IMG/VR virus record: IMGVR_UViG_3300048573_000453
Coordinates: 32,421-96,420 of that record
Strand: one strand, 5' to 3'
Source: a virus
Lineage: Duplodnaviria; Heunggongvirae; Uroviricota; Caudoviricetes
Length of the DNA stretch: 64,000 nt
Shown here: piece after piece, positions 1 to 64,000 of the stretch
Layout: every line of letters begins with the position of its first letter
Numbering within the stretch: the first letter of the stretch is position 1
Program-made: the position numbers and the translations under genes
The notes under the pieces: model-generated
Database searches by the model: none
What the model was told of the DNA's origin: nothing
What the model saw: only the letters and a program-made list of their open reading frames with translations

Positions 1-141
1 AATTGCAAGATTGGCATTTGACATGAGCAACATTGTCATGCATCTTGACTGAATGACAATAGAATTCTCCGGTGTTAATTTCAAACAAAGTATGTTCACT
101 GACCAGAAGCCAAGTAGATTCGCAATTGGGGCAATAGTAAG

Positions 142-405
142 TCATTTCTTACCTTTCAGACCAACATCGGCCTGGTGGGTGTAGCGCAATTGGAAGTTCC
201 AACCATCTGTTTTACCAGTCAGATCTGGCTTGTTATTTGGATCGGTTTTGTAGGTCACCGAATAGTCCGAAGAGTGGTCAGTAGTTGCGCCAATATACTT
301 CCGAACCGAAACAATTTCAACTTTGACTCCCGATGCACTAACCCAAACTTCGCCTTGAGCGAAAGCTGGTCCAGTTGCTTTGTGAAATTTGATTTTACCG
401 TTCAT
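142..405 (-). CDS. hypothetical small protein (start moved to the ATG at 405; the track start at 432 is a TTG inside a conserved 5' leader motif)
   Basis: ORF in minus array; AAGGA RBS 10 nt upstream of ATG 405; the leader motif is shared with the genes at 3701, 4527 and 44667. Confidence 0.5.
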   Translation of the reverse strand: MNGKIKFHKATGPAFAQGEVWVSASGVKVEIVSVRKYIGATTDHSSDYSVTYKTDPNNKPDLTGKTDGWNFQLRYTHQADVGLKGKK

Positions 406-450
406 GATGAATATCCTTTTGTTGATGGTCAAATTATACCACTAAATTCA
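406..450 (-). promoter_or_regulatory. conserved leader motif family P1, copy 1
   Basis: GGTATAATTTGACCATCAACAAAAGGATATTCATCATG. Confidence 0.45.
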
Positions 451-497
451 ACACTCTTCATCATAGAAGGTAAAAATTGCATTCTCACTAAAAGATC

Positions 498-713
498 TTA
501 GTTGATACCAACACGTTCTTTCATACGGTTCATCAAATCAATTGGATTCATGTGCCCCTTGGCTTCTATCATAGCCGCAGCAAAACATTCTTTAACAATC
601 AACTCAGCGAACTTTTTATGCGCTGTGTCCAGATACCCCAGTGCAAGCGTATCATCGTGAGCCATTTTGATGCCTGCTTCTCTTGCGATCTCTCTAATTC
701 GCTCGTTCATCAC
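498..713 (-). CDS. hypothetical small protein (71 aa)
   Basis: ORF; start overlaps stop of upstream ORF (ATGA coupling at 710-713). Confidence 0.5.
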   Translation of the reverse strand: MMNERIREIAREAGIKMAHDDTLALGYLDTAHKKFAELIVKECFAAAMIEAKGHMNPIDLMNRMKERVGIN

Positions 714-982
714 GGTGTCTCTTTGTAATCAACATCTTCCAGCAGCTTGGCGATAGTTGTCAGGTTATTTGCCCAAACTCCACTTTCTATTGTTATCCAG
801 TGTTCATCGAGCTTAAAGCTGTCACCAGCAATTACCTCATACTTGATGTTGTCAGCACCGGATACTTCAAGTTCCATAAATGCCGCCATGAATTTGGTGC
901 ATTGGTTTTTGTCGTAGAACCTGAATTGCAAATCCCAAGTGCAGATGCTGGCTCTGCCTTGAATACTTGGTCCGTATGTCAT
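710..982 (-). CDS. hypothetical protein (90 aa)
   Basis: ORF; 4-nt overlaps with both neighbours. Confidence 0.5.
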   Translation of the reverse strand: MTYGPSIQGRASICTWDLQFRFYDKNQCTKFMAAFMELEVSGADNIKYEVIAGDSFKLDEHWITIESGVWANNLTTIAKLLEDVDYKETP

Positions 983-1227
983 TCTTCGATTCCAAAATGT
1001 CGTTTCAACATAGTCTTGAACAGTTCTGTATCATCAGCAGAAATGTTATTTGATGCTTTATACCCAACTTCATCAATAATAGCAAGAACTTCATTGAGCA
1101 GCAGTTCTCCGAACCTTCCGATGTCCTTTGGACTGGCGATGTAGTCGCCCTCATCCCAATTGCTCGGCAAGCCCATGGGCTCGTAAAACCCAGCCCGTTT
1201 GGTAATTTCTTTAATTTTCTTGTTCAT
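979..1227 (-). CDS. hypothetical protein (82 aa)
   Basis: ORF; translationally coupled array. Confidence 0.5.
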   Translation of the reverse strand: MNKKIKEITKRAGFYEPMGLPSNWDEGDYIASPKDIGRFGELLLNEVLAIIDEVGYKASNNISADDTELFKTMLKRHFGIEE

Positions 1228-1233
1228 ACTATG

Positions 1234-1455
1234 TCACTCTTCATCAAAGAAGGTAAGATTCACATTCTTACCGTGGATTTCTGCTTTTGCAAATGGAACA
1301 AAATGTCGCTTGGTATCCCGAGAGATCGGACCACAGTCCATACCCGCATGAGTAATTGCTCCCATTAAAAGGGATCGCAGCATCAGATTGAGTTTCTTCT
1401 TACGTTTCCGACCGTTAAGCTTCAGAAACTTGTTGGTCATTTTGATAGTGATCAT
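1234..1455 (-). CDS. hypothetical protein (start at ATG 1455, not the track TTG at 1461)
   Basis: ORF; AGGA RBS then ATG; preceded by a conserved ~45-bp upstream motif. Confidence 0.5.
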   Translation of the reverse strand: MITIKMTNKFLKLNGRKRKKKLNLMLRSLLMGAITHAGMDCGPISRDTKRHFVPFAKAEIHGKNVNLTFFDEE

Positions 1456-1461
1456 TTTCAA

Positions 1462-1510
1462 TCCTATAATTGGCAGTTAGTGACTTTGCGATATTTGACA
1501 ATGTGTAATT
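1462..1510 (-). promoter_or_regulatory. conserved ~45-bp upstream motif, copy 1
   Basis: ACACATTGTCAAATATCGCAAAGTCACTAACTGCCAAT..GGATTGAAAATG. Confidence 0.4.
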
Positions 1511-1522
1511 CGTTCGTTCATA

Positions 1523-1867
1523 TTACCACCTCACTCTGATAGCATAGCCAGTTCCTTCACAGGGCTTGTCGTCCACGCTACCAAGCCCACCGCCGATAGT
1601 GATCGGGTATCCGTGAATATCCACAGTGAATCCCAACTTCTCAAGTTCAACCTTGAGCAATCGTTGTACAGGAGTAAATTCAGGGTCGCGGTATGGTCTC
1701 TTATCAACCTTCACCCAGTCTGAGAGGTAGAGATAGTGATTTAACAATACTTCACGCTTACCCAAAGTGGCCTCTGATCTAACCAATTTGTCAACACATT
1801 CCAATCGTTTTTTAACGGTGGCATCACTTTGCTCAACCATCTCACGGGCTTCTTTTGCTGTGATCAT
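1523..1867 (-). CDS. hypothetical protein (start at ATG 1867)
   Basis: ORF; same conserved upstream motif and RBS as the gene at 1455. Confidence 0.5.
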   Translation of the reverse strand: MITAKEAREMVEQSDATVKKRLECVDKLVRSEATLGKREVLLNHYLYLSDWVKVDKRPYRDPEFTPVQRLLKVELEKLGFTVDIHGYPITIGGGLGSVDDKPCEGTGYAIRVRW

Positions 1868-1869
1868 TT

Positions 1870-2328
1870 TCAATCCTTTGATTGGCAGTTAGTGACTTTG
1901 CGATATTTTACAATGTGTCGATATGAGTCATTGACGTTCCAAGAGGCATCCCACGCCAGCGATTGGGCTTTGTGAATATGCCCATTAGACAGCACGACTT
2001 CGATTATATCTTCTTCGCTCAATGTAGATGGGGCCAGAGGCAATGTTTGAGTATTGAGAATCCATTCATCGGAAGAGTCAGTCTTGGTTTCATATTTCTC
2101 ACATTCAGCTTGCGTCTCAAAGATTTTACCGTCGTCGGTCAGACAAGCCGCCGTAAGTTCCATTACCGAGTATCCATTGAGCCATGGTTCACCATTCTGT
2201 TTCTTGATGAAGTATACGGGGTATTTCCAGTCTGGAAGCGAAATGCCAACCACGACACATAATGTACCGTCCAAACTAGCTGAAGTGTTTACGATCTTGA
2301 CAAGTTGTCCATTAGGGAAGAGTTTCAT
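1870..2328 (-). CDS. hypothetical protein (152 aa)
   Basis: ORF in array. Confidence 0.5.
   Translation of the reverse strand: MKLFPNGQLVKIVNTSASLDGTLCVVVGISLPDWKYPVYFIKKQNGEPWLNGYSVMELTAACLTDDGKIFETQAECEKYETKTDSSDEWILNTQTLPLAPSTLSEEDIIEVVLSNGHIHKAQSLAWDASWNVNDSYRHIVKYRKVTNCQSKD
1874..1922 (-). promoter_or_regulatory. conserved ~45-bp upstream motif, copy 2
   Basis: Near-identical to the copy at 1462..1510. Confidence 0.4.
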
Positions 2329-2406
2329 TGTGTATCCTTTGTTTTGATGGTGATAATTATATCACAGAAAATCAATATGGAGAACATTTGTTCATCACCT
2401 TTACGG

Positions 2407-2760
2407 TCAATCCCGAAACAAAATAGAAACATCATTTTCATTGAGAGTCACTGGATCGCCATGCTGAGCAACGAGAAGTAGTTTCTTTACCGCCAGTAGT
2501 CGTTCCCCTTTGGTCCTAATATAGAAGTTTACGTAGGAGCAACCAAGCCGCCGCTCCCAATCAATTTCGTTCTTCTTTGCCGCTCTTCTTCCAATCCAAG
2601 GGAATGTTTTGGTCCGACAAAAGACTTTGTTGCGAGCAAGGATACCTGAGATTTCTTCCTCTTTCTCTGCCTCAAGACGATCAATGTCATCCCGTAAATT
2701 CTGAATAGATGTGTTGGCAGCTTCGATGACTTTGGCTGCTGGAATTGTGATCGTTGCCAT
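2407..2760 (-). CDS. hypothetical protein (117 aa)
   Basis: ORF in array. Confidence 0.45.
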   Translation of the reverse strand: MATITIPAAKVIEAANTSIQNLRDDIDRLEAEKEEEISGILARNKVFCRTKTFPWIGRRAAKKNEIDWERRLGCSYVNFYIRTKGERLLAVKKLLLVAQHGDPVTLNENDVSILFRD

Positions 2761-2810
2761 AATGTCCTTTGTTTGATGGGGTCTTTTGTATCACGAAAAC
2801 TCAACTAAAG

Positions 2811-3347
2811 TCAATTTGGTGGTGCACGGAAAATAACTTTCCCATCAATCACGCTCAGCGATCCGCCGTTGGATGTGGCGTGACCGTTCTTGTCAATCCA
2901 AAGATCATCACCATCGGAATTTCCTGCGAGCCAACGAGTTTCTCTCTCATCAATTATAACGAAATCGTCAGTATCGACTATCTTTTCGACCCTCAGAGAG
3001 ACAGCCACCGAATAGTATCCGTTGCTGGAACCATAGAATCGAATATCGACCCAACCCTTAACCGTTGCGAGTTTGTAGAAAGTCCATCGCTGATCCCCAT
3101 CATCAGTTTCGGTATCGTTGATGCTTTCTTCTGCGAAGAGAATTTCTGAACCTACTAAGTCTTCAAGATCGCCGACAATGGATTCGATGTAAACTTCCTC
3201 GCAGCAATCCTGAACATGGTCTAGTTTGAATTTTGTACCATCATCACAGATGAAGGTTATGGTGTAATGGTCACTCATGACTGAGCTGAAAGACTTACCC
3301 TTCAGCGTTTCAAATGCAACAGATTTTGGATTAAGTTTAATTTTCAT
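2811..3347 (-). CDS. hypothetical acidic protein (178 aa)
   Basis: ORF; 3-nt gap to the next gene. Confidence 0.5.
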   Translation of the reverse strand: MKIKLNPKSVAFETLKGKSFSSVMSDHYTITFICDDGTKFKLDHVQDCCEEVYIESIVGDLEDLVGSEILFAEESINDTETDDGDQRWTFYKLATVKGWVDIRFYGSSNGYYSVAVSLRVEKIVDTDDFVIIDERETRWLAGNSDGDDLWIDKNGHATSNGGSLSVIDGKVIFRAPPN

Positions 3348-3350
3348 GAT

Positions 3351-3701
3351 TTATGCGGTTTTCTGAGGACTATTCCGAAAATCCTCATGGTATTGGGTGA
3401 CTACTACTTCGCGAGCTTCAACAAAGTACCAGCGTTCAAAAGTTGCGCCGTCGTATGAGTAGTATACTCCATCAAATTTCACAAAGCATGACTCATCAGT
3501 TTCACTATCAGTGAACTTGTATACGCTCCAGAATTCTGTACCTTGGTCTTCGCCGCCACAAAAATCGACGATCTTTTGCTCTAAGCCGGATTTGAGCATC
3601 AGAATGGCATTGATGTCGCCATCAGGATAACCATGGAAGAATTTATTCAAAGTGGTTTTATTTGTTTTTAGAAAGTCTTCTACTTTTTGTTGGATAGTCA
3701 T
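3351..3701 (-). CDS. hypothetical protein (start at ATG 3701; track N-terminal extension rejected)
   Basis: Conserved leader GGTATAAT...CCATCAACTCAAGGAATCTAAAATG precedes ATG 3701. Confidence 0.55.
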   Translation of the reverse strand: MTIQQKVEDFLKTNKTTLNKFFHGYPDGDINAILMLKSGLEQKIVDFCGGEDQGTEFWSVYKFTDSETDESCFVKFDGVYYSYDGATFERWYFVEAREVVVTQYHEDFRNSPQKTA

Positions 3702-3748
3702 TTTAGATTCCTTGAGTTGATGGCGAATTATACCGCACAAAAGTCTAC
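3702..3748 (-). promoter_or_regulatory. P1 copy 2
   Basis: TGCGGTATAATTCGCCATCAACTCAAGGAATCTAAAATG. Confidence 0.5.
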
Positions 3749-4527
3749 ATCAAGCCGAGAATTTCTCTCTCTTCTTTGGACAATTTGTTCAGCGCAACTA
3801 ATTTCTTTTCAGCTCGCTGACGCTCTTCTTCAACTCTCGCCAACTCTCGATTGCATTCGTAATCCAAATCATCCATACTTTCGAGAATTTTCTCAGCTTC
3901 CCGAACAGTCAACTCATCAGGCAAGATAATCGGAAAATCAATAAGAATATCAGAATTGCCGCAAAGAAGATCAAATGATTTCCCATTTGATTTTACAACC
4001 CAAGTAAGACTTGTATATTTTGCCAAAAGTTGAAGCAGCTTTGTTTGATAATTTGCCTTAAACTCAGCAAGCTGCTTTTCCTTTTCCTCTTTCCGAAACT
4101 GCTCAATTTCTGCTTGCTTTTCTGCCTTGGTTTTACGCTTTTTAGGTTTCTTTGGTGCGTCTTCGGTCACAACAACTCCGGAAGCAATGTATTCGGCCCA
4201 TTCTTCCTTCATTGCTTCAAGCCGTTCGGCGAAATCTCTTAGTGCTGTTTCCGTATAGCAACCGGGTCCACCAGCTTCGATGTGGCAATGTTTATCCAAG
4301 CAGTAGTTATACTCGCCACCTTTCCACCCATAAAATTTTTCTGTGATGGCTCTGTCAACGCATTCCAGCATGTCAGCGGAAGTCAAGAGGTAAGCTGATT
4401 GAAATGCAATCTCGCTATATTCGCCTCGCCACGAATGTGGATTGTTGAATGCATTTACGAATTCAAAATTTGGGTCCGTTGCTTGAACATTTTCCAGAAA
4501 TTCTTTAACTGCGAGCAGAGTGGTCAT
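3745..4527 (-). CDS. hypothetical protein with C-terminal coiled-coil/basic region (260 aa)
   Basis: ORF; same conserved leader/RBS motif as the gene at 3701. Confidence 0.55.
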   Translation of the reverse strand: MTTLLAVKEFLENVQATDPNFEFVNAFNNPHSWRGEYSEIAFQSAYLLTSADMLECVDRAITEKFYGWKGGEYNYCLDKHCHIEAGGPGCYTETALRDFAERLEAMKEEWAEYIASGVVVTEDAPKKPKKRKTKAEKQAEIEQFRKEEKEKQLAEFKANYQTKLLQLLAKYTSLTWVVKSNGKSFDLLCGNSDILIDFPIILPDELTVREAEKILESMDDLDYECNRELARVEEERQRAEKKLVALNKLSKEEREILGLM

Positions 4528-4575
4528 TTTAGATTCCTTGAGTTGATGGTAAAATTATACCGCAAAAATCAACTA
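4528..4575 (-). promoter_or_regulatory. P1 copy 3
   Basis: TGCGGTATAATTTTACCATCAACTCAAGGAATCTAAAATG. Confidence 0.5.
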
Positions 4576-5226
4576 ATTTGTCCTATTCACATAAGAAACC
4601 CAGTCAAAATATCGAACGTTCTCAATCGAAGCAGTCTCAGAATTATCGGCATAGTAAAAAGTAGTTGTTTTCTCGTCGATGACCACTTTCCAGTATCCTG
4701 AAGGAATCGGAATTTTACTTGCTAGAAACAACGGGAAAGCCCCGTAAACGGGGATAGTGACGATCCATAGGTCAGCACCAGACTTCTGCCAGCGGGTTCG
4801 TATACGAGTTTCCAATGCCTTCCATGCGCCCCTGTTCAGCTTTGGATTTTGAGGAGTTACGTTGCTCATCCAGTAGGTTTCAAGCGCCTCCTGCGGATTT
4901 GACGCATTATCAGCAGCAGCTAAATGGCCTCGATCAAATCCGCTGTTGATATACATTGACGGTGAATGATTGACCAATAACCTACGATCAACTCGAAAAT
5001 TTCCGCTGCGAACCGTAGACCCAACAGCAACATTGCTCTTCAGTTTTTCAGAACTAAGGATCGGATGGTTGTTCTTTTGATCATACAGGACCACATAGAA
5101 CAGATTGCATAGTTCTGTCGCTGATGGGACAGTAACTGGGGTACCATTTGGATATAGGTCGGGGCATGATGCTTGAGCCTGGGAATAGATAAGCCCGAAG
5201 AATATCGAAATAATTGCTTTTAGCAT
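4573..5226 (-). CDS. secreted DNA/RNA non-specific endonuclease (Serratia NUC family)
   Basis: N-terminal signal-peptide-like hydrophobic segment; FDRGHLAAAADN active-site DRGH motif. Confidence 0.7.
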   Translation of the reverse strand: MLKAIISIFFGLIYSQAQASCPDLYPNGTPVTVPSATELCNLFYVVLYDQKNNHPILSSEKLKSNVAVGSTVRSGNFRVDRRLLVNHSPSMYINSGFDRGHLAAADNASNPQEALETYWMSNVTPQNPKLNRGAWKALETRIRTRWQKSGADLWIVTIPVYGAFPLFLASKIPIPSGYWKVVIDEKTTTFYYADNSETASIENVRYFDWVSYVNRTN

Positions 5227-5263
5227 CTTAGCTTCCTGTTTTAGTCATTTTTCTTGATGTCAG

Positions 5264-5638
5264 TTAAATTAATTCATCTGGAACTTTTACTTTTTCGCCA
5301 AGTTTGCTTACTACGTAGCAGCGGAGGGCTGCAAGGAGAGGGGTTTCTCCGTACTGAACAATGCGGGCTGGGTGCTGTACGTCGTGAGTCATTGAGACCC
5401 AGTTACCCGCACCGGATGCACGCAGGTTTAACCGCTCTCGTTCAATAATTTGCCCACCTCTTGCCCAGTCGGTTGAGTAGCTTGGCAGAGGGTTGCCCCA
5501 AGCATGCTCGTAGGCTTGCCACTCTATAAAGCCTTCTTGCTCAAGCATCCAAGGGCACCGGGACGGGTGCTCTTCACACTTCGCTACCAGCCAGTCCAGA
5601 ACGGTCCCACTCGCTTCTGAAACTTTAACGGTTTTCAT
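5264..5638 (-). CDS. hypothetical phage protein (possibly NinX/DUF2591-like)
   Basis: ORF; weak recollection of the family from the ...VLDWLVAKCEEHP... segment. Confidence 0.4.
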   Translation of the reverse strand: MKTVKVSEASGTVLDWLVAKCEEHPSRCPWMLEQEGFIEWQAYEHAWGNPLPSYSTDWARGGQIIERERLNLRASGAGNWVSMTHDVQHPARIVQYGETPLLAALRCYVVSKLGEKVKVPDELI

Positions 5639-5659
5639 GATTTAGTTCCCTAGTTTTGC

Positions 5660-5971
5660 TTAGTATGAGTAAACTTCTTTAGCGAATGGATCGTAGCAGA
5701 ACTGAACGTCCCATTCAAGAATATGTGGCTTATCGCCGACATACATGTACTGACGGAGGTAATCCGCATGATCAGCGTCTGATCCCGACCACCGAAGCCA
5801 AGATGAAGCCTTGGCAAAAGCAGCAGACAAAATAACGATGGCTTCCTTCTGATTATCGGTTTCTGCATTCAGAAAATCTTCATCCTTGACCAGGGTCGAA
5901 AATGCGTTTTCGATATGTCGCTGGAAGTCAATGTCAGGGAAGGCTACGCAGAGTGCCTTTTTGTGTGTCAT
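5660..5971 (-). CDS. hypothetical protein (103 aa)
   Basis: ORF preceded by promoter-module copy A and an AAGGAAAT RBS. Confidence 0.55.
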   Translation of the reverse strand: MTHKKALCVAFPDIDFQRHIENAFSTLVKDEDFLNAETDNQKEAIVILSAAFAKASSWLRWSGSDADHADYLRQYMYVGDKPHILEWDVQFCYDPFAKEVYSY

Positions 5972-6045
5972 GATATATTTCCTTGGTTCAGCGTTTTATA
6001 ATTAAGCATACCGCGGAGTTGAATAAAAGTAAACGGTACCGAAGT
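5972..6045 (-). promoter_or_regulatory. repeated promoter/leader module, copy A
   Basis: CTTTACTTTTATTCAAC-N7-GGTATGCTTAATTATAAAACGCTGAAC...AAGGAAATATATCATG: -35-like TTTACT, 17-bp spacer, -10-like TATGCT/TATACT. Confidence 0.5.
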
Positions 6046-6053
6046 TTACGATT

Positions 6054-6125
6054 TCAAATGAACAAATCCACAATGACAACTATGATCAAGATGGCAAACA
6101 ACAGACGACAGGTATCAGCAATCAT
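6054..6125 (-). CDS. small hydrophobic peptide (23 aa, MIADTCRLLFAILIIVVIVDLFI)
   Basis: Not in ORF track (<60 aa); has its own copy of the promoter module and AAGGAAAT RBS; single predicted TM helix. Confidence 0.45.
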   Translation of the reverse strand: MIADTCRLLFAILIIVVIVDLFI

Positions 6126-6200
6126 AATATATTTCCTTGGTTCAGCGTTTTATAAATTAAGTATACCGCGGAGTTGAATAAAAGTAAAGACCGGCACGTC
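6126..6200 (-). promoter_or_regulatory. repeated promoter/leader module, copy B
   Basis: Same module upstream of the 23-aa peptide gene. Confidence 0.5.
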
Positions 6201-6211
6201 TTTACTGACAT

Positions 6212-6322
6212 TCATTCTTCCCCTACTGAGTAGAACACGTCACGAAATGGCGAACCGCTTTCTTCGTTATCCCAGAAGGTGTCATCGTAAGACTGGAAAT
6301 TTCGGTAAACTACGAATTTCAT
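6212..6322 (-). CDS. small protein (36 aa, MKFVVYRNFQSYDDTFWDNEESGSPFRDVFYSVGEE)
   Basis: Own promoter-module copy C and AAGGAAAC RBS. Confidence 0.4.
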   Translation of the reverse strand: MKFVVYRNFQSYDDTFWDNEESGSPFRDVFYSVGEE

Positions 6323-6400
6323 TTTGTTTCCTTCAGTTCAGCGTTTCATTATATTAAGTATACCGCAACGTTGAATAAAAGTAAAGATCAAACTTTACCG
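6323..6400 (-). promoter_or_regulatory. repeated promoter/leader module, copy C
   Basis: Same module upstream of the 36-aa gene. Confidence 0.5.
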
Positions 6401-6768
6401 AAGCTGCAATTTTTGATGAACTCACATTCGCTGCCGAAGGTACAGTAGTTGCCAAAGTTGCAGTAGCTATCGAAGCTGCAGTAGTTGCCGAACTCGCAGT
6501 GGCTGCTGAAGATGCAATTACTTCCGAAGGTGCAGTGTTTGCCGAAGATGCAATTGCTATCGAAGGTACAGAAGTTGCCGAAAGTAGAGTGGCTTCCGAA
6601 AGTAGAGTGGCTTCCGAAAGTAGAGTGGCTTCCGAAAGTAGAGTGGCTTCCGAAGTCGCATTCGTCGCCGAAGTTGCGCACCTCGGAATAATCTCCAGTG
6701 GGGCACTGACGCCAACCGCTGATGCCCATAGGCAGGGCATCAAACTCTTTCTGGGTGAACTTTTTCAT
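6388..6768 (-). CDS. cysteine-rich hexapeptide-repeat protein (126 aa)
   Basis: Encoded by ~18 tandem 18-bp repeats; protein has 6-aa period xCxFGx plus 4 exact FGSHST units; AAGGAAAT RBS; the four overlapping track ORFs here are repeat artefacts. Confidence 0.6.
   Translation of the reverse strand: MKKFTQKEFDALPMGISGWRQCPTGDYSEVRNFGDECDFGSHSTFGSHSTFGSHSTFGSHSTFGNFCTFDSNCIFGKHCTFGSNCIFSSHCEFGNYCSFDSYCNFGNYCTFGSECEFIKNCSFGKV
6426..6680. repeat. coding tandem 18-bp repeat array (~14 units, 4 of them identical)
   Basis: cgaaagtagagtggcttc x4 exact, flanked by degenerate gaaNNTGCAGTNNNTGCC units. Confidence 0.9.
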
Positions 6769-6821
6769 AATGTATTTCCAGTACCGTTAAAATTCAGAGA
6801 ATTAAAACTTCCCCGTTCCAA

Positions 6822-6912
6822 ATCTCAATTATACCCTACACTTGAATAAAAGTACAGACTTGTTATTTGTCTATGACAGACGTGACTGAACTTCGATTTC
6901 AAGAACCGAAGT
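6822..6912 (-). promoter_or_regulatory. distal part of the module (copy E), shared with copy D
   Basis: TTGAATAAAAGTACAGACTTGTTATTTGTCTATGACAGACGTGACTGAACTTCGATTTCAAGAACCGAAG. Confidence 0.4.
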
Positions 6913-6913
6913 G

Positions 6914-7921
6914 TCAAATTGAAGAGCGAAGCCGCGCAATGCGATCTTTAAGTTCTTGCTCTTGTGCCTCAAGCTCTTTAAGCTTTTTGATTTTATCCTG
7001 TTGATCAGACAGTAGCTTCTCATACTTTATCGGAAACGCCAACAATTCCGACATCTGTCGATGTATGTCGGCAATTATAGAAGGGTTTGAATACTGTGCA
7101 TCATTAAAATAAATCGGTTCTTTTGGGTAATCTGGTTCATCTGTGTAAAACGTCTCATATTGCGGTTCACGATCAGAATATTCAGTTATCGTGTTGCCAC
7201 CATTCCATTCGGAGTCCTTATAAGTATGGCGCATTCCTCCCACATACCCGACAATTTTAGTGCGATCATAATGCATGACTGAGCGGACACGTTCGCCCCG
7301 TTTTGCTTTTTGGGTTTCTGCGTCAAACCATGCTTTTGCATTTGTATTTTTTAAGTGCTCGGCTTCGATCTGTTCCTCTAGTTCAATCTTACGCTTTTCC
7401 AATATTTCATACTGCTTTAGCACAAGTGGATACAAAGCCAGAGATTCCTCTGGAGTTGCAGCCATTAGCAAATCTTGATCTTCGATAATTTGGCCCATGG
7501 CTTTTAAAGAAATCTCTACCCATTGCATAGGAGTAAAATCGTGGGATACGAAAATCAACCCTTCTTTCCGAGCCAAATCTGGCAGTTTTTCGCGAGCATC
7601 TCGAAACCGACCATCACTTCCAAGATACTTGCGTGAGCGGGAAATATCACCGTGGACCAAAACGCCCCTATGAATGATGCAATATCCATCAGAATAGAAA
7701 ATAGAAGTTGAGAACTTATCAACTTTTGCCCGAATGAAACGACCAGAAGGCGAACGAATTATTTTAACAGGAAGACTTGGAAGGACATTGAGCCAAGAGC
7801 TAACAAAATCCAAAGGAATGTTAGTTGCTTTGGAAAGCATTTTCTGGGTATACGGCTTGGAATTATTGCACGTAAACAGAACCAATTCTTTAATATACTG
7901 ACATTTTTTGTCGTAAGTCAT
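6914..7921 (-). CDS. hypothetical protein with C-terminal coiled coil (335 aa)
   Basis: ORF; no confident motif. Confidence 0.5.
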   Translation of the reverse strand: MTYDKKCQYIKELVLFTCNNSKPYTQKMLSKATNIPLDFVSSWLNVLPSLPVKIIRSPSGRFIRAKVDKFSTSIFYSDGYCIIHRGVLVHGDISRSRKYLGSDGRFRDAREKLPDLARKEGLIFVSHDFTPMQWVEISLKAMGQIIEDQDLLMAATPEESLALYPLVLKQYEILEKRKIELEEQIEAEHLKNTNAKAWFDAETQKAKRGERVRSVMHYDRTKIVGYVGGMRHTYKDSEWNGGNTITEYSDREPQYETFYTDEPDYPKEPIYFNDAQYSNPSIIADIHRQMSELLAFPIKYEKLLSDQQDKIKKLKELEAQEQELKDRIARLRSSI

Positions 7922-7987
7922 GCCGGAGTCCGTGGTCTTAAAAGAAAATTATAAAGTGTTTAAGTTCTTTGAACTTCATCATTTACA

Positions 7988-8209
7988 TCATACCTGACTC
8001 TGAATATCCAATGAAAGTTTACGGGCGAGAAGACCTGCGTCGCCTAACCAGCCATCTTTATGATCATTGATAAAGTCATAAACGTCGGATCTAGGGAAGG
8101 AAAAGAGAATAGTCCAGACAAGATGATTCTGCTCAGGTTGAGATTTCTCTGAGAAGTTCATTGAATAGGTGTTGATCGTTTTGATCAGAGGGGTCACCAT
8201 CATCGCCAT
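7988..8209 (-). CDS. hypothetical small protein (73 aa)
   Basis: ORF preceded by promoter-module copy D. Confidence 0.5.
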   Translation of the reverse strand: MAMMVTPLIKTINTYSMNFSEKSQPEQNHLVWTILFSFPRSDVYDFINDHKDGWLGDAGLLARKLSLDIQSQV

Positions 8210-8330
8210 AATATATTTCCTTCAGTTCAGCGGTTTATAATTAAGTATACCGCAACGTTGAATAAAAGTAAAGACTTGTTATTAGTGTATGCCAGACGTG
8301 ACTGAACTTCGATTTCAAGAACCGAAGCGG
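8210..8330 (-). promoter_or_regulatory. repeated promoter/leader module, copy D (full, with distal part)
   Basis: Upstream of 7988..8209. Confidence 0.5.
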
Positions 8331-8357
8331 TGAGAAATTGTTCGATTACCTCAAGAA

Positions 8358-8612
8358 TCACCTAATAGCATCAAGCTCTTCCTTCAGACGTTCATGGAAC
8401 GTCGATTCACCATCATCTGCGCTTAGCAGATAGTCAATCCGATGAACATAGACATAGGCCTTCTTCAAAGCAACCAACCCCTTCTTGAACTCATCCAGGG
8501 TTTCTTGGCTATATTCGGTATAGAACGGTTCCGTTCCGTTCAAGTGAGATTCCAACGCATCAATGACATTCCGGATGTGATACTGGTCATAGTTAAAGTG
8601 TCCGCCGCTCAT
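8358..8612 (-). CDS. hypothetical protein (84 aa)
   Basis: ORF. Confidence 0.45.
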   Translation of the reverse strand: MSGGHFNYDQYHIRNVIDALESHLNGTEPFYTEYSQETLDEFKKGLVALKKAYVYVHRIDYLLSADDGESTFHERLKEELDAIR

Positions 8613-8682
8613 TTGTTTGTTTCCCTAGTCAAGATAAGAACATTTGTGTTTGTTGATAGCAACCCCGCAGTCATCAGAAAAT

Positions 8683-9048
8683 TTACCCCTTGTACTTGCC
8701 CAGATTTGCTGCTGCTTGCACTATCAACATGCGAGCCACGCTCGCCCTCGACTGTCCCGAAGAGACATCACCGAATAATGGTGGGGCGCCAATCAATTCT
8801 ACCGGCAGCCCAATCTTTGGGTATTCGACTTCGACGCATGCCGGAAAATGACGGACGGAAATTTGGAGGTCAGCGGCAAGTTGAAACGCATCATCAGAGT
8901 CAGTCAACGGATCCCACATTCCAGCCCCAAAACCAATGGAGTCGATCATCTCCAGTCCGACTTCACCGTCATAGCCTGAACCAGCGTAATCAACATGGGG
9001 GATGCCAACGGCTTTAGCAGCAAGAATCAGGATACCAAGTTTAGCCAT
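8683..9048 (-). CDS. hypothetical protein (121 aa)
   Basis: ORF. Confidence 0.45.
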   Translation of the reverse strand: MAKLGILILAAKAVGIPHVDYAGSGYDGEVGLEMIDSIGFGAGMWDPLTDSDDAFQLAADLQISVRHFPACVEVEYPKIGLPVELIGAPPLFGDVSSGQSRASVARMLIVQAAANLGKYKG

Positions 9049-9062
9049 ATTGCCCTATCAAA

Positions 9063-9671
9063 TTATTTAGAAATGTTCACGAGCACTCGATTGTGCAAGC
9101 ACTGAATGTTGTACCCGCCTGCCAAGATAACTTGAATGGTAACCCAACGATCATTGACCTTAAAGGTTCCTGTAAAACCATCGTGACTGTACCGAACTTC
9201 AGCAGATTCCACTGCTTGGATGCCAGCTTTTAGAAGTTTCTTTGCAATCATCACATTTCGCTTATCAGCTTTAGCAGCAGAATTCTTGCGAACAAATTCT
9301 TCGATTACCGCAAACGAACGGCCGTCGAAAACGTTGTACCAAGTTTTTCCGCCAGCAACAGCAAACAATGCTGGGTAAAAGCCGCCAAATGCGCCCTTCT
9401 TCAAAAGTTCTTTGGCTTCTTCAGAATTTTTAAATTCTTTAATAGCAGTGATGCGTTCTTTTGCCCAAATTACGTTGCGATCAGCTTCAGCTTTATCAGA
9501 TGAAGCAAAGAAGGATTCGAGGGATGTGATGATGTTTTGCATAGATGCAATTATACAGTAGAACCTCGCATATTTTGGGGCATTTCCAAAATCTTTAAAT
9601 TTTTTGAATTCCAGCAAGATGATCCCCAGAATCCATCGTATCGGAATTCCAGACGTTCTGTAGATGATCAT
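9063..9671 (-). CDS. hypothetical protein (alternative start at ATG 9542 would avoid a 77-nt overlap)
   Basis: ORF; start uncertain. Confidence 0.45.
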   Translation of the reverse strand: MIIYRTSGIPIRWILGIILLEFKKFKDFGNAPKYARFYCIIASMQNIITSLESFFASSDKAEADRNVIWAKERITAIKEFKNSEEAKELLKKGAFGGFYPALFAVAGGKTWYNVFDGRSFAVIEEFVRKNSAAKADKRNVMIAKKLLKAGIQAVESAEVRYSHDGFTGTFKVNDRWVTIQVILAGGYNIQCLHNRVLVNISK

Positions 9672-9960
9672 AATTAATCCGAATCCAGTCCTTGACCGAA
9701 TCTAAATCATCTAGTTCTAATTTACAAATTCCCGCTCGAATTTCTGGTTCAAGCGAAATGGAAACACTGAAGTTGTCGACAGCATCAAATTTTCCTGAGG
9801 TATTCGAAACTTTGATTCTAGGTCCATGCTTGGCTCCACCCCTGGGATAAACCCAAATGAAATGACCTAAACCCGAGAATCGAGTAGATACCGAAGTCAT
9901 TTCATCCAGTTGCATCTGGTCGGGTGAAGTTTCCCCAACAAACAGTTTAAAGTTTTGCAT
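9595..9960 (-). CDS. hypothetical protein (121 aa)
   Basis: ORF. Confidence 0.45.
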   Translation of the reverse strand: MQNFKLFVGETSPDQMQLDEMTSVSTRFSGLGHFIWVYPRGGAKHGPRIKVSNTSGKFDAVDNFSVSISLEPEIRAGICKLELDDLDSVKDWIRINYDHLQNVWNSDTMDSGDHLAGIQKI

Positions 9961-9966
9961 AAGGGG

Positions 9967-10239
9967 TTAGTTCCCTGGAAATGGCAAATTTTGAAATTCT
10001 TCTTCAGTAATCCCAATGAATTCTAATGGATTGGGATAATTGTCAGAAACCTTCCATTTTATTTTGTCCCCATGTTTGAACCCGACCCATCGGCAATAAC
10101 CGCCGTCAGACATTCCAGCAATAAATCCTGATGGGGTTTCATAAAGATCTACGGCCCAATTATCCATTCTAGGGTAATTGGGCCGTAGATAAAACTTTTC
10201 AATAGCAATTTTTGTATAGAGTTGCTGAAACGTCATCAT
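9967..10239 (-). CDS. hypothetical protein (90 aa)
   Basis: ORF; 4-nt overlap with the downstream gene. Confidence 0.5.
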   Translation of the reverse strand: MMTFQQLYTKIAIEKFYLRPNYPRMDNWAVDLYETPSGFIAGMSDGGYCRWVGFKHGDKIKWKVSDNYPNPLEFIGITEEEFQNLPFPGN

Positions 10240-10541
10240 GTATGCTCGATTATTTCTATTCCAGCCATTTTAATGGCTCGTTCACATATAGGACAGGGTT
10301 TAGCTAAACCATAACCGGTTTTTGTAGGTCGACTAATGAAAATTTTATGGGCTTTATCAATTGCGCGGCATTTAATAATGGCATCAATTTCAGCATGCAA
10401 AAACTTTTTATGAGGCAAGCCTACAGCATTTGCGTGCCTTGCTTGGATAGTATGCGTTTTAATATAAGAATTCTTACCGACTGAAAGGACCCTTCCGCGT
10501 TTATCATAAATGATGGCGGTTATTTCGTGCTTTATTGACAT
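10236..10541 (-). CDS. CMP/dCMP-type zinc deaminase domain protein
   Basis: HAE(IDAI) ... PCPICE zinc-binding motifs. Confidence 0.65.
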   Translation of the reverse strand: MSIKHEITAIIYDKRGRVLSVGKNSYIKTHTIQARHANAVGLPHKKFLHAEIDAIIKCRAIDKAHKIFISRPTKTGYGLAKPCPICERAIKMAGIEIIEHT

Positions 10542-10621
10542 TGTTTCGAGAAGAACGAAAATCGCTCTTCCTTGCTTCCAAGGAAAGTATCATGCTTTTT
10601 ATCTTTTGAATTCATTTTGTT

Positions 10622-11053
10622 TCAGTCTTGTTGCTGTTCAAATTGTGATCTATATTGCTCGAAATCTTCGATGCGATAGGACTCAGCCTGTTCCCACTCC
10701 TCATATAGAATTTCAAAGTTGCCGGATTCTGCAATCTCAGAAAGCACAGACGTGCAAAACAAATAAATTTCAGATTCGTAATTCTTCAGAGAGCACGCAA
10801 ACGTCCATCGACCGGTTGTTGCATCAAAGTGTCGCACAAACCGCTCATTGGTTTCCCATTCGTCGGGCATATAGCACAATGCCCCGAATGGAATAAAATT
10901 GGCACGATTTTTCATAGCGAACTTTTCCAGGAAAGGGAATTTCCCAATAAAATGTTTCCATGAATAATTACCCTCCCCCATGATTGAGCAAATCATGTCG
11001 CGATATTCTGGTTTGATCACCACATCAGCACGAAAACCGGTATACATTCCCAT
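10622..11053 (-). CDS. hypothetical protein (143 aa)
   Basis: ORF. Confidence 0.45.
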   Translation of the reverse strand: MGMYTGFRADVVIKPEYRDMICSIMGEGNYSWKHFIGKFPFLEKFAMKNRANFIPFGALCYMPDEWETNERFVRHFDATTGRWTFACSLKNYESEIYLFCTSVLSEIAESGNFEILYEEWEQAESYRIEDFEQYRSQFEQQQD

Positions 11054-11142
11054 AATTTAATTCTCCAAATCGGTTTTAACTGTTTGCGCTTGCGTTTAAA
11101 CCTTTTAAGGTTTACCGGAAATAGACGCTCAGCTATTGTACA

Positions 11143-11646
11143 TCAAATACTTCTTTCAGCGTGAACTTTGTTTTTCACGACAGAAAAGATAATTAGCTTC
11201 ACTTCGACCCCGTAGTAATTTAAGCTGTGTGGTTTTCTTGGGTTAAAGATGAGTGGTTCCCCAACATGTAGCTCTTGTGTTTTCTTCTTACCCGAACTAT
11301 CAAAGTAAGTAAGTTCCCCTGCGGAACTATAAATGCTTTTTGAAACGGCACCAGTTTTAAACGGGATCACACAGAACAAACATGGGGCGCAAACATCATC
11401 GTCATGTTCCTTTACCGAATGGTCATGCCACTGTATCTCAAAGAAACCGCCAGGAATGGCCGAATCAAAATTGCGAGACTGTTGTGGTAGGAGAGAAAAT
11501 CCGAGCTCAAGGACTTCTGCGCGAATTTCATTTTCAGTTTCAGAATCAAGTTGGCTCATCGGGATGAGACGGTTTACAAAATCCCCTACGGTGGTAAAGC
11601 GTTCAGGAGAATCTAGGAAATCGATTGAGGTTTTTGTGAAGTTCAT
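11143..11646 (-). CDS. hypothetical protein (167 aa)
   Basis: ORF. Confidence 0.45.
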   Translation of the reverse strand: MNFTKTSIDFLDSPERFTTVGDFVNRLIPMSQLDSETENEIRAEVLELGFSLLPQQSRNFDSAIPGGFFEIQWHDHSVKEHDDDVCAPCLFCVIPFKTGAVSKSIYSSAGELTYFDSSGKKKTQELHVGEPLIFNPRKPHSLNYYGVEVKLIIFSVVKNKVHAERSI

Positions 11647-11846
11647 AAGCGAATTATACTACAGATTTCGCCAAATTGCAGTTGCGGTTTTTAAATCTTT
11701 CGGAAAGAATCCTGCGGGCTGAGGCTGCGAAGAAAGTTGTTCGGGACCTGATTTAGCCAGACCCCGAACTCGTGATTCTACCCAGCAAGAATTGCATGTC
11801 TGTTTTACGGCAGGCTCAGAACATTTGCAGCTTGCAAACTGAAAAG

Positions 11847-12092
11847 TCATGGCTGAACTTCAATTTCTTCGATCGTCCAGAAATCAAAGCCCGAACCACA
11901 TTCTTCGCTCCACTCATCATCCCAGATATCTGGGTATTCTTCTTTAAGACGGAGGAATTCCTGCTTGAGGGTTTCCTTGTGTGAAAGAACAGCCATTATT
12001 GCACACTCTTTACTAAAGTGCAAGGACAGTATGCCGGCGACAGATCCTGGCCCATCTGAGTACAATGCAGCGAAGACTTTCATGTTCACCAA
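11847..12092 (-). CDS. hypothetical protein (81 aa)
   Basis: ORF. Confidence 0.4.
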   Translation of the reverse strand: MVNMKVFAALYSDGPGSVAGILSLHFSKECAIMAVLSHKETLKQEFLRLKEEYPDIWDDEWSEECGSGFDFWTIEEIEVQP

Positions 12093-12454
12093 TCAATATT
12101 AATTAAGTAATTTCCAGGAGCAAGTTTACCTTTGGCAGCAAGATCTTCAATGATCGTTGTGACGTCAGGATAGAAGTTTCTATGCCACCAAAGTTCATTG
12201 TTGTAGCTCATATTGACAGGATCGCGATCCAACCAAGCACGAAATGAAACTCCCATTTTATCAGTGGAAGTAGTTTCTGGGATTGAAATATTTGTGTAAT
12301 CCCAAGACTCACAAATCAAAGGAATACTAAATTCATATACTCCTCGATCTTTACACCCGGCTTGCTGCTGGAATGAATATGGCTTACCATATTCGGCAAC
12401 TACCATAGCATCCCATTCGGAGTCCTCGATCATATTGACAGTTTTGAATTTCAT
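12086..12454 (-). CDS. hypothetical protein (122 aa)
   Basis: ORF; overlapping neighbours. Confidence 0.45.
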   Translation of the reverse strand: MKFKTVNMIEDSEWDAMVVAEYGKPYSFQQQAGCKDRGVYEFSIPLICESWDYTNISIPETTSTDKMGVSFRAWLDRDPVNMSYNNELWWHRNFYPDVTTIIEDLAAKGKLAPGNYLINIDW

Positions 12455-12828
12455 TTCAATTCTTCTTCAGTCGGTTTACGGCATAAATTCCAAATGACTG
12501 GGGCGGATTTTGAAGTCCAAGAAGTAGTACCTTCTGCAAAAGTCATAGGGTGTCCAGTAAGGGATACACCTGCAAAATACCGTTTATGGCAATTTTCGTT
12601 ATTCATAGAAACGATTACTTTGTCATCAATTTTGAAGTCATCCCATTCAGACACTTCTATGAGTTCAAGATTTGAGTTTTCGTATCGTGATACTCCATGA
12701 ATATCCCAAGTGTAAATCCCATATACGTTAATTCCGATAACTGGAAAGTTTGTATCAGGACCATCAACGCACAAAATGCGAACAGGTTCACCGTATGCGG
12801 TTTTGTATTTCTTATCCATTGAAATCAT
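12451..12828 (-). CDS. hypothetical protein (125 aa)
   Basis: ORF. Confidence 0.45.
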   Translation of the reverse strand: MISMDKKYKTAYGEPVRILCVDGPDTNFPVIGINVYGIYTWDIHGVSRYENSNLELIEVSEWDDFKIDDKVIVSMNNENCHKRYFAGVSLTGHPMTFAEGTTSWTSKSAPVIWNLCRKPTEEELK

Positions 12829-12842
12829 ATAAGTTCCCAGTT

Positions 12843-13259
12843 TTAATCAGACTCGGGATCATCAACAGTATTCAAAATGCCAAGCATGGCTTTTGCAACC
12901 GTGATGGCGTCTTCCTTGTTGTCAAAAATCAACCCACGATCAAAAAGCCGCCTTGAGTATTCATGACTTGAGTATTCATGGTCCTGCCAATCAAACCAAC
13001 CATAAAATGTTTCGACGGTAATATCCGGATAAAAACAAGATGCGCCACGTTTAGGCCACACGGTCATCGGACCAGGAACCTCAATCCCATTGATAATTTG
13101 TGTCTTTGGTTTCAATCGGTATTCGGAGCGATAGTCCAAATCACGGAGAGACAGAATGTCAGCCCATTCTCCTGATGACATTCTGTACTGAACTCCTTTA
13201 CCTAAAGCAAAGGCCAAAATGTATTCGCAATTTCTGTGTTTCATAGTTTGATGTTTCAT
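12843..13259 (-). CDS. hypothetical protein (138 aa)
   Basis: ORF. Confidence 0.45.
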   Translation of the reverse strand: MKHQTMKHRNCEYILAFALGKGVQYRMSSGEWADILSLRDLDYRSEYRLKPKTQIINGIEVPGPMTVWPKRGASCFYPDITVETFYGWFDWQDHEYSSHEYSRRLFDRGLIFDNKEDAITVAKAMLGILNTVDDPESD

Positions 13260-13334
13260 AGTTTAAAACGATTATAATGTATGCACTATTATTCAATTTT
13301 GATTAAAGCTGCTCTGAAAGTAAATTTCCCAATT

Positions 13335-13853
13335 TCAAATTCCTAAAACTTTCGCGACTTGTTCAACCCTAGATCGAACGGGTCCAGTCAAAACATTATA
13401 CGGTATTTTGTGCGCCTCTAAGTAATCTTCGTAAAATTTTTCTTGCAGCAAGCTAAACTCTTCAGGACCCCTAGTGCCGTCATTCACAAATGGAAAATCC
13501 CGCTTGCATAAAAACACAAAATCATAGTTCCGATTTTCAGCTTGTTCAGTAATTGACATATCAACATAATTGTACCATACGTTAGAATAAAACATCGTTA
13601 CTAACGGAGTAGTATCACAAACCACAAAATCAATACTATTCTCTTTAGCATGAAGAACCGCTTTATCCTCCATGCGACATTGCACAGAACAAATATGACG
13701 CATATCGTCTTTGTTATAAATGTTCCCAATAAACTGGCCAAGAATGCGTCCATATTCTTGAACAACGGGGATTTCCAAAGACTGTGAAAGCGCATTTGCA
13801 AGAGTTGTCTTCCCAGAAGACTCTCCACCAATAAGAGCGATTTTTAAAGTCAT
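13335..13853 (-). CDS. ribosylnicotinamide kinase (NadR C-terminal-domain-like P-loop kinase)
   Basis: IALIGGESSGKTT Walker A in the NadR-RNK-like context; 4-nt overlap with the NMNAT gene. Confidence 0.65.
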   Translation of the reverse strand: MTLKIALIGGESSGKTTLANALSQSLEIPVVQEYGRILGQFIGNIYNKDDMRHICSVQCRMEDKAVLHAKENSIDFVVCDTTPLVTMFYSNVWYNYVDMSITEQAENRNYDFVFLCKRDFPFVNDGTRGPEEFSLLQEKFYEDYLEAHKIPYNVLTGPVRSRVEQVAKVLGI

Positions 13854-14377
13854 AGTTTGATTTCCGTTTCACAAATTCGAACGTCATTTTTATCAATGAC
13901 TGCTTTCAACATGATCTTTCTTACATCTGTATGAATGAACTGATGATGTATTGTACTGTCATTTCTTAGCAAAGTTGCACTAATGGGAACATTTTTTCGT
14001 GCTTTGTCGACTTCAAAATGCTTGACTGGCTTGCCCGATCTTTTTGAAAGATATGCTGCGAATCCAACGCCATAATCTTCAGATGTAAACACAATATCAG
14101 GAAGCATATTTGCAATCTTTGCTATTTGAAAACAGAATTCCCTATGAACATCTTCTCCCCCAAAGTCGTCGGGTATTCCTTCAGTTGGCATAATTACGGT
14201 GGCAGTTGGAAACCGAGATGCTAACATCTTTTTCCTAACACTTGCTGAGAACCCAAGATCCCTAGAAGTGTAAGAAATGATTAGCAGTTGGTCAACTTTT
14301 TCAAGCGCAGTGTTAATCAGCAGCTCGTGGCCAAAGTGCAACGGGCAAAATTTTCCAACCACCAATCCAATTGTCAT
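13850..14377 (-). CDS. NMN adenylyltransferase (NadR/NadM-type nucleotidyltransferase)
   Basis: GKFCPLHFGH (H/T)xGH nucleotidyltransferase motif near the N-terminus. Confidence 0.7.
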   Translation of the reverse strand: MTIGLVVGKFCPLHFGHELLINTALEKVDQLLIISYTSRDLGFSASVRKKMLASRFPTATVIMPTEGIPDDFGGEDVHREFCFQIAKIANMLPDIVFTSEDYGVGFAAYLSKRSGKPVKHFEVDKARKNVPISATLLRNDSTIHHQFIHTDVRKIMLKAVIDKNDVRICETEIKL

Positions 14378-14808
14378 TTTACTTCTGCGCCCAAGAGTTC
14401 AGATTTAACAGACCCGTCATCATTGACATACACTGTATCGTTTAGATTTAAACCTCTTACCCCAGTCTCAAATTTAAAAGTAAATGCTTTTCCAGCGTGG
14501 ATGACCCTGCTCGTGTGGCCCGAAGCTTGCGCAGAATACGAACCCGGGTTAAGTTTGGTCTCAACGGTTTCAGGCTCTTTAGCTTCTTGCGAAACTGGCT
14601 TTCCCAAGACTTTTGAACGAACCGAACCATCACCATCAACAGTAATGGCGTCAGGTACATTAAAACCCTTGACATAATTTTCGAATTTAAATACGAATGT
14701 TTTATCCCGATAGACAACTCGACTTTCGTTGCCTGATGCAATTGCGGGGTAAGTCCCAACTTGAAGGTTATCGCCGTTAAGTGATGATAATAAATTATAC
14801 ACGTTCAT
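14374..14808 (-). CDS. hypothetical protein with internal tandem duplication (start moved to ATG 14808)
   Basis: Two ~55-aa repeats (GTYPAIASGNESRVVYRDKTFVFKFE... / GSYSAQASGHTSRVIHAGKAFTFKFE...); GGAG RBS. Confidence 0.5.
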   Translation of the reverse strand: MNVYNLLSSLNGDNLQVGTYPAIASGNESRVVYRDKTFVFKFENYVKGFNVPDAITVDGDGSVRSKVLGKPVSQEAKEPETVETKLNPGSYSAQASGHTSRVIHAGKAFTFKFETGVRGLNLNDTVYVNDDGSVKSELLGAEVK

Positions 14809-15427
14809 TGTTTTGCTCCGTAATAATGATTTTCCATTTGTGCCATGCCCACCAAGCATGAACCCAAAATGCTGTGTACATGATTGCAGTAGGATACAAT
14901 TCTCGACTCCAATAAAGGGGAACTGCAACAGTGTTTACCAGGATCCAGAATGGCCAGTTTTCAAGTTTTCGGCGCATTAGGAGTAATTGTGCAACAACGC
15001 TAAATGTCAACACTAAACTGTCAACAAATGGTGCATAAGCCGTAGTAAATGTCTTTAGAAGTACGCCATAACAGATCGCAACAGATACTGCGCCAATAAA
15101 CATGATCAGAGAAGATTTAGTCGTGGCTTTAGAAATCTTCTCGCTTGGTTCAATGAATGAAACCTTCCAATCAGGATTGGCCCAGCTGTACCAACCAATA
15201 AACCCTGTTAGTACAAAGAACATTTGCAACGACACGTCTGCAAAGAGGTTGAACTGATAAAACAGCATAGCATACAATATCGTGCCGATAATCCCAATCC
15301 ACCAAGAATGGACACTGTTACGACCGGCTAAAAATACGCAGAGAACAGTTGCAAAAATTGCAGACCATTCAAGCCCGCTTACGTTCAAAAAAGCAGTAAA
15401 AATTTGATCAAACATAAAATTCCTCAC
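14795..15427 (-). CDS. pnuC: PnuC nicotinamide riboside transporter
   Basis: ~210 aa polytopic membrane protein with Trp-rich PnuC-like segments (WWIGIIG..., WYSWANPDW..., WVHAWWAWHKW). Confidence 0.65.
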   Translation of the reverse strand: MRNFMFDQIFTAFLNVSGLEWSAIFATVLCVFLAGRNSVHSWWIGIIGTILYAMLFYQFNLFADVSLQMFFVLTGFIGWYSWANPDWKVSFIEPSEKISKATTKSSLIMFIGAVSVAICYGVLLKTFTTAYAPFVDSLVLTFSVVAQLLLMRRKLENWPFWILVNTVAVPLYWSRELYPTAIMYTAFWVHAWWAWHKWKIIITEQNNERV

Positions 15428-15604
15428 AGTTCAAAATTGATTTATCAACCCGTAGATCCGGGCAAAAAGGCATCCTATTGGCCTATTGGCCTATTGTTCG
15501 ATCCAATGCCCCAATTACGTCATGTAAAGGCGTGAAATTGCAAATTGCTGATAAGGCAACCCAGCGAACAACGCCATCAACATAATTGTCGAGTGACACA
15601 TGTA

Positions 15605-15647
15605 AAAATCCCCTGAAATGTATTGTACTACAAATTCAGGGATTTCC
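15605..15647 (-). terminator. rho-independent terminator (minus strand), within the long pnuC upstream region
   Basis: ~11-bp stem AATCCCCTGAA/TTCAGGGATT then TTTTTACATG on the minus strand. Confidence 0.55.
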
Positions 15648-15662
15648 TAATGCTTTAAAGAA

Positions 15663-16046
15663 TTACAGCATTTTTTCCAGTTCCTCGATGCTCATATCTG
15701 CCAGTGCAGCATCCTTTTTATTCTGGATCAATTCCATGATGCGCTGTTTCTTAGCAGCAGTTTCACGTGCTGCATCCCGAATATTCTTTTCTTCGAGCTT
15801 AACCGCAATGATGTGCTTAACAACTTCGATTTGAGCTTCTAGAAGACTGTTGCTTTCGGTTTTGACTTCAACAAAAGAGGGTACGCTGCTAGCTTGGATT
15901 TCCTTGTGAAGTTGGCGAGCAACCCCATCTAGAGAAACGCCTGTGCTAGAAGTCAGCGGAAGTGCCCACAGATCTTCGGTAGTGATAAGACCTATTTTCG
16001 ACGAAAAACGGAAACCTTGGCGAGTTGCTTGTTCAAAAATGTTCAT
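15663..16046 (-). CDS. hypothetical protein (127 aa)
   Basis: ORF followed by a terminator hairpin. Confidence 0.5.
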   Translation of the reverse strand: MNIFEQATRQGFRFSSKIGLITTEDLWALPLTSSTGVSLDGVARQLHKEIQASSVPSFVEVKTESNSLLEAQIEVVKHIIAVKLEEKNIRDAARETAAKKQRIMELIQNKKDAALADMSIEELEKML

Positions 16047-16062
16047 GACTTTTCCTTTAAAA

Positions 16063-18075
16063 TTAAAAAACGATGTTAATAACGCGTGCAGTTTTACCAG
16101 TTACCCGGCATACTACCTTATTTTCAACTGTACTGGAGAATCCAACTCCGCTCAATTGATCCTTCGTGAAGCTTGGCTTATTCTTACTTGCCAAAAGTTC
16201 AAATACTTTGCGGTGTGCATCCAAATCGCTGCGCAAGAATTCATTATAAAAGCCTCGCGAGGTTTCGTCATTCTCGCAGCCCTCAAGCATAAAGAAGTAA
16301 TGTTTATTACCGACCTGTTGCTGCCAATAATTCGGTGACAACATCATTGCGTGAACCTTCACAAATTCATTCGTTGAGATGCCCCAAACAGTTTGTTTCT
16401 TTGCAACACCTTTTGACCCCTCAATATCAATATTGCCTTTACCGTCAGAAGTCAGGATCGCAACTTCGGTATTGATTCCGCTTCGACCATTATCTTGAAA
16501 TTCAAAAGAGTGAATTGTCCCCAGAATCTGAATCTGAACGGTAAATCCTTTATTGGTTTCCTCTCGGCGCGACCACTGATTTACGTACAGACGATATTTT
16601 CCGGCCTTCATAGTCTTGGCGTTTGAGAAGAAAATATTTTCAACTGGTTGACGCGTAGTTCCGAATGCAGCATTCATGTCGATGTCTAGTTTACCGCCCG
16701 AACGGGCGGTACGAGTGCGGAATGAAATTTCATTACCACATGGGCAGATCAAATGCAAATCCAAATCATCATAATTAGACCAAGCCAAACGGCAGCAAAC
16801 GTCTGCATCTACGTTGCCTCCTGCGGCTTTCACACGTTCCTTGATGGCATCAGCAGTTTCGCCGCGATAAGACCAGCTAAAGTTGTTGTCCCATTTGAAA
16901 ATTCGCTCTGCAGTTGCATCGTCCGCTGTCACCAAGCTAACCATTTGATTGGCGTGCTTATTATCTAGCAGCAACTCAATAGAAGTTGCTGTTGGCAGGT
17001 ACTCGGCAATAAACTTTTCGATAGGTACGTCTTGTAATTTGTCCAGCTTTTTAGGAGCCGAAGAAGCCGTTGCTGACAAGTCTGCAAACACACTACCAGA
17101 CAAATCAGCTTTAATAGAGCGATCTGCGAACAGCACATCATTAATGGACACATCAGACAGGGAAGCAAACCGACGACTAAAAGCACTCATTAGCCCAAGT
17201 TCTTGAACCTTTTCTTTGGCCTGATTAATCATTTTTTCAGTTACCAAAGCGGTTGGCCGCTTGTAATTGTGCGGTGCTACCACAGTTTCAAATGCTTTAA
17301 CAGCAGTCTCGAGATCCATGCCTTTGCTTAGGTTATTCAGCAGGGTTCCAATTGCGCTGTTGTTAATTCGGGCGACTGCGGCATTGGTGGTAGCAGATTT
17401 TTCCCATGAAAACAATTCTTTATTTTCGGCTTTATCAAAAGCTTGTTTCAACGTTAGGAAGGAAGACACTGCAAACTTCTGTTCAGCTCCACGATATAGC
17501 GTATTCTGAGCAATCAGCTCCAATACGGTTTCCAAGGAATCGACTGTAAGCTCTGTCAAACCACGATGAAATACATGACGAGTAGATTCAAATTCACTCT
17601 TTTTAGGACCAATATTCTTTTCCGAAGCCTGCAGGCTTCGTGGAATTGTCAAGTAAAAGTGATCGTGGGGGATAACTTCATTGCCACCCGCCTTTTCAAA
17701 ATTGCGTTCAATGCCAAATTTTGGTTCTGCGGTCAAAAACACGCCAGAAATATCACATGACCGTACGTAAGCTGCAAGAGCATTTGAAACTTGTTGATAT
17801 TCTGGTTCGCCTTTGATGAGCGCATCCCAAATTGTATACACTTTACCGTCTTTAATGGCAACAGCACCTCCTACTTGGCGAATAACTGCTTTACAGCAAT
17901 TACAGTCGTGCTCTGTTTTAACTTTGTAAACTGGGTTCGAACCTTCTGGGAAGGACGAAAGATATACTTCCCAAATTTTGGTTTTGTCAATATTTGCTTG
18001 AAACAGTACTGCTCCATCAGCAGTCATGTCTTTGAATGTTTTAGCAACTGCAGCCCGAAAGTTTACAAAGTTCAT
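16063..18075 (-). CDS. large hypothetical protein with Cys clusters (670 aa)
   Basis: Long ORF; CNCCK and CPCG Cys motifs; no family recognised. Confidence 0.55.
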   Translation of the reverse strand: MNFVNFRAAVAKTFKDMTADGAVLFQANIDKTKIWEVYLSSFPEGSNPVYKVKTEHDCNCCKAVIRQVGGAVAIKDGKVYTIWDALIKGEPEYQQVSNALAAYVRSCDISGVFLTAEPKFGIERNFEKAGGNEVIPHDHFYLTIPRSLQASEKNIGPKKSEFESTRHVFHRGLTELTVDSLETVLELIAQNTLYRGAEQKFAVSSFLTLKQAFDKAENKELFSWEKSATTNAAVARINNSAIGTLLNNLSKGMDLETAVKAFETVVAPHNYKRPTALVTEKMINQAKEKVQELGLMSAFSRRFASLSDVSINDVLFADRSIKADLSGSVFADLSATASSAPKKLDKLQDVPIEKFIAEYLPTATSIELLLDNKHANQMVSLVTADDATAERIFKWDNNFSWSYRGETADAIKERVKAAGGNVDADVCCRLAWSNYDDLDLHLICPCGNEISFRTRTARSGGKLDIDMNAAFGTTRQPVENIFFSNAKTMKAGKYRLYVNQWSRREETNKGFTVQIQILGTIHSFEFQDNGRSGINTEVAILTSDGKGNIDIEGSKGVAKKQTVWGISTNEFVKVHAMMLSPNYWQQQVGNKHYFFMLEGCENDETSRGFYNEFLRSDLDAHRKVFELLASKNKPSFTKDQLSGVGFSSTVENKVVCRVTGKTARVINIVF

Positions 18076-18124
18076 AAATTACCTCTTAAAGTTTAAAAAT
18101 TAATTATACAACAAATTCTGGATT

Positions 18125-18925
18125 TTACCCAACTATTTTGACAACATCTATTTTTGCTTCCACTAGCTCAGAAGCCTCTCGCTTGATTCTCTGTGCATTT
18201 AAAATCAAAAAGACATTAAAGTCGCCGTAAGTCATAGTGGTAACCAAATTCTTAAAAGCCTTAGAAACAGCTTGTAGAAGGTGAGACTTTCGGCAAATGC
18301 CAAAATCAAAATATCGCTCAAACGCAATAACAGCAGTTTCTTCAACTGCGCAACGCATTTTATTCTCTGGTGCAGAATCATTCCATAATTTTGAACTAAA
18401 GAGCGGAGAATTCAGATTTTCCCTCATTAGTTCATTTGCAGGTCTGTTCGGGTGGGCAACCATTTCGTGGAGCTTGTCATGATCAATTTTTCGGTTAACT
18501 GCATCCACAAAAAATTCATCATTCATTTTATCCATCTTGATCCGCTTTTTAGAATGCACTTTTTCCCAATGCGTTCTCAACATCTTCAGTAAAGCATGAT
18601 CAATTTCTGCTCCGGCGACTTTCATCAAATGGATATGAAACATAGTCTTTTCCCACTTGATATCCCAAGCAGCATGAGAAACTTTAAGCGTGAACAAAAA
18701 GTTAAGATCTAAAAAGACATCATGCTTGTTATTTTCTAGCATGTATTCAGACGCTGAACCGAACCACGTGTTTTCCAAGAGAAGTTTGGATGGACAGGGA
18801 GAAGGCTGAAAGGGCAGATTTTGGGACATGATGTCAATATCACCAGGCGGTCGATTTAAATCGACCCAGTGCGATAAGGCGACAGACCCAATAACTAAAA
18901 ATTTACGTTCTGGTTTAGGCGTCAT
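18125..18925 (-). CDS. putative nucleotidyltransferase-fold protein
   Basis: hGS-x12-DIDI minimal NTase motif (IGSVALSHWVDLNRPPGDIDIM). Confidence 0.4.
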   Translation of the reverse strand: MTPKPERKFLVIGSVALSHWVDLNRPPGDIDIMSQNLPFQPSPCPSKLLLENTWFGSASEYMLENNKHDVFLDLNFLFTLKVSHAAWDIKWEKTMFHIHLMKVAGAEIDHALLKMLRTHWEKVHSKKRIKMDKMNDEFFVDAVNRKIDHDKLHEMVAHPNRPANELMRENLNSPLFSSKLWNDSAPENKMRCAVEETAVIAFERYFDFGICRKSHLLQAVSKAFKNLVTTMTYGDFNVFLILNAQRIKREASELVEAKIDVVKIVG

Positions 18926-18931
18926 GTTGAA

Positions 18932-19285
18932 TCACTCAACGCTAAATTTCTTCCCATCTACCAGATAAGAAATAATGAGCTGTTCGGCAGCTTTTAAAAG
19001 AGTTCTAGGGAAAGCGGTAACTACATCCCCGTTGGATGTGTGCAAAACCACACGAACTTCGCGTTTAGCAGCATGGTTCAGCTTCTGAACTCGTGCATCG
19101 GGTAGAGTAATAACTGATCGTTTACAGTCGCCTGTGTCCCAAGAAACTTCTATTTCAGACATAGTTTTTCCAGCAAATACTCCCCACCCACTTTGGATTA
19201 CAGTCCCATAAACAGGTTCTGCTTCCCAGCCAGAGTCGGTAAAACTTACACGATCCCCACAAACGAATTCATCCACAATTTTCAT
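18932..19285 (-). CDS. hypothetical protein (117 aa)
   Basis: ORF. Confidence 0.45.
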   Translation of the reverse strand: MKIVDEFVCGDRVSFTDSGWEAEPVYGTVIQSGWGVFAGKTMSEIEVSWDTGDCKRSVITLPDARVQKLNHAAKREVRVVLHTSNGDVVTAFPRTLLKAAEQLIISYLVDGKKFSVE

Positions 19286-19324
19286 CTTAGCTCCTTAAAA
19301 CATCGTAGCAAATTATACTCTATT

Positions 19325-19963
19325 TTAGCTCCAGAGGTTGCTAAAATATTTGCCGAAAAGCCGTTCACCGTTTTCTACTCGTTTCTCGTGTTTCATCAGG
19401 CCGACGCGGTCGATTTCAATTGACGAAATTCTTGCAGCTATAGAATCATCCTTCCGATCATGATGGGTAAAGAACTTTGAATCTGAATTCGGATCACATT
19501 TCTGCTCGAACGCCCAAATCATTTCGTCTAAAATCCAGTCCCAGCGTTCATGATGATTGCCATCAATATCGTTTGGCCTTTCCGCAGGTTTCAATGTTGA
19601 ATGAAGCCAAATCGGAACATCACAATCATCAGTGAACGGTGCGCCCTGCTTTTGGTGCTTTAATTGCTTTAGCAGCGGGAGAATGATTAGGCTTAAAGTA
19701 TCGTCCGCATTCCATGTGTCATAAGAATCAATTCTGATTTTTACTGAACGGCTACGTTTCGAGTGAACATATTCGCACAGCTTAGCAAATTTTGAGTCCC
19801 CACCGTGTCGATCCTTTGCCAGCCAGTCACCAAAGGCTTCCACCTTTCGGTAACCGTCAGTAATTTCATACTCGCTGTCATACTTCTTTACCCAGAAGAA
19901 CAAAGCTTCAGCGATTTGGTATGGGCCCCAATAATTCAGGAACGGACCAATTTTGACTTTCAT
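19325..19963 (-). CDS. hypothetical protein (212 aa)
   Basis: ORF. Confidence 0.5.
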   Translation of the reverse strand: MKVKIGPFLNYWGPYQIAEALFFWVKKYDSEYEITDGYRKVEAFGDWLAKDRHGGDSKFAKLCEYVHSKRSRSVKIRIDSYDTWNADDTLSLIILPLLKQLKHQKQGAPFTDDCDVPIWLHSTLKPAERPNDIDGNHHERWDWILDEMIWAFEQKCDPNSDSKFFTHHDRKDDSIAARISSIEIDRVGLMKHEKRVENGERLFGKYFSNLWS

Positions 19964-19972
19964 AATTATCCT

Positions 19973-20143
19973 TTACGAAAAGGCACAAGCTTCTTCAATG
20001 GCCATCAGCGCATCAATCATTTCTTCACGAGGAGGCTGCTCAACATCATACCGTTGATTTTCAAAATAACACCCTGCCAACTGTTCAGTCGTCATTGATT
20101 CAAATTCGTTGCGAATTTGCTTGAGTTCATTGCGAATGTTCAT
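19973..20143 (-). CDS. small protein (56 aa)
   Basis: Not in track; GGAG RBS; TATAAT-like hexamer upstream; follows a terminator. Confidence 0.4.
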   Translation of the reverse strand: MNIRNELKQIRNEFESMTTEQLAGCYFENQRYDVEQPPREEMIDALMAIEEACAFS

Positions 20144-20202
20144 AATAAAGCTCCTTAAGTGTTGAGAAGTTTATTATACTATGGTTTTGCGTGCCAAATG
20201 AA

Positions 20203-20236
20203 AAAGTCGTGTAAACAAACGTGTTTACACGACTAT
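20203..20236 (-). terminator. rho-independent terminator (minus strand)
   Basis: 12-bp stem GTCGTGTAAACA/TGTTTACACGAC followed by TTTTTCATTT. Confidence 0.75.
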
Positions 20237-20251
20237 AAGAACAATGCTTTG

Positions 20252-21253
20252 TTAATTCTTTTGAATTGCGTCTAAGACCTCTTTCGCCTTGAATAAAGGG
20301 GAATCTGTTGACATTACCCGCAAAATTCGTTCAAGTTCTATTCTTGACATGCGCTTAGATGCAACCGCACCGAGTAGAGAAGTTGCTGCCTTCTCAGCAC
20401 TTAGTGCCCCAAAAAGGACATCCATGACATACTGAGTGTTATTCACTGAACCCTGCATAGTTGCCTTTGCAGAATTTTCTCGAGCTGCTAAATCTGCTTT
20501 GCGTTCTAATTTAGAAATGCGTTCTTCATCCTGTGCTTCAGGCGAAGCAGCTTTTTGCGACCTCGCATACTCTCTGATCGCTGTCATATAGCGTGCGTAA
20601 TTTGGGTAGTTTTCCAATATGTGCGGGTTGAAATGTTCTGCTCGCTCAGAGGCGGAAGTTTTAGCAGACATGGCAGTAATAACTTCTGGGTGTTTTGCTT
20701 TTTTAAGATTCAGTGTCATTACATAGAGTTTATGACTGAACAACTTTTTCAAAAGCGGGCGTGCAGCTTCAGTATCAGCTTGAAAGAGGGAATCAACAAG
20801 CGCCTTAGGAGCATTAATAATAACTGCCCTATCCATTCCTGCAGGAGCGTTCATCATTTTACTATAGGTGAAAGAATTACCGAGGAACGCCAACTTTAGC
20901 AGTTTAGTAGTCCCGCCTTTTTTAATTGCTTCTACTTCTGCATCATCTAACGCGTCAACTAATTTCCCACCACCGCCTTTTACAAGGTAATAATTTTTGA
21001 GTTCTAAGTGCTCTAGGTAAAGTACAACGCGAACTTCGCTCCTGTCAATTCCTAAGAGCTCTGAACCAATTGTGACAAGGGCATTTTCATCGTCATCATC
21101 TTCAGGTTTTATTCGCTCTGGTTCTTCGTCAGGTTTTTGTTCAGGTTGCTCATCAGGCTTTACGGTTTTAAATGCATTCCACCCACGCTTAATGGCATCC
21201 ATAACCCCCGCTTCAGATAGATAATTGATAGATGTTAAAAGTGATTTATCCAT
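20252..21253 (-). CDS. hypothetical protein with acidic low-complexity segment (333 aa; alternative start at 21202)
   Basis: ORF; the annotated ATG lies 6 nt after a 21-bp perfect hairpin. Confidence 0.5.
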   Translation of the reverse strand: MDKSLLTSINYLSEAGVMDAIKRGWNAFKTVKPDEQPEQKPDEEPERIKPEDDDDENALVTIGSELLGIDRSEVRVVLYLEHLELKNYYLVKGGGGKLVDALDDAEVEAIKKGGTTKLLKLAFLGNSFTYSKMMNAPAGMDRAVIINAPKALVDSLFQADTEAARPLLKKLFSHKLYVMTLNLKKAKHPEVITAMSAKTSASERAEHFNPHILENYPNYARYMTAIREYARSQKAASPEAQDEERISKLERKADLAARENSAKATMQGSVNNTQYVMDVLFGALSAEKAATSLLGAVASKRMSRIELERILRVMSTDSPLFKAKEVLDAIQKN

Positions 21254-21259
21254 AGAAAA

Positions 21260-21311
21260 AGCCCTGCTAGTTGATGTTACGCTTATTTATGTAACATCAA
21301 CTAGCAGGGCT
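21260..21311 (-). terminator. 21-bp perfect hairpin with U-tract (terminator-like), abutting the start codon of 20252..21253
   Basis: AGCCCTGCTAGTTGATGTTAC-N10-GTAACATCAACTAGCAGGGCT then TTTTCT ATG. Confidence 0.7.
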
Positions 21312-21328
21312 CCATTTCTAAATCGAAT

Positions 21329-21613
21329 TTATGCTTCTTGTGCCTTTAGCCTGAAAATAAAGGAAGGGGTTACAGACTTGTCAAATGAAGATTTCTCCCC
21401 ATACTCCCACCACATTTCAACAGCCTCATCAGGATTCTTCTTCCAATGCTGATAGACTAAATTCTCTATAACTTCCATTTCTCGAAGATTTTCTTTAATT
21501 TTCCAAACCTCATCAGAGAATTCAAACTTCCAATTAAACCCTTTCATTCGCTCTACAATTTGGCTCTTCGGGGCGCTGGTAATCTCAGGTCGCAAAATTT
21601 CAAAAACTTTCAT
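21329..21613 (-). CDS. hypothetical protein (94 aa)
   Basis: ORF. Confidence 0.45.
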   Translation of the reverse strand: MKVFEILRPEITSAPKSQIVERMKGFNWKFEFSDEVWKIKENLREMEVIENLVYQHWKKNPDEAVEMWWEYGEKSSFDKSVTPSFIFRLKAQEA

Positions 21614-21731
21614 CTTTTACCCTTAAATTAAAAACTTTAGCCGATTCCAAAAATTTATTCAGGCTTTGGAATCTCAATTTGTAAAATACGAAGGAAAATT
21701 AATAAACTATAAAATAAAGGAACAAACATTA

Positions 21732-22055
21732 CTATCCAATTCTAAAAGTTGCAGATTTCAAAAGTTCACACAGCTGGGACCTAGTCATTAGCGATCTACC
21801 GGGGCTGTGCTCGTCCATGTCATCATTATACCTTAAATGCTTTACAAAGTTTTTGTAGATTACTAATTCCCCATCATTTACGACAATATGCCCTTGAACA
21901 AGTTGAGAAAATAGCTGATGCCTAGAATCCTTCGTGATCAGCGAAGTTAACCCATTTTCCGCTCCAACCAAAATCATCTCAATTCCATTGACAAGTGCCG
22001 ACTGGCCGAATGCTAAAGTATTAATCTCCTCAGGAGTTTCGCTTAAATTTATCAC
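21732..22055 (-). CDS. hypothetical protein (107 aa)
   Basis: ORF. Confidence 0.45.
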   Translation of the reverse strand: MINLSETPEEINTLAFGQSALVNGIEMILVGAENGLTSLITKDSRHQLFSQLVQGHIVVNDGELVIYKNFVKHLRYNDDMDEHSPGRSLMTRSQLCELLKSATFRIG

Positions 22056-22061
22056 TTTTTA

Positions 22062-22670
22062 TTACAATCCTTTTAAAAGGGCGTTTACTAATTCCGTATT
22101 TCTGCGATAACATTTATCCACAATCGCGATTTGTTGATATGCTAAATCATGGGAAATACATGCGGCTTTATCAAGCGGCCATTCTGCAAGCTGCAATTTT
22201 GCAATTGCATCGCCATGATCAATAATCACCTGCAACCCACTCGTTTTTGCAAGATGTTGCATTGCTTTATTTTCCCGCAAGCATGACATATAAAGCATCC
22301 CTATATCATGCGACTTGCAAAAGACTAAAGTTCTGTCCATGAGCCTACGTGCCAGACCGAAACCCCTAAATGATGAGTCTACTGAAATACCTAGTTCCGC
22401 ACTTAGCCCAGAACCACCTTGCTCTATACCAGCAACATGAGCAAAGGCTATTAAAGTTTTTCGATCTTCATCAAAAATACCATATGCTTTAGATGCATCA
22501 AGATCAACCGTTTCATTTACATACTTATTCAGGGCGAAATCACCAAGTGCGGCAAAAAACCTGAGGTACCTATCATTTGGTGACAGGCGAAGCAAATGAG
22601 CTAAGATTTCTGGCTTATCATTGTTGTCTAATTCGGTAACTAGCAACCGCAAGTGATTATTGATTTTCAT
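22062..22670 (-). CDS. GNAT family N-acetyltransferase
   Basis: RGFGLARRLM motif A-like segment. Confidence 0.5.
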   Translation of the reverse strand: MKINNHLRLLVTELDNNDKPEILAHLLRLSPNDRYLRFFAALGDFALNKYVNETVDLDASKAYGIFDEDRKTLIAFAHVAGIEQGGSGLSAELGISVDSSFRGFGLARRLMDRTLVFCKSHDIGMLYMSCLRENKAMQHLAKTSGLQVIIDHGDAIAKLQLAEWPLDKAACISHDLAYQQIAIVDKCYRRNTELVNALLKGL

Positions 22671-22672
22671 TT

Positions 22673-22918
22673 TTAATTAACGGACACATTTGGTGAACCT
22701 GTTGCAGCAGAATGATTCTTACTATCTTTATCACCGACACGTACAACAGGCTTCCCATTTGCAAAAACATTTGGTGAACCAGCAACCTTCGAATGATTCT
22801 TGTTATCTTTATCACCGACTCGCACAATAGGTTTTCCATTTGCAAAAACATTTGGAGAACCAGTTACTGCAACCTGATTAGCAGAATCTGTATCTCCGAC
22901 TCTAACAATTTTTGACAT
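22673..22918 (-). CDS. PAAR-repeat protein (spike-tip, T4 gp5.4-like)
   Basis: Three repeats of GSPNVFANGKP(I/V)VRVGD matching the PAAR consensus. Confidence 0.6.
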   Translation of the reverse strand: MSKIVRVGDTDSANQVAVTGSPNVFANGKPIVRVGDKDNKNHSKVAGSPNVFANGKPVVRVGDKDSKNHSAATGSPNVSVN

Positions 22919-22920
22919 GA

Positions 22921-23109
22921 TTACTCAAGCAATCGAAAAAATGTTAGCAACAAAGCTGCAGGGATTACAGATGCCAAAGAAATCACTACTATAGAAGCCA
23001 AAATAGTGCATAGTAAAAATACAATGGTTGCAACGCCAACTGACGCTGCAAGAGCGCCAGTAATAACTAGCAAGCCGCCTAGTACGGCAAGCGCAATTGC
23101 GTTAAGCAT
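22921..23109 (-). CDS. small membrane protein (62 aa, two predicted TM helices; start at internal ATG 23109)
   Basis: Hydrophobic; start overlaps the upstream stop. Confidence 0.4.
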   Translation of the reverse strand: MLNAIALAVLGGLLVITGALAASVGVATIVFLLCTILASIVVISLASVIPAALLLTFFRLLE

Positions 23110-23290
23110 CAGATTTTGACCCCTTAGAGCCCTTCGCAAAGTCGCCGTAGGTGCGAAACTTTTGCCACCAGGCATTAACCTTTGTGTGCAGTGGCGTAGT
23201 TTTAGCTGCGCCCTTTTCACCACGCTGATGCATGGCAGTGATTACTTTAGCTTGGGCTTTACGTTTTGCGTTTTTGTTATTACGTGACAT
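23102..23290 (-). CDS. small basic protein (62 aa)
   Basis: AAGGAAGAAA RBS. Confidence 0.5.
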   Translation of the reverse strand: MSRNNKNAKRKAQAKVITAMHQRGEKGAAKTTPLHTKVNAWWQKFRTYGDFAKGSKGSKSDA

Positions 23291-24158
23291 TTTCTTCCTT
23301 CTTAAAAATTACTGGAGTTGTTTCTTTAAAAACTTTATCATTTGCGAACCAAAAACGGTTTGATATTGGTTCAGCAACGGTTAGTCCTTCCCAACCTTCG
23401 GCATCCATATCATAGCTGCCGTATGCCATTGTATCAAGATTTGTTTGACAATAAAACTGTATTGGGCGTTTAATTATCGTGTGTCCTGAATAAATCATGC
23501 TTAGTTCTTGACCAAAATGTTTATGTGGCCTCTCTAGTTCAGACCATTGTCGGATTTTTTTAATTTCGGCATCATCTAGTGTCTTCTTATACATGCGTTG
23601 AAACATGAATCTGCCCCAAGAAATGCAGCGGCCATCATCTGTTTCATATTCAGAAACAGCTTTGAATATTTCTGGGTCACTTAAATCTGCGTCAGTTATT
23701 TTTTCACTGCTATATAACTCTGCATGGATCACATGATAACGTCCACCATTTGGTAGTTCGACGGTAATAATATTCGGAAGGTTCATGATTTTTTCATAGA
23801 CAATGCGCCCAATTGAATCGGAAACTTCGTCTATGCCGCCCTTATATTCAACTCCCCATGACCCGCCGTTCCTCTGCCAGAAAAATATTCCCGGTATTTC
23901 ATTAGAGAAATAGCCTTCCATTAGTTCTTCATGGTTACCTTTGACACTATGGAACCAAGGCTCATTTAGAAGGGATAAACACTTTTCATTTTCTGGTCCA
24001 CGGTCTATCAAGTCGCCAACTGAGATTAGCCGATCAACCGCTTTGTCAAAATTAACGCCATTCATAAATGCGTTTACACAGCTATAAGAACCATGGATAT
24101 CACCGCAGACGAAGTCTCTACCCTGCACGTTTGCAGGAAGATTTTTAATTTTGCGCAT
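23280..24158 (-). CDS. Ser/Thr protein phosphatase (PPP-family metallophosphoesterase)
   Basis: GDIHG ... GDLIDRG ... GNHE motifs. Confidence 0.8.
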   Translation of the reverse strand: MRKIKNLPANVQGRDFVCGDIHGSYSCVNAFMNGVNFDKAVDRLISVGDLIDRGPENEKCLSLLNEPWFHSVKGNHEELMEGYFSNEIPGIFFWQRNGGSWGVEYKGGIDEVSDSIGRIVYEKIMNLPNIITVELPNGGRYHVIHAELYSSEKITDADLSDPEIFKAVSEYETDDGRCISWGRFMFQRMYKKTLDDAEIKKIRQWSELERPHKHFGQELSMIYSGHTIIKRPIQFYCQTNLDTMAYGSYDMDAEGWEGLTVAEPISNRFWFANDKVFKETTPVIFKKEENVT

Positions 24159-24164
24159 TTTGAT

Positions 24165-25283
24165 TTATTTCATCGATTTAAGCAAAGCAACAACCCTTTT
24201 TGCCTCAGCATCTAGGTCAGTAACTTTACGATTGTGTTCTCGTGTAGTAGTGTTTTTATAATCTGCCCCGACAGTTCGCTGCAACATTGAGATGTACTGC
24301 GGACGACAGCCAAGCATTTCAGCAATGGTTCCGGGTTCCCCGTGATTCCATTCAAATACTGTTCCGGGCTTCCAAGCTGCTTCAATGTCTTTAAGCATCT
24401 GTAAGAACACAGGTTTGCTTTTTCGAAGCACGGTTTCATAATCTGTTTTCAAAAAGAACTTGGATAAATTCTGCAGCGCATCGAATTTTGACATGTAAAT
24501 ATCAATGGTCGGAAACTTTCTAAACCAATCGTCTTGTCCGTAACTTCTAACTTCATACTTAAACGTTCCTATAGCAAGCAGTTTAAAAATTTTGCCTTTT
24601 GATTCGTCATTGAATTCTTCCGGATGGTGATGCATGATGTATTCTAACATCTTTTGCATGTCAGTATCGCTATCGTAGTCTTTCTTTTGCATTCTCGACA
24701 CTATAGAATTAACGTCATCGTCTGCGATAGTATCTTTAAATGTTTTTAACTCTTCAATTTCAACATTATAAGCCCCAGCAGGGAGAATAACTTCAGATTC
24801 TACGCCGAACCCCGTCTTTCGAATATCAAGCCCTTTGCCCGCTGGAATTTCCGTTTTGAGCACAACCCCACGGTAGCCTGTAATTCGTTCTTTTGCTTTC
24901 GACTGATTAGAGATGTTCGACCACATGCTAGCAGACATGAATTCCATATAAGACGGTTTAGTTTTTGCGAAGACCAAAGCTTGCTTTCTTGATGGCGACC
25001 AAGATGAAATTGATTCGAATTTTATTTTTCCGCTGTCAACTTGTCGCATAAAGGAATCATATTCTTCTTTACTTGAAAAATTCAAGCCTCTATAGATTGT
25101 CATTGGTTCATCATTACCATATCGTTCTATAGCATCATGAATAACTTCGGCAACTTCATGCGCATGAAAGGGATCTAACACGTATTTTGCAATGGCTCGT
25201 TCAATAGGATCACGAATTTTATTCGCATCATTCATTCGATCTTTAATTGCAGACTCTTTCAAGAAGTCAATAAAACGGCCCAT
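24165..25283 (-). CDS. putative ADP-ribosyltransferase (R-S-E type, Alt/Mod-like)
   Basis: TIYRG (Arg), SISSWS (S-x-S), GVESEVILP (E-x-E). Confidence 0.4.
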   Translation of the reverse strand: MGRFIDFLKESAIKDRMNDANKIRDPIERAIAKYVLDPFHAHEVAEVIHDAIERYGNDEPMTIYRGLNFSSKEEYDSFMRQVDSGKIKFESISSWSPSRKQALVFAKTKPSYMEFMSASMWSNISNQSKAKERITGYRGVVLKTEIPAGKGLDIRKTGFGVESEVILPAGAYNVEIEELKTFKDTIADDDVNSIVSRMQKKDYDSDTDMQKMLEYIMHHHPEEFNDESKGKIFKLLAIGTFKYEVRSYGQDDWFRKFPTIDIYMSKFDALQNLSKFFLKTDYETVLRKSKPVFLQMLKDIEAAWKPGTVFEWNHGEPGTIAEMLGCRPQYISMLQRTVGADYKNTTTREHNRKVTDLDAEAKRVVALLKSMK

Positions 25284-25485
25284 AAATTCCCCTAAGTTGA
25301 TAATCCTATAAAATAGGAGTAATGTTTAAGGGTATTTATGGGCCGATGGAGGCAAAACATCTTTTTAATTCTTCGGTCCACTAAATTATTTAGTTCCTAC
25401 GAATAATAGCAGCCCATTTATTTGAACTGCAACAGGATAAAAATTGGGGAGAAATCCATATGGACAAAAATCTTTTATGGCATTT

Positions 25486-26124
25486 TCATGTTTTCATGAC
25501 TAATAAGGTATGGTATTTTGAATAATTTTCATCACTTGACCAAATTGCATCGGCATTAATGTTTGTGCCGTCATACGAAACGGGCTCTCCATCTTTTTCT
25601 ACAAGACCAAATTCATCATCAAGTACAAAGATTTTGTAAGAATTTAAATGCGCCTTTTTCGCCATCTTTTCCCACAATTTTCGGCCATCTGTAAATTGAC
25701 TGCAATCTGAAAGAATTATGAACCCCATTTCAGCCAATCGAGAATAAGCAAATGACGCAATGCCATAACCTTCATATCTGGGGCGCACAGAAACACTATT
25801 CACTTGAATAATTTTGGAAGCGTCTAAGCCTATTGGTATTTTACTAATAGTTAATTCGTCTTTAAAATTAAGCGTGAAAATATTACTGTTTGATTCCTCA
25901 CCATCAGGTTTTACTACTGGAACTGTTCCAATGACATGGGCTCGATCATCATTGAGCAAATGCAGCTCCACAGACTTATCATCTGCTTCGATTATTCCCA
26001 AAGGAATGTAATTGCGAGATAGGGAGTTTGTTGAGATAAAACTTCCAACAAACTCCCTTTTCATAGTACCATGATGTTGGAACGGCATTTCGGATAAAAT
26101 CTTTTTTATTTGGCTTAATTCCAT
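25486..26124 (-). CDS. paralog family B protein
   Basis: C-terminal segment ...GFIILSDCSQFTDGRKLWEKMAKK... matches 29657..30262 and 35558..35965. Confidence 0.5.
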   Translation of the reverse strand: MELSQIKKILSEMPFQHHGTMKREFVGSFISTNSLSRNYIPLGIIEADDKSVELHLLNDDRAHVIGTVPVVKPDGEESNSNIFTLNFKDELTISKIPIGLDASKIIQVNSVSVRPRYEGYGIASFAYSRLAEMGFIILSDCSQFTDGRKLWEKMAKKAHLNSYKIFVLDDEFGLVEKDGEPVSYDGTNINADAIWSSDENYSKYHTLLVMKT

Positions 26125-26165
26125 TTATGCGGTGAGGGCTGTAAAGTCTTTTACAGCCTTCTTAA

Positions 26166-26612
26166 TCATTTGAAAATGCTTCGTGCGATTTCGGATGCAG
26201 TTTTGCCATCATATTGGCCAGCATGCTCTTTCTTCAACAACTGCATAAACGCTGGCATTGTGGCACATGTTTTTGCAAGTTCTGTCAATTCATTCTTGTC
26301 CATTTGGCGTGGCAAGAATGCTTTTAGTACCGCTGCTTCCCGCTGAAGCGTTTCTCGAACTTGAATATCAGATGCAACGCGAAGAGTTTCGTCAATGTTT
26401 TTTAGAAACTTCTGAACAACGGCAACGACTTCTTCGTCGGTTGGTTCGCGGTTGCCGTTATTCTTGCCAACCATCTGTGCTTCACCCAGTAGGGTAGTAA
26501 GTACTGAAGCACTCTGAATACGGGCAACACGGGCAGCAACTTGTTGTTCTCGAACTTTCTGAATAAGAGTCATAAAATCTCCAAATGTGAAATAAAATTC
26601 ATTATAACACAA
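26166..26612 (-). CDS. GatB/YqeY domain protein
   Basis: ~148 aa with a YqeY-like helical repeat pattern. Confidence 0.45.
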   Translation of the reverse strand: MCYNEFYFTFGDFMTLIQKVREQQVAARVARIQSASVLTTLLGEAQMVGKNNGNREPTDEEVVAVVQKFLKNIDETLRVASDIQVRETLQREAAVLKAFLPRQMDKNELTELAKTCATMPAFMQLLKKEHAGQYDGKTASEIARSIFK

Positions 26613-26627
26613 TTGGAGCAGAAAGCT

Positions 26628-26990
26628 TTAAGCAGTCACAATTTTCTGCCACATCCGAATATATGTGTTCGCTTGGGTGCTGTCAACTAGATAACGTGTT
26701 CCGTCGTCAAACTCGATAATGAACATGTTTGGGAATTTTGAAGTATCCCCGCCCTTAACAGAAGCTAAAGCGCCTTTTGGTTTTTGATCAACTCCAAAAA
26801 CCTCTTTGCCCGTTAATACCGGCAATTTGTAACCAAGCTCTCTTTCAATTTTCTTTAGTTTAATGTCATGGATGTTACGGTCTTCATAGTGCCCGCCTTC
26901 TTCAAAATCTTCCCAATACGGCTTTTCAGAAAGCTTAATTCCTGCATCATTTAAAATGTTCATTTCTTTTGAACCAAAAGCTTGCATCAT
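26628..26990 (-). CDS. hypothetical protein (120 aa)
   Basis: ORF. Confidence 0.45.
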   Translation of the reverse strand: MMQAFGSKEMNILNDAGIKLSEKPYWEDFEEGGHYEDRNIHDIKLKKIERELGYKLPVLTGKEVFGVDQKPKGALASVKGGDTSKFPNMFIIEFDDGTRYLVDSTQANTYIRMWQKIVTA

Positions 26991-27020
26991 GGTAATCTTT
27001 TGAGCGTTCTTAAGCCGTTC

Positions 27021-27143
27021 ATCATCAGGTTTTACTAGAGTTGCTCCTGAGTTATCCGCAATTTTGTCGGCAAGTTGTTTGTCAAATTTGTCTTTTCTCT
27101 ATCCTTACCGAATTTGGCATGGATTACAATTTCGTGAAGTGTC
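27021..27143 (-). CDS. possible small protein (40 aa)
   Basis: AGGA RBS; TATAAATA late-promoter-like octamer ~30 nt upstream. Confidence 0.3.
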
Positions 27144-27274
27144 TTAAGAAGTTTCATTGGGATCCTTATGGCTAAAAAGGTTATTTATAATGTTTGAGAC
27201 AAACGACAATGATAGCTTAAACGAAAGTTGTTCTTTAAGCATTGAGAACACGTTTACAATTTTGGGGGCGCAAA

Positions 27275-27303
27275 TAAAAAGGGTCTCAAATGAGACCCCT
27301 TTA
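27275..27303 (-). terminator. rho-independent terminator (bidirectional-capable)
   Basis: AAGGGTCTCA-AAT-TGAGACCCCTT flanked by A-run and T-run. Confidence 0.7.
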
Positions 27304-27355
27304 GCAGATGTTCAGAGCTGGCAACAAAAGCATTTAACGCGTAACTAGCATCAAT

Positions 27356-27979
27356 TTATTCTTGGCAAAAGTCATAATCTGAAATAGCTATTCGTAACCC
27401 CTCATGGAACCCACGTTTATTTCCCCATGGAGAATGTTCTGATTCATATAATAATCGATAATCTTCATAAGTCGAAATTCTCTTAGTCTTCTTCCTGTTA
27501 AAATCTATTAGATAGACTTTATAGTTGCCAGTAGAAAATGCAGTAGCAATCATTCGCTGCCAGAAATGTTCACCTCTTACAGTTTGCTCTCCATCTGAGA
27601 CAACAGTTCCAGTTTCCGGAATTATGTACTCAAAAAAGATTTTGTCTGGCAACCCTTTAGTTTGTGGACTAACCCCCGCCCACACTAGTACCTGGGTACA
27701 CCAATTGGTGTCAGCAAAATGACTTTCTTGTAATTCCCACCGTACGTAATATCCCACATAAGATTCGCTAGGAATTACGCCAAAAATTTCTGTTTCCCTA
27801 CCTTTACAAATCTTCCAAAGCTCTACGTTATTAAAATGGCTAATAAACTGTTTATCAGTTCTCTGTGCTAAGGTTTTAAATAGCTTTTTATTTTCTTTGT
27901 AATTTTCCAATTTGGGGATTACTAAAGATGGAATCCTCATTGGGCTTTCTTGGATTCCAAGCAGCTCAAATAGGAGCAT
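27356..27979 (-). CDS. hypothetical protein (207 aa)
   Basis: ORF; strong terminator downstream. Confidence 0.5.
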   Translation of the reverse strand: MLLFELLGIQESPMRIPSLVIPKLENYKENKKLFKTLAQRTDKQFISHFNNVELWKICKGRETEIFGVIPSESYVGYYVRWELQESHFADTNWCTQVLVWAGVSPQTKGLPDKIFFEYIIPETGTVVSDGEQTVRGEHFWQRMIATAFSTGNYKVYLIDFNRKKTKRISTYEDYRLLYESEHSPWGNKRGFHEGLRIAISDYDFCQE

Positions 27980-27981
27980 TG

Positions 27982-28242
27982 TCAGAAACCACCAGGTCGA
28001 GCTGAGTCAACTTTAAACCGGTTCAGCAATGTCTGCTGCGCAGCATATAAGACTTCTTCTGGCATCGGGCCGTCAGATGCAAAGTCATTAACACGCATGT
28101 GCTCGAGGCGATCTCGAGATGCCATACGAATTTGAATCTTTTCGCCATCATTGAGGCGGTTTAGAAATTCATTTGCGGTTTTGGGTTTTGAAATTTCAAA
28201 ATACATATTATTCCTTAAAAATTTTAATGATAAACAACGCAC
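27982..28242 (-). CDS. hypothetical protein (86 aa)
   Basis: ORF. Confidence 0.45.
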   Translation of the reverse strand: MRCLSLKFLRNNMYFEISKPKTANEFLNRLNDGEKIQIRMASRDRLEHMRVNDFASDGPMPEEVLYAAQQTLLNRFKVDSARPGGF

Positions 28243-28559
28243 GACATTGGTTGCAATTTTGAGTCCAAAATCATGTTTCCTACTCTATAATTGTCCGCTT
28301 TTTCTGAAATAAAATGACCTACTGCATAGACATGTCCTTCAAATACAAATTTATTAATTTCGTAATCGTACGTAACAATTTCTTCTGTATTGCCTGCAGA
28401 TCCTGGTCCTACCAAGTTCTTTTGATGATTAACCTCGGACCAGCGAAATGATGACTGAAATTCAGCCCATATTGTTTTACCATTTGCTGGTCCGCCAATA
28501 AACAGAATTTGTTGCATAATTTTCTTATAATGTGGACCGTGCCGGGATCGAACCAGCAA
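28224..28559 (-). CDS. hypothetical protein (111 aa)
   Basis: ORF. Confidence 0.45.
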   Translation of the reverse strand: MLVRSRHGPHYKKIMQQILFIGGPANGKTIWAEFQSSFRWSEVNHQKNLVGPGSAGNTEEIVTYDYEINKFVFEGHVYAVGHFISEKADNYRVGNMILDSKLQPMSCVVYH

Positions 28560-28607
28560 CCTGTATGCTTTAGCAAAGCAACCGCTCTCCCAATTGAGCT
28601 AACGGTC
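28532..28607 (-). tRNA. tRNA, anticodon ambiguous (TTGCTAA loop reads GCU; stem weak with 2 extra nt)
   Basis: 7-bp acceptor GGACCGT/ACGGTCC; D-arm GCTC-AATTGGGA-GAGC; T-arm GCTGG-TTCGATC-CCGGC; no encoded CCA. Confidence 0.6.
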
Positions 28608-28738
28608 CGTAAAATTTCTTATTTAGAACCCCAAGTAGCTTAAAACATTCAATCATTGCGATGTAAGAACTAGTAAAGATGTCGGTTCTTTTTTACGTTC
28701 TGAGTTGTTCTTGAAAAACTCGTCAATGTTTTCGTCGT
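28574..28738. repeat. direct repeat copy 1 (~165 bp, ~93% identical to 29567..29747)
   Basis: Alignment read by eye; covers tRNA 5' part, upstream region and a gene remnant. Confidence 0.85.
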
Positions 28739-28790
28739 GTTCAAGTTCCCCCAACTTATAAGGCACATCTCAGAAATGTTGATATTTTGC
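28652..28790 (-). pseudogene. remnant of a family-B paralog (N-terminal ~8 codons fused to C-terminal ~30 codons, with a frameshift)
   Basis: Encodes ...PYKLGELEHDENIDEFFKNNSERKKEPTSLLVLTSQ*; compare 29657..30262, which starts MKLSTLFEMPYQLGQF and ends ...ENIDEFFIWNNSEHKKEPTSLLVLTSQ*. Confidence 0.55.
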
Positions 28791-28803
28791 TACTGGCGGT
28801 AAT

Positions 28804-29418
28804 TCACTTTGGGTTAAGATAAATTATTTTTTGCTTATATTGCTCGTCAATGATGTCAACATGCCCAATTTCAAAATCTATTAAACTTCTATTTTTAACA
28901 ATTACTTCTCCCAATCCGTCGCCTATTTCTGAGATGTCAAACAGTACTTCTGCACGTTGGGTTGGAATAAAAAGCACAATTCCGGTCCAATTTTTTAAAT
29001 CTTCATCTTTCGTTGCATATAATTCAGCAACCTGTTTTGAAAGCGACCAAGATTCATATCCCTTAAACGGAATATTGATTTGCTTAGTTTGTTCTAGCTG
29101 CTTTATAATTGGAGATCGATTACTAAAAACCATTCCGCGAAAAAGCGTTTCCGATTTCAATTTTGTGGACAAATCTTTAAAATATTTGTCATAGATTTTT
29201 CTTGAACCCACCATATTTGACATAAATTCTGATGCCCAATAGCATAATGGATGGGTTAGTTCAAATTCATCATACAAATCTTCAATTTCTCCATCTTTCA
29301 TTTCATACTTGTTGTTCAAGTATTTGCCAATTTGCATTTCTTTTGTCAATTTGAAACTAACACCGCCAATATTGACGTGTTCTGCGGACGTAGCATTTAA
29401 AATTTCTTTGAGCAGCAT
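28804..29418 (-). CDS. hypothetical protein, possible ADP-ribosyltransferase-like (ModA/ModB-sized)
   Basis: TLFRGMVF (Arg), GYESWSLS (S-x-S), GLGEVIV (single Glu); weak. Confidence 0.3.
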   Translation of the reverse strand: MLLKEILNATSAEHVNIGGVSFKLTKEMQIGKYLNNKYEMKDGEIEDLYDEFELTHPLCYWASEFMSNMVGSRKIYDKYFKDLSTKLKSETLFRGMVFSNRSPIIKQLEQTKQINIPFKGYESWSLSKQVAELYATKDEDLKNWTGIVLFIPTQRAEVLFDISEIGDGLGEVIVKNRSLIDFEIGHVDIIDEQYKQKIIYLNPK

Positions 29419-29523
29419 AAATTCCCCTATAGATCACCGTATTTACTTGATTCTGCATGGAAAACAACTCAAGAGCTAAGGCAAGTTCTTTGATTACTGA
29501 GGCGGGTTTTGCAGGTGTTGAAC

Positions 29524-29559
29524 CCACTACCAACTACCAACTACCAACTACCAACTACC
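29524..29559. repeat. heptamer tandem repeat (CAACTAC)x5
   Basis: ccactac + 4 x caactac. Confidence 0.9.
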
Positions 29560-29566
29560 TGATCCT

Positions 29567-29602
29567 AAAGCAACCGCTCTCCCAATTGAGCTAACAGTCT
29601 GT
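29567..29602 (-). pseudogene. truncated tRNA (5' 36 nt, diverged copy of the tRNA at 28532..28607)
   Basis: ACAGACTGTTAGCTCAATTGGGAGAGCGGTTGCTTT vs ACGGACCGTTAGCTCAATTGGGAGAGCGGTTGCTTT. Confidence 0.6.
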
Positions 29603-29747
29603 AAAATTTCTTATTTAGAACCCCAAGTAGCTTAAAACGTTCAATCATTGCGACAATCATTGTGAAGTAAGAACTAGTAAAGATGTCGGTTCTTTTTTAT
29701 GTTCTGAGTTGTTCCAAATGAAAAACTCGTCAATGTTTTCGCCGTTG
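29567..29747. repeat. direct repeat copy 2 (~180 bp including a 9-bp indel)
   Basis: Matches 28574..28738; overlaps the 3' end of CDS 29657..30262. Confidence 0.85.
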
Positions 29748-30262
29748 TAAATTATTATTTCGCCTGTTTCATCCCTTAACCAATCTTCAAGAGCATCGCT
29801 CCAAATTCTGATTACAAATTTCCTAATTAGGCTTTCTGTTGCCATCTTTTTCCAGAGAGCTTTGCCGCCATCAAACTGTTCAAAATCAGGGACAATTGTA
29901 AAACCGTATCTAGCAAGAAGAACATACATTGCCATTGCAAGGTTTCTGTTTCTAAACTTCGGTTGATTGTACACTGTATGAACTTGTAATTCATTATCTA
30001 CTGGCACCCCCGCTCTATTATCAAAGCGCACAGATAGAACTATTTCATTCCTTTCTGCACCTTTAGACTTGATGGTGACCGTAGCACCACCTTTGTCATT
30101 AGAAAGCCAAAATCTAAATCGATCTTCACCCTGTTCAAGTTCCCCAAGAAAATGATTTTCTCGTTCCAAACCCGCATCTGAAGGTGTAGCAATGTTGCTG
30201 ATAGATGGCGGTTGAAACTGTCCAAGTTGATAAGGCATTTCAAACAACGTTGATAATTTCAT
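29657..30262 (-). CDS. paralog family B protein (full length, 201 aa)
   Basis: ORF; homologous to 25486..26124, 35558..35965 and the fragments at 28652 and 33579. Confidence 0.55.
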   Translation of the reverse strand: MKLSTLFEMPYQLGQFQPPSISNIATPSDAGLERENHFLGELEQGEDRFRFWLSNDKGGATVTIKSKGAERNEIVLSVRFDNRAGVPVDNELQVHTVYNQPKFRNRNLAMAMYVLLARYGFTIVPDFEQFDGGKALWKKMATESLIRKFVIRIWSDALEDWLRDETGEIIIYNGENIDEFFIWNNSEHKKEPTSLLVLTSQ

Positions 30263-30873
30263 AACTTTACAAATGGGCCAGTTTTTAAGAATTCTGTTAG
30301 GGACGCTCTTCTAGGGTCAATCCATTCGGCATTATTAATTTGTTTTAAGCTTACTAAGAATTCATTTGGCCGATTTCTTCGTTGGTAAAAATATCCATTT
30401 TTCTGTCTTGCAATTCTTCGTGCAAGCATTTCGTAAAGTTTTACAGTTTGCTGGAACTGTTTATTATTTTGGCTATGAAAGTATTCGGCCGAAAAATAAA
30501 ATGGAACGTCACTAATCTTATCAGCTAAAGCATTTAGAACCACCCCATAGACAGTTGACGGTACAACATCAGAAGATTTAGCGGGTTTTAAAAATGCTTG
30601 GTTGCTATCTTCGTTTCTAAAGAAACATACTTCAAAAGCATTTTCGACTGTAACTGCTGGGCCAATCTGTATTATAAATTGCTGTTCGTCCCAAATGAAT
30701 GCTGTTAATTCATAATCCCCATGTTTTTGCCAAACTAGGTCAAGTTTAGTATCAAAAATTTCGTAAAGAAAACTATCCATAATTGCTTTCTCCAAATTTA
30801 AAAACTCCCTGGGCACAAATCCCAGGGAGTTTTTAAACGGTTTTGGAGGAGCATAATAGAATCGAACTATCAC
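30259..30873 (-). CDS. paralog family A protein (204 aa)
   Basis: Shares ...WQ(K/Q)(H/N)G..EL(T/A)(A/S)F... and ...YGVVLNA... with 55903..56469 and 56466..57023. Confidence 0.5.
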   Translation of the reverse strand: MIVRFYYAPPKPFKNSLGFVPREFLNLEKAIMDSFLYEIFDTKLDLVWQKHGDYELTAFIWDEQQFIIQIGPAVTVENAFEVCFFRNEDSNQAFLKPAKSSDVVPSTVYGVVLNALADKISDVPFYFSAEYFHSQNNKQFQQTVKLYEMLARRIARQKNGYFYQRRNRPNEFLVSLKQINNAEWIDPRRASLTEFLKTGPFVKL

Positions 30874-30933
30874 CGTTTCATCAACGGTGGGACGGTTTTC
30901 AAGACCGTGTGTCTGCCATAGACCCTACACTCC
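30844..30933 (-). tRNA. tRNA-Ser(TGA), type II
   Basis: Anticodon arm ACGGT-CTTGAAA-ACCGT; long variable arm CCGTT-GATGA-AACGG; T-loop TTCGATT; 3' CCA encoded. Confidence 0.8.
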
Positions 30934-30947
30934 AAAAATACTTTGAT

Positions 30948-31031
30948 TGGATGCCCCAGGTATCGAACCTGGCATGTTATAAAAACGCGGAGTGTTCAAT
31001 TCCGGCCACCTCCTTAGTGGTATAGACATCC
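30948..31031 (-). tRNA. tRNA-like, type II with long variable region; anticodon ambiguous (9-nt loop ATTGAACAC)
   Basis: Acceptor GGATGTC/GGCATCC; D-arm TACC..GGTG; T-arm CCAGG-TTCGATA-CCTGG; weak 4-bp anticodon stem. Confidence 0.4.
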
Positions 31032-31044
31032 AATTTTAAAACCC

Positions 31045-31095
31045 CTTTGTCCGGCCAGCTGGATTCGAACCAGCGACTTATTGCTTAGCTTACCA
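31045..31095 (-). other. tRNA 3'-half-like segment (T-arm GCTGG-TTCGAAT-CCAGC + acceptor 3' strand TGGCCGG)
   Basis: Base-pairs over 13 nt with the 5'-half-like segment at 31510..31556. Confidence 0.35.
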
Positions 31096-31401
31096 CTATA
31101 GCTTTCGCTACTGAGAATTTTTATCTTCCCGCGCGTGGTCTGAGCTTTGTCTTCATCTGTTCTAGATGGTAGCCGTCAAGTCTCTACACGTTCCTTTTTC
31201 AAGGCTTCGCTCGGCGTTGGCATAAAAATACTGTCCTCTGGATTAAATGTATTTATGCAGCGTTCGCCGAATTTGACTACATTCACAATAAACATCCCTA
31301 TTTATGTGCCCCATTAGAACTGTTTAACATATTTGCTTCTTATTCATTGTCGTAGAATTATTGTAACTCAAATTATTCTATCTAGAATAATAAATTAAAA
31401 T

Positions 31402-31494
31402 GTACTTTGCTCGCCAGAGTGGATTCGAACCACCATTGACTCCGTTACGGTACTACGCTTTAGAAGAGCGCTCCGGTACTGGCGAGCAAAGTAC
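31402..31494 (-). other. inverted-repeat-bounded tRNA-like element (16-bp IR GTACTTTGCTCGCCAG)
   Basis: Contains T-arm GGTGG-TTCGAAT-CCACT and an anticodon-like hairpin GCGCT-CTTCTAA-AGCGT (UCU); no canonical D-arm. Confidence 0.35.
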
Positions 31495-31509
31495 AATCAG
31501 GTAAAAGGT

Positions 31510-31556
31510 TAAATACTCAAAATTACTCTATCCATCTGAGTTATGGCCGGACAAAG
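31510..31556 (-). other. tRNA 5'-half-like segment (acceptor 5' strand CCGGCCA + D-arm ACTC-AGATGGAT-AGAGT)
   Basis: 13-bp inverted repeat with 31045..31057 (CTTTGTCCGGCCA / TGGCCGGACAAAG). Confidence 0.35.
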
Positions 31557-31594
31557 AGGTCTTTCTAATCATATACAAATTTCCAAAACATAAA

Positions 31595-31708
31595 TGGTAG
31601 GCCGTGTTGGACTCGAACCAACGACCAAAGGATTATTCTTCGGCTTCTTTTGTTATTATCCAACAGAATGCCTGAGTCCTCTGCTCTAACCAACTGAGCT
31701 AACGGCCC
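31595..31708 (-). tRNA. tRNA with expanded anticodon region (114 nt; ~38 extra nt between anticodon-stem halves)
   Basis: Acceptor GGGCCGT/ACGGCCT + A + CCA; D-arm GCTC-AGTTGGTT-AGAGC; T-arm GTTGG-TTCGAGT-CCAAC; stem halves GAGGA ... TCCTT are 44 nt apart. Confidence 0.55.
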
Positions 31709-31890
31709 ACACTTTTTGCATTCTCCAATTATACCATACTTTTCTATCTTTACAAATTTATTTTTGTTTTACTAAAGAATAAACAGTTCGATTTCTTCTT
31801 CAGAAGGAGTTTTTCTGCCAAGAATCTTGTAAAAAGCTTTTGAATTTTCTATCCATTCCGGGGAAGCAAATGCAAAATTTACGTTTCTAT

Positions 31891-32238
31891 TCACCCACTT
31901 GTAAAGCGCATCGTATAATTTTTTCGACTTTCAACTAATCCCGAAGTTTTATCAACGGCGATTAAAATGAAATCCGGCCCTAGTTCCTGAAGTTTTGGGA
32001 CAGCAGCATTTAACACTGCCCCAATTAGTTTGGCAGCAGGAATTTCTCCACCTGTAGCCTTATTGGTGCCATTTACAGCAAACCCAAAATCTATAAGATG
32101 TTTTGATTCTACATCGTATTCATCAATTTGTACATGACAAAGTTTGCCATCAATGATAAATTCCCCGATGTGCCTATGCCCAACATTTTCCCATTTGACT
32201 ATTGGTTTAGTGTTTAGAATTTCAAGCAAATTCATCAA
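31891..32238 (-). CDS. hypothetical protein (115 aa), possibly a short family-A relative
   Basis: ORF; ...KLIGAVLNAAVPKLQEL resembles the family-A YGVVLNA segment. Confidence 0.45.
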   Translation of the reverse strand: MMNLLEILNTKPIVKWENVGHRHIGEFIIDGKLCHVQIDEYDVESKHLIDFGFAVNGTNKATGGEIPAAKLIGAVLNAAVPKLQELGPDFILIAVDKTSGLVESRKNYTMRFTSG

Positions 32239-32810
32239 AGTAGATTTTCAATTGAATTAATCATAGGCAGCGCGATATGTTGCTTTCTAACTTTACATTT
32301 ATCCCACGTGTATTTGGTTCCACCGTCTTTTGGGATGTCCCCTCTGCCAAAGGTATACGCAAGCATAAAATCACATCCTGCTGCAACTTTATCATTTCTT
32401 CCAAACATTCCGGAATAACCGTTAGATTTTGGCTCGTATGTAACGAACTGTTTTGAATCTATGACTTCTGCTATTTGTCGGAGCGAATCATACCCTATTA
32501 TTTGGCTGAACTTTTCATGGTAAAAATTGCATGCCCTAGAGGTCTTATTGTAAGCTGCATCGCTAAAACGTTTTGTCTGAAGACAGAAAGGTGCAGGTAA
32601 ATGTAAAATTATATCCTTACATTTTCCTGTCAAAAACAATTCGACAGCTAAATGATCTGCCCATGCAGCTCCACCAGAAATCACCGTATCATCTTCACGA
32701 ACATCTGAAGAAACATCCCGAATCATCCAGCGCCATAATTCTTTAGACATCGGAATCAATTTATCCCTTCCAGCAGTTCCTATAATAGCAATTTTCATCT
32801 CTACTCCCAA
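32235..32810 (-). CDS. SLOG/DprA-like Rossmann-fold protein
   Basis: IAIIGTAGRD ... ISGGAAWADHLAVE pattern typical of the SLOG (Smf/DprA-LOG) superfamily. Confidence 0.4.
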   Translation of the reverse strand: MGVEMKIAIIGTAGRDKLIPMSKELWRWMIRDVSSDVREDDTVISGGAAWADHLAVELFLTGKCKDIILHLPAPFCLQTKRFSDAAYNKTSRACNFYHEKFSQIIGYDSLRQIAEVIDSKQFVTYEPKSNGYSGMFGRNDKVAAGCDFMLAYTFGRGDIPKDGGTKYTWDKCKVRKQHIALPMINSIENLL

Positions 32811-32816
32811 AGCTGC

Positions 32817-33368
32817 TTAATCTTCATGCAACGCAAAGACATAATCATGAAGACCGTTAATCTTTTTACAAATTGACTGACTTTCAACAATTAAAGCTTT
32901 CTCATAATTATTGTAAAGCTCAACTGGAACAATGTCAGTTATTTCATGCGTTTTTAAATCAATCATTTTTACAGGCCACTGATCGCGCAATTTGTCCCAT
33001 AGCCCGATTGTTTCTCTCGACTGTTCAACGTCTGAAATCAAGGCGAAGTTTAGAGTGTTGTATATAAACCGATATAGGTTTACTATAATTCCTCTCCTCC
33101 TATAGTTTGGGGAACACCATGAGCGCTTGACCATTAGTACTGACTTGTTTGAAGGCAGGTTTAAATCATCTATTGTTGTTAAAAGTAGCGCTGCAATTAT
33201 GCTATCATCCTTTTTCACGATGAAAACTTTAATATCCCCAGATGATCCAAGTTCAATTGTATAATCTTGGAGATAGTCGAGGCACACGATTTTAAAATTA
33301 GTAATTTTGTTTAAGTCAAATCCCAAATTAGGTTGACTTACAACTCGTGCAATCTCAGATAATTTCAT
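32817..33368 (-). CDS. hypothetical protein (183 aa)
   Basis: ORF. Confidence 0.45.
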   Translation of the reverse strand: MKLSEIARVVSQPNLGFDLNKITNFKIVCLDYLQDYTIELGSSGDIKVFIVKKDDSIIAALLLTTIDDLNLPSNKSVLMVKRSWCSPNYRRRGIIVNLYRFIYNTLNFALISDVEQSRETIGLWDKLRDQWPVKMIDLKTHEITDIVPVELYNNYEKALIVESQSICKKINGLHDYVFALHED

Positions 33369-33578
33369 AATTAGAAATTTTAAAATGGGATAAATTCACC
33401 GACATTCAATCCGACCAGACTAAAATACGGAACAAGCTTGCCAAACCGTATCAGCCCAGTAAGTTGCCAAGCTTATTCAACGGTCTCTGCGCAATCTATG
33501 GTAGTTATTTTTCCGTTACGTAATTTCCGCTTTTTGACTCACTTGAATTTTTTGCATTTCAAACCTTTAAAAATTGAA

Positions 33579-33690
33579 CTATTTTGATGTAAGCACTAAT
33601 AACGTTGTCGCTTCATTGTGCTGGGAAATATCTTTCCAAATTTGGTCATCATCGAGATTTTCAGCATTATAATTACGCGGTTCTATAAAA
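33579..33690 (-). pseudogene. C-terminal fragment of a family-B paralog displaced by the IS insertion
   Basis: Encodes ...NYNAENLDDDQIWKDISQHNEATTLLVLTSK*; compare ...IYNGENIDEFFIWNNSEHKKEPTSLLVLTSQ*; no start codon. Confidence 0.6.
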
Positions 33691-34908
33691 ATCTATAAAA
33701 CTCACTAAACGCTTCACAGAAGCTGCCTTTGGAAGAACTTCCTTAGGTCTTACTGCCCCTCCACGTCTGTACTCGGTTAATTCAGCCGAGGTCATGTCAT
33801 AAAGGTCCTTTACACCTTCATTTAAAATATTGATAGCCGCATTTAAGTCGCGATCATGGCTTGAGCCGCATATTGGGCATGTCCATTCTCTTATGGATAA
33901 ATCCATCGTTTCCATTTTATGGCCGCAGCAAGAACACGTCTTACTCGATGGGAACCAAGTATCTATCTTATGAAATGTGCGGCCATACCACCTACTTTTG
34001 TATTCCAGCATTGAAATAAAAGTGGACCAACTTGCATCAAGTATGGATTTTGCCAAACTATGATTCTTAACCATGTTTTTAACTTTTAGAGTTTCAGTAC
34101 AAATAACATCGTAATTTTCTATTAACCAACTCGACAGGTTATGGTAAATGAACTTGCGCTGATTTACAATATCCCTATGGATTTTCGCAACTTTGATTTT
34201 CTGTTTATTGTACCTTTTAGAACCCTTTGTTTTTCTGCTTAAATGCTGCTGTGACCGTTTTAGTTTAGATTGGTTTTCTCTGAACCATCTTGGATTGGAA
34301 ATTTGCGTACCATCACTTAAGATGAGCAAGTTTTTCAATCCGAGATCAATACCGATTGAGCGACCAGTATTTTGTTTCAATTCTATTTCTTCTTCAACTA
34401 AAATTGAAACAAAATATTGCCCACTTGGATTTTTAGAAATTGTGACAGATTTTGGTTTACCAGTAAAAGGTCTATCTATGATTACTTTTACTGGAGACAT
34501 TTTTGGAAATTTAATAAAACCTGCTTTAATTTGTTCAAATTTTTCTAAATGCATTGAAGCCGCAGGAATCCTAAATGATTCATTGCCACCCCGCTTTTTA
34601 AATTTTGGTCTTCCCAGTTTAGCTTTACGGTTTTTAGAGAAAAATTGCTTTTTGGTTTCATCAAAATCGATTCGTTTTTGCTGCAAGGCATAACTAATAG
34701 CATCTTTAAGCCATGGAAAGTTCTCATCATCTTTCAAAATCTTCTCATTCATTGGTCGGTTTGGGCCTTCTTTTGAAAAAGAATTAAAATTGGCAACTAA
34801 CTGATTCCAAATGAAGCGAACACATCCAAAATTTTGGAGAAGAAATTTCTCTTGCTTATTATTAGGATATATTCGGTACTTAAAAGCCTTAAGAACTGTA
34901 TTTGTCAT
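33673..34908 (-). CDS. tnpB: TnpB (OrfB) RNA-guided-nuclease-family protein of an IS607/IS200-605-type element
   Basis: N-terminal KYRIYPNNKQEKFLLQNFGCVRFIWN; zinc finger CSCCGH...CPICG; RuvC-III DRDLNAAINI. Confidence 0.85.
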   Translation of the reverse strand: MTNTVLKAFKYRIYPNNKQEKFLLQNFGCVRFIWNQLVANFNSFSKEGPNRPMNEKILKDDENFPWLKDAISYALQQKRIDFDETKKQFFSKNRKAKLGRPKFKKRGGNESFRIPAASMHLEKFEQIKAGFIKFPKMSPVKVIIDRPFTGKPKSVTISKNPSGQYFVSILVEEEIELKQNTGRSIGIDLGLKNLLILSDGTQISNPRWFRENQSKLKRSQQHLSRKTKGSKRYNKQKIKVAKIHRDIVNQRKFIYHNLSSWLIENYDVICTETLKVKNMVKNHSLAKSILDASWSTFISMLEYKSRWYGRTFHKIDTWFPSSKTCSCCGHKMETMDLSIREWTCPICGSSHDRDLNAAINILNEGVKDLYDMTSAELTEYRRGGAVRPKEVLPKAASVKRLVSFIDFYRTA

Positions 34909-35501
34909 TTTTCTGAATCGTTAGCTAATTCTTGAACCAATTTTTCCGTATTCCGTTTGCTGCGGCGCTGTCCATAAATTCTTGCGCAAAAAGATGTAAT
35001 GACGGACACAAAATCCTGAACAATGTCTTCTTTATCTGACTCTACATTATTCACTACATCGATTTCAATGCCATTAGAATTTAATAGCTGTTCAATATAA
35101 TTGAAACCGAATCTAGTCAGCCGATCCTTATGTTCAACTACTAATTTAGTAAAATCCTGTTCCTTAAGAAGCTTTTCCAGTTTTGGCCTCTTATCATTTA
35201 GTCCAGATCCAAATTCTGTAACGACTTTAGCAACTTTGTAACCTCTAGCGTTACAATATGAAATCAACCTTTCGGATTGAGTCTCAAGATTAGATTTATT
35301 TGCAGTCGAAGAAACACGACAATAAATCACTACGCGTTCTTCTTCCTTGGCCTTTATACCAAGGAATTTGTTGTAAGTTTCAATATCAACATAATTCATT
35401 GAACCAATTTTATGAAATTGTATTTTTCCAGCCTTCTTCCAATTCCACAGCGTCATCCTGGTTACACCAAGATCTGCAGCAAATTTTTTAAGTTTAATCA
35501 T
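34905..35501 (-). CDS. tnpA: IS607-type serine recombinase transposase TnpA (MerR-like HTH + resolvase catalytic domain)
   Basis: VIYCRVSSTANKSNLETQ catalytic Ser region; ...VTEFGSGLNDKRPKLEKLL...VVEHKDRLTRF. Confidence 0.8.
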   Translation of the reverse strand: MIKLKKFAADLGVTRMTLWNWKKAGKIQFHKIGSMNYVDIETYNKFLGIKAKEEERVVIYCRVSSTANKSNLETQSERLISYCNARGYKVAKVVTEFGSGLNDKRPKLEKLLKEQDFTKLVVEHKDRLTRFGFNYIEQLLNSNGIEIDVVNNVESDKEDIVQDFVSVITSFCARIYGQRRSKRNTEKLVQELANDSEK

Positions 35502-35557
35502 TTGATTTCCTATATAAGATATATTATATTTATACTTTTATTTATAGGAATTGAGAT

Positions 35558-35965
35558 TTAAATATAATATTGGGTAAAATCTGAAACAATAGTAAATCCG
35601 TATCGCGCCAAAACTACGTAAAGCGCCATTGCTAATCCCTGGGTTTGAAACTTTGCGTGAGTATAAACAGATTCAACTTGCAGCTCATTTTCTACTGGAA
35701 GGTTTGAACGGTTATTAAAACGCACTTTAGTTATAGTTAATTGACGAGGTTGGCCAATATCGTCTACGCCTGAAGTAGTAACTTCGGCATAAAATTTACC
35801 CTTATTTAGCCAAAAATGGTATTCAGTTCCACCTTTTTCAAGGGTTCCCAAAAAATCATTCATACGACGCAAATTTTCAAGAGATGGATAATTGTCCATC
35901 TTGATAATGGGCCTCGCATCTTGGTCCATATGATATGGGCCCTCAAAAAGTTCTTGGGTTTTCAT
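35558..35965 (-). CDS. paralog family B protein, 3'-truncated by the IS insertion (start at ATG 35965)
   Basis: MKTQELFEGPYHM... aligns to MKLSTLFEMPYQL...; ends ...SDFTQYYI* where intact paralogs continue. Confidence 0.55.
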   Translation of the reverse strand: MKTQELFEGPYHMDQDARPIIKMDNYPSLENLRRMNDFLGTLEKGGTEYHFWLNKGKFYAEVTTSGVDDIGQPRQLTITKVRFNNRSNLPVENELQVESVYTHAKFQTQGLAMALYVVLARYGFTIVSDFTQYYI

Positions 35966-36078
35966 GTCAATTTTTATTTTAGGTCTTGATTTAACTGCCA
36001 GTGCGTCGGTTTCCCAACGACAGTTTAGCAAACTGCTCCCTTAACCAACTTAACCACTCGTGCAAAAATCCATTTTTT

Positions 36079-36156
36079 TGGTGCCGCTTATCTGACTCGA
36101 ACAGGCGGCACCTATTGCTTACACGGCACGTACTCTTCTAACTGAGCCAAAGCAGC
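36079..36156 (-). tRNA. tRNA-like, 78 nt with CCA, degenerate anticodon arm (possible pseudogene)
   Basis: Acceptor GCTGCTT/AAGCGGC; D-arm GCTC-AGTTAGAA-GAGT; T-loop TTCGAGT; anticodon stem not convincingly pairable. Confidence 0.4.
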
Positions 36157-36162
36157 AATAAC

Positions 36163-36238
36163 TGGCTCCCTAGCGTGGGATCGAACCACGGACAACTTGA
36201 TTAACAGTCAAGCGCTCTACCGACTGAGCTACTAGAGA
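36163..36238 (-). tRNA. tRNA-Asn(GTT)
   Basis: D-arm GCTC-AGTCGGT-AGAGC; anticodon arm CTTGA-CTGTTAA-TCAAG; T-arm CGTGG-TTCGATC-CCACG; CCA encoded. Confidence 0.85.
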
Positions 36239-36246
36239 ATAAATTT

Positions 36247-36324
36247 TGGTTGCGGATGCTGGATTCGAACCAGCGACCTCTTGATTATGAGCCAAGTGAG
36301 ATAACCATGCTTCTCTAATCCGCA
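36247..36324 (-). tRNA. tRNA-Met/Ile2(CAT)
   Basis: Acceptor TGCGGAT/ATCCGCA; anticodon arm CTTGG-CTCATAA-TCAAG; T-arm GCTGG-TTCGAAT-CCAGC; CCA encoded. Confidence 0.8.
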
Positions 36325-36337
36325 ACAAATTTAAAAT

Positions 36338-36412
36338 TGGCGTCCCTACCTGGAATCGAACCAGGTCCTGCAGCGTGAAAGGCTATCGATCTAACCAGTA
36401 ATCTATAGGGAC
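36338..36412 (-). tRNA. tRNA-Glu(TTC)
   Basis: Acceptor GTCCCTA/TAGGGAC; anticodon loop CTTTCAC; T-arm CCTGG-TTCGATT-CCAGG; CCA encoded; 4-nt variable loop. Confidence 0.75.
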
Positions 36413-36536
36413 AAAAACTTTAGTCATAGAATTTAAAATCCTTCGAACTAAGTTTTAACGTAATGCGCATTACGCAAAATTTCGTATGCAGTGAATATCT
36501 ATTTATAGTGCCCACAGCAAATGCTCTTCAATAATT

Positions 36537-36956
36537 TTATAATTCTTCAAATAAATTTTCGAATTCACCAGAGATGCAAATTACATCATTTGACTCGGAA
36601 ATTTCCCCAGTTAGTCTGCTTCTTAAAGCGGTTTTAAGTGCTCTAGGATCACTCAACTGTCGAAATTCGAATTGCACTTTGAGGTGCCGGAATGCAGTAT
36701 TTATTGCACGGAAAACAAAATCATGCACGTTAAGCATATGGTCTATTGAGACGACATTTGCCGTGCTGAATGAATACAATGGAACTCCTCCGCAAAGACG
36801 GTGTTCGTCTTTTAGGACCCTAAAAGTTATTTCAGGATCTTCTGAACTCATTTCCACTAAATGCGATAGAAACGTACTAAGCTTAAGTGGCTCAATGTAT
36901 TCGCGCCTTGGCAAAGATGACCAAGCATAAACTTCATAGCACGTTTCTTTTCGCAT
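36537..36956 (-). CDS. hypothetical protein (139 aa)
   Basis: ORF. Confidence 0.45.
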   Translation of the reverse strand: MRKETCYEVYAWSSLPRREYIEPLKLSTFLSHLVEMSSEDPEITFRVLKDEHRLCGGVPLYSFSTANVVSIDHMLNVHDFVFRAINTAFRHLKVQFEFRQLSDPRALKTALRSRLTGEISESNDVICISGEFENLFEEL

Positions 36957-36971
36957 CTGTCAACCCTAAAA

Positions 36972-37277
36972 TTATGCTAGCGCAATACCGGTAGTTTGTT
37001 CAAGATACTGGCGAGTGACTTCAGCGTCAGTATCCACAACACACATGACAAATGTTGCTGGAATATCTACTTCACGCAAAGTTGGGTTTGAAAGCGTCCA
37101 AGGCATAAATGCCAACCCCATTTGCCCCGAATTTCCAAATGGGCGAAATTGTAATGTTTGTGGTTTACTAACCCGATACGCAGCAACATTACTGTCAAGA
37201 GTTGCAGAAATTTTAGAAACAAGCGTAGCAACAACTTCTTCACCAGACACCAACTTCAAAGTAACTACATTAGACAT
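36972..37277 (-). CDS. hypothetical protein (101 aa)
   Basis: ORF. Confidence 0.45.
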   Translation of the reverse strand: MSNVVTLKLVSGEEVVATLVSKISATLDSNVAAYRVSKPQTLQFRPFGNSGQMGLAFMPWTLSNPTLREVDIPATFVMCVVDTDAEVTRQYLEQTTGIALA

Positions 37278-37357
37278 AAACTATGATCTCCAAAAGGTTA
37301 AAAATAAGACTTGAGCAAGTCAATGTTATTATACCATGTTTATCTGAAGATGTAAAC

Positions 37358-37642
37358 TTATTGTTTTGGGCGGCGAACACGTTTTGTCTGTAGAGCCTTT
37401 TTAAAAATTGACTTAACATCGGGAACAAACTTTGCTGCAACAAGAGCGTCTATATGAGTCTGATTAATAAAAATTTGTCGATGTGGCAGAATGAGCCCAA
37501 GATTTGTTCGAACGAAGTCGCGAACGAGTAATGTGTCAACTTTACCAAATTGATCTGAGTGGCAATAAAAGATGAACAATAAGTTGAGTTCAAGTTCTGA
37601 GTAGTTGGGCAAGATTGATCCTTCACTGTTTAACGTACACAC
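37358..37642 (-). CDS. hypothetical protein (94 aa)
   Basis: ORF. Confidence 0.4.
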   Translation of the reverse strand: MCTLNSEGSILPNYSELELNLLFIFYCHSDQFGKVDTLLVRDFVRTNLGLILPHRQIFINQTHIDALVAAKFVPDVKSIFKKALQTKRVRRPKQ

Positions 37643-37701
37643 TTACTATTAGTGTGAAGAACTTTTTAAATTCCATTTGGTATTTATCGAGTGCACAAAA
37701 C

Positions 37702-37729
37702 AAAAAAGCGGACATTTGTCCGCTTTCGT
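37702..37729 (-). terminator. rho-independent terminator (minus strand)
   Basis: GCGGAC-ATTT-GTCCGC hairpin followed by TTTTTTGTTTTG on the minus strand, just after the stop of 37749..38084. Confidence 0.7.
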
Positions 37730-37748
37730 TCTTATTAGGTTTATGTGC

Positions 37749-38084
37749 TTAACTAATCTTTTTTGGCTTCAAATCGTTTATTCCAATGCTTTCAAGAACT
37801 TCAGCAATCCCAAGTGCAAGTTGATCTATAGGGGATTCCTTATGCTCGCCTTCATCATTCATTAGCTCGCGAATATTGTACTCGTTGATAATACCATGTA
37901 AAACTTCATGAAGCACTAGACGTAATTCGCGCTCGGGGCTAGTCTTCAAAACCCTAATCGAGTGCTGCAAATAACTTATCTGTCCCCACAATTTTTGACC
38001 GCTGCCATCATGGCAAACATCTAGTTCGCCTTTAACGGTTTTAATCTTATACGGAATGCCGCCAATCTTTATTTCTGTTCGCAT
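37749..38084 (-). CDS. small HExxH zinc-metallopeptidase-like protein
   Basis: LVLHEVLHGI (HExxH) motif. Confidence 0.4.
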   Translation of the reverse strand: MRTEIKIGGIPYKIKTVKGELDVCHDGSGQKLWGQISYLQHSIRVLKTSPERELRLVLHEVLHGIINEYNIRELMNDEGEHKESPIDQLALGIAEVLESIGINDLKPKKIS

Positions 38085-38101
38085 AATTTCTCAGTAAATT
38101 T

Positions 38102-38821
38102 TTAATCGTCTGATGACCAAATTGAAGTGCTAATTTTCTTCGTGCTAAAGTCTATTTCAACACTGACGCCTTTTGTATGGCCCCACTTATCGTCTACTGC
38201 CGATGTAGTAAAAGAAGAAACTACGTAACCAGTTTCAAGCGAATGTTTCACAAATGGCGTAAAACTTTGAACTGTAACCCCCAGCATAATAAAACCATTA
38301 TCTTTAAACCAATCAAACGCTGCTTGGTTTTTATCAGCCGCATTTTTGATAATCTTTGGAAGTTGGTCCATTGCGTCCTTAGCAATTTCTGGCATATTCG
38401 AACGCAATTCTTCTTGAATCTGTTTAACAATGCCACTTTTGTATTCCAAATGCATATCTAGAATCGTTTTGTTAAGTCGCTTCAGGCCATCGCTATTGTC
38501 AAAATCTGAAACAGCAAAATAAATCGCTGACTTCACTTTAGGGCTGGAACCCTTTAGCATATAACCAAGAACCTTCTTATTATCTTTCTCAATCGACACC
38601 CGTTTTAGATTGCCAATCGCGACTGTATTTAAACTGGCAACCACTGGAACTTCATGTTCGATACCATCATTGCACTTGACCATAACGGTTTGGTCTGAGA
38701 TTTTCAGGCCCATTTTTACCGCATTTTGTATAGGGTAATTAAACAGCTCACGAGTGCTTGAAGCCTTCATTCGCATTTCGCCTGTTGAAATATGAAATTC
38801 TGGGGTGTCTTGAATGTTCAT
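38102..38821 (-). CDS. hypothetical protein (239 aa)
   Basis: ORF. Confidence 0.5.
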   Translation of the reverse strand: MNIQDTPEFHISTGEMRMKASSTRELFNYPIQNAVKMGLKISDQTVMVKCNDGIEHEVPVVASLNTVAIGNLKRVSIEKDNKKVLGYMLKGSSPKVKSAIYFAVSDFDNSDGLKRLNKTILDMHLEYKSGIVKQIQEELRSNMPEIAKDAMDQLPKIIKNAADKNQAAFDWFKDNGFIMLGVTVQSFTPFVKHSLETGYVVSSFTTSAVDDKWGHTKGVSVEIDFSTKKISTSIWSSDD

Positions 38822-38824
38822 CTT

Positions 38825-39568
38825 TTAATCCAAACTAATAGTTAATGCCTTACATGATGCACCAAATTTTAAAAATTCAGATACATCAAGCGTAAGGATA
38901 TTATACCCTAGTTCTTTGAGCTTTCTTGACAACGCTTTAGAAAATTTAGAACCTATAATACTTTGGCCGACACAGATAGAATTGCAGACTAAGCCTAGAG
39001 CATCTTCACGTGAAATAGCTATCAATTTATCATCGAACATTTGTTCAAGCACATATTTCGAATGGTTCGAAAATGCCGCAGGAAAATAAAGAGCGTGACC
39101 ATCAGAAAGTATGCATAAACATGTATCTAGCGTTGAGAACACCGGATCTGCAAGTTCAAGAGGGCGAACTAATAAATCAGTCGATTCTAAAATTTTATCC
39201 AACGCAAACTTGCCATCTAGCAAAGTCTCGTATCCAAATCCCAAGAATAAATTATCCCCGTCGATAATGACGTCTCTTCCAGAGAAGGCTGCGTGTTCTT
39301 TCCCAATAATTGCAAACGAACGAAATTTTGGTTCTGCCCATTCTAAAAAGTTGCATTCAGAACTGGAAATAAAAGTGTCGCCGATAATGATTCCCGCATC
39401 AGCGCAAATAGAAGACTGCACAGGAACACTTGGCACAATAACATCTACCCCAACAGAGATAAGAGCATTACGTAAATTGGCCCACTGTTTTGCCTGTAAA
39501 GTCCTGGTCATTGCCATTTCTTTCGGCGCATCATTTGTTGGAGTAAACATTAAAAACTGCTTTGTCAT
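38825..39568 (-). CDS. amidinotransferase/DDAH-superfamily-like protein
   Basis: Conserved Cys near the C-terminus (GASCKALT) and overall pattern; weak. Confidence 0.3.
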   Translation of the reverse strand: MTKQFLMFTPTNDAPKEMAMTRTLQAKQWANLRNALISVGVDVIVPSVPVQSSICADAGIIIGDTFISSSECNFLEWAEPKFRSFAIIGKEHAAFSGRDVIIDGDNLFLGFGYETLLDGKFALDKILESTDLLVRPLELADPVFSTLDTCLCILSDGHALYFPAAFSNHSKYVLEQMFDDKLIAISREDALGLVCNSICVGQSIIGSKFSKALSRKLKELGYNILTLDVSEFLKFGASCKALTISLD

Positions 39569-39607
39569 TTATTTCCTTAGGTTTCTATTTGTCCTATTGT
39601 GGAAGTC

Positions 39608-39634
39608 ATAAAAGCTCACTTAAAAGTGAGCTTT
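39608..39634 (-). terminator. bidirectional rho-independent terminator
   Basis: Perfect palindrome AAAAGCTCACTT/AAGTGAGCTTTT. Confidence 0.65.
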
Positions 39635-39638
39635 TGAA

Positions 39639-39830
39639 TTATGCGCCTAAAATATGTTTTTCAAATTTAGCCGCAAGAGCAGAAATCTGAGCATCCCTAA
39701 CAGATGAACCTGTATCTGGTGCATAAGCTAATTCAGCTTTCCAAACATCTATTGCAAGTGCGATAGAGATAATTTTTACTTCTTCTAAAGAAGGAATTTT
39801 CCCGCTAATTGTGAAATTTGATGAAATCAA
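39639..39830 (-). CDS. hypothetical protein (63 aa)
   Basis: ORF. Confidence 0.4.
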   Translation of the reverse strand: MISSNFTISGKIPSLEEVKIISIALAIDVWKAELAYAPDTGSSVRDAQISALAAKFEKHILGA

Positions 39831-39920
39831 TTTTGTCCCCTAAGAAAAATGCAGTAACAGAAAATACCGTTACTGCATTATAAACTTTAATTAAATTGTT
39901 GTAAACTTATTTGCAGCCAG

Positions 39921-40490
39921 TTACCGAAGTTTCATCGGCTCTTCTTTTCCTGTTTCAAACGCATTATCTGCTCGCGCGGTTGAAACAATCTTATACTCAT
40001 CCAGATTCAATTTGGGAAATCCAGCAATTCGCAACCATGTGCCTGTCCAGAAATACCCAAGGGAAGTTTCATAACTTCGCTTGATGTCGAGCATCGCAGT
40101 TTGGCTATTCTTAAATTCATCACGACCAGCTTCAATCGACTGTTGAATCCGCAAATAAACTTTGCTATCAAGTTGCGGATTTTGTTCTTGGATCCACTGC
40201 ATGGTTGCTTTGGAACCGCCTTCACCATAGCGACCTTCAATCGCAGCGGTAACAACTTCTTTCAAATCATTCTTCATCATCTCCGGAACTTGAACCATCT
40301 CGGCAATCTTTTGGCCATATTGAGCAAGTACGTTTCGGTTATCATCACGCTTTGCTTTGAGTTGGGCTTCAATCGTTACCCCGTGGTTGTTTGCACTAAC
40401 ATAGCTGCCGAATGCAATGCCTGCTAGGCCTCCCAAAAACACTAAAACAGCCAGCAGCACAATAATCATTCCACCAATTTGCTTTTTCAT
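39921..40490 (-). CDS. LemA family membrane protein
   Basis: N-terminal TM segment then LemA-like conserved segment (GSYVSANN...QLKAKRDDNRNVLAQYGQKIAEM). Confidence 0.5.
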   Translation of the reverse strand: MKKQIGGMIIVLLAVLVFLGGLAGIAFGSYVSANNHGVTIEAQLKAKRDDNRNVLAQYGQKIAEMVQVPEMMKNDLKEVVTAAIEGRYGEGGSKATMQWIQEQNPQLDSKVYLRIQQSIEAGRDEFKNSQTAMLDIKRSYETSLGYFWTGTWLRIAGFPKLNLDEYKIVSTARADNAFETGKEEPMKLR

Positions 40491-40515
40491 TTCATTTTCC
40501 TTTAAAAGTCAACAT

Positions 40516-41673
40516 TTACCAAAGAGTTCGAAAAATACTAAATTTGCTAACTCGGCTGCGGTAGCCATAACTACTGCGAATTTCGCTATTCACGAAGAAC
40601 ATAACCAACCCAGCAGACATCAATTGTAACACGACCAACGCCATTAACACCCAAGAAGGTGGATCAATTTCATTTTCTAAATACTTGAACTCCTTCATAG
40701 AACGACGAACAAAGTTTTTATCTATTTGCGAAGCGATCGCAGGAATAACCTTTTCGCGATCCGCAACATTTAGGGATTGTATCGTATCACGCAATTCAAC
40801 TTTAAAGATCTCGCTTTTCGACCAAGTGATAATTCTTACCCAATCAATTTTTGGCCATTCTGACGTTCCCATGACAACAACGACATCATTTTTATTTGCA
40901 TTGTCCCAAGCTGTGCGCAGCGTGTATTCATAATTTGGGTCATTAGACTTCACAGCAACAACGACCGCATTAACTTGCTTTGACGGGCCACGGTCTTTAA
41001 GCATTTCGCTGATGTCTTCATTCCACTTGCTTGCATCAGGAACAGAAACACCTGGAGTCAAAAACCGATTAATTTTGTAAAAATCAAACGTGGAATCTGG
41101 ATAAGTAGGAATCAAGTCCTTAAACTTTTCCGTAAGTGATGCAGGAGAGGGAGCAAACAATGTCTGAGGAACAGCCTGAACATAGTTTGTGTACGACATC
41201 GCTTTTGCGACTGGTTGTCCCGGTTCAATTTCCAGCCAGCGTTTTGGGTCTGGGAGATTGTATACACGCCGATTGCCCCAATCCTCTTTTGCAATTTTAT
41301 AGTCGCCGACTGTGGTGTCACAGTTCCAAGTTACAGTATAGCGATCCTCGTAACAGGTGTCACAGGCCTCAGAACAAGAACGATTTTGCCCGGACCCACT
41401 ACAAACCTGTCGGCAATTACACGAATATGGTCGCTGATAAGAACCGTGAACGCGTTCTTTATTAAGGACTTTGCCATTCCAAATTTCAGTATCACTGGTT
41501 TGGACACCAGATGAAATAAGAAACGAAGCAATAGTAATAAGAGACCCAATCACTAGAATTGACAATGCTGAAATTGCGCTATATTTCCATCCGTGGTTTT
41601 TAAAGTAAATTGCAGAACCACCGGCCAAAGCCAGCGGAATTAGCATAAACCAAATCATCGTCAAGTTAAACAT
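40516..41673 (-). CDS. membrane protein with TM segments at both ends and a Cys-rich ectodomain (DUF2207-like partner of LemA)
   Basis: CNCRQVCSGSGQNRSCSEACDTCYEDRY Cys cluster; gene order after LemA. Confidence 0.4.
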   Translation of the reverse strand: MFNLTMIWFMLIPLALAGGSAIYFKNHGWKYSAISALSILVIGSLITIASFLISSGVQTSDTEIWNGKVLNKERVHGSYQRPYSCNCRQVCSGSGQNRSCSEACDTCYEDRYTVTWNCDTTVGDYKIAKEDWGNRRVYNLPDPKRWLEIEPGQPVAKAMSYTNYVQAVPQTLFAPSPASLTEKFKDLIPTYPDSTFDFYKINRFLTPGVSVPDASKWNEDISEMLKDRGPSKQVNAVVVAVKSNDPNYEYTLRTAWDNANKNDVVVVMGTSEWPKIDWVRIITWSKSEIFKVELRDTIQSLNVADREKVIPAIASQIDKNFVRRSMKEFKYLENEIDPPSWVLMALVVLQLMSAGLVMFFVNSEIRSSYGYRSRVSKFSIFRTLW

Positions 41674-41690
41674 CGTTGGGTCCTAAATGT

Positions 41691-41942
41691 TCAGGGTTTA
41701 ATTTTTCGCTGAGGTCGAAATGGTGAAGAAATTGAAACTTCTGGGCATTTCATTAGGTCCACTGAAATTTCAACAAGCATTTCATCAGGTCGCAACTTAA
41801 TGTCATGCTTATTTGTAAACTTCTTCGCACTTAAAGGTTCATCAACAAACTCAGCAGCGAATGCAGTCTTATTATACCCTGAAAAGTAACGACCTGCTGA
41901 GGTACGAACAACGTAAAGCGTAACATTGGACAAATTTTGCAT
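41691..41942 (-). CDS. hypothetical protein (start at internal ATG 41942)
   Basis: The longer track ORF overlaps the upstream gene. Confidence 0.4.
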   Translation of the reverse strand: MQNLSNVTLYVVRTSAGRYFSGYNKTAFAAEFVDEPLSAKKFTNKHDIKLRPDEMLVEISVDLMKCPEVSISSPFRPQRKIKP

Positions 41943-41955
41943 CTTATTCCTCTTT

Positions 41956-42759
41956 TTAAATTGTGAAAACGTTTGATGGATGGAAGCCGTTATTTTTAAA
42001 TTTTTCATTAGGGTACCCGACAGGGTTACACACTAGTTGAGTGCGCCCTATTGTCCCATTATAAGCATCATGTGTATGACCGAAAAACCAATAAGCTGGC
42101 TGATGCTTTAAAATGAAAGCATCTAAGTCGCTTGCGAATGCCCCATTTAATGGACTATCACCATATTTTGCATGGACTGCTTTGTAGGTAGGTAGGTGAT
42201 GAGTGACAATTACGGTCTTTGAATTGTCTTTGCCCTTCATTAATGTTGACAATTTTCGCTTACAACTTGCGTGCATTTTTTGTGCTGTGTCCGGAGTAAA
42301 AGCTCCACTTCCATCAAAAATATAAGCATGATCATTCATCTGAAAAGCCGCTGCGGACTTCATTTCTTCTGGGGACTTTTTGTAGTCGGTCCACATAGTG
42401 GCAGCATGAAAAGTTACTTCGTCAATGACCACAGTTTTTACTGTGTTTCCTGCAATGGTCAAATTGCTGTTTGGCAAATTAAGTTTTAAAATGCCTTCTG
42501 TTAACGAAATGTCAAAGCCATAATGTTCGTGATTTCCCAAGACATAAATGACATGTTTAAAACGTGAACAAAGGCTATCTACAAATCCGGCCAATAAGTT
42601 TGCACGTCTAGCCGTCCCAATATCACCAGCAATAATAAGGACCGTTTCATGATCTGTAGGAAGCGCAGGAATTATCCTTGCAGCCTCGCGTCGAATCTCT
42701 TCAGGATCTTTAATGAACTCTAGGTGAATATCACTTAGTTCGCGAATCAATAAAGTCAT
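41956..42759 (-). CDS. calcineurin-like metallophosphoesterase
   Basis: AGDIGT ... GNHEHYG ... VTHHLP ... GHTHD motifs. Confidence 0.7.
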   Translation of the reverse strand: MTLLIRELSDIHLEFIKDPEEIRREAARIIPALPTDHETVLIIAGDIGTARRANLLAGFVDSLCSRFKHVIYVLGNHEHYGFDISLTEGILKLNLPNSNLTIAGNTVKTVVIDEVTFHAATMWTDYKKSPEEMKSAAAFQMNDHAYIFDGSGAFTPDTAQKMHASCKRKLSTLMKGKDNSKTVIVTHHLPTYKAVHAKYGDSPLNGAFASDLDAFILKHQPAYWFFGHTHDAYNGTIGRTQLVCNPVGYPNEKFKNNGFHPSNVFTI

Positions 42760-43016
42760 AGCGTTTTATACCTATTAAAAATTCTTCGCAACGCATAAGA
42801 ACGGATTATTGAAACTACAGTGTAAAAAATAACCAGCAGAATGTTTTGGCTTGTAGAAATTTCCCATCCCAGTAATGGGAAAATAACCAAATTCGCAATG
42901 AATGAAACTACTAGCCCGACAATGACATTGGTTAATGTCTCAACAATTGATCCACGCCTACTTTGCATTATGAGCTTCCCATGTAATTTTTCGTTTCCAA
43001 TAGATTTTAGGCCCAA
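42756..43016 (-). CDS. small membrane protein (86 aa)
   Basis: Hydrophobic ORF. Confidence 0.45.
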   Translation of the reverse strand: MGLKSIGNEKLHGKLIMQSRRGSIVETLTNVIVGLVVSFIANLVIFPLLGWEISTSQNILLVIFYTVVSIIRSYALRRIFNRYKTL

Positions 43017-43167
43017 ATAATTTTACATGCCACATTACACCGTTTCCAACTTGCTCGGCATCAACAAAGAAGCCGAGCTTTGAATGGCGCTTAAGACGTT
43101 TTAGCGTCTTAAGCATTTGCGGATGCGTCATTGTATCCTGGGCAAAGAGATAAGTTTCTTGGGTCAT
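42958..43167 (-). CDS. hypothetical basic protein (69 aa)
   Basis: ORF. Confidence 0.35.
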   Translation of the reverse strand: MTQETYLFAQDTMTHPQMLKTLKRLKRHSKLGFFVDAEQVGNGVMWHVKLFGPKIYWKRKITWEAHNAK

Positions 43168-43388
43168 GACGCAACAATCTTCATTGCTGAAAGTGCAACT
43201 GCAAAACCAACTAGCCAGGCTACGCCAATTTGTGCAAGATATTCAGGCTTTACTTCGGGATCATATTCTGCAATTTGCATTGCCCACCATCCAGCAGTAA
43301 AAATACCAAAGACTGTAGAAAGTGTAAAAGCCATTTCATCTGTCATTTTATTCTCCAATTGGTTCAACAAATTTATCATCACGAACAT
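43164..43388 (-). CDS. small membrane protein (74 aa)
   Basis: Hydrophobic ORF. Confidence 0.4.
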   Translation of the reverse strand: MFVMINLLNQLENKMTDEMAFTLSTVFGIFTAGWWAMQIAEYDPEVKPEYLAQIGVAWLVGFAVALSAMKIVAS

Positions 43389-44667
43389 GATTATACACTG
43401 GGAATCGCAGAGAGAAAAACTTTGCGTCTTTCGCCTTAGACATTTCTTGATAGGTAATCACCGCAGTTTGATGCTTATATTTTGAATCGAAATTCTCAGC
43501 GATATCAGCGCGAACTTCATCGCTGAAACCTGATCCGACATTACAGCGGAATTCACGACCATGCTCGTCTCGACCTTCGACTGTGATGCCACCACAAGTG
43601 CCCTGGAGACGCGACTTAGGCTTGCCTTGATACCAAGCAACGATACGCGCGTCAACATCATAAAAGCGCTTAATTTTGCACCAATCCATAGATCGGTCCC
43701 ACTGATAAACAGCATCCCAGTTCTTTAGGATTAAACCCTCTTGACCATGAACATCAATGACTTCGTTGCAGTACGCGACCATATCTGCATAACTTTTGAC
43801 TTCCCGCCCATTGGTGATAAGAATCTTTTTGCAACCTGCTTCGTCAATAATTTTTGAAAGAGCTATTCGATTTTGACGCATGGTAATCTTTGTAGATTGG
43901 GCCAGCCAATCATTCAAAGGCATCAAGAAAAAAGCATGGAATCGCAAATTGCCTTTTGCAACATCATTACCTGCTTTTTTGGAATTCATGGTTTCAGTGA
44001 AGTCTGAAGCAAATGCTTCGCCGTCAAGGACAAAGTCATAACCGACATTATCACGCATCTTCTTCATGTCTTCATCAAAGATGCCTTCAAGGTGTTCAGA
44101 AATTTTTCCGCTACGAGCACGGTATTCTACAGGCTGATTGAGGCGAACAAATGCGATGGACCTGTTACCGTCCATTTTCCAATCTCCATGGGCGGGGTAC
44201 GTTACCTTCTCAAGGAACTCTTCTGGGCTATCACACTTGTCTGCAAGCATAATTTCGAATACTGGAATAATTTCCTGCTTCCATGCAGAATTAGCGGTAT
44301 CTGCAGAAAATCCTGCTTTCAAATCCTTGTCAAAAATTCGCGCAATATATTCTTGCGCATGTTCGGGAAATTTTGAAATAGATTGCGTGACTGCTGCTCG
44401 AGCCGCATCTCCAGTAATTTGACGCGTTGCAAGCTTATTAAGCACTTCAAAAAAGTCTGAATAATTTACATCAGACATCTTGACATCTTGTGCAATTGAA
44501 GGCATCTCAAACTTCTTAACGCCGAATACCTGATAGGGATCCAAAGCTGCACAAATCAATTGTTTTGCAATTTCGTCAGCTTTTTCGAGTGCTTCCTTAA
44601 TCACTTTTTTGGTTCCTGAACCAGAAGCAGTTTCACACGCTTTAATAACTTCTATAAAATTACTCAT
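43348..44667 (-). CDS. ATP-dependent DNA ligase (T4 gp30-like)
   Basis: KMDGNR nucleotidyltransferase motif I (KxDGxR); size; N-terminal region resembles the T4 ligase start. Confidence 0.6.
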   Translation of the reverse strand: MSNFIEVIKACETASGSGTKKVIKEALEKADEIAKQLICAALDPYQVFGVKKFEMPSIAQDVKMSDVNYSDFFEVLNKLATRQITGDAARAAVTQSISKFPEHAQEYIARIFDKDLKAGFSADTANSAWKQEIIPVFEIMLADKCDSPEEFLEKVTYPAHGDWKMDGNRSIAFVRLNQPVEYRARSGKISEHLEGIFDEDMKKMRDNVGYDFVLDGEAFASDFTETMNSKKAGNDVAKGNLRFHAFFLMPLNDWLAQSTKITMRQNRIALSKIIDEAGCKKILITNGREVKSYADMVAYCNEVIDVHGQEGLILKNWDAVYQWDRSMDWCKIKRFYDVDARIVAWYQGKPKSRLQGTCGGITVEGRDEHGREFRCNVGSGFSDEVRADIAENFDSKYKHQTAVITYQEMSKAKDAKFFSLRFPVYNHVRDDKFVEPIGE

Positions 44668-44712
44668 TTTAATTCCTTATTTTTGGTTGCATAATCGATT
44701 ATACCGCAAAAA
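44668..44712 (-). promoter_or_regulatory. P1-related copy 4 upstream of the DNA ligase
   Basis: TTTTTGCGGTATAATCGATTATGCAACCAAAAATAAGGAATTAAAATG. Confidence 0.4.
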
Positions 44713-44765
44713 TAAACGCTTTGAAAGAAGACATAAATAATATTTTGCAAAAATAAAAGGAATTT

Positions 44766-45182
44766 ATGGCTAAAAATCAAGCACCGACCTTGTGCGTTGA
44801 AGATACGGGGGAAGCATCTTACGTGTCCCTCTTGGAATATAAAAGGGAACATTATCTCTGCGTTATTGATAGGATTTCATCTGATGAAATTACGGCATAC
44901 GTGCTAGATTATGCCGAAGCTGAAAATATACCAATTCAACAATTTCTAAGCGTAGCAAATCTTTGGTTTTATGGAGCCTCTGATGATCACCCGCTATCTG
45001 TAGAGCTCGCAGCAAAAGGCCTTACAGACGTGCTTTCGCCAATCTATAAGACCTTTGATGCTAACTATGTTTCACGTATAATTGGCACTACTTTTAATCA
45101 TGCTAATACGGAATCGAAAATAAAACGAAGAAAAGCAATTCCTGTAGTCGAAGGAACGCCAGTTCGACTTAAAAAGCGGTGA
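44766..45182 (+). CDS. hypothetical protein (138 aa), plus strand
   Basis: AAAGGAATTT RBS; late-promoter-like CATAAATAAT upstream; divergent from the ligase gene. Confidence 0.5.
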   Translation: MAKNQAPTLCVEDTGEASYVSLLEYKREHYLCVIDRISSDEITAYVLDYAEAENIPIQQFLSVANLWFYGASDDHPLSVELAAKGLTDVLSPIYKTFDANYVSRIIGTTFNHANTESKIKRRKAIPVVEGTPVRLKKR

Positions 45183-46194
45183 GATTGTAAAGACGCTTTA
45201 GGTGTGACAACTTAAACATATTAAATTGGTCAGTCAATTCTTGAGTCTTTTCCTTCAAAACTGATTTAGCAACAGCTTCATCTACTTCTTCGAAACGGGC
45301 ATCAAGATAGGCCAAAGCCCCTTCAATTGTTTCTTTTCCCTCTTTTACAGAGCGCAGATAATCAGAATTAGGTCGTGGGAATATTAGCGCTCCGGTTCTT
45401 GAAATCTCAACAATCTGTTCAACAATGCGAATTGCATGGCTCAACGCTTTCCAATCTGCATGCTGGCCCTCAAAGCTTTTAACGCGTTCCCCGTATGAAT
45501 CTAGCGTATTCAACAGTGAACTGTAAACTTGCCACCAAGTATTAGACATCAAAAACTTTGGAGAAATAACTTGAATGCCAGGAGCGGTTTCAATTCCTCC
45601 TTTAGCATTGAGAATTTCTATACGTGTGACGTTTGGAAACTTGAGGATTTTGTCAATCAGCTCAGAGGACTCAGGAGAATCAAGCCGGGCTTTACGCATT
45701 ACTTCAGTCTCTGAACCAAAGTAATCTTTGATCGTATCGACAACCTTCTTCAATGAAGTGTATCGATCATTTTTAAGGCCGTAAGCTTTCGACTGCGAGA
45801 TAGCATAACCGACCATCTTCTTCACAGAATTGGTCATATAATGATCAACCATCTCCCTCATCATTTGAACTTCTGAAGGCTTAACACGTTCTGATTCGCC
45901 ATTAAGAACGGCAAATGCAACTTCCAATGCGTAAGTTTGCCCGTTAAAGAAATCATCAAAAAATACCTGAAGCGGCAAGTATTCGGTTTCTGATTCCCCA
46001 GCCTGCACTTTATCGCTCTGTGAACGCCCTTCGGGCTTTTCCTTGCGATTAGTTACCTTCTTATTAAGCAGCAGATCATCAAGCTTTGGAAGAACTACGG
46101 CCTTATAGTCATAGTCAGATTCTGGTCCGAAAGTTCCATAAAGACGAGAGCCACTAGGTACCGTAAACAGTGTCGTTTCTTTTTCAGCTTTCAT
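45169..46194 (-). CDS. nucleotidyltransferase-fold protein
   Basis: PSGSRLYGTFGPESDYDY (GS-x9-DxD) motif. Confidence 0.45.
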   Translation of the reverse strand: MKAEKETTLFTVPSGSRLYGTFGPESDYDYKAVVLPKLDDLLLNKKVTNRKEKPEGRSQSDKVQAGESETEYLPLQVFFDDFFNGQTYALEVAFAVLNGESERVKPSEVQMMREMVDHYMTNSVKKMVGYAISQSKAYGLKNDRYTSLKKVVDTIKDYFGSETEVMRKARLDSPESSELIDKILKFPNVTRIEILNAKGGIETAPGIQVISPKFLMSNTWWQVYSSLLNTLDSYGERVKSFEGQHADWKALSHAIRIVEQIVEISRTGALIFPRPNSDYLRSVKEGKETIEGALAYLDARFEEVDEAVAKSVLKEKTQELTDQFNMFKLSHLKRLYNLTAF

Positions 46195-47290
46195 TATTCA
46201 TCTCCTGTCGAATGGCAGTAATCATTGCCAAACTAATTTGGCGTCCAAGTTCTTTACCAGCAAAATTTGCTACGAGGTTGATTATATCAAGATTTGACGT
46301 GATTGAAGCGAATTTTCTCCAATCATGTGCTGAAAAAAGCAAGTTATTTTGTTGTATCGGCCAAAGTGCCGCCAAAACATTTAGGGCACAGTTTGCGTGC
46401 GTGCTAATAGCATTCGTAGAACGAGTCTTTACTAGAGCATAAACAACACCTTCTGCTGAATAGTCAGCAGAAGTAAAAATTTGCAAAGCATTTAAAGCAC
46501 CGTTAACATCATTTCCAAAAACCTTTGCTGCATTTGGCGCCATAACTGAAGAAAAAGTCGCAACTAAAATCTCACTCGTTTCCAAGTTACACTTACGTGC
46601 AGCTTCAAAATGTTTTTTCATTTCAAGAAGATGTGAACTACTTATATCCCCAAAAACATCTTTGAAAAAACGCACGTTCTGAAATACGCCAAGTTTGTAA
46701 AGAAGATCAACGAATCGGCCAAAGTCTGAACCATCGTCAAGGATGACTTTCTCAAACTCTTTTACAAATCGCTCTTTTGAAATGGTATCCATTTCACCAG
46801 ATTTAACAATCTGCTTTGACAATTCCATGGTTTCATCAGCAACAGAAAATTCAGAATAGCGAGCATAAAATCTAGCAAGTCGAACAACGCGCAAAGGATC
46901 TTCAGAAAATGCTAAAGATGTATGGCGAAGAATTTTTGCTTTGATGTCTTTCACGCCGCCATATGGATCAATGTATTCCCCGTTTACGGGGTTGAAAGCT
47001 ATCGAGTTGGTTGTAAAATCCCGACGCTTAAGGTCTGATTCGATTGTGACGTTTTCAGTCTCTACAGAAAATCCTGTATGACCAACACCAGCCTTTTGCT
47101 CAGTTCTAGCCAAAGCCCATTCATCCCCTGTTTCGGGATGGAGGAACACTGGAAATGATGCCCCAACTTGCTTAAAGCCGAGTCGAATCATTTCTTCAGT
47201 CGAAGACCCGACTACGACCCAATCAACATCCTTCGGCTCGCGCCCCATGAGTTGATCGCGAACGGCGCCTCCGACTTTATAAACATCCAT
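46184..47290 (-). CDS. cca: tRNA nucleotidyltransferase (CCA-adding enzyme), head domain plus body
   Basis: GGAVRD ... DVDW ... RRDFTTNS class II CCA/poly(A) polymerase motifs. Confidence 0.8.
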   Translation of the reverse strand: MDVYKVGGAVRDQLMGREPKDVDWVVVGSSTEEMIRLGFKQVGASFPVFLHPETGDEWALARTEQKAGVGHTGFSVETENVTIESDLKRRDFTTNSIAFNPVNGEYIDPYGGVKDIKAKILRHTSLAFSEDPLRVVRLARFYARYSEFSVADETMELSKQIVKSGEMDTISKERFVKEFEKVILDDGSDFGRFVDLLYKLGVFQNVRFFKDVFGDISSSHLLEMKKHFEAARKCNLETSEILVATFSSVMAPNAAKVFGNDVNGALNALQIFTSADYSAEGVVYALVKTRSTNAISTHANCALNVLAALWPIQQNNLLFSAHDWRKFASITSNLDIINLVANFAGKELGRQISLAMITAIRQEMNNES

Positions 47291-47322
47291 TTTAATTCCT
47301 TCGACTAAAAAAATTACGCCCT

Positions 47323-47616
47323 TCAGTCTCGCATGAACTTCTTAATTTTTGCCTTTTTGCTATTTGCAGCTTCGGTAATAGTATCCCAGTTCAAATTCAT
47401 CTGTGATAGCTCAGTGTTCATAATCATGTCAGTCATGCCAACCACATCACCAAGTTCTATGACTAGGTGTTGAATATTGGATGTTCGAAACGGATCTTCT
47501 GGGTGATAGCTGTCAACCCCGAATCGCTTAATTTTCGAGATAGCTTGAATTACTTCAGCACACTCTTCTTGAAGAATGTCTAGCAGATCGATGGTTTTTT
47601 GGGAAAGTTGTTTCAT
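47323..47616 (-). CDS. MazG-like nucleotide pyrophosphohydrolase (small)
   Basis: EExxE...ExxD pattern in a ~97-aa helical protein. Confidence 0.45.
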   Translation of the reverse strand: MKQLSQKTIDLLDILQEECAEVIQAISKIKRFGVDSYHPEDPFRTSNIQHLVIELGDVVGMTDMIMNTELSQMNLNWDTITEAANSKKAKIKKFMRD

Positions 47617-48182
47617 AAAACTCCGGCTTGAATTAAAAATAGTTGAAGGACGATAACGTGAGCGTATGCAATACTGTGGGCCTTTTTAAAAGTATAACCG
47701 TTTTCATCTTTGGCATACAACAGTGTTCTTGTTGCTATAGGATGTGCTTGATAGAGCGTTAACAGTTTCTTTTTTCCTGGTCTAATAAGCGCTAAAACGT
47801 CTGCTAATTGTACAATACTTTTGGGCTTTATAGCATCTAGTACAGATGAATGATTTGCTAATTGAAACAATTTGGGCTGATGTTCAGGGTCTAAAAGAAT
47901 TGACCAATCCGGTTCAAGGCATAAGAGCTCCTCGATTTCCTGTCGCGATTTGAAATGCGAGTATACATTAAGATGTAAAAAGTCGATTTTCATAAAACCG
48001 ACCTGTTCGGCTTCTTCATATGGAATAGCACAGAGCTTCGTGAGATGATCAACCGGAACAGGTTGGGGGTATACTCCACAAGGATGTGGACCGAGTTTCC
48101 CATTCTTAACCATGCTTGCTTTAGTCCATCCGAAAGCCTTACTTGGGTTAAACGTGTTTACTATATCAATATCGACATCCAT
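47613..48182 (-). CDS. hypothetical protein (189 aa)
   Basis: ORF. Confidence 0.45.
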   Translation of the reverse strand: MDVDIDIVNTFNPSKAFGWTKASMVKNGKLGPHPCGVYPQPVPVDHLTKLCAIPYEEAEQVGFMKIDFLHLNVYSHFKSRQEIEELLCLEPDWSILLDPEHQPKLFQLANHSSVLDAIKPKSIVQLADVLALIRPGKKKLLTLYQAHPIATRTLLYAKDENGYTFKKAHSIAYAHVIVLQLFLIQAGVL

Positions 48183-49039
48183 TAGAGCCCCATCTCTTTT
48201 GCAATATGCTTAATATTGTCAATGGCTGCTTTCTCAGTTTTAAAACGTTCTGCCCAATAAGCAGAATTTACTACCTGATTGAAAGCTTTAAGCTGTGACA
48301 TGTCCAGAGTCTTTAAAAAAGCACCAAAGCTTGTAGAACAGAATAGCAACCAAGGAGTCAACCTACGTTGTCTAATTAAAGACAAAACGGTATTCGGCCC
48401 GAGATGGGTAAAAATCTCTCGTAAATCAACCTTCTCCTTACCTGCAGTATCAATCAAATAAGAAATCGAATCTTGAACTTGATCTAGCGGATCTGAAATT
48501 TTGTCTGACCAATCTAAGTACAGTGCATAAGCAGAATCGCGGCACCAAAGAATTGGCAAAATATTGCCTTCGACCATCAACGAAATAAATTTGTTCGGGT
48601 TGGAAATATTTGCTTTTACTACAAGTTCAGAGAAATTAATGAATGCGCGGTAATATTTGGACTCCAAGAATGCGGCAGAAGAAGGCTGACTAAATTTCTT
48701 CTGCCGCATCCATTCACGATAGAACCCATAAGCAGTTTGTCCAACAGGACTTAGCAACTCTTGAGCACGTCTACGCGGTTCGCAAAAATGCTTCATGAAG
48801 GTAGTTTCAGTGGCAAACCTTTTTGTGCAATAGTGACAATACCAGTTGCCAATTTTGCCCAAATTTATTTCCGCATCTTCTAAAGGAATCCTACGTGCTG
48901 CAATCTCTTCAGCATTAAGAATTTTAGGGACCCTTGGTGGGTTTTGCTGTGACTGTTTCACCTTTCCATTTCCATCCCGGTTTAGTAGGTTCTCCGAATC
49001 CACGGAAGAATCTGATAAAATTTCTAATGACATGTTCAT
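48182..49039 (-). CDS. hypothetical protein with a C2HC zinc-finger-like motif (285 aa)
   Basis: CHYCTKRFATETTFMKHFC. Confidence 0.45.
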   Translation of the reverse strand: MNMSLEILSDSSVDSENLLNRDGNGKVKQSQQNPPRVPKILNAEEIAARRIPLEDAEINLGKIGNWYCHYCTKRFATETTFMKHFCEPRRRAQELLSPVGQTAYGFYREWMRQKKFSQPSSAAFLESKYYRAFINFSELVVKANISNPNKFISLMVEGNILPILWCRDSAYALYLDWSDKISDPLDQVQDSISYLIDTAGKEKVDLREIFTHLGPNTVLSLIRQRRLTPWLLFCSTSFGAFLKTLDMSQLKAFNQVVNSAYWAERFKTEKAAIDNIKHIAKEMGL

Positions 49040-49565
49040 CTATATGTGGCGTATTTACAGTTACATGGAGACCAACTACGGGCAAACCATAGTCTTTGAC
49101 AACAATTTTTGGCTGCACTTTTACTGGCAGAGCTGAAAGTTCGGCTTGTATTTTCTTCTTTCGTTTTCTGGCCTCTCTGTAAGCTTCATTAAATGGCAGT
49201 ACTGCCATAATTGTACCATCTTTTTTGTCTTTAATGAAACTTGGGAAGTCTGCAAGCTCAATTGCTTTGTCTTCAATCAGGGCGTAGGCTTCATAATTCA
49301 CCGTAGACATGGCTACAGCAAAATATAGCTTCTTTTGGGAATGGAAAAAATGAAAGTCTACCAATTGCCAGTTATGCCCGGGATCGTAAAACCGATCGCA
49401 ATAAAAATCTCCATTATAGGCACATTCTGGATATCGAACCATTAGCCGCTTCGCAAATATGTACGTCGCTTTACGCTTTTTGCGATTTGAAACCCGTAAA
49501 CCATATCTAGAAAATCGTATTGGCATGCTATTCCTTATTTGTTTTTGCCCTAATCTCCAGGCCAA
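48924..49565 (-). CDS. hypothetical basic protein (213 aa; 116-nt overlap with the downstream gene, start uncertain)
   Basis: ORF. Confidence 0.4.
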   Translation of the reverse strand: MAWRLGQKQIRNSMPIRFSRYGLRVSNRKKRKATYIFAKRLMVRYPECAYNGDFYCDRFYDPGHNWQLVDFHFFHSQKKLYFAVAMSTVNYEAYALIEDKAIELADFPSFIKDKKDGTIMAVLPFNEAYREARKRKKKIQAELSALPVKVQPKIVVKDYGLPVVGLHVTVNTPHIDEHVIRNFIRFFRGFGEPTKPGWKWKGETVTAKPTKGP

Positions 49566-49626
49566 CTAAACGCAGACATTTGCGAAGGCTGTTTGCGTGC
49601 AGGTTTTGCAATATGGCAGGTGATTT

Positions 49627-50085
49627 TTAGCGAAGTTTGCCATTCAATGTTTCAATTTCACTAATTTCCAAAATACGAATGCTGCCATTAAATTTTGCAG
49701 CATCAGCACAAAGCGTATTATAAATTGAACGTGCTAACATAGTCATCCTATGTGAAGCGTTTTGGCAGAAATAAGTGCTACCACTTGAATTTTTGAATTC
49801 GAAAAAATCTTCATGCTTAACAACATGCTCAATAGAAGAACCAAGTTTCCACGAATCTACGCCCGCAAAACCCCCATACCAGGATGCTAAGATCCTAAAC
49901 ACTGTTTTATTAGCATCTTTGATCTCTACTACAACCCAGCCATCAGGAGTATATTCACTCACTTTTGAATTCCTTTTTGAGCTTTGCAATTCGATCTTTG
50001 TCCCAGCCAAGTTCTTCTGCCATTTGCAAGATTTCTTCTTGAGGCGGAAGAGAGTAAGTTTTAGCTTCCCGTTCAGAGATACCAA
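49627..50085 (-). CDS. hypothetical protein (start uncertain; overlaps the upstream gene by 131 nt)
   Basis: ORF. Confidence 0.35.
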   Translation of the reverse strand: MVSLNGKLKLTLFRLKKKSCKWQKNLAGTKIELQSSKRNSKVSEYTPDGWVVVEIKDANKTVFRILASWYGGFAGVDSWKLGSSIEHVVKHEDFFEFKNSSGSTYFCQNASHRMTMLARSIYNTLCADAAKFNGSIRILEISEIETLNGKLR

Positions 50086-50416
50086 AATACTGTTTAATAA
50101 CTTCTACGCACTCGACAGATTTTTTGTTAGACTTTACGCCTAGCCAAGCATATCGCTTGGGCTTCTTAGAAGATGCAACTTGCAACAATTGCATAAGAAG
50201 ATGCGGGTGATCACTTAAAGTGAAAACGCTCGGATTAACAAATTCATTAAGCATCATAATCTGCCGCTCATCTGAAGTTCCCGTCATCCAACGCATGACG
50301 ACTAAAGGGGCAAAACCTTTTCGTTCGTCTTCAGTCAGTTTGCTGTAAATGTCTCCGCTTCGGGGGCTGTCAATGTTGGACAACAGCCCAAAAATGTCAA
50401 GTTTATAGGCGGCCAT
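49955..50416 (-). CDS. hypothetical protein, possible clamp-loader small subunit (gp62-like)
   Basis: Position near the gp44-like gene and weak C-terminal resemblance; low confidence. Confidence 0.3.
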   Translation of the reverse strand: MAAYKLDIFGLLSNIDSPRSGDIYSKLTEDERKGFAPLVVMRWMTGTSDERQIMMLNEFVNPSVFTLSDHPHLLMQLLQVASSKKPKRYAWLGVKSNKKSVECVEVIKQYFGISEREAKTYSLPPQEEILQMAEELGWDKDRIAKLKKEFKSE

Positions 50417-50738
50417 GTTTTTTCATATATTCTTCTTCAGCGAAACGAAGAGCTTCTCGCTCTGCCTCGATATCGATAGGTGGAGTATCTTCAGGGTTGT
50501 CGCTCAGCATGGCACGGTCCGCAATGTAATCAGCCCAAGCATGCAAAATCTTGCGAACTCTATCACGGCCCATGCATTCATTCTCAACAACAAGGGTTCC
50601 GTCTTTTGACAGAAAAACTTCTAGTTGACCAAATCCGCAACCTGTCCACTCCCAATTAAAATAAGTTTGCGCGCTATGCGCGAGGCTGACTGTGGGTTGA
50701 TTCGCATTAATAATAGCTCGACGTTCTTCTGGGGTCAT
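50403..50738 (-). CDS. hypothetical protein (111 aa)
   Basis: ORF. Confidence 0.45.
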   Translation of the reverse strand: MTPEERRAIINANQPTVSLAHSAQTYFNWEWTGCGFGQLEVFLSKDGTLVVENECMGRDRVRKILHAWADYIADRAMLSDNPEDTPPIDIEAEREALRFAEEEYMKKHGRL

Positions 50739-51001
50739 TTTAAACCTTTCTCTTCATATGCTTGCTTTTTGTTGTCAGTAATTATGTCAGTGCACCGCTG
50801 TTGATCCCATTCGCATTTGTCTGGCATCCCATCAGGGAAAGTGACACTGCAACTTGCGCATACCCATTCACACTCATTTCTGGCAGCTCGCATAGTCCAT
50901 TCACATGTAAATGCATCTATATCCGTAAAAACTTCGTCCCGCTTCGTTGAATCGCAAATGAAAATCCCCAGAATCATAGTTTCCCCAAAGAAATGAAGCA
51001 T
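50735..51001 (-). CDS. small Cys-rich protein (88 aa)
   Basis: CEW...CASC...CEW...C pattern. Confidence 0.45.
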   Translation of the reverse strand: MLHFFGETMILGIFICDSTKRDEVFTDIDAFTCEWTMRAARNECEWVCASCSVTFPDGMPDKCEWDQQRCTDIITDNKKQAYEEKGLK

Positions 51002-51885
51002 GCTGCCAAATTTATTTCAGTGTCTGAAACCAATGCGTGCGATTTCAAATATTCGGCAATAGTAACAATTGCCGCTTCCTTATCAGAAATTTTCATTCGC
51101 TCGATATTCGTATACAGGAACGTATAAACATCTTCGTGCTCTTCACGTGTTGCTGATTCGCAGACAAGTTTACGGGCTCGTTTAAAATCCCCCGCGGAAA
51201 TTGCATCCAGCAGCCCAAACTTCCAATCTGCAGAGTCCGAAGACATTTGCTGCGGGTTGAGAAGCTTTCCGTTCTGAACATTGCCCTGTAGCAACTGGAT
51301 GATCTTGCGAATATCTGGGTAACCAACATCTACATAAGTTAGTAATGTTTCCGCATCATACTCTACCTGTTCTTTTTCAAGAATTTCAGCAACATGAACC
51401 GCAACCTTTTCTTTGTCTGGGGCCTTAAAATAAAATTCTTGGAATCGCGATTTCAGGGCCGGAATAACTCTATTCGCATAATTGCATGTTGCAATATACC
51501 GACATGTTCTAGAAGTCTCTTCAATCAATGCGCGGAGCAATGCCATTGATTCAAGTGAAAGGTAATCAACCTCTTCAAGACGTACAACTTTAAAATCACC
51601 AAGAGGCATCGACATTGCAAACGAAGTAACTCGATTGCGAAGCGCTTCAATCTTTTCATCAGAACAGTTAATTTTTAAAACATCTGATGAAGCAACGTTC
51701 AGGTCTTTGATAAGGGACAGGGACGTAGAAGTTTTTCCGGTTCCTTGGACTCCGCTTAAAAACAAGTGAGGAATATCTCCTGCAGCAATAAAGCTTTTAA
51801 ACTTTTCGCGCTGGCGTTCATCTTGAAAAATGACGTCTTTAATAGACTTTGGACGGTAGCGTTCTACCCAAATAGAAGTTTTCAT
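50974..51885 (-). CDS. clamp loader ATPase subunit (RFC small subunit / T4 gp44-like)
   Basis: WVERYRPKSIKDV N-terminal RFC box; Walker A GVQGTGKTS. Confidence 0.7.
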   Translation of the reverse strand: MKTSIWVERYRPKSIKDVIFQDERQREKFKSFIAAGDIPHLFLSGVQGTGKTSTSLSLIKDLNVASSDVLKINCSDEKIEALRNRVTSFAMSMPLGDFKVVRLEEVDYLSLESMALLRALIEETSRTCRYIATCNYANRVIPALKSRFQEFYFKAPDKEKVAVHVAEILEKEQVEYDAETLLTYVDVGYPDIRKIIQLLQGNVQNGKLLNPQQMSSDSADWKFGLLDAISAGDFKRARKLVCESATREEHEDVYTFLYTNIERMKISDKEAAIVTIAEYLKSHALVSDTEINLAACFISLGKL

Positions 51886-51917
51886 AAAATATGTTTGCTC
51901 TAAAAGTAATTTAAAAA

Positions 51918-53024
51918 TTATTCTCGTCGGTAAACTTTTGCAACTGTTGAATAAGTGTCATTAGTAAACTCTATATCAGCATTACTGACATTGATTTCTT
52001 CCATGGAGGTCTTAAAAGGCAATACCTGTTGCCGGGGAATCGGTGCATCTGGGTAAACGATTTGTCCAGCAGCTTGATCGGCATCGTCCAACGATGATTT
52101 AAAAACTTGCGATTTTAGTGAGCGCATAGTAATTATTTCAGGTTGTTCGGTCTTAGCTTCAGCAGGTTCATTTTCTGCAGGCGGAACTACAGACGGTTTT
52201 TGAGGTTCTTCAACAGGCTCCTTTTCAACTTGTGGTTCAACTTTTATATTGTACTTCCATGGCACAATTGTTGGCTCGACTTTTTTAACTGGTGGTTTAA
52301 CAGGGGCTTGGAAAACAGGAAGTTCCTGGACAGCAGGTTCAAGTTCACTCTTCCTACGAGCAATAAGAAAGTTTCCAGCCACAAGTAGAGCAACTGCTAA
52401 CGGGTCAAACACGAAAATGATGAACAGAATGACCCATTTTACTGCTTGTTCTGGCGTAGTATTAAATACGCTAGCGACATACATGATTGGGCCAATTTTT
52501 GTGTTTTGACTGATCGCATTTACCTTGAGTTCTGGCAGCTCTTTATCTATGGCTACCAAGCGCTTATTGATAGAAGTAGATTCAACCTTAAATTGGTTGG
52601 TTAGGCGGACTCTGCTCGTCACAGAATTTGCAGGAAGATTCGCAATTTGCGCATCGATTTCCTCTTTGCGTTTCTGTAGGCGATCCTTCTCCTCGGTTAG
52701 GGCATCAATTAGGACCGTTTGCTGGTTGTTTCCAGAGATAGCTTTTTGGAATTCCCCAGAGAGGAATCCAAAAACTCCAGCCGAAGTAATGATCATCAGG
52801 ACCAATGTAGCAAATGACATGTAAAACTTCATTTTCAAACTGATTTCTTTCCAGTTTTTGTACAAGAACGTTACACTAGCGACTTTGGCAATATCCAGAG
52901 AAACTGCCATCGCAATTACAATCGGGCTTCCGGCAAAGAGTGCGCTAAGGCCGAGTACGCTAATCCAAGTTCCTAACCCCTCAAGTAAAAATGCAGACAA
53001 CATTACAAATGCAATAAACAGCAT
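51918..53024 (-). CDS. membrane protein with Pro/Val-rich region (368 aa)
   Basis: Multiple hydrophobic segments. Confidence 0.5.
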   Translation of the reverse strand: MLFIAFVMLSAFLLEGLGTWISVLGLSALFAGSPIVIAMAVSLDIAKVASVTFLYKNWKEISLKMKFYMSFATLVLMIITSAGVFGFLSGEFQKAISGNNQQTVLIDALTEEKDRLQKRKEEIDAQIANLPANSVTSRVRLTNQFKVESTSINKRLVAIDKELPELKVNAISQNTKIGPIMYVASVFNTTPEQAVKWVILFIIFVFDPLAVALLVAGNFLIARRKSELEPAVQELPVFQAPVKPPVKKVEPTIVPWKYNIKVEPQVEKEPVEEPQKPSVVPPAENEPAEAKTEQPEIITMRSLKSQVFKSSLDDADQAAGQIVYPDAPIPRQQVLPFKTSMEEINVSNADIEFTNDTYSTVAKVYRRE

Positions 53025-53049
53025 CGGCGCACCCTCTTTCTATCATCGT

Positions 53050-53373
53050 TTAAAAAGCGTATGTTACTGACTCATCTAAACCGATTGCAATAACTTTTGA
53101 ATCATCAGATTTCCAATAACCTTTATCTTCAAATTTATGTTCCACTGTCCACTGTAGGGATTCAATGAGGACCAGATCGCCTTCGGAGAAATCTTCCACT
53201 TTATCTCCTACAGCGATTACTTTCCCCCATCGGGCAGAATTGCCTTGTTGCGAAACATCTTGATTGGTTAGAATGATTGTACTACGATTTTTCTCAATAA
53301 ACCGTCCACCTACAGTCTCATTTACAAAAGAGAATAGAAAGGAGCGTCCTAGAGGTTTAAGTTTTGAAGTCAT
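53050..53373 (-). CDS. GroES-family co-chaperonin (T4 gp31-like)
   Basis: LKPLGRS...GKVIAVG...GDLVL pattern; ~107 aa. Confidence 0.55.
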   Translation of the reverse strand: MTSKLKPLGRSFLFSFVNETVGGRFIEKNRSTIILTNQDVSQQGNSARWGKVIAVGDKVEDFSEGDLVLIESLQWTVEHKFEDKGYWKSDDSKVIAIGLDESVTYAF

Positions 53374-53588
53374 TTTTTTGCTTTAGCTGATGTTTTAGCT
53401 GATTCTGAAGCCATAGATAGTGCTGCTGGAAGCACAGTAGTTTTTGATTTGGCCCCGTCTTTTTCATCGATGAATTTCCGACGATCGTTTACGCTAACAG
53501 GCGTTGGTGTCGACATGAGCTGCTGTTTAATTGCAAGCATATCAAAGTCCACCATTGTGCCTCGTGCGCTTCGTGTTTTTGATGACAT
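53370..53588 (-). CDS. hypothetical protein (72 aa)
   Basis: ORF. Confidence 0.4.
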   Translation of the reverse strand: MSSKTRSARGTMVDFDMLAIKQQLMSTPTPVSVNDRRKFIDEKDGAKSKTTVLPAALSMASESAKTSAKAKK

Positions 53589-53630
53589 TTTAATTTCCTC
53601 CTAAGGTATAAAGATCTATTTATCACTAAT

Positions 53631-54161
53631 TTAATCGTGAAAAAACTCAAGATGCGAGATGTCGTATTTCACTGGGTCAATACAGTGAACGCCAATTAAG
53701 AACATTATTAGGGAAGCGCATGAAGATCCCCGGCCAACTCCATACACTACCCCATTAGATTTAAAGTAATCAATAACATACATTAGCGTTTTGACCAGGC
53801 TGTCAAGATTGCGCGCTTTGATCTCCTGAAGTTCTATTTCGAGGCGCTCCTGATATTTTTGGAAATTTGCAACATATTCAAACTTTTCTGAAAGCAGATT
53901 GTGAAGCGTTGTTGAAATTTCCAAATTGAAAAATCGACTTGGAATCTTCCAACTAAAATCTGGAGAAAAGTCAATATCTACTTCTCCGCATTTTATCGAA
54001 ACATCAGCAAGTCGATTGTACTCAAGAACGTCATCGTCACATTCAAAGGCTGCAATTTTTTCAATTGGAACTCCCTGAATGAGCAGATCGACAATTTTAT
54101 CAGACGAAACTTGACAGGTCCCATCATAAAATAGGATCCTGTCTTCAAGAACTGTTTTCAA
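53631..54161 (-). CDS. hypothetical protein (176 aa)
   Basis: ORF. Confidence 0.45.
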   Translation of the reverse strand: MKTVLEDRILFYDGTCQVSSDKIVDLLIQGVPIEKIAAFECDDDVLEYNRLADVSIKCGEVDIDFSPDFSWKIPSRFFNLEISTTLHNLLSEKFEYVANFQKYQERLEIELQEIKARNLDSLVKTLMYVIDYFKSNGVVYGVGRGSSCASLIMFLIGVHCIDPVKYDISHLEFFHD

Positions 54162-54448
54162 TTTGCCGCTTTGGTAATCATTTGAACTGCGTGAGCTGAA
54201 AGCTTTCGCAGTACTGTATCCTGAACATTGGTATAAGGCTGCTCAACAAAAAACTGCACTTGACCCCATTGCCCGGTTTCCAGAAACTTTGCAGCAGATT
54301 CAATGTGAGCGGAATTCGTCGGATCGAAAAATTCACGAGAAATTACAAAACGACGGAGAATGTTAGAAGTCATCAACATATTTTTGGTCCTATTGAAAAG
54401 ATTGTGTTCTACGAACTTAAGGTTTTTTGGTAGCTTGTTCAACAGCAT
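54158..54448 (-). CDS. hypothetical protein (96 aa)
   Basis: ORF. Confidence 0.4.
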   Translation of the reverse strand: MLLNKLPKNLKFVEHNLFNRTKNMLMTSNILRRFVISREFFDPTNSAHIESAAKFLETGQWGQVQFFVEQPYTNVQDTVLRKLSAHAVQMITKAAN

Positions 54449-54743
54449 TGAACTTTTCGCTAAATTCGCTTTTTCGTTCAGTTTCTGTCATTTCAGGCTT
54501 ACGATTTCGATCAGTGATTTCTGCAGTAGATTTCTCAAAAACTGGGTTACTAAGACCTTGCGACTTGCCTTTCGGCAAGTAACTCGGGGTGATAGCGTTC
54601 AGCAAAATAAGCGTTGTAAAACAGGTAACTAAAAGAAACATGCTTTTCCCGATGGTCAACTTCTTTTTACTATGCAGAACGTATGCACTGATTATAAACA
54701 AAATCAGCACAATAATCGGCAGGAAGTTAAAAAATAATACCAT
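54417..54743 (-). CDS. small membrane protein (108 aa)
   Basis: Hydrophobic ORF. Confidence 0.45.
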   Translation of the reverse strand: MVLFFNFLPIIVLILFIISAYVLHSKKKLTIGKSMFLLVTCFTTLILLNAITPSYLPKGKSQGLSNPVFEKSTAEITDRNRKPEMTETERKSEFSEKFNAVEQATKKP

Positions 54744-55642
54744 TATTTTGAATTCGCAGTCGGCATAGTCATCAACACATTGGCCGCCTTATCACCACCC
54801 ATAACAGTTTGTGGCAGAGCGCCATCCCATTTTTCAATCCATGCACGCTCATTTTCCAGTTGGCGAAGTTTCAAAACTTTGTCATCAACCACGGCCCGCT
54901 GAATTTCCTGACTCTTAGCTTCAATTTGAGCTTTCTCCAGTTCAATTTGTCGACGTAGACGGGTTTCTTGAAGTTCGCGTTCCAATGTCACTTTCGAAAT
55001 TTGCAATTGAGCTTCTTCTTGTTGAATACGTTCACGACGCTCAGCAGCATTTTCTTGTGCCTCAGTGATAATTTCGGGGTACTTGATCGAAGTGATACCA
55101 GCGTAGCGCACTGTGAAAGGGGTTCGTTCTTGAATACGTTTGGACAGAGCTTCACGCAAGTCGCCGTTTACCTTTTCAAGGCTACCTGCGATTTCTGCAA
55201 TGCTGTACTTTGACAAGTATTCACGAGTCTCGGTCAAGACGATTTGCTTGGCATAGGTGCTATAAATGAAGTCCCAAGGAATCAAACCGACTTCACCGTC
55301 AGATTGCGTTGGCGGGATAGTAGAAAACAACGATTCTGCTTTACGCGGGTCAATAGACAGCGTCACCTGCATGACAACGTCCAAATTCAACTTATCTTCT
55401 GGGATGAAGATAGTCAAAGACTCTTGCTTAGCCTTATCAGAAGCATCCATCAAGACCAGCTTGTCACAGTACCAAATACAGAATGGCAGGCGAAATTTAC
55501 TAGTCGGGATTGTATTTTCCTGGTAGCCATCCTTGGTCATGATCTTACCCACGTGAGCAGGAGGAACTTCGACTCGCTGGCCACAGGCAGCAAGGATCAT
55601 GACAGAGGTAGCAATAATAGAAGTTTTAAAAATAGATTTCAT
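54743..55642 (-). CDS. lipoprotein with SPFH/band-7-like region and C-terminal coiled coil
   Basis: Signal peptide + lipobox ILAAC; coiled-coil EEAQLQISKVTLERELQETRLRRQIELEKAQIEAK. Confidence 0.45.
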   Translation of the reverse strand: MKSIFKTSIIATSVMILAACGQRVEVPPAHVGKIMTKDGYQENTIPTSKFRLPFCIWYCDKLVLMDASDKAKQESLTIFIPEDKLNLDVVMQVTLSIDPRKAESLFSTIPPTQSDGEVGLIPWDFIYSTYAKQIVLTETREYLSKYSIAEIAGSLEKVNGDLREALSKRIQERTPFTVRYAGITSIKYPEIITEAQENAAERRERIQQEEAQLQISKVTLERELQETRLRRQIELEKAQIEAKSQEIQRAVVDDKVLKLRQLENERAWIEKWDGALPQTVMGGDKAANVLMTMPTANSK

Positions 55643-55902
55643 CGGAAGATCCTAAAAGTTGTGGTGAGCGAATTATACCACAATTTTGCTTAGTGGTGGC
55701 AATTTTTGCCAGACGGATGATACCGCTCTAGAACCTGATGCCATGCCGCCACGGGAGCCTGCTACTGCAGAACTCCTTGAAGATGCAACGTTGCTTACTT
55801 CAGAAGCTTATTTGCCCAATCATTTCGGGGCTTAACAGCAATTCTTTTCATTAAAAGCAGGCCTTAATTAAATTATAAATAAAATTTTATAGGAGTGAGA
55901 TT

Positions 55903-56469
55903 ATGAAAATACAGGAAATTTTTGATACTAACGTAGATGTCGAATGGCAGCAAAATGGTAGATTTGAACTAGCATCATTTGTTTATGGTGAAACTTATGT
56001 AATCCAGATCGAGAAAAAGAAAATACCCAAACTAACGGAATTAAATGGTGCGAAACTGGCTGAAGCTTCATTTTACCGGACCGGAATTGAAGGGGAAAAC
56101 GCTTCGTTCACGACGACTAAGCAAGCAATTGACGTTCCGGTCCGAATTTACGGTGTAGTTTTAAATGCGGTTTCTGAAAAAATTGACGAATATGATGCGT
56201 TTATTTTTACTGCTGAAACAAAGCATTGTAGAACGGCTGAAGAGTTTTCATCAAAAAGGGATATTTATTCTGCAATCGCTGATAGAATAACTAAACGAAT
56301 GCACAACATTTTTTATTATGAACGCTTAACTGAAAATTCAGCGGAGTTTTTAATTACAAAAATTAAGCTATCGGAAGAAACTCAGGATAAAACAAATTTT
56401 AAAAACCCAAGGGCTGAAGCCATAAAAGCATTGAATTTGAAACCTACGGTATTACGTCCTAAATCTTGA
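55903..56469 (+). CDS. paralog family A protein (plus strand; tandem duplicate 1)
   Basis: Exact TATAAATA late-promoter-like octamer and AGGAG RBS upstream; MKIQEIFDT... like 56466..57023. Confidence 0.55.
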   Translation: MKIQEIFDTNVDVEWQQNGRFELASFVYGETYVIQIEKKKIPKLTELNGAKLAEASFYRTGIEGENASFTTTKQAIDVPVRIYGVVLNAVSEKIDEYDAFIFTAETKHCRTAEEFSSKRDIYSAIADRITKRMHNIFYYERLTENSAEFLITKIKLSEETQDKTNFKNPRAEAIKALNLKPTVLRPKS

Positions 56470-57023
56470 AAATACAAGAAATCTTTGATACGTCTGCGGA
56501 TATAGTTTGGCAGCAAAACGGTAGATTTGAACTAGCATCATTTGTGTGCGGTGAAAAATATGTTATTCAGATTGATAGAAAAAATCTAAATCAGTTCCCA
56601 GAATTAAAGCGTTCAAGGGTCGCAGAAATTTCGTTTTTTCGCTATGATGTTGATGATTCTGACGCAGCGCATACTACTGCACGGCAAGACTTAGATGTGC
56701 CCGTTAAAGTTTACGGAATAGTTTTAAATGCTCTATTAAAAAAGATGGAAGAATACGACGCATTCTTTTTCTCCGCGGAAACCAAACATTCGCCAACATT
56801 AGAAGAATACAAGTCTAAGAAATCAATTTATTTCTGGATTGCCGACCGCGTTTCTAAAAAATTATCAGGCGTAACACTTTATGAATACGAATGCAATGTT
56901 AGCGCACAATTCTTAATAAGCAAAATCAAACTTGCCAAAGAAACACAAAACGCGACCGGCTTTAAAAATGCACTTGCAGAAGCTTTAGCTGCTACCACAT
57001 TCACTTTTGCAAGCGCCAAATAA
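56466..57023 (+). CDS. paralog family A protein (tandem duplicate 2)
   Basis: Start overlaps the stop of copy 1. Confidence 0.55.
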   Translation: MKIQEIFDTSADIVWQQNGRFELASFVCGEKYVIQIDRKNLNQFPELKRSRVAEISFFRYDVDDSDAAHTTARQDLDVPVKVYGIVLNALLKKMEEYDAFFFSAETKHSPTLEEYKSKKSIYFWIADRVSKKLSGVTLYEYECNVSAQFLISKIKLAKETQNATGFKNALAEALAATTFTFASAK

Positions 57024-57025
57024 TT

Positions 57026-57829
57026 TCAAATTGATAGAAAGGGTATAGGAAACATCGAAGTGAGTCGCAAAGCCGAACAATCTGGAAGATACCCAATATC
57101 AAGTTCTGAAATTACTGAACGCTTAATAATCGGTGCATGATCCGGCCGATGCTTCTCTGGTATTTTAGAAAGTTGTTCCCGAGAAAGTCTCGAAATAACA
57201 TGTTGCCGTTTTACAAACGTGCCAGATTTAAAATGTAACGGTTCTAAATGCCATGGTTTCCCAATTTCCTGAAGCATGCGTTTTTTCTCTTCGCTGCAAA
57301 CACCGTGAAGCTGCTTACTTGAAAAGTGCGCTTGCGCTGCCATAGAAATGCTGTTCTTAATAGCGTCATTCTGTCGCCACAGGAAGTTTAGATATACATC
57401 TTTTGGCACGACATTCCAAACGCGCGCATCAAAAACGGGAATAGCATCAGCTTTTTCCGGAATGCGTTTACCCAATTCCTTTGCAAAATATGCGCTCGCC
57501 ATTCCAGCCATCACAGAACAAAGCTTTTGGTACTTTCCATCGTACCAGTATTGGCGAGTTTCAGTTTGGTCGTTAAACCAATACAAACTGATTTCATCTG
57601 ACTGTGTATATCCAAGTTCAGCATTTGTCTTTTCAACCAAATATTTGGTCGTATCAATCATAAGTCGGCTAAGGCGCAAATCATATGGTCGCTTCAAGCC
57701 TTTGGTAAATGTGTGAAACGCTTTGCCATCAAGGCGACACATCAACGGAAGCGTGGCATCACATTTTCTACCGGCTTCTGCCTGTTCATCAGATTTCAAA
57801 CGATCACCAAGTTTATCTTCTTTGTTCAT
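57026..57829 (-). CDS. Thg1-like protein (tRNA-His guanylyltransferase / 3'-5' polymerase family)
   Basis: CRLDGKAFHTF; KRPYDLRLSRLM; GYTQSDEISLYW matching Thg1 motifs. Confidence 0.75.
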   Translation of the reverse strand: MNKEDKLGDRLKSDEQAEAGRKCDATLPLMCRLDGKAFHTFTKGLKRPYDLRLSRLMIDTTKYLVEKTNAELGYTQSDEISLYWFNDQTETRQYWYDGKYQKLCSVMAGMASAYFAKELGKRIPEKADAIPVFDARVWNVVPKDVYLNFLWRQNDAIKNSISMAAQAHFSSKQLHGVCSEEKKRMLQEIGKPWHLEPLHFKSGTFVKRQHVISRLSREQLSKIPEKHRPDHAPIIKRSVISELDIGYLPDCSALRLTSMFPIPFLSI

Positions 57830-58200
57830 AGTAGGATGAAAATAATTAAAACGTAAGTTAGGGAATGTAGAAACTGATCAAAGCCTAATAGGACCCAGAA
57901 CTGTTCGTGGGTTGTAGGTTCATATCCGAGCTTTTTATTGAGATTCATTTTTGCCCAATCAATATGGTAATGAATAAATCCATCTAAAAGCCCCAACATA
58001 ATCGCCATTGGCAAATTAGCAAACCAAATTAAAACAAGATAAGTTCCCCAAGCATGTAAACCAGAATGAATCAACCCGCCAGGATGCCCGTAGGTCCCCT
58101 TGTTTTTGTACTGGTACGGGAATGCCTGCAATGGGAAATCCACAATAAAATGTTTTGAAAATAGTAAAACTAAAACTACTAAAATTTGTTCAGGTGTCAT
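57826..58200 (-). CDS. membrane protein (124 aa)
   Basis: Hydrophobic ORF. Confidence 0.45.
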   Translation of the reverse strand: MTPEQILVVLVLLFSKHFIVDFPLQAFPYQYKNKGTYGHPGGLIHSGLHAWGTYLVLIWFANLPMAIMLGLLDGFIHYHIDWAKMNLNKKLGYEPTTHEQFWVLLGFDQFLHSLTYVLIIFILL

Positions 58201-58270
58201 ATTTCAAAATATTCAGTATTGATGCAGAATTTTTGACATCTCTTCAAAAACCTCATGGCTTACTAGCATT

Positions 58271-58723
58271 TTACTTCCAGTCTAGATCAAGCGGTTCAGT
58301 GTATTCCTGGCCCAGAAGGATCGGGAATGTTATGGGAGGCAAGTTAATCTCATCTCCAGTGAAATTATAACACAGAGAAACATGCGGATGGTAAACCGGG
58401 TAGTCGTAAGTCGCAGAATGTTTTGCCATGAGCTGCAAATGGCGTGCGACAAGTAGCGGGCAGTGAAGTAGTGCAACTAAAGTTTTTGTGCCGTCTTCGT
58501 TAGGGAAGATGGTGAAGTCTTTAAACTCGGCCTCGAACACTGTATCGGGTTCGGCTATGATGTCGTGTTTCTTACGACTATAGATGACTGTAGTATGCAA
58601 AGTGGATGGGCACTCTTCGATGCCAACATCTTTTGCATATGCAAGCAGTTTCTTCTCGGTTTCCGGGAGAACGTACAACCCGACATACGTTCCTTCCGTA
58701 TGATAAAGATCTTGTAATTTCAT
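58271..58723 (-). CDS. 2H phosphoesterase superfamily protein (LigT/Acb1-like)
   Basis: Two H-x-T/S-x motifs: HTTVIY and HVSLCY; ~150 aa. Confidence 0.55.
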   Translation of the reverse strand: MKLQDLYHTEGTYVGLYVLPETEKKLLAYAKDVGIEECPSTLHTTVIYSRKKHDIIAEPDTVFEAEFKDFTIFPNEDGTKTLVALLHCPLLVARHLQLMAKHSATYDYPVYHPHVSLCYNFTGDEINLPPITFPILLGQEYTEPLDLDWK

Positions 58724-58734
58724 TTGCTATTTTC

Positions 58735-59259
58735 CTATTTTAGGTTTTGGTATGTAACATAGATGCCTGGTTGGTCGCCAATTATTTTCCTGCGTTTTGT
58801 CCAATCATCTATGTTTTTTAGCGATTTTAATTGATAGCCCCAAATGTAATCTGCACCAGCAATCGTAACCGAATAATCTTTCAGTTTTCTACCAATTCCA
58901 GAATTTTTATAATCTGGGTGCACAAACAGCCCTATCCCCTCAATGCCGCGTTTTCCTTGAATATCTTTGGCGTATAAGTCAAGATCCGTTGCTGCATCTT
59001 GCGGCATATCCTGTCTTGACAGGAAATACGCCCCAACAACTTTATCCCCATCTTTGACAATTTTTGATATGCGGGGATCAAATACTGAGAGGATTTCCCT
59101 TGCATAATCCCTATCATTATTAACGTGCGGTGCAAATGTTTCGGTTCCTAAATCCAATGCGCCGGCCACATCTTTTTTGTTTGTCGCATCCACGAACGTG
59201 AATTGGAGATGTTCGTTTATTTTTGTAATTCTATATGAATACAATTCCTTAAGTATCAT
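58735..59259 (-). CDS. GNAT family N-acetyltransferase (start at ATG 59259)
   Basis: GIEGIGLFVHPDYKNSGIGRKL motif A. Confidence 0.55.
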   Translation of the reverse strand: MILKELYSYRITKINEHLQFTFVDATNKKDVAGALDLGTETFAPHVNNDRDYAREILSVFDPRISKIVKDGDKVVGAYFLSRQDMPQDAATDLDLYAKDIQGKRGIEGIGLFVHPDYKNSGIGRKLKDYSVTIAGADYIWGYQLKSLKNIDDWTKRRKIIGDQPGIYVTYQNLK

Positions 59260-59260
59260 T

Positions 59261-59767
59261 TTATTCCTTGGGCTTCTGTGAACTAGCGGGGATATCGGAA
59301 TAGCCTTCGCTTCCAACGTATTTATTCCGTTCATAGGCGTCATATTCATGCTGACCTTCAACCCAAGGTCGAGAACCAACTGCAGAATCATCTGAAGCAT
59401 GTGCACCATACTTTGCCATTATAAGCTTTGAGAACCCGTCAATCGATGCAACATAGGAAAGATAGATTGCGAAAATATCCCAAGTCAGTTGACCCTGCAA
59501 TGTTAACTTGATCACAATGAACGTGCCAACAATCCCGCCAATCAATTGTAACACTTTTGTGGCAGAAACTTTAGTTCCGTCACGCGTAATCATGTCCATC
59601 CAATCAAATCGTCTTGCTTGCTGTGCACGATAGACCGCAATCATGAATACGCTAAAAATCAGCACGATGACTGCTGCGTAAATATTAAACGTGAACCCGA
59701 ATAAAGTGACCATAGAATCCTGCTGTAACTGTGTTGCGGCTATAACTTCCGCAGGTAAATCGTCCAT
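59261..59767 (-). CDS. membrane protein (168 aa)
   Basis: Hydrophobic segments; stop overlaps the downstream start (TAAAATG). Confidence 0.45.
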   Translation of the reverse strand: MDDLPAEVIAATQLQQDSMVTLFGFTFNIYAAVIVLIFSVFMIAVYRAQQARRFDWMDMITRDGTKVSATKVLQLIGGIVGTFIVIKLTLQGQLTWDIFAIYLSYVASIDGFSKLIMAKYGAHASDDSAVGSRPWVEGQHEYDAYERNKYVGSEGYSDIPASSQKPKE

Positions 59768-59863
59768 ATCAGACTCCGTTATTTGTTATTAGATGTGAGT
59801 ATTTATTCGCGCGGTTCAAAAAATGTAAATACGTAAAAATTCTCAACACTATAGGAACATAAA

Positions 59864-60520
59864 ATGCTTGAAACTATTTGCGATGTTATGCTTGAAGCTT
59901 ACAAAAGAAACTGGATTACTTCGCGTGATGGGAATGTCAGTATTCGCCATCATGATAGAGATCACTTTTACATTACTCCTAGTGGAATCCGTAAACAAAC
60001 TTTGCAGCCAGATCAATTTAAAAAGATTGGCATCACAAGACACCTTAAGTCAGGTACAGGCAAACTAGAGTTTGCCTATGGGTGGGAAGATTTGCCGTAT
60101 ACAGATATCAGCAAGAATTTGAAACCAAGTGGAGAACTTCCGCTCCACTTGGGGCTGCAGAAAGAAATGGGTCAACATGTGAATGATGTTAGAGTCGTCG
60201 TCCATGTTCACCCTACTTACTGTATTGCTGCAATGCATGCAGGAATAGATTTAAGTACTATTAGTAAAAACTTCCCCGAGCTCAACAGGTATACTAAGGT
60301 TGCGCCTAATGTTGGAGAGGTCGCTCCCATTTCTGAAGAGTTAGGAACGCAATGCTGTGATAATCTTGGGGTGGATGCGCAGGGTAACATCAAATTTGAT
60401 ATTGTGGGCATTAAGGGCCATGGAGTGGTCGCGATTGATACTTCGCCATGGCGCGCATTTGAGCACATAGAGCGAGTTGAACATATTTGTAAAATTGTTC
60501 TTGCGAGTGGCGTCAAGTAG
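59864..60520 (+). CDS. class II aldolase/adducin N-terminal domain protein (plus strand)
   Basis: GNVSIR ... ITPSG ... PSGELPLH ... HVHP pattern. Confidence 0.5.
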   Translation: MLETICDVMLEAYKRNWITSRDGNVSIRHHDRDHFYITPSGIRKQTLQPDQFKKIGITRHLKSGTGKLEFAYGWEDLPYTDISKNLKPSGELPLHLGLQKEMGQHVNDVRVVVHVHPTYCIAAMHAGIDLSTISKNFPELNRYTKVAPNVGEVAPISEELGTQCCDNLGVDAQGNIKFDIVGIKGHGVVAIDTSPWRAFEHIERVEHICKIVLASGVK

Positions 60521-61766
60521 CCTCTGCCCAATCATAGGCGTAAACCACGCTTTGCCATTCGGTATTGGTTCCATCCCGGTAGTCGATTGTTACAAAATAA
60601 TCGCCACTGATAGAAACCCCCAAACCAAACTGCTCAGTGTAATTGGGGGCTGGAGGCCCGATTATAGTGTCGTTTAGAATCCAATTAGTTCCAGCCCTGA
60701 TATAACAGTAAACTGCGCCGCGATACTCGCCTCCAGCGTCATCTCCATAGGCACTAATGATTAATCTGTCAGGAGATAAATCCATAAACTCCCCGAACCA
60801 CGCCCACGGGGATGGATGCGGATTTTCTATACTTGCTTCAAGCACCCAAGAATTTTGCGTCAATCTATAAATTGCTGCGGACCCAGAATTATCTAAAGAG
60901 TTTTCGACACCAAATGGCCACCCAACGCAAATAGCCCCAGCTGACATGGAAACGGCAACCATTATTTGCATCCATTGATAATTGTAAGGATGTGGTGAAG
61001 TAATCGTTTGGTGCAAAATCCAAGAACCGTTTTCAAACTTGTATATTTTTACAACCGGAGTTTCACTATAAACTTGGCCATTTGCTAATGAAGACGGATG
61101 ATTAAGCCCGCCAACAACAATAAAGCCGCCATCTGAGGAAATTGATTTCGGGTTAAATGTTGTTCCGCTTTCATCCGAAATCATGATCGTGTTCGATAAT
61201 GACCAGCTCGCACCAGTTCTGGAGTAATGAAAAATACAGGTTGCTGAAGCATCAAAAAGATCTAAAGACCCAAGAACCACTAGCGAATTTTCTAGTAAGC
61301 TCATTTCCGCGAAATAAGTCGAGTTTGGGTAATTTACTGGGGGCTTAATAGATTGTAATAATCCCCATGTCGGTAAAGTCCTGTCAAACATATGAATGGC
61401 TCGATTAATTGCATCCCCTCCCTGAGATGAAGAATAGATTGCGGCCTGATTGGAATTCAAATTTACGGTTGTTCCAAAGCCTACACGAAAAGCAATAACT
61501 GGAGGCGGAATCTCTTGATCCAGTGTCCAAGTTCCAGCAACATTTTTATATGCGAACGCCATTCCCGTGTCTTGTGCACCCGTATCATTAAAAGCATTAC
61601 CAATTAGTAGCGTATCGCCAAATACATCAATATGAGTTGCAAATCTATTTTGGAAATTTGTCCCATATGGATTAGTAATTTTGGCGTTAAAATTCCACTG
61701 CATTGGAACGTTCTTAAAGAAGTAAGAATTTATAAACATTTTTCCCTTTATTGCCAAATTTCCCAA
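60513..61766 (-). CDS. putative structural/receptor-binding protein, beta-propeller-like (417 aa)
   Basis: Gly/Asn-rich repetitive pattern. Confidence 0.4.
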   Translation of the reverse strand: MGNLAIKGKMFINSYFFKNVPMQWNFNAKITNPYGTNFQNRFATHIDVFGDTLLIGNAFNDTGAQDTGMAFAYKNVAGTWTLDQEIPPPVIAFRVGFGTTVNLNSNQAAIYSSSQGGDAINRAIHMFDRTLPTWGLLQSIKPPVNYPNSTYFAEMSLLENSLVVLGSLDLFDASATCIFHYSRTGASWSLSNTIMISDESGTTFNPKSISSDGGFIVVGGLNHPSSLANGQVYSETPVVKIYKFENGSWILHQTITSPHPYNYQWMQIMVAVSMSAGAICVGWPFGVENSLDNSGSAAIYRLTQNSWVLEASIENPHPSPWAWFGEFMDLSPDRLIISAYGDDAGGEYRGAVYCYIRAGTNWILNDTIIGPPAPNYTEQFGLGVSISGDYFVTIDYRDGTNTEWQSVVYAYDWAEAT

Positions 61767-62515
61767 GCAACTGTACCCTCCGCAGATTCCCCTCCATATG
61801 CACCTATTGTCATAATATAGTCCCCAGAAATAGGTACAGCATATTCGATGTAACTCGCCAGATTTTCATAGTCATCATTCGCCTGAACTTCCGTTCCATC
61901 TGGCGCAATTAGGCGGATGTAAGTGTCTCCAGTTGCTGAAGCCGAAGGTAAATTACATGTTCCAAACTTAATACTCTGATCAACTATTAAACTGACACTA
62001 ATATCGAGTGTATTGACAGTTGCATTTTGCGTATTCGTCACGTTAAAGTTCTGGGAAGATGCCGAGACCTGGGTGAGAACTGGGGGAGGTTGGGGAGGTG
62101 CTCCGTTCGGATCGATATATTCAACGGTGTATTGTAGATATTCTCCCCCAACGACATACAAAAAGTATTCAATATGCTTTGATCCAATACCGCTCGAAAA
62201 TATCTTGAAATCCCCTGGTCCGCTAATGTAAACTTCCCATTGTCCAAATCCAGGATCCGTTATAGTAATATACGCCACATCAGTTTCATAATACGGCGTG
62301 GTCTCGCTGCTGGAAACCTCATGACTAATATAACCTCCGTCTTGATCTCTGGTCACAATGCGCCTGTAAACGGCGAAGTTAGACCCAGAATAATCCCCCG
62401 GATCCCAATAAGAATCCCCAGTTTCACTTCCTGAATAAAATTGAGGCGGCGTTGGGCTAAACCACCATTCTTCTGAAGTAGTTGTTGCGGCTAGAAAATA
62501 ATAAGAGTTGATCAT
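61748..62515 (-). CDS. putative tail-fibre/adhesin component with PPC-like C-terminal domain
   Basis: GDTYIRLIAPDGTEVQANDDYENLASYIEY...GDYIMTIGAYGG pattern resembling the pre-peptidase C-terminal domain. Confidence 0.4.
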   Translation of the reverse strand: MINSYYFLAATTTSEEWWFSPTPPQFYSGSETGDSYWDPGDYSGSNFAVYRRIVTRDQDGGYISHEVSSSETTPYYETDVAYITITDPGFGQWEVYISGPGDFKIFSSGIGSKHIEYFLYVVGGEYLQYTVEYIDPNGAPPQPPPVLTQVSASSQNFNVTNTQNATVNTLDISVSLIVDQSIKFGTCNLPSASATGDTYIRLIAPDGTEVQANDDYENLASYIEYAVPISGDYIMTIGAYGGESAEGTVAWEIWQ

Positions 62516-62953
62516 TTACGGAGCACCTATAGTAGGAGTAATACCAGTGGCAATCACGCCATTGTAATTTCCAGTATGGTCGAATGCGGTTATGTAAAAA
62601 ACGCCATTGGAAATATAGTCAAAGCTATAAACTCCAGTTACCTCATCGCTCCAAGTTTCCTGCACGACTTCGCCGCTATTCTGATCATGTAGGCGAACCC
62701 GTCTACCAACAGGCAAATTACTAGGTGACGATTTATTTTTTGTCGTACCTGTAATTTTGTATTGTCCTGCCCATCTTCCGTTTACTGGTAATACCGGCAG
62801 TTCAATAATATGCGCATAGCTTATATTTGAGTTGCCAATATTAAAAGGGGCTGGTTCTGCGAACCCTGATGTTAATGCGGAGGAAACGTAACCGGCAAGA
62901 GTTCTTCCTGTAGATAGGCTGGTGCTTGGCGGATCGATCATAATTTCGCTCAT
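62516..62953 (-). CDS. putative structural protein (145 aa)
   Basis: ORF; context. Confidence 0.4.
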   Translation of the reverse strand: MSEIMIDPPSTSLSTGRTLAGYVSSALTSGFAEPAPFNIGNSNISYAHIIELPVLPVNGRWAGQYKITGTTKNKSSPSNLPVGRRVRLHDQNSGEVVQETWSDEVTGVYSFDYISNGVFYITAFDHTGNYNGVIATGITPTIGAP

Positions 62954-62957
62954 GATT

Positions 62958-63950
62958 TTACCAAGGACCGGTTATATCAAAGAATACTACACCTGCAGAT
63001 ACTGTTTGCGCAGATCCGCCGCATTTTACGGCCAACAATTGACGGCCAGCTAAGTCTCCAGATCCTTCAATTATGTTGTTTCTTGTAAAAGATGCATGAC
63101 AGTTTTGTGGCGTTACATACATTCCTCTTGTCGTCCCGCGATAACAAATATTGATTTCGCCGACATTTTTTCTTGAAAGCATCAAACCATTGTTTGGACC
63201 ATTTGGGTAAGTGGTTACTGTACCATATCCGCCTCCTGATGCGATGTTTGCATTGACTACATAGGTTTCTGGCGAGTGAAACCCAGCAATCGGTCCACCT
63301 ATTCCGGTGAAAGAGCGGGGGAAATAACTTCTGGACCCCGTTCCAGCTGCGCAATATTCCAAAGATGCGTTGTTCGTGGTCGTTGCAGCAGCATCAGTTG
63401 ATATGGGACAATTTAAAAAGGCGCCATAAGCATCAGCAGTTTTATAACTTGAAAAATCCCCAAATCCCCAAATGCTACCGGCAAGACTGTTTGCATTTGC
63501 TGTACCGGTATTGAAATAAACGGTCCTATCATCGGCAATTACTGTCCATGATTTAGCTGCCGAAGTCGCAGCGTTACTCTTTGGCCAGAAACCGCCACCG
63601 GAGATTTGTGATGCATCGGGGAACACGCCAGTACCTGTATCAACGTCGCCCATAACTTCATAGCCAACAACCCGAGCATCAACGCCTACGCTATCATCAA
63701 CTCGCAAAAACATTCGAGTGCCACCGGAAGTAACAGGTGCACGATAAACAGCTTTGTTGGTTCCCGTGAATGTTTTAGCCCAACCTGATGGTGCAAGTTT
63801 CACGGTGATCGAACCCGTTGCTGCACCGTCTGCAACCCCGGTGGCAAGGAAGGTTACGGTCGTTGCTGAACGAGTCAAAACACGTTTACGACCATTCAGA
63901 CCGACAGGCGTTGCGCCATCCACAAGAACGATCTGGCTCAGGTCAAACAC
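62958..63950 (-). CDS. putative tail-fibre-like Gly-rich protein (may extend beyond window)
   Basis: Gly/Thr/Ala-rich ORF. Confidence 0.4.
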   Translation of the reverse strand: MFDLSQIVLVDGATPVGLNGRKRVLTRSATTVTFLATGVADGAATGSITVKLAPSGWAKTFTGTNKAVYRAPVTSGGTRMFLRVDDSVGVDARVVGYEVMGDVDTGTGVFPDASQISGGGFWPKSNAATSAAKSWTVIADDRTVYFNTGTANANSLAGSIWGFGDFSSYKTADAYGAFLNCPISTDAAATTTNNASLEYCAAGTGSRSYFPRSFTGIGGPIAGFHSPETYVVNANIASGGGYGTVTTYPNGPNNGLMLSRKNVGEINICYRGTTRGMYVTPQNCHASFTRNNIIEGSGDLAGRQLLAVKCGGSAQTVSAGVVFFDITGPW

Positions 63951-64000
63951 ATGTGCCAGAGGGGTTGTGACCGTCGCAATGCCTGAAGCAACTGTGATGG

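Follow-up and report, generated by a model that had tools for sequence, protein, structure and literature searches.

The 64,000-nucleotide stretch of viral DNA analysed here (hereafter the window) probably carries a NARP3-type operon for the salvage of nicotinamide riboside (NR), which, judging from its sequence, would replenish NAD+ during infection by means of a NadR-like enzyme fissioned into two genes. Four co-directional open reading frames (ORFs) lie on the minus strand: a PnuC-family NR transporter of 206 aa (14795..15415); ORF-X, a 144-aa protein made of two tandem domains of ~58 aa each (14374..14808); a stand-alone NadR-type NMN adenylyltransferase (NMNAT) of 175 aa (13850..14377); and a stand-alone NadR-type ribosylnicotinamide kinase (RNK), a P-loop kinase of 172 aa (13335..13853). 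By their coordinates, neighbours in this set overlap by 4-14 nt, the PnuC/ORF-X overlap being 14 nt, while the ORF-X/NMNAT and NMNAT/RNK pairs each share an ATGA. The four ORFs, together with the motifs GKFCPLHFGH and GGESSGKTT, are all present where a preliminary description of the locus had put them, with one amendment: its pnuC gene stands, and the GTG at 15427 that it used as start codon does not. The ATG at 15415 is the most likely start, since it is preceded by a GAGGA Shine-Dalgarno sequence within which GTG 15427 itself sits; the resulting 206-aa protein is also called by gene callers on six independent contigs. The intergenic region separating pnuC from the upstream gene (15663..16046) is therefore 247 nt long (15416..15662). 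The window sequence of the split enzyme genes was recovered on 14 independent contigs, and the order PnuC-NMNAT-RNK recurs on at least seven diverged metagenomic contigs, so the co-occurrence of these genes is not a matter of chance. Across all four genes, dN/dS values of 0.07-0.20 indicate purifying selection. No cultured phage matched the locus in a megablast search. The source phage is large and uncultured, and carries tRNAs and tRNA-repair genes.

NARP3 is a two-gene operon found in Escherichia phage TrudiRoth and other T5-like phages, comprising the PnuC-like Bas30_87 and the HTH-less NadR-like Bas30_86 (Yan et al., Sci Adv 2026, PMC13464706; experiments published August 2026). This fused NadR-like enzyme and its PnuC partner import NR, make NAD+ and rescue phages from Sir2-HerA and DSR1 (PMC13464706). 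The pairing of phage PnuC with HTH-less NadR had been predicted earlier, in 2022-2024 (Iyer et al. 2022, Osterman et al. 2024).

The transporter of the window matches PF04973 (E = 3.5e-45) and phrog_1880, and scores 84.9 bits against TIGR01528, the curated NR-transporter equivalog, whose cut-off is 42.45. It is Trp-rich and polytopic, as had been proposed, with 14 Trp among its 206 residues and about seven hydrophobic or Trp-rich segments; its dN/dS is ~0.07. Comparison with the structure of NmPnuC (PDB 4QTN; E = 8.7e-13) shows that Q171, W182, W185 and N189 are kept, with a Gly in place of Q99 and a Phe in place of Y217; the retained Q171 is the pseudo-symmetric Gln of the second repeat. In Bas30_87, NR is coordinated by N45, Q94 and N180, and Q94 is essential for NR binding (PMC13464706). 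N180 alone is kept in the window, as N161; throughout the clade with the split enzyme, N45 is replaced by Thr and Q94, the equivalent of NmPnuC Q99, by Gly. These two replacements make the substrate recognition mode of the window PnuC uncertain.

The two enzymes are exact complementary halves of the fused NadR profiles. The NMNAT covers positions 1-165 of TIGR01526 (E = 1.9e-17) and 2-169 of phrog_3462; the RNK covers positions 164-316 and 166-334 of the same models, respectively, and matches AAA_28 with E = 3.5e-26. In the NMNAT, whose catalytic core spans residues 1 to ~156, GKFCPLHFGH at residues 8-17 corresponds to the GxFxPxHxGH motif and ISATLLR to the ISATxxR motif. The RNK has its Walker A sequence GGESSGKTT at residues 9-17 and keeps the motifs Walker A GGESSGKT, EYGR, Walker B DT (CDTT) and the NDGTR lid. 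In a colinear alignment with fused phage enzymes, HxGH, ISxT, Walker A, EYGR, DT and DGxR are invariant. An HTH domain is absent: the NMNAT motif begins at residue 8, and the match to NF005988 begins at model position 65. Profiles and catalytic residues thus bear out the earlier proposal that the two NadR domains are encoded here as separate, coupled genes with no HTH, and a profile check of the families named at that time returned PF04973, a NadR-type NMNAT and an AAA_28/NadR RNK. Each half falls far below the cut-offs of the TIGR01526 and NF005988 equivalogs (63 bits against 341, 40 against 201), and identity to the closest characterised homologue is only ~35% for the NMNAT domain and no higher than 33% for the RNK domain. 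For both halves, the best solved homologue is 9x6f/9x6h, a 357-residue nicotinamide-nucleotide adenylyltransferase: 9x6f is the best PDB match of the NMNAT (E = 2.8e-11) and is also matched by the RNK (E = 1e-9), as is 1LW7 (E = 2.9e-6). We take 9x6f to be the crystal structure of Bas30_86, because its residues match those named for that protein with a 6-residue offset. The sites at which mutation abolishes Bas30_86 function are K10/F11, S37, F110, S112, V139/I141, E230 and D275 (PMC13464706). All are kept in the window, the NMNAT retaining K10, F11, S37, F110, S112, V139 and I141 and the RNK the equivalents of E230 and D275, as well as that of K168. Four other Bas30_86 residues (E80, P84, G89 and D115) are not strictly kept, E80 being replaced by Asp.

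The split between NMNAT and RNK falls at the interdomain linker of the NadR-like enzyme. Split PnuC-NMNAT-RNK sets also occur in the metagenomic lineages L010, L014, L017, L018, L019/L020, L021 and L022, at 46-77% identity. In a neighbour-joining tree of these seven lineages, the window and 20 other IMG/VR relatives, the split forms are monophyletic (bootstrap 77%) and nested among the fused relatives; the enzyme is fused in 20/20 of the latter and in all cultured phages examined (Caulobacter phage C2, Bacillus phage Kirov and Salmonella phage 3-29). Campylobacter phages were considered as a cultured example of the split and rejected, as their stand-alone AAA_28 kinase adjoins neither an NMNAT nor a PnuC gene. 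In L017, L018 and L020, NatV-like and NadV/NAMPT genes, which constitute the NARP2 pathway, directly precede the split module, tying it to NAD+ metabolism. The novelty of the locus is one of architecture, a clade with a split enzyme under purifying selection, the pathway itself having been described already. It is worth noting that K163, R167 and K168, which are modelled as NR-site residues in Bas30_86 (PMC13464706), occupy positions that straddle the split point, so that the split could affect catalysis.

The module resembles NARP3 in setting a PnuC-family transporter beside HTH-less NadR-type NMNAT and RNK domains within a phage-borne accessory module, in keeping the mutationally essential residues of Bas30_86, and in its predicted chemistry, from NR to NMN to NAD+. 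It differs in that NMNAT and RNK are two polypeptides, as opposed to one bifunctional chain; in comprising four genes instead of two, with pnuC first and an unrelated gene of 144 aa separating it from the NMNAT gene; in that its PnuC lacks N45 and Q94 of the NR site and keeps the second-repeat Gln instead; and in its phage, which is of another type: large, uncultured and carrying tRNAs and tRNA-repair genes. The bacterial pair of NadR (E. coli, Salmonella and Haemophilus influenzae; 1LW7) and PnuC (4QTN) shares both catalytic domains with the module and couples them to transport in the same way, phosphorylation by RNK trapping the NR imported by PnuC. In contrast to it, the window has no HTH repressor domain, carries the two domains on two chains, and encodes proteins that are strongly diverged, below the equivalog cut-offs, phage-encoded and co-operonic with pnuC. 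NARP2, which combines phage NadV/Nampt with the NMNAT-Nudix protein NatV, for example in KVP40 (Osterman et al. 2024), is likewise a phage NAD+ reconstitution route ending in NMN adenylylation, but it uses nicotinamide and PRPP, not imported NR, and an NMNAT of another family, NadM-type fused to Nudix. Neither NadV nor NatV was found within the 64-kb window. As for the split itself, genes in pieces that are translated separately and still yield a functional enzyme are known from large virulent phages, as in the T4 topoisomerase (gp39/gp60) and in NrdA of Aeromonas phage Aeh1, which is split by a mobE homing endonuclease. These examples share with the module a split at a domain boundary and, in some lineages, small mobile or accessory ORFs at the split; the module differs in that its inserted ORFs are not recognisable homing endonucleases and that in L017 and L018 the two halves adjoin without any insert.

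We propose a mechanism in which NR would enter the infected cell by diffusion through PnuC and be trapped there as NMN once phosphorylated by the stand-alone kinase, and the stand-alone adenylyltransferase would join NMN with ATP to form NAD+. The bifunctional NadR-like ancestor would have undergone gene fission at its interdomain linker, the ATGA overlap would keep the two halves translationally coupled, and these probably still act as a complex. Upstream, a terminator-like hairpin would bound transcription of the module, which would be free of riboswitch control. Replenishment of NAD+ in this way would most plausibly outrun its depletion by host Sir2, TIR, DSR and similar systems; that the source phage imports NR and rebuilds NAD+ against NAD-depleting defence, as the preliminary description had suggested, we infer by homology to NARP3.

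The same chemistry could also serve, although this seems unlikely, as a general metabolic booster that supplies NAD+ for replication in NAD-poor hosts or environments or for NAD+-consuming enzymes of the phage. Such a role would suit the ADP-ribosyltransferase-like genes near the module in L010 (ART-PolyVal) and L021 (a weak Mod_ADP_RT match), the combination of NadV/NatV with the split module in relatives, and the several NAD+ synthesis routes that are common in large phages (PMC9503650, PMC11662467). However, the DNA ligase of the window is ATP-dependent, not NAD-dependent; no homologue of the L021 ADP-ribosyltransferase-like protein, nor any other ADP-ribosyltransferase gene, was found in the window; and the sole experimental test of a PnuC+NadR phage module gave a defence-dependent benefit (PMC13464706). 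The booster and counter-defence roles are not mutually exclusive.

ORF-X is probably an accessory gene that landed in the operon, outside the pathway chemistry. It had been described as a tandem-domain protein, and indeed its halves are 50% identical (E = 7e-20), reflecting an internal tandem duplication. Its domains are all beta, each a small beta-barrel, and it is a member of an uncharacterised phage family of such proteins; a search of viral contigs with ORF-X gave no match. We regard it as doubtful that ORF-X is a functional fourth component, for example a subunit with a binding, scaffolding or regulatory role towards the split enzyme or PnuC. It is translationally coupled within the operon, is under purifying selection, keeps its place, after pnuC and before the NMNAT gene, across five lineages (the window, L010, L014, L021 and L022) and is confined to a sub-clade that also has the split enzyme. 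Yet it is missing from the split lineages L017, L018 and L019; the family occurs elsewhere without linkage to NAD genes, its distant members in L015 and L016 being near none; it evolves faster than its neighbours, with 57-65% identity against 83-85% for PnuC; and no ligand-binding fold could be recognised in it. Moreover, the gene junctions of the module gather small inserted ORFs (DUF4258-like, zinc-ribbon and other small proteins), and the presence of unrelated small ORFs at the same junctions in other lineages suggests an insertion hotspot.

One of these insertions has left a trace in the window. Relatives carry a 117-aa DUF4258-like ORF at the NMNAT/RNK junction that is deleted here: in comparisons of the window with L010 and L014, two blastn blocks overlap exactly at 13911..13926 (minus strand), where ATGTAAGAAAGATCAT has two counterparts, one at the 3' end of the NMNAT gene and one inside the 117-aa ORF. 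The window thus carries an in-frame deletion scar of the DUF4258-like ORF, marked by a 16-bp microhomology at the junction, and the last 19 aa of the NMNAT, with its stop codon (13850..13909, minus strand), are a remnant of the deleted ORF. It would be a long shot to suppose that fission has produced a heteromeric NR kinase/NMN adenylyltransferase whose gene junctions act as a landing pad, with ORF-X and the DUF4258-like ORF as counter-defence or regulatory factors; if so, these two proteins might bind NAD-derived signals, inhibit an NADase or gate PnuC.

Carriers of thiamine, riboflavin and deoxynucleosides also belong to the PnuC family, and the AAA_28 kinases are a diverse group. Hence there is a small chance that the transporter and kinase act on another nucleoside or vitamin and that the module serves a pathway other than that of NR. 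In the split clade, Gly replaces the first-repeat Gln of the NR site, the kinase also gives weaker matches to PHROG 'thymidylate kinase' families, and the stand-alone AAA_28 kinases of Campylobacter phages are unlinked to NAD genes. Against this, the match of the kinase to NadR models is specific to their RNK half and colinear with it, and the kinase always adjoins a NadR-type NMNAT, which can make no product but a pyridine dinucleotide; the score of PnuC exceeds the curated NR-transporter equivalog threshold; and in relatives the module adjoins NadV and NatV.

The region upstream of pnuC had been put forward as a possible structured regulatory leader, a reading that finds no support. The stable hairpin reported there is real (15604..15647, minus strand; -17.6 kcal/mol, z = -3.65, with 0/200 shuffles as stable). 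It lies 15 nt past the stop codon of the upstream gene, with UUUUU directly after the stem-loop; it is nearly identical in L010/L011 and L021, where the coding flanks have only ~75-80% DNA identity, and it is kept in relatives that are without the rest of the supposed leader. This predicted structure is most likely an intrinsic terminator or a 3' stabiliser of the upstream transcript, missed by a simple terminator scan because its loop exceeds 8 nt. The 8-nt tandem repeat is real as well (15474..15496, 2.9 copies, chance expectation 0.00). Within the window there is a single copy of the hairpin loop TTTGTAGTACAATACATTT and a single occurrence of the CAATAGGC repeat, so that neither is a repeated regulatory motif. 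As a matter of speculation, the loop of the hairpin could contain a promoter (TACAAT / TAAAAT, preceded by TTGAAA in L010); in the window its -35 matches at only 3/6 positions, and it was not picked up by the scan.

Between the hairpin and pnuC lies a lineage-specific spacer (15416..15603, minus strand), which is not a conserved leader. It holds the tandem repeat, a weak promoter-like match (15606..15579, 9/12), of a kind not enriched over shuffles, and a possible 28-aa sORF (15515..15601). The spacer is absent from L010/L011; its slot is also short in L022 (stop 621, pnuC start 708) and is filled in L021 by an unrelated small membrane ORF, which has no significant homology to the window spacer. 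NAD+ riboswitches occur upstream of bacterial pnuC, and we considered whether the 247-nt region could be a riboswitch or attenuator leader sensing NAD+, NR or NMN, which is very unlikely. The whole region folds better than shuffles (z = -3.23), and a second weak hairpin, GGCAU...AUGCC followed by UUUUU, lies just upstream of the ribosome-binding site. However, the fold signal is due entirely to the terminator hairpin, and the remaining 175 nt fold like shuffled sequence (z = -0.83). This segment is found only in near-identical phage copies, with no diverged homologues for a covariation test; it is missing in L010 and L011, L021 has the small ORF instead, and more distant relatives are without any intergenic region. 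The Rfam scan suggested at the outset found no relevant family: cmscan of 15300..15800 at E<=10 gave one chance snoRNA match (E = 0.28, below the gathering score), a scan of the whole window at gathering thresholds gave tRNAs alone, and neither the NAD+ riboswitches (nadA class I and pnuC-motif class II) nor any other Rfam leader matched upstream of pnuC.

Lastly, the two enzyme genes might be what is left of a frameshifted or interrupted nadR, a pseudogene in decay that no longer functions, but this is extremely unlikely. A fused enzyme is the norm, in 20/20 IMG/VR relatives and the cultured phages examined, and the NMNAT gene bears a foreign 19-aa tail left by the deletion. However, the split is kept across lineages down to ~45% identity with motifs intact, both halves have dN/dS values of 0.09-0.20 (0.12-0.20 for the RNK), each has its own start codon with the ATGA overlap, and the same sequence stands on 14 independent contigs.

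Depletion of NAD+ is widely used by bacteria against phages, and of the three phage routes known to rebuild it NARP3 is the newest. The biochemistry and purpose of the pathway being already known, the gain from the present locus is incremental: as a fissioned NARP3-type module, it would extend such modules from the T5-like phages of Enterobacteriaceae to a clade of large uncultured phages, some relatives of which have it in one NAD+ gene cluster together with NARP2. The split clade escapes any search restricted to a fused NadR or a two-gene operon, and phage NAD+ reconstitution would thereby be undercounted. ORF-X and the other inserted ORFs are candidate accessory counter-defence genes. The locus indicates that the bifunctional enzyme tolerates division into two separately encoded polypeptides, and the split may serve as a natural experiment on the channelling of NMN between the kinase and adenylyltransferase sites.

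The NAD+ module consists of four genes, on the minus strand like every gene of its region: pnuC (14795..15415, 206 aa), ORF-X (14374..14808, 144 aa), the NMN adenylyltransferase gene (NMNAT; 13850..14377, 175 aa) and the ribosylnicotinamide kinase gene (RNK; 13335..13853, 172 aa). The reading frames of PnuC and ORF-X share 14 nt, and the ORF-X/NMNAT and NMNAT/RNK junctions are ATGA overlaps. The preliminary description recognized pnuC correctly but began it at GTG 15427, which lies inside a GAGGA Shine-Dalgarno sequence; we prefer ATG 15415, because GAGGA precedes it and gene callers return the same 206-aa protein on six independent contigs.

Profile searches bear out the proposed set of PnuC with separate NMNAT and RNK enzymes. 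PnuC matches PF04973 (E=3.5e-45) and scores above the cut-off of the curated nicotinamide riboside (NR) transporter equivalog TIGR01528 (84.9 vs 42.45 bits), and the 172-aa kinase matches AAA_28 (E=3.5e-26). On the NadR model TIGR01526, the 175-aa protein covers positions 1-165 and the 172-aa protein positions 164-316; the halves are again complementary on the fused phage family phrog_3462 (2-169 and 166-334). As had also been proposed, no HTH domain is found, the NMNAT motif starting from residue 8 and the full-length NadR match from model position 65.

Among solved structures, both halves find their best homologue in a 357-residue nicotinamide-nucleotide adenylyltransferase (PDB 9x6f/9x6h; E=2.8e-11 for NMNAT, 1e-9 for RNK), and H. 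influenzae NadR (1LW7) is also among the structural matches. Since the 9x6f chain agrees, at a 6-residue offset, with the residues named for Bas30_86, the NadR-like protein of Escherichia phage TrudiRoth (PMC13464706), we take it to be the Bas30_86 crystal structure. The concatenated halves align colinearly with three fused phage enzymes, from a T5-like Salmonella phage, Bacillus phage Kirov and Caulobacter phage C2, and the motifs G-KF-P-GH, F-SE, D-R-(I/V)S-T-R, G-ES-GK-T, EYGR, DT and DG-R are invariant in this alignment. Bas30_86 numbering was mapped onto the window through the T5-like sequence, which bears exactly the residues named in that paper. By this mapping, K10, F11, S37, F110, S112, V139, I141, K168, E230 and D275 are kept and E80 is replaced by Asp, while P84, G89, D115 and R167 vary, as they also do among other fused phage homologues. 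The window PnuC retains Q171, W182, W185 and N189 of NmPnuC (4QTN), with Phe in place of Y217. The position of NmPnuC Q99 is Gly throughout the split clade, and the equivalent Q94 is essential in Bas30_87, the PnuC-like partner of Bas30_86 (PMC13464706); this is the main caveat on substrate recognition.

Judged from its sequence, the locus appears to be a true NR-to-NAD+ salvage operon of the NARP3 type. The central idea of the preliminary description, a phage module converting NR to NAD+, is thus right, and it was already in print (PMC9503650, PMC11662467, PMC13464706). HTH-less phage NadR homologues adjoining pnuC were recorded in a virus-wide survey (PMC9503650) and in jumbo phages (PMC11662467), the same pairing was put forward as a hypothetical third pathway by Osterman et al. 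(bioRxiv 10.1101/2024.02.11.579819), and the phage PnuC plus NadR-like pathway has been named NARP3 (PMC13464706). Among cultured phages, pnuC adjoins a fused NadR-like gene in, for example, Caulobacter phage C2, Bacillus phage Kirov and Salmonella phage 3-29.

Fourteen contigs, drawn from several metagenomes, carry the window phage itself. NMNAT and RNK are likewise separate in metagenomic relatives at NMNAT identities of ~75% (L010, L014, L021, L022), ~57% (L017, read from a 90-kb contig and sharing its protein with one as long as 330 kb, and L018, whose contig is 113 kb) and ~46% (L019/L020). They are fused in the cultured phages examined and in all 20 IMG/VR loci that an NMNAT profile retrieved, at 35-51% identity. 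Neighbour-joining of NMNAT+RNK places the split forms together in a single clade (bootstrap 77%) that lies within fused metagenomic forms, the simplest reading being one fission event that was later retained. The low dN/dS of PnuC, NMNAT and RNK (0.07-0.20; window against L010, L021 and L022, and for RNK also L017) argues that the module genes are functional rather than pseudogenes; for ORF-X the ratio is 0.07-0.16 where dS is computable. The split falls exactly in the interdomain linker. The modelled NR site of Bas30_86 comprises K163, R167 and K168 (PMC13464706), and its residues lie on both sides of this linker; the separate NMNAT and RNK products are therefore expected to associate.

The junctions between the module genes appear to be insertion/deletion hotspots. 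Between pnuC and NMNAT, the window lineage carries ORF-X and L019 an unrelated 63-aa ORF, and the junction is empty in L017 and L018. Between NMNAT and RNK, a 117-aa ORF is inserted in three of the closest relatives (L010:8910-9263, L014:1471-1824, L022:2230-2583) and a 109-aa ORF in a fourth (L021:5494-5823); the match of the ORF at this junction to the toxin-like DUF4258 is weak (E=0.0028, under the cut-off). L014 has an additional 81-aa ORF here, and L019 has ORFs of 59 and 70 aa, the latter Cys/His-rich. The C-terminus of the window NMNAT, LKAVIDKNDVRICETEIKL, matches that of the 117-aa ORF, LKTVYDKNNSQIYDAEIKL, and two blastn blocks overlap on a 16-bp microhomology (13911..13926). Both features show that the window lineage lost the inserted ORF by an in-frame deletion through this microhomology, its last 19 codons staying fused to NMNAT as a scar; this region (13850..13926, minus strand) holds the remnant of the DUF4258-like ORF and the microhomology.

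ORF-X is internally duplicated, with 50% identity between its halves (E=7e-20). It matches nothing in Pfam, NCBIfam or PHROG, and a search of 5.8 billion clusters gives just two close homologues. An exhaustive profile search returned 65 proteins, mostly single-domain (60-80 aa) or tandem (~145 aa), all without annotation. An AlphaFold2 model (14-sequence alignment; pLDDT 78.8) consists of two small beta-barrels. A part for ORF-X in the NAD+ pathway is improbable, and no NAD genes lie near its distant relatives on the phage-like contigs L015 and L016; we conclude that it is an accessory gene of an uncharacterised family that landed in the operon. In one family member, P0007 (179 aa), the ORF-X domain forms the C-terminus of a longer protein, the N-terminal part of which gives by eye the impression of a RelE/YafQ toxin, with no Pfam match.

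The stable hairpin and tandem 8-nt repeat reported upstream of pnuC are both present, but their reading as a structured regulatory RNA leader is dropped: an Rfam scan returned nothing relevant, the spacer between hairpin and pnuC (15416..15603, minus strand) folds at the level of shuffled sequence (z=-0.83, computed on 15416..15590) and is limited to near-identical copies of the window phage, and the stability comes from the hairpin, which is terminator-like. This hairpin (15604..15647, minus strand; z=-3.65) is followed by a U-tract, lies 15 nt past the stop of the upstream gene, which encodes a phrog_2018 protein, and is near-identical in L010, L011 and L021 although the coding flanks are just ~75-80% identical in DNA, all of which is consistent with a role as terminator or 3'-end element for the upstream transcript. 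The spacer is missing from L010 and L011 by sequence comparison, and in L022 gene coordinates give a slot just as short. In L021 the slot (L021:3735-3908) holds an unrelated 57-aa hydrophobic, small membrane ORF that has its own strong AGGAG ribosome-binding site; in L017 and L018, pnuC follows without any intergenic region. The repeat (CAATAGGC, 15474..15496, 2.9 copies) is unique within the window. The window spacer is not homologous to the L021 slot; a possible 28-aa sORF in it (15515..15601, minus strand) and a possible weak promoter-like site are both unsupported.

The window holds an array of large-phage genes of the early or non-structural kind, all on one strand, including a clamp-loader-like AAA protein and several tRNAs. 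Just upstream of the module (16063..18925, minus strand) lie a 670-aa DUF8224 protein (phrog_1735) and a 266-aa DUF7275 protein; the former has ~47% identity homologues in 551 phage records with very diverse hosts (Caulobacter phiCbK-like, Serratia, Salmonella, Klebsiella, Bacillus). Genes for tRNA maturation or repair (45169..47290 and 57026..57829, minus strand) encode a PolyA_pol-head (CCA-adding type) nucleotidyltransferase, an RlaP-like nucleotidyltransferase and a Thg1-like tRNA-His guanylyltransferase homologue, all of them accompanying the phage tRNA genes. ARAGORN and Rfam differ in their tRNA calls at 28532..36412 (minus strand): Ser(tga) 30844..30933 and Phe 30947..31032 are specific to ARAGORN, 31410..31485 and the unusually long, possibly interrupted 31598..31708 (111 nt) to Rfam. 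Near the tRNA clusters, within the array, sits a 411-aa TnpB/IS605 OrfB-like protein (33673..34908, minus strand) with HTH_OrfB_IS605, OrfB_IS605 and Cas12f1-like TNB domains. ADP-ribosyltransferase-like proteins are encoded no more than a few kb from the NAD+ module in L010 (16392-16444, ART-PolyVal) and L021 (710-1186, a weak Mod_ADP_RT match); a search of the window with the L021 protein found no homologue.

The phage DNA ligase (43348..44667, minus strand) is ATP-dependent, so the NAD+ demand of a LigA-type phage ligase does not explain why the module is carried. Within the 64-kb window there are no homologues of NadV or NatV, the enzymes of the NARP2 route. In relatives on ~50-330 kb contigs, the split module comes immediately after NatV-like (NMNAT-Nudix) and NadV/NAMPT genes (L017:1385-6021, L018:1740-5977, L020:1-6390), so that some relatives join NARP2 and a split NARP3 in a single cluster of NAD+ genes. 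Neither the pathway nor its anti-defence rationale is new; what is new is the architecture, namely the conserved fission of the NadR-like gene, the accessory ORFs inserted at the junctions between module genes, the deletion scar and the linkage to NARP2 in relatives.

Follow-up and report, generated by a model that had tools for sequence, protein, structure and literature searches.

Probable origin of two direct repeats around an orphan gene in the tRNA region of a large phage: a partial duplication in decay

Within the window (the whole 64-kb stretch of viral DNA that was analysed), two direct repeats beside a tRNA gene bracket a single orphan gene. Such an arrangement raises the question whether the repeats are sites through which genes are exchanged between phages, as in the cassette-exchange locus of the original prediction, or the residue of a past rearrangement. 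The question is approached here through the content of the repeats, the tRNA and its truncated copy, the enclosed gene, and the contigs and relatives that can be compared at the locus. Coordinates are collected in Table 1.

Table 1. Features of the locus, in window coordinates
Feature	Position	Strand	Basis or remark
Intact tRNA, 77 nt	28532..28608	-	ARAGORN Ser(GCU); Rfam tRNA 50.6 bits; cloverleaf fold z -2.9
Repeat copy 1: end of a second, decayed B gene; 12-codon stub; tRNA nt 1-34	28575..28738	.	Pairwise alignment; blastn E 1.5e-62 against copy 2
Copy-1 stub MIECFKLLGVLN, N-terminus of a lost 162-aa-type gene	28621..28656	-	Sequence comparison; ATGA overlap with the B′ stop codon
C-terminal remnant of the second B-family gene (B′), ENIDEFF-KNNSERKKEPTSLLVLTSQ	28656..28733	-	tblastn 89% over 27 aa, B residues 175-201
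N-terminal remnant of B′ (B codons 2-14)	28751..28788	-	31/40 identity; 0/1000 shuffles reach the score
Orphan gene, 204 aa ('ART-like')	28804..29418	-	AGGGGA ribosome-binding site 6 nt before ATG
T-arm-like remnant GTGGG-TTCAACA-CCTGC, then AAAACCC	29501..29527	-	Sequence; Rfam does not recognise it
Heptamer array, (CAACTAC)n on +, (GTAGTTG)n on -	29522..29559	.	TRF: period 7, 5.4 copies
Repeat copy 2: functional B C-terminus, stub, pseudo-tRNA nt 1-34	29567..29745	.	Pairwise alignment
Pseudo-tRNA	29567..29600		Part of copy 2
Copy-2 stub MIERFKLLGVLN	29613..29648	-	83% identity over 12 aa to the start of the 162-aa gene after B in L018
Intact B-family gene, 201 aa	29657..30262	-	3′ end formed by copy 2

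Extent and content of the repeats

Pairwise alignment confirmed the predicted pair of direct repeats, of ~170 bases each and identical in 172 of 181 ungapped columns (~95%); there are two copies in total, no third being found in the 64 kb. Three indels separate them: two, of 9 and 3 nt, belong to a 12-nt tandem duplication (CAATGATTGTCG/CAATGATTG) in copy 2 (29642..29662, just upstream of the stub), and one more is of 3 nt. The divergence of ~5% is even across the coding, stub and tRNA portions. In each copy the end of a B-family gene (its last ~27 codons) is followed by the start of a lost gene (12 codons) and then by nucleotides 1-34 of the tRNA at 28532..28608. What had been taken for an anonymous spacer between gene and tRNA in fact encodes MIERFKLLGVLN, the N-terminus of the gene that follows B in a relative.

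Copy 2 does form the 3′ end of the intact B gene, as predicted, and a GNAT-like fold is weakly supported for the product. B is dispensable in the population: one contig (L033) carries a 52-nt frameshifting deletion with the microhomology TTTC at its flanks. Another B paralog, interrupted by an IS607-like element, provides a precedent within the window.

The decayed B remnant that had been proposed for copy 1 is real, but its damage was misplaced. The C-terminal remnant has lost the family-conserved IW through an in-frame 3-nt deletion, evident in the family alignment, and not a 1-nt frameshift; damage to the frame falls instead in the N-terminal remnant that precedes copy 1, where the start codon is gone and an in-frame stop and small indels are present. 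The two remnants are joined directly, codons ~20-172 having been deleted. Since the first is in register with codons 2-14 of B and the second is 89% identical to B, a complete second B gene (B′) appears, on the showing of its remnants, once to have been present at the locus. The N-terminal remnant is 86% identical to B in ungapped columns, compared to 95% in the repeat core, a difference that is not significant (Fisher p=0.24, gapped columns counted); divergence therefore lends no positive support to a version of events that involves two different parental genomes.

A promoter or terminator role for the repeat was considered and rejected. A scan for promoters and terminators called no site in the repeat unit, and its counts for the region equal the shuffle expectation. 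The terminator-like hairpin that had been assigned to each repeat is no stabler than shuffled sequence (z -0.35 on the plus strand, +0.49 on the minus strand) and lies within B coding sequence in copy 2 and within the remnant of the second B gene in copy 1. A separate, four-copy intergenic repeat family is located at 5986..8327 of the window.

The tRNA gene and its truncated copy

The intact tRNA is labelled tRNA-Ser(GCU) by ARAGORN, yet its variable region is only ~7 nt. Bacterial-type tRNA-Ser belongs to class II and has a long variable arm, which is absent here, and the tRNA-Ser(GCU) genes of relatives measure 83-89 nt versus 77 nt for this one. The 'tRNA-Ser' annotation is probably wrong. 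The body of the molecule is closest to tRNA-Ala(UGC), with 75% identity to the tRNA-Ala of one relative (L022) and 78% to its best match in a cultured phage, the tRNA-Ala of Stenotrophomonas phage Moby. The marks of tRNA-Ala are a G3:U70 identity pair and a UGC or GGC anticodon; here A3-U70 replaces G3:U70 and the anticodon loop TTGCTAA reads GCU. The decoding identity of the tRNA is doubtful.

A truncated copy of the tRNA and a heptamer array had both been predicted beside copy 2, and both are present, although the truncated copy comprises nucleotides 1-34 with two substitutions (G1>A and C5>T) rather than 36 nucleotides with three. Both substitutions disrupt pairing to the 3′ strand of the acceptor stem, which the intact copy keeps. 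The truncated copy stops in the anticodon loop and is followed by the heptamer array and a generic T-arm-like remnant. To judge from its sequence, this remnant probably represents the 3′ portion of another tRNA: it has no complementarity to the 5′ strand of the pseudo-tRNA, and AAAACCC does not pair with AGACTGT. The 3′ side of the breakpoint matches the intact tRNA at 17 of 29 positions, where a set of 59 tRNAs gives a median of 14 and a maximum of 19. It shows no specific kinship to that tRNA, which is consistent with a chimeric junction. The proposal that the pseudo-tRNA is a complete decayed copy of the intact tRNA was rejected as unsupported, the similarity on the 3′ side being no better than to unrelated tRNAs. 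The pseudo-tRNA region as a whole has no fold (z +1.27). The heptamer array is the only one of its kind found by a search of the window, and its unit number differs by sample (3, 4 or 5 perfect units).

The enclosed gene, population contigs and relatives

The orphan gene is the only credible open reading frame in the ~0.8-kb segment between the repeats. A foreign base composition was considered and rejected, as its GC content of 0.33 and GC3 of 0.30 are within the range of its neighbours. ADP-ribosyltransferases (ARTs) of the R-S-E class possess catalytic motifs in the order Arg, Ser-x-Ser and [QE]-x-Glu. Weak motifs of this kind had been predicted in the orphan protein, whose conserved motifs are R94-G, S123-W-S125 and G-E-V-I-V: R94-G and S-W-S are kept in every family member that covers those positions, while G-E-V-I-V has a single Glu with Leu at -2, and Asn in place of Glu in P0019. 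Beyond these motifs, no match to an ART profile or fold was found. The protein has no match in Pfam and no sequence match in the PDB; an exhaustive HMMER search and a profile search for function were negative or weak; the AlphaFold model is unusable (pLDDT 39); and the hhalign probability with an ART-PolyVal protein in L032 is 0.2%. The only links are a weak match to PHROG 16619 ('minor head protein', E 0.0065) and an hhalign probability of 52% with a neighbouring 372-aa protein (YRG..SSWS..ESEVILP). The ART label denotes a motif-level resemblance and is unproven.

Four or five members of the orphan family are known, all on short contigs, and a scan of the metagenome collection with the family profile gave no matches. 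The sole full-length homolog, in a relative, is 48% identical and is placed ~24 kb away in window terms, between homologs of 53050..53373 and 51918..53024, which are adjacent genes in the window. In L025/L026 the repeat unit is absent from the flanks of the orphan homolog.

Some 20 contigs, drawn from separate JGI and Logan samples, extend to the locus; their identity, where it was measured, is 97.8-100%. Every one of them has the occupied form with the same copy-specific differences; none has an empty site or other cargo, and the copy number of the repeat is constant. To find cassette-free variants, the exact protein sequences of B, the orphan gene and the 97-aa gene downstream were looked up, and only the occupied form was returned. 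The presence/absence polymorphism that a cassette would entail is thus not seen among near-identical contigs. Truncated members of the B cluster were considered as alternative junctions, and they proved to have small internal deletions instead. The orphan gene has a 27-nt in-frame deletion in one contig (L012) and the 185-aa gene a 22-nt deletion in another (L008); together with the deletion in L033 and the variation of the heptamer array, these indicate that the region is deletion-prone and non-essential.

The comparison with relatives that had been suggested as a check finds that the interval after B differs. At ~80% protein identity, relatives have unrelated genes after B and neither the tRNA nor the repeat: a 162-aa gene and a 213-aa gene in L018/L019, and an unrelated gene of at least 174 aa in L015-L017. 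Relatives also possess dense tRNA arrays with interspersed B-family paralogs and Seg-like or NUMOD3 endonuclease genes. SegE-like GIY-YIG genes adjoin B homologs and tRNAs in L020, L022 and L023, and L003 has a NUMOD3-containing, endonuclease-like ORF ~2 kb upstream. Endonuclease-like proteins are encoded at 7350..8024 of L022 and at 1487..2095 of L003. More widely, INPHARED contains no near match, and a distant search gave tRNA matches only; in IMG/VR the spacer pattern and both proteins were unmatched and the B-family profile gave only relatives of ~30% identity; and a scan of the metagenome collection with the shared tRNA-half pattern found nothing.

Origin of the repeats

The favoured explanation, with a probability of roughly 0.6, is that the repeats are a passive scar, and not a functional element, left by a partial duplication through illegitimate or homeologous recombination between tRNA/B-family units and by subsequent decay. 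Comparison with L018/L019, which retain the order, shows that the ancestral locus consisted of the 185-aa gene, B and a 162-aa-type gene with its ATG overlapping the B stop codon. In the present lineage only 12 codons from the start of the 162-aa-type gene were kept and became joined to a tRNA, forming a unit of B, stub and tRNA; as both copies share the junction of stub and tRNA, this event predates the duplication. The third step is inferred: illegitimate or homeologous recombination may have placed a pair of these units in direct orientation on either side of the orphan gene. A single unequal crossover during co-infection, between a genome with 185aa-B-stub-tRNA and a related one with tRNA*-orphan-B′-stub-tRNA-g97, with the break in the anticodon loop, would be the most economical version; a search for a donor with the order tRNA*-orphan-B′ found none. 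In another possible order of events, B-stub-tRNA would first have been duplicated in tandem in situ, and the orphan gene would later have inserted into the tRNA copy lying upstream. Finally, the redundant parts decayed: the upstream tRNA copy retains only nucleotides 1-34, has two acceptor-stem substitutions and leads into a heptamer array prone to slippage and a T-arm-like remnant of foreign origin, and the downstream B copy has lost its start codon and codons ~20-172. The 165-180 bp that are present twice would be the portion not yet deleted.

Two observations favour a duplication in decay. The copies are colinear and in the same orientation, with homology beyond the core in the N-terminal remnant of B′ and in the shared stub-tRNA junction. 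Only the redundant partner in each pair carries disabling changes, namely the pseudo-tRNA (G1>A, C5>T, no matching 3′ half) or B′ (start codon lost, stop gained, codons ~20-172 and IW lost). The locus resembles segmental duplication by unequal or illegitimate crossover with pseudogenisation in that each functional part is found in one of two colinear copies only, and in the deletions, start-codon loss, chimeric junction and expansion of a microsatellite within the dead copy; nothing essential differs. The tRNA-dense arrays, B paralogs and endonuclease genes of relatives provide dispersed homology and sources of breaks. The repeats could serve as substrates for homologous deletion of the orphan gene, and no such deletion variant was seen in the contigs.

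An active cassette-exchange locus, at which the repeats act in the manner of PeSLs or att sites and phages keep swapping the orphan gene through rounds of excision and circularisation, is unlikely. The direct repeats ~1 kb apart around a single orphan gene, the variable gene content after B and the orphan homolog at a different locus would suit it, and mini-circles mediated by PeSLs are documented in T4-type phages (PMC2839356). The locus is also like the shuffled hyperplastic regions of those phages, being a non-essential, orphan-rich region near tRNA genes in which short direct repeats surround a single orphan and content varies between relatives. However, PeSLs are intergenic promoter-plus-terminator units with many copies (Arbiol et al. 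2010, PMC2839356; Comeau et al. 2014, PMC4122927), whereas the unit here, a fragment that combines the end of a gene, a gene stub and half of a tRNA, shows no signal of a sigma-70-like promoter or a terminator stem-loop and occurs as two copies rather than many dispersed ones in 64 kb. Neither the uniform occupied contigs, in which no evidence of mini-circles or of presence/absence was found, nor the L025/L026 homolog with no flanking unit is what repeated exchange would predict.

Integrative elements that target tRNA genes have att repeats corresponding to the 3′ part of the tRNA, restore the gene upon integration and encode an integrase within. The direct repeats here are reminiscent of attL and attR in flanking foreign DNA with one intact tRNA and one partial copy, but it is the 5′ 34 nt and ~130 nt of upstream sequence that are repeated, with no repeat of the 3′ part; the segment holds only the orphan gene, with no tyrosine or serine integrase or other recombinase; and no empty site is found among the ~20 contigs. 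The original prediction of a recombination product beside a tRNA is supported, and its suggestion of site-specific recombination or active cassette exchange is not. The unrelated genes after B in relatives and the orphan homolog elsewhere make the locus a gene-flux hotspot, but nothing points to site-specific or ongoing exchange of cassettes. The IS607-like TnpA, the nearest recombinase at ~5.5 kb, was considered as an agent and rejected; it belongs to its own insertion and nothing links it to the locus.

It is likewise improbable that the locus is the fossil of a segmental amplification driven by an endonuclease of the SegB (phage T6) type, selected by a host defence that targets tRNAs, with collapse and decay at a later stage. 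SegB cleaves within tRNA genes, giving rise to tandem units of a tRNA and a truncated neighbouring gene that are joined at microhomology, and the arrays collapse without selection (PMC13096335; PMC2330249). The duplicated unit of tRNA and truncated neighbour, with junctions at or near the tRNA, is similar, as are the endonuclease genes among the tRNAs of relatives, including the SegE-like genes and the NUMOD3 ORF of one strain. Unlike SegB arrays, the units are not head-to-tail full-tRNA units but are separated by ~0.8 kb of unique DNA with an unrelated gene; the second tRNA is truncated, so that a single intact copy offers no gain in dosage; copy number is fixed across contigs; no endonuclease gene adjoins the locus in the window; and the decoding identity of the tRNA itself is doubtful.

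A bolder proposal, which is quite unlikely, is that the orphan protein is a divergent ADP-ribosyltransferase akin to the 372-aa neighbour, a mobile anti-defence or host-modifying enzyme shuttled between jumbo-phage loci with tRNA genes and B paralogs as portable homology arms; the pseudo-tRNA and heptamer array would then mark a recurrent break site in the anticodon loop, and the repeats would be working junctions that need no recombinase. A false repeat made by chimeric or collapsed metagenome assembly is hardly credible: although contigs L008, L010, L013, L029 and L030 break inside or beside the repeats or the heptamer array, a genuine repeat would itself cause such breaks, both copies, with the same differences between them, are contained in each of at least nine contigs of separate sample origin, and collapse would not make the SNPs and indels that separate the copies.

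A scar left by partial duplication reveals no new mechanism; it is of an ordinary kind for the fast-changing tRNA region of large phages and is not a dedicated gene-swapping device. Its main practical value is as a warning for annotation, which has to contend here with a pseudo-tRNA, a gene remnant and a probably wrong 'tRNA-Ser' call, and the locus also points toward more unusual features a few kilobases away. For the biology of large phages, it is a clean, datable case of the entry of an accessory gene into a tRNA array and of the erasure of the resulting redundancy by microhomology deletions, loss of a start codon and growth of a microsatellite in a dead tRNA copy, in which the dispersed homology used for rearrangement is probably supplied by tRNA genes and by a GNAT-like gene family with multiple copies.

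Repeat anatomy and gene content after B

Almost all genes of the window are carried on the minus strand. No close relative of the window was found among cultured phages (INPHARED), and its conserved proteins have only ~47% identity to those of large myoviruses and phiCbK-like phages. Metagenomic relatives of gene B sit in tRNA-dense arrays (16-21 tRNAs per 12-20 kb), one of them on a contig of 277 kb; the window therefore belongs to a large phage's region of tRNAs and accessory genes. Six tRNAs were identified in the window by ARAGORN, to which Rfam adds three tRNA-like matches (two above threshold, one just below) and a sub-threshold match to a group I intron family.

The direct repeats of ~165 bp were confirmed by pairwise alignment and blastn (E 1.5e-62); 172 of 181 ungapped columns are identical, with three indels, and blastn found no third copy within the 64-kb window. 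On the minus strand, both copies read as the final ~27 codons of a gene of the B family, a "spacer" and the first 34 nt of the intact tRNA, the homology ending inside the anticodon loop, and the ~5% divergence is evenly distributed across these parts. The spacer is a gene stub: it encodes MIERFKLLGVLN, with which a 162-aa gene begins that comes after B in a more distant relative (L018/L019, B 79% identical); the ATG of that gene overlaps the B stop codon, an overlap that is identical here. Since the stub-tRNA junction is common to both copies, the unit of B, stub and tRNA predates the duplication. Shuffled sequence folds as stably as the terminator-like hairpin proposed within the repeat, and no terminator was called there.

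In L018 and L019, B is followed by the 162-aa gene, a 213-aa gene and homologs of the 97-aa and 74-aa genes of the window, with no tRNA, orphan gene or repeat after B, and synteny with the window extends to a metallophosphatase gene. In L015-L017 (B 82% identical), a different gene follows B. The proposed interpretation is supported in part: the locus arose by recombination beside a tRNA, and the interval that holds it is variable.

Features of the locus and its surroundings (window coordinates)
Feature	Coordinates	Strand	Remarks
Repeat copy 1	28575..28738		pairwise alignment
Repeat copy 2	29567..29745		pairwise alignment
Intact tRNA	28532..28608	-	ARAGORN; Rfam 50.6 bits; cloverleaf fold z -2.9
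N-terminal remnant of B'	28751..28788	-	in register with B codons 2-14 (31/40)
Orphan gene	28804..29418	-	204 aa
Heptamer array	29522..29559		unique within window
Pseudo-tRNA	29567..29600		partial tRNA of copy 2
Gene B	29657..30262	-	201 aa
Gene upstream of B	30259..30873		second paralog family
Tandem paralogs of the gene upstream of B	55903..56469, 56466..57023		opposite strand
Candidate split tRNA	~31044..31547	-	
tRNA with anticodon-loop insertion	31598..31708	-	Rfam 57.6 bits
372-aa protein	24165..25283	-	kept in relatives
IS607-like element with split B paralog	33582..36031	-	whole region
Split B paralog, C-terminal remnant	33582..33683		
TnpB/Cas12f-like protein	33673..34908		IS607-like element
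TnpA serine recombinase	34905..35501		IS607-like element
Split B paralog, N-terminal 130 residues	35558..36031		
Intergenic repeat family	5968..8327		+ coordinates
Tandem 81-nt units	22686..22928		three units

Remnants of a second B gene and a tRNA

A complete second B gene, B', was formerly present upstream of copy 1. Its N-terminal remnant, located between the orphan gene stop and copy 1, has an alignment score reached by 0/1000 shuffles; it has lost its start codon and contains one in-frame stop. It abuts the C-terminal 27 codons directly, so that ~150 codons have been deleted, and the C-terminal remnant is without the family-conserved Ile-Trp. B itself has a confident predicted structure (pLDDT 80) that matches only GNAT, HAT1 and MYST type acetyltransferases, and these weakly (E at least 8.6e-3, TM 0.35-0.41).

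Two more B paralogs, full or partial, are found in the window. A B-family paralog other than B is interrupted by an IS607-like element, a TnpB-bearing insertion sequence inside a phage genome. A second paralog family includes the gene upstream of B together with an opposite-strand tandem pair ~26 kb away (35% identity to that gene, 55% between themselves).

The partial tRNA in copy 2 was borne out, with two acceptor substitutions (G1>A, C5>T) instead of the three first noted, as was the adjoining heptamer array. Past the array lie a T-arm-like sequence (GTGGG-TTCAACA-CCTGC) and then AAAACCC, which is unable to pair with the 5' strand of the pseudo-tRNA. The T-arm-like remnant scores 17/29 against the intact tRNA and a median of 14 (maximum 19) against unrelated tRNAs. 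The complete region has no stable fold (z +1.27) and no Rfam match. Because the 3' side is no closer to the intact tRNA, and pairing, fold and Rfam match are absent, the junction looks chimeric and not like an evenly decayed copy of that tRNA, the sequence past the array resembling the T arm of a different tRNA. The simplest account of the array is slippage during replication of a dead sequence. The array unit, GGTAGTT, is similar to the variable-loop/T-stem sequence of the tRNA, CAGGTTGCTGG, from which it may derive.

The intact tRNA is labelled Ser(GCU) by ARAGORN, yet it has 77 nt and lacks a long variable arm; its body most resembles the tRNA-Ala(UGC) found in relatives and in Stenotrophomonas phage Moby, with A3-U70 in place of G3:U70. 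Its anticodon arm (TGCTTT-GCU-AAAGCA) can close into a stem of 6 bp around a loop of 3 nt. It is a putative decoder whose charging identity is ambiguous between the Ser call and the Ala-like body. The candidate split tRNA has complementary acceptor strands ~500 nt apart and, in ARAGORN intron mode, a 407-nt intervening sequence. Inside this sequence lie a group-I-intron-like match (31140..31336, 40.8 bits, E 1e-7), which falls short of the gathering score, and, nested, a tRNA-like match (31410..31485). Another tRNA has a 37-40-nt insertion in its anticodon loop, called in intron mode as Leu(CAG) with a 37-nt intron.

The orphan gene between the repeats

The orphan gene has a very small family: when 1.84 billion representatives were searched exhaustively, four proteins came up, counting the cluster of the query itself, and a profile search returned one more. 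Only one homolog is full-length (48% identity), and it is flanked by homologs of window genes 53050..53373 and 51918..53024, which are mutually adjacent in the window; therefore, the orphan gene occupies different loci in different genomes. The family conserves L-x-R-G and Y-x-S-W-S, and G-E-V-I-V in two of three full-length members; there was no Pfam match and no PDB sequence match, and the AlphaFold model (pLDDT 39) is unusable. Weak links are a stretch matched in PHROG 16619 by three related proteins and an hhalign alignment that pairs the orphan with residues 62-144 in the 372-aa protein at 52% probability (E 1.4e-4). The ART label may be taken as a lead, short of a finding.

The N-terminal part of the 372-aa protein has, by eye, an ordered YRG / SSWS / ESEVILP pattern that is fuller than that of the orphan and looks like the signature of R-S-ExE ADP-ribosyltransferases. 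For this protein, Pfam and PDB gave no match. The two genes share an identical 14-nt translation-start context, TAGGGGAATTTATG. In the tRNA array of the 277-kb relative, ~2.5 kb downstream of its B homolog, a 187-aa protein (L032 13153..13716) has a Pfam ART-PolyVal domain; it was rejected as a relative of the orphan (hhalign probability 0.2%).

Strain variation and origin of the locus

Exact-protein look-ups in separate JGI and Logan samples recovered ~20 contigs; those that were aligned to the window have 97.8-100% identity to it. Both copies are present in every contig spanning the locus, with the differences between them always the same, and the Logan contigs end inside the repeat, as expected of a genuine repeat. 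The only variation at the locus itself is in the array, with three perfect units in L003, L005 and L007, four in most contigs as well as in the window, and five in L014. Deletions were found of 52 nt in B (L033, 29771..29822, frameshifting, TTTC flanks), 27 nt in the orphan gene (L012, 29005..29031, in frame, just after the S-W-S motif) and 22 nt in the 185-aa gene (L008, 30461..30482). Such small deletions are segregating within the natural population, and the region is under weak constraint. L003 and L007 depart from the window at ~31366..31391, where L003 has an insertion of ~830 nt with a 202-aa ORF on the opposite strand (L003 1487..2095); this ORF contains a NUMOD3 motif and matches endonuclease or homing-endonuclease PHROGs (best E 8.5e-10). 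The tRNA and intron-like cluster is polymorphic for the presence of a probable homing endonuclease.

The locus fits a partial duplication that arose when repeated or similar modules recombined and that afterwards lost its redundant parts. In its most economical form this would be a single unequal crossover between one tRNA and a different tRNA of a related genome, the first parent having the order 185-aa gene, B, stub, tRNA, and the second the order tRNA*, orphan gene, B', stub, tRNA, 97-aa gene. One such event would account for the chimeric pseudo-tRNA, the two units of B, stub and tRNA, the conserved upstream neighbour of B, and the packing of the orphan gene ~15 nt upstream of the lost B' start codon. 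Alternatively, the unit of B, stub and tRNA could have been duplicated in tandem before the orphan gene was inserted into the upstream tRNA copy. Divergence fails to separate the two versions: the N-terminal remnant of B' has 86% identity and the repeat core 95% in ungapped columns, and a Fisher test with gapped columns counted (31/40 vs 172/202, p=0.24) shows no significant excess of divergence in the remnant. The disabling changes are located in the redundant member of each duplicated pair, and together with the even ~5% divergence they make the pattern expected of neutral decay after one event. Site-specific or ongoing cassette exchange was not evident, there being no integrase and, among the contigs recovered, no empty site, and a tRNA-targeting integrative element is excluded by the same absences and by repetition of the wrong tRNA half.

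For duplications that begin within tRNA clusters, the nearest precedent in mechanism is SegB in T6, with segmental amplification of a tRNA and a truncated neighbour (PMC13096335); relatives have Seg-like genes adjoining B homologs, but the units here are not tandem, include only one intact tRNA and have a fixed copy number. PeSL cassettes of T4-type hyperplastic regions, which are multi-copy intergenic promoter-terminator units (PMC2839356), have a similar outcome of repeats bracketing orphan genes, whereas the repeat here is neither multi-copy nor such a unit. In contrast, an intergenic repeat family elsewhere in the window (34-85 nt, three or four copies, e.g. GTTCAGCG..TATACCGC..TTGAATAAAAGTAAA) may be a PeSL-like regulatory unit. 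Three tandem 81-nt units with 62-81% identity adjoin a 100-aa ORF (22921..23223).

The class that suits the locus best is that of ordinary segmental duplications decaying within hyperplastic regions, a fresh example of an already known type of event, and some of the neighbouring features are more unusual than the repeats themselves.

Follow-up and report, generated by a model that had tools for sequence, protein, structure and literature searches.

A group I intron in a phage tRNA-Arg(UCU) gene carries a second tRNA(UCU) gene from a phage family that lacks the cloverleaf D-arm

On the minus strand of the 64,000-nt stretch of viral DNA analysed here (positions 32,421 to 96,420 of IMG/VR record IMGVR_UViG_3300048573_000453; hereafter the window), a phage tRNA operon contains one gene inside another (31563..31038). 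The account that we consider rather probable is that an outer tRNA-Arg(UCU) gene, split by a group I intron and damaged, houses in the P1 loop of that intron a horizontally acquired tRNA(UCU) gene, which would now supply AGA decoding. The nesting itself varies on arrangements that are already known. Of greater importance may be the fold of the nested gene, which belongs to a conserved phage family, defined here by covariance model R1, whose members have a short helix around the anticodon arm in place of the D-arm, a tRNA shape that is apparently undescribed.

Architecture of the nested locus

The features of the locus are as follows (- denotes the minus strand; L numbers denote the loci compared).

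31728..31755 (-), promoter-like site upstream of the tRNA cluster: TTGTAA, 16-nt spacer, TG-extended TATAAT; a match only, at 10/12 of the sigma-70-type consensus
31544..31563 (-), 5' arm of the outer long stem: 13-nt leader (31563-31551) and acceptor 5' strand CCGGCCA (31550-31544)
31505..31550 (-), outer tRNA 5' exon: acceptor strand, U8 A9, D-arm, A26, AUUUUGAGUAUUUAAC, C32 U33 U34
ends 31525 (-), outer D-arm ACUC-AGAUGGAUA-GAGU, after CCGGCCA and UA; read directly
31510..31520 (-), 11 excess nt, UUGAGUAUUUA, in the 5' strand of the outer anticodon stem
31089..31504 (-), group I intron of ~416 nt, Azoarcus-like (IC3-like), from the RF00028 match and homolog alignment
31313..31504 (-), expanded P1 loop (L1), 192 nt, by comparison with L061, L101, L143 and L092
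31401..31495 (-), inner cassette: 17-bp perfect stem (31495-31479 with 31417-31401) around the inner tRNA
31410..31485 (-), inner non-canonical tRNA(UCU), from Rfam tRNA and R1 matches
31390-31373 (-), hairpin UUAUUCUAGAUAGAAUAA in L1
31372-31367 (-), second guide-like motif, UUUGAG, in L1
31306..31312 (-), candidate internal guide sequence GGGG(CAC), at a position homologous to UUAGGAGCAC of L061 and UUUGAGCAC of L092
31305-31288 (-), putative P2 hairpin, AUAAA with UUUAU, from sequence only
31287-31281 (-), J2/3, UGUGAAU, by homolog alignment
31280-31275 (-), P3 5' strand, GUAGUC; four compensatory pairs in P3
31142..31270 (-), ribozyme core overall, from the Rfam match, homolog alignment and covariation
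31270-31265 with 31216-31211 (-), P4; P5 likewise in the core
31204-31193 (-), P6, with GAAA loop
31184-31179 (-), P7 5' strand, GAGACU
31174-31169 (-), P3', in the ribozyme core
31168-31154 (-), P8, in the ribozyme core
31146-31142 (-), P7', AGCUC, after J8/7 AAGACAAAG
within 31089..31139 (-), P9 domain, ACCAC with GUGGU, inner hairpins including UAGC-GAAA-GCUA, and tail AAG
31089 (-), terminal guanosine (omega-G), the last intron nucleotide
31050..31088 (-), outer tRNA 3' exon: C35 U36 A37 A38, anticodon stem 3' strand GCAAU, variable loop AAGUC, T-arm, acceptor, A73
31074-31058 (-), outer T-arm GCUGG-UUCGAAU-CCAGC
31057-31051 (-), outer acceptor 3' strand UGGCCGG, with A73 at 31050
31038..31049 (-), outer trailer CAAAGGGGUUUU, pairing with the leader; CCA not encoded

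Both outer tRNA halves proposed in an earlier sequence-only reading are thus present on the minus strand, with the acceptor strand, UA and D-arm of the 5' half, and the T-arm, UGGCCGG and A73 of the 3' half, legible in the sequence. That reading had given the complementarity between them as 13 bp; it does run past the acceptor stem, and a repeat search extended it to 20 nt at 90% (arms 31038-31057 and 31544-31563, 486 nt apart). The inner inverted repeat is perfect as described, with arms of 17 nt (31401-31417 and 31479-31495, 100% complementary) instead of 16. A minimum free energy fold of the whole 526 nt recovered both long stems and several core helices, and P1 was absent from it. No ORF was found on the coding strand within the intron. 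The neighbouring tRNA(CAU) gene carries a 37-nt insert, which is too short for a ribozyme.

The region is real sequence, and we reject an assembly artefact because four independently assembled contigs from other samples agree with it: three match at 100% and the fourth, L024, at 99.84% (a 2-nt difference). Several contigs from related samples break inside the region, where assemblers struggle. The window genome encodes phage proteins of bacterial viruses; a megablast of 16 kb gave no relative among GenBank phages, and the best protein match was less than 50% identical. Five loci reached through a neighbouring protein (43-50% identity) had no tRNAs or introns nearby, and a second neighbouring protein used as query gave no related loci. 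The exact D-arm pattern of the outer 5' half had 0 matches in viral contigs, and the exact T-arm-acceptor pattern of the 3' half had 0 matches in viral, metagenome and genome collections.

A group I intron separates the halves

Between the halves, the ~300 nt earlier read as AT-rich and non-coding make up a group I ribozyme core (41% G+C). Covariance-model searches, the check proposed for intron and tRNA families, returned a full-length match to RF00028 at 31336-31140 (40.8 bits, local E=1.3e-8, below the gathering score of 50) along with the Rfam tRNA match to the inner element (36.8 bits). In alignment A2, comprising the window and the homologs L061, L143, L101, L009 and L092, 95.7% of cells were paired and 29/55 pairs had compensatory changes, a level reached by 0/500 shuffles. 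This alignment supports the acceptor, T-arm, P3, P4, P6, P7, P8 and P9, with covariation against the five homologs in P3, P4, P6, P8 and P9. On this evidence of homology the window intron has the conserved group I catalytic core (P3-P8, J8/7, P7), and the interrupting element is, judged by its sequence, a group I intron. The suggestion that a tRNA gene had been disrupted by an intron-like element was therefore essentially right, and homologous intron-containing tRNA-Arg(UCU) genes were found in other phages; L061, L101 and L143 each spliced in silico to a canonical tRNA-Arg(UCU).

Such genes are not rare. At least 119 IMG/VR contigs contain the motif GTGTAGAGACTTGACGGC. Among 120 loci scanned, ARAGORN called a tRNA split by an intron in 73 (L009 and 72 motif-bearing loci); Leu(UAA) predominated, with Lys, Phe, Arg and further types also represented. 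Group I introns are thus very common in phage tRNA genes, and annotation pipelines miss such genes, so phage tRNA repertoires are under-counted. Two of these introns contain an ORF, in P6 in L063 (695 nt) and between P1 and P3 in L128 (662 nt), and the tRNA intron of L165/L166 has three T-arm-like hairpins in its P6 loop.

By homology the intron lies at anticodon position 34/35 of the outer tRNA, between U34 and C35. We place the 3' splice site at G31089/C31088 (slashes mark splice sites) because reading of the exons fixes the site in L101, L070, L092 and L143: the context of G31089, ...AUAGUGGUAAG/CUAAGC, is the same in L101, L070 and L092, which have the 3' end motif UAGCGAAAGCUAUAGUGGUAAG/ in common, and L143 has GUAGUAGGUAAG/. 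The putative 5' splice site follows U31505, where AACCUU/UUACCUGA (AACCUU/UUACC) resembles GCCUU/UAACCGAGG in L143 and AACCUU/CAAUU in L061. A GGGG guide (31312-31309) could pair with C31508 C31507 U31506 U31505 as P1, and GAG (31369-31367) fits the same site; U31505 can thus pair with G31311/31312 or with G31369, each helix being only 3-4 bp. Other approaches to splicing were discarded. Complementarity alone gave several AU-rich candidates for P1, including a 9-bp UGAGUAUUU/GGAUGUUUA competing with P2, and P10 did not discriminate among them. Brute-force splicing was too permissive, as ARAGORN accepted 222/5,280 exon-end combinations with many different anticodons. A rule-based search (5-bp anticodon stem, U before the 5' site, G before the 3' site) had a single solution (5' site after 31521, 3' exon from 31093, loop AAGCUAA with A33) and none with U33; we dropped this model, as the homologs fix the 3' site at G31089/C31088 and the loop as CUU/CUAA.

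The window intron is unlike its relatives in three respects, namely an insertion of ~190 nt in the P1 loop, 11 extra exon nucleotides and an altered P7' strand. The P1 loop is 192 nt long versus 5-9 nt in the relatives, a length that may hinder folding, and the sequences flanking the inner cassette within it had no homologs among the fetched loci. The P7 3' strand is AGCUC in the window versus AGUCC in all five homologs and the sibling contig L024, the difference being CU for UC at 31144-31143; AGCUC still permits a 5-bp helix, and a ribozyme with this swap may still work. Guide pairing is weaker in the window than in the relatives, and P10 has been lost, no P10 pairing being seen for the window intron.

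The outer tRNA gene appears damaged

Judged by sequence, the halves form the 5' and 3' exons of a gene of the tRNA-Arg(UCU) type. Ligating them in silico restored the acceptor, D-arm, T-arm and the loop CUUCUAA, but not the anticodon stem, because of 11 extra nucleotides: AUUUUGAGUAUUUAAC stands between A26 and C32 where 5 nt are expected, and the excess UUGAGUAUUUA is part of a near-tandem repeat (GAGUAAUUUU and GAGUAUUUAA). The ligated exons did not form a functional cloverleaf. ARAGORN called no tRNA in the splice product and called tRNA-Arg(UCU) once the 11 nt were removed, and RNAfold folded the spliced RNA without an anticodon stem. The extra nucleotides, the weakened guide without P10 and the dinucleotide swap in P7' together suggest that the outer gene is damaged, and it is probably decaying. 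Against decay counts the intactness of its acceptor, D-arm, T-arm and 20-bp leader-trailer stem, which would be unexpected in an old pseudogene.

The inner tRNA belongs to a phage family with a replaced D-arm

The inner element scored 36.8 bits against the Rfam tRNA model RF00005 (gathering score 29); in this match the D-arm is deleted and the variable region carries 17 inserted nt. ARAGORN called no tRNA in the element. Its acceptor (UCGCCAG with CUGGCGA) has 7 bp, its anticodon arm (31471-31467 with 31459-31455) has 5 bp and the 7-nt loop CUUCUAA with U33, a purine at 37 and the anticodon at 31464-31462, and its T-arm is at 31434-31418. A D-arm of the usual kind is lacking, with just 7 nt (UACCNNA) between acceptor and anticodon stems. 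Three of these seven pair with the 3' side of the anticodon arm, in the window as C31475 G31474 G31473 with C31450 C31449 G31448. The sequence-only reading was therefore correct about the T-arm and the UCU anticodon hairpin; the D-arm it reported missing is replaced by a conserved 3-bp helix. It had overlooked the break in the outer anticodon stem and the membership of the inner element in a widespread family. G73 (31410) is followed by CAA in place of CCA.

Model R1 defines what we call the phage D-arm-rearranged tRNA(UCU) family, with 49 loci (73-104 bits) and 37 distinct sequences, none of them annotated. The consensus reads UACC-N1N2-A, an anticodon arm with loop CUUCUAA/C, AG-xy-N2'N1'G-UAAY-GGAGUCAAU, and a T-arm with GGTTCGAATCC. 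Across the 37 distinct sequences 99.3% of cells were paired, each pair is backed by covariation, and 16/20 pairs had compensatory changes; in the 3-bp helix enclosing the anticodon arm 100% of cells are paired, the variants being GC/AU/UA and CG/GC/UG/AU. The anticodon loop is invariant save for one CCU variant, also a reader of an Arg codon. The 20-nt 3' connector holds an invariant UAAYGGAG that resembles a D-loop with G18, G19 and A20. An N73-CCA end is encoded in 32 of the 37 distinct sequences. Most members are free-standing in phage tRNA clusters, and cultured Pseudomonas phages such as PAK_P2 (copy at 89782-89859) and phiPsa397 carry members; the family occurs in phage and metagenome contigs only, with no match in 185,579 species genomes.

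The window copy scored 99.7 bits on R1 and keeps every position conserved in the family. It is identical at 72/73 nt to the free-standing, CCA-bearing gene of L169/L185 in another phage, and by this identity the inner gene is a recent arrival by horizontal transfer. A tRNA-derived minihelix, one of the options raised earlier, does not describe it: it is a full-length tRNA with an anticodon arm, from a conserved family whose members mostly encode CCA. The window copy alone lies inside an intron (0/48 other members). Five of the 49 loci end without CCA, among them the window copy and L006, and these two are the only members with a long leader-trailer stem; because of this stem and the lack of CCA, their maturation may differ from the family norm. 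The extended stem as a property of the intron was discarded as an idea, L006 having an 18-bp leader-trailer stem with no intron present.

Arginyl-tRNA synthetase (ArgRS) recognizes A20 and C35 as identity elements. Because the UCU/CCU anticodons and the GGA motif match these elements, the family probably has arginine identity, and the inner tRNA(UCU) is very probably an arginine tRNA. Searches of the 64-kb window gave no second tRNA(UCU), and AGA accounts for 17% of Arg codons; the inner gene is probably the working AGA decoder.

Proposed expression and competing explanations

The layout described above, its homologies and the covariation of the intron core and of the inner tRNA family are observed; the expression route that follows is proposed. 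Using an external guanosine, the intron would cut after U31505 (a site placed by homology), and the U31505 end would be joined to C31088 after the terminal G31089, rebuilding the loop CUUCUAA with the junction AACCUU-CUAAGCAAU. The P1 loop presumably grew from fewer than 10 nt to 192 nt and now holds a complete tRNA(UCU) gene, which would be transcribed within the precursor or the excised intron. An initial cut in the 17-bp stem may be made by host RNase III, RNase P would make the 5' end of the inner tRNA, and a 3' endonuclease or exonuclease would trim it after G73; the host CCA-adding enzyme would complete it, a step proposed because CAA replaces the CCA encoded in most relatives. Most likely, at present, the inner tRNA would supply AGA decoding and the outer tRNA would no longer do so.

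It is unlikely, in our estimate, that both tRNAs work, with the intron self-splicing, the outer tRNA-Arg(UCU) functioning despite its 11-nt bulge and the excised intron yielding the inner tRNA, as a deliberate arrangement that ties two AGA decoders together in their output. In its favour, every helix of the ribozyme core is intact and shows covariation against the homologs, the P7' variant keeps 5 bp possible, the outer acceptor, D-arm, T-arm and leader-trailer stem are perfect, and the anticodon loop is rebuilt exactly as in L061, L101 and L143. However, the spliced product has no foldable anticodon stem, guide pairing is below the strength seen in relatives with P10 lost, and the arrangement is unique among R1 members. 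The ribosomal P site contacts tRNA pairs 29-41 and 30-40, and the bulge falls at 29/30, in the ribosome-contacted part of the stem. Slightly less plausible still is that the inner element is not used here as a tRNA but acts as a structural or protein-recruiting module of the intron, stabilising P1-P2 or attracting tRNA-binding proteins. The window copy does lack an encoded CCA and has its ends locked in the 17-bp stem, tRNA-like modules may recur given the hairpins of L165/L166, and synthetase help of the CYT-18 type is established for fungal introns (PMC4275181). Yet the body matches a free-standing CCA-bearing gene at 72/73 nt and keeps the family's conserved positions, anticodon loop included; L006 has the same CCA-less long-stem form outside any intron; and related introns work with a P1 loop of 5-9 nt.

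We regard as very improbable an archaeal-style split or permuted tRNA, or a bulge-helix-bulge intron, whose halves are joined by endonuclease and ligase. The complementary flanks beyond the acceptor stem do recall Nanoarchaeum split tRNA genes, which have long flanks of this kind, and the insert in the neighbouring tRNA(CAU) is too short for a ribozyme; but a complete group I core lies between the halves, which are collinear and follow each other in the usual order along a single strand, in silico splicing of homologous genes uses sites of the ribozyme type (after U, after G), and the genome has bacterial-virus proteins and a sigma-70-like promoter. A long-range pre-tRNA processing structure, as once suggested, was likewise not borne out, as the pairing consists for the most part of the split tRNA's acceptor stem together with leader-trailer pairs. 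To chance repeats or a mis-assembly joining pieces of different tRNA genes we give next to no credence: contigs from related samples do break inside the region, but it is spanned by the four contigs, each from a different sample, the perfect 17-bp repeat and the 90% 20-bp repeat fall precisely on acceptor stems of tRNAs, and the interior is a coherent ribozyme with a coherent tRNA.

Within the preferred nested-gene account, we tentatively suggest a further reading of the inner element, as an undescribed structural class of working bacterial-world tRNA with a topologically rearranged D-arm, captured by a tRNA intron. Here the strand that normally closes the D-stem would come first, the anticodon arm would be nested inside the D-helix, and the D-loop-like UAAYGGA (A14, G18 G19, A20) would come after the D-helix and lead into the T-arm. 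If this is true, the RNA could still be L-shaped and charged by ArgRS, and would evade standard tRNA finders and perhaps also host anticodon nucleases or other tRNA-targeting defences. A single transcript would then hold an old (canonical, decaying) and a new (rearranged) AGA decoder, a snapshot of tRNA gene replacement.

Comparison with known systems

Group I introns in bacterial tRNA anticodon loops are known from cyanobacterial and plastid tRNA-Leu(UAA), Azoarcus tRNA-Ile, Agrobacterium tRNA-Arg(CCU) and Patescibacteria tRNA-Asn/Asp (PMC3984707; PMC13011429). The window intron resembles these in its putative anticodon-loop site after U, compact IC3-like core, terminal G and lack of an endonuclease, and shares position 34/35 with the tRNA-Leu(UAA) intron. 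The core motifs GUCAAAUUCGG, GUGUAGAGACU and AAGAnAAAGUCC we take to be Azoarcus-like. Unlike the bacterial introns, it resides in a phage, is about twice the usual length through a 192-nt P1-loop insertion with another tRNA gene, and has a damaged exon and a P7' off consensus. As in introns with homing-endonuclease ORFs (e.g. L063, L128), a peripheral loop tolerates a large insertion, although the cargo here is an RNA gene and not an endonuclease. Like Nanoarchaeum split and Cyanidioschyzon permuted tRNA genes, the outer gene has distant halves with complementarity past the acceptor stem; in those systems the halves are separate transcripts or circularly permuted and joined by protein enzymes, whereas in the window they are collinear in one transcript with a ribozyme between them.

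tRNA genes inside group I introns are known from fungal mitochondria, in Ophiostoma minus atp6-i1 and cox1-1281 (PMC7902536), and our literature search for D-arm-less or rearranged phage tRNAs, or for a tRNA nested in a tRNA intron, found only fungal mitochondrial cases. There too a tRNA gene sits in a group I intron and must be cut from intron RNA; those introns, in contrast, interrupt mitochondrial protein-coding genes and also have LAGLIDADG ORFs, whereas in the window the host gene is a tRNA with the same anticodon, the setting is a bacterial virus and the nested tRNA is non-canonical. The window thus offers a clear case of a ribozyme intron with RNA-gene cargo, sited inside a same-anticodon tRNA.

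The most important point is the fold of the nested gene, a conserved, unannotated, covariation-supported phage family that is not a cloverleaf; a 2024 paper describes all known bacterial tRNAs as cloverleafs (PMC11551756). Like D-armless mitochondrial tRNA-Ser, R1 members lack a conventional D-arm and have an anticodon that reads AGN codons, and a connector replaces the D-arm and, with the 3' side, lengthens the anticodon arm. Unlike tRNA-Ser, they keep a full T-arm with a GTTCGAATC loop, have a 20-nt 3' connector in place of a short variable region, are probably of arginine and not serine identity, and come from viruses of bacteria and not from mitochondria. If R1 RNAs are charged and used, the known tolerance of the bacterial translation machinery widens, and they would offer a natural non-canonical scaffold for synthetic biology; they may also be relevant to the escape of phage tRNAs from defences that target tRNA.

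A group I intron separates two tRNA halves

The minus strand holds the two tRNA halves described in the sequence-only reading, each a textbook part: the 5' half carries U8, A14, G18 G19 and A21, and the 3' half consists of variable loop, T-arm and acceptor strand. The repeat search also recovered the two complementarities of that reading, the outer one longer than the 13 bp first given and the perfect inner one at 17 rather than 16 bp.

31550-31524, minus strand: outer tRNA 5' half, CCGGCCA-UA-ACUC-AGAUGGAUA-GAGU-A (read from sequence)
31079-31050, minus strand: outer tRNA 3' half, AAGUC-GCUGG-UUCGAAU-CCAGC-UGGCCGG-A (read from sequence)
31038-31057 with 31544-31563, minus strand: outer inverted repeat, 20 nt, 90% complementary (repeat search)
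31401-31417 with 31479-31495, minus strand: inner inverted repeat, 17 nt, 100% complementary (repeat search)

The inner element, noted earlier as lacking a D-arm, matched the Rfam tRNA model at 36.8 bits (gathering score 29) in an alignment with the D-arm deleted; ARAGORN called neither the outer nor the inner gene in the window. The nested locus is real sequence, since it recurs in four contigs assembled from other samples, of which three are identical (100%) and one differs by 2 nt.

The intron-like insertion allowed for earlier was recovered by a permissive Rfam scan of 30600-32000, in which the group I intron model matched over its whole length at 31336-31140 (E=1.3e-8 in that search), but its 40.8 bits fall short of the gathering score (50). 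The core (GUCAAAUUCGGCG ... AUGCCAACGCCGAGCGAAGCC ... GUGUAGAGACUUGACGGC ... AAGACAAAG) has the pattern seen in small tRNA introns of the IC3 type, e.g., the Azoarcus tRNA-Ile intron. We aligned the window with five related loci (L061, L143, L101, L009 and L092) and counted pairs against a structure written from window coordinates, with shuffled and slid controls; 95.7% of cells were paired, with compensatory changes in 29 of 55 pairs, and no control came near these values. Covarying elements were the acceptor stem, T-arm, P3, P6, P8, P9 and P9b.

The 18-mer GTGTAGAGACTTGACGGC was present in at least 119 IMG/VR contigs (loci L042-L159, at least 119 contigs with the common group I core motif). 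With introns allowed, ARAGORN found an intron-split tRNA in 73 of 120 loci scanned (72 with the core motif, plus L009), of which 44 were Leu(UAA) and the rest included Phe, Lys, Arg, Asn, Pro, Ser, Thr and Glu; most introns were 183-260 nt. This lineage is thus common in phage tRNA genes. Standard ARAGORN settings miss the intron-split genes of these 73 loci, mostly tRNA-Leu(UAA) (34/35). In L009 the tRNA-Asn(GUU) is clean and its intron sits at 36/37, and ARAGORN labelled the split tRNA of L045 a stop-codon reader (UUA anticodon).

Predicted splice sites and departures from relatives

The nearest relatives at the intron 3' end were L101/L070, L143 and L092, and in P4-P6 L061. L061, L101 and L143 follow the pattern stem-CUU/intron...(G)GUAAG/CUAA-stem (slashes mark junctions), and all three yielded a canonical tRNA-Arg(UCU) when spliced in silico. 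The window 3' end, UAGCGAAAGCUAUAGUGGUAAG/CUAAGCAAU, is identical to this pattern, which places the terminal G at G31089 and the 3' exon from C31088 (C35 U36 A37 A38, then GCAAU, AAGUC and the T-arm). The 5' junction, AACCUU/UUACCUGA, matches GCCUU/UAACCGAGG of L143 and AACCUU/CAAUU of L061, which puts the predicted 5' splice site after U31505. The anticodon loop rebuilt from these predicted sites is CUUCUAA, with anticodon UCU. L061 and the window outer tRNA also have C1-G72 and the D-loop AAUGGAUA in common.

The window copy departs from its relatives in several respects. Its P1 loop, from 5' splice site to guide sequence, is 192 nt (31504-31313) versus 5-9 nt, and the outer exon A26-C32 interval is 16 nt (AUUUUGAGUAUUUAAC) where 5 are required for pairing with GCAAU, the excess belonging to a near-tandem repeat (GAGUAAUUUU and GAGUAUUUAA). 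ARAGORN found no tRNA in the spliced product, and RNAfold folded the spliced RNA with the anticodon stem absent; minus 11 nt (31520-31510), the product was called tRNA-Arg(UCU) with one A-C mismatch. The L061 guide UUAG-GAG complements the entire mature loop (P10 + P1), whereas at the homologous window site, AAUG-GGG-CAC (31312-31306), the P1 pairing possible is wobble-rich and P10 is absent; UUUGAG (31372-31367) is a second, alternative guide-like motif. P7' reads AGCUC in the window versus AGUCC in all five homologs and the sibling contig L024, and a 5-bp helix with a shifted bulge can still form. In combination, the altered P1 loop, anticodon stem, guide and P7' suggest decay of the outer gene and perhaps also of its intron; the intact arms and a P7' swap that preserves pairing leave room for residual activity. 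This CU/UC swap in the P7 3' strand (window 31143-31144, L024 2102-2103) is the sole polymorphism among the sibling contigs in 1.25 kb, with the consensus AGUCC in L024 and AGCUC in the window and three other contigs.

The inner element belongs to a phage tRNA family

BLAST matched 60-nt stretches of the inner element at 87-95% identity in cultured phages, including Pseudomonas phages PAK_P2, phiPsa397 and the vB_PpuM series and Limnohabitans phage DC31, all unannotated and within or adjoining tRNA clusters. The retrieval pattern GGAGTCAATGNNGGTTCGAATCC matched 13 IMG/VR contigs and 36 metagenome contigs, and the 185,579 species genomes of bacteria and archaea searched (GTDB) gave no match. 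A covariance model of the family, R1, scored 49 copies (37 distinct) at 73-104 bits, with one match in the window; the family is unannotated in 11 GenBank phage records.

L001-L003, L005-L017, L169-L204: family loci, 49 copies of a putatively D-arm-rearranged tRNA(UCU)
Fold, 5' part: 7-bp acceptor stem; U8 A9; C-C-N1-N2-A
Fold, anticodon arm: 5-bp stem, loop CUUCUAA/C
Fold, after the anticodon arm: A-G-x-y-N2'-N1'-G, then UAAY-GGAGUC-AAU
Fold, 3' part: 5-bp T-stem with loop UUCGAAU; acceptor 3' strand, N73, CCA

A helix, C-N1-N2/N2'-N1'-G, encloses the anticodon arm, and all sequences (100%) pair in it: one position varies as GC/AU/UA and the following one as CG/GC/UG/AU. Across the family alignment 99.3% of cells were paired and 16 of 20 pairs showed compensatory change, a covariation score reached by 0 of 500 shuffles. 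Covariation thus backs the inner tRNA fold as well as the ribozyme core. N73-CCA ends 32 of the 37 distinct sequences. One member (L203) has a CCU anticodon, likewise reading an arginine codon, and the invariant GGA following UAAY looks like G18 G19 A20; A20 and C35 are ArgRS identity elements. From these arginine anticodons and the GGA we interpret the family as tRNA-Arg of a non-canonical kind. The D-arm may be rearranged rather than lost, as N2'N1'G-UAAYGGA resembles the D-stem 5' strand plus D-loop, and CCN1N2-A the D-stem 3' strand plus position 26.

HNH-like or GIY-YIG ORFs directly adjoin the family gene in five loci (L001, L002, L003, L007 and L011; HNH scores under the Pfam cut-off, GIY-YIG E=1e-9), and such neighbours are usual for phage tRNA clusters. 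In other phage tRNA clusters R1 also gave over-long (96-102 nt) tRNA-like matches of 24-42 bits, at L009 5134-5229 (-), L014 582-683 (+) and L007 3125-3226 (-); these may be additional tRNAs of non-standard form or with inserts.

Nesting and proposed processing

A gene that stands free in L169/L185 and encodes CCA shares 72/73 nt with the inner copy, and no homologs of the inner copy's flanks were found among the retrieved loci; the inner copy was therefore acquired recently. It differs from that gene in its first acceptor pair (U-A instead of G-C), its end (G73-CAA instead of A73-CCA) and 10 additional leader-trailer pairs. None of the other 48 members is intron-embedded, and only L006 has a comparable leader-trailer stem (18 bp, without CCA or intron). 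Endonuclease ORFs form large peripheral-loop insertions in the L063 and L128 introns, and a tRNA group I intron at L165 2761-2877 (identical in L166) has ~106 nt inserted in its P6 loop, with three T-arm-like hairpins (CUGAGUUCGAUUCUCAG, GUGGUUCGAUUCCAC and CUGGUUCGAAUCCAG) closed by UCAAA/UUUGA; the insert matched tRNA-Sec weakly (20 bits). tRNA-like modules may therefore recur in phage tRNA introns.

The locus shows that one transcription unit can hold an intron-split tRNA-Arg(UCU) gene and, in its P1 loop, a second tRNA(UCU) gene, and we are highly confident of this anatomy of a split tRNA with a nested family tRNA. A guanosine would initiate cleavage after U31505, and the exon end so formed would be joined to C31088. 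RNase P would release the inner tRNA 5' end, possibly after RNase III cuts the 17-bp stem, and 3' trimming, CCA addition by the host enzyme and charging by ArgRS would follow; the inner gene, not the outer, would be the working AGA decoder. Anatomy, splicing, inner-tRNA processing and charging, and AGA decoding taken as a package seem to us somewhat favoured.

Group I introns in bacterial tRNAs are well known (PMC3984707, PMC13011429), and tRNA genes within group I introns have been reported from fungal mitochondria (PMC7902536). A review gives mitochondria as the only known source of D-arm-less tRNAs and does not mention phages (PMC7609411), and a 2024 paper gives known bacterial tRNAs as all cloverleaf (PMC11551756). 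Our incomplete literature search found neither this phage tRNA family described nor any case of one tRNA gene inside the intron of another, which is absence of evidence only. The nested locus is a variation on known kinds, with a fair chance that the tRNA family goes beyond this.

Genomic context

The phage from which the window derives is tailed and uncultured, and no close relative of it was found in GenBank. AGA makes up 17% of arginine codons (49 long ORFs), and no further tRNA(UCU) was found in the 64-kb window. The nested pair lies in a tRNA cluster.

31755-31728, minus strand: promoter-like site (promoter consensus match)
31708-31598, minus strand: tRNA(CAU) with 37-nt insert (sequence reading; Rfam 57.6 bits)
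31563-31038, minus strand: nested pair (sequence reading)
31032-30947, minus strand: odd 'tRNA-Phe' (sequence reading; ARAGORN)
30933-30844, minus strand: tRNA-Ser(UGA) (sequence reading)
30838-30797, minus strand: hairpin, then U-run (sequence reading)

The tRNA(CAU) insert lies in the anticodon loop (CUCA-GGCAUUCUGUUGGAUAAUAACAAAAGAAGCCGAAGAA-UAA), contains a 7-bp hairpin and is too short for a ribozyme; the exons are nearly identical to those of the L162/L163 tRNA(CAU), which has a 259-nt group I intron at 33/34, and the insert may be what remains of an intron, or else a small hairpin element. The 86-nt 'tRNA-Phe(GAA)' at 30947-31032 (-), an ARAGORN call that fell below the Rfam tRNA threshold, combines a normal D-arm (CCAC-UAAGGAG-GUGG) with C37 and an unpaired variable region of 15 nt, and lacks CCA. 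A tRNA with a GCU anticodon (serine codon family) at 28532-28608 (-) has a short variable region; bacterial SerRS expects a long variable arm. Three minus-strand genes without CCA (outer, 31045-31049; inner, 31403-31409; 'Phe', 30937-30943) have the motif CAAAG(UA) in the trailer, after the discriminator region, and the related CUAAGUA follows the L006 family copy; the motif may be a shared processing signal. Two kb upstream of the tRNA cluster, and in all sibling contigs, is an IS605-family element (33673-35501, minus strand) with a TnpB-like ORF of 411 aa (OrfB_IS605 and Cas12f1-like TNB domains) and a resolvase-type ORF of 198 aa.
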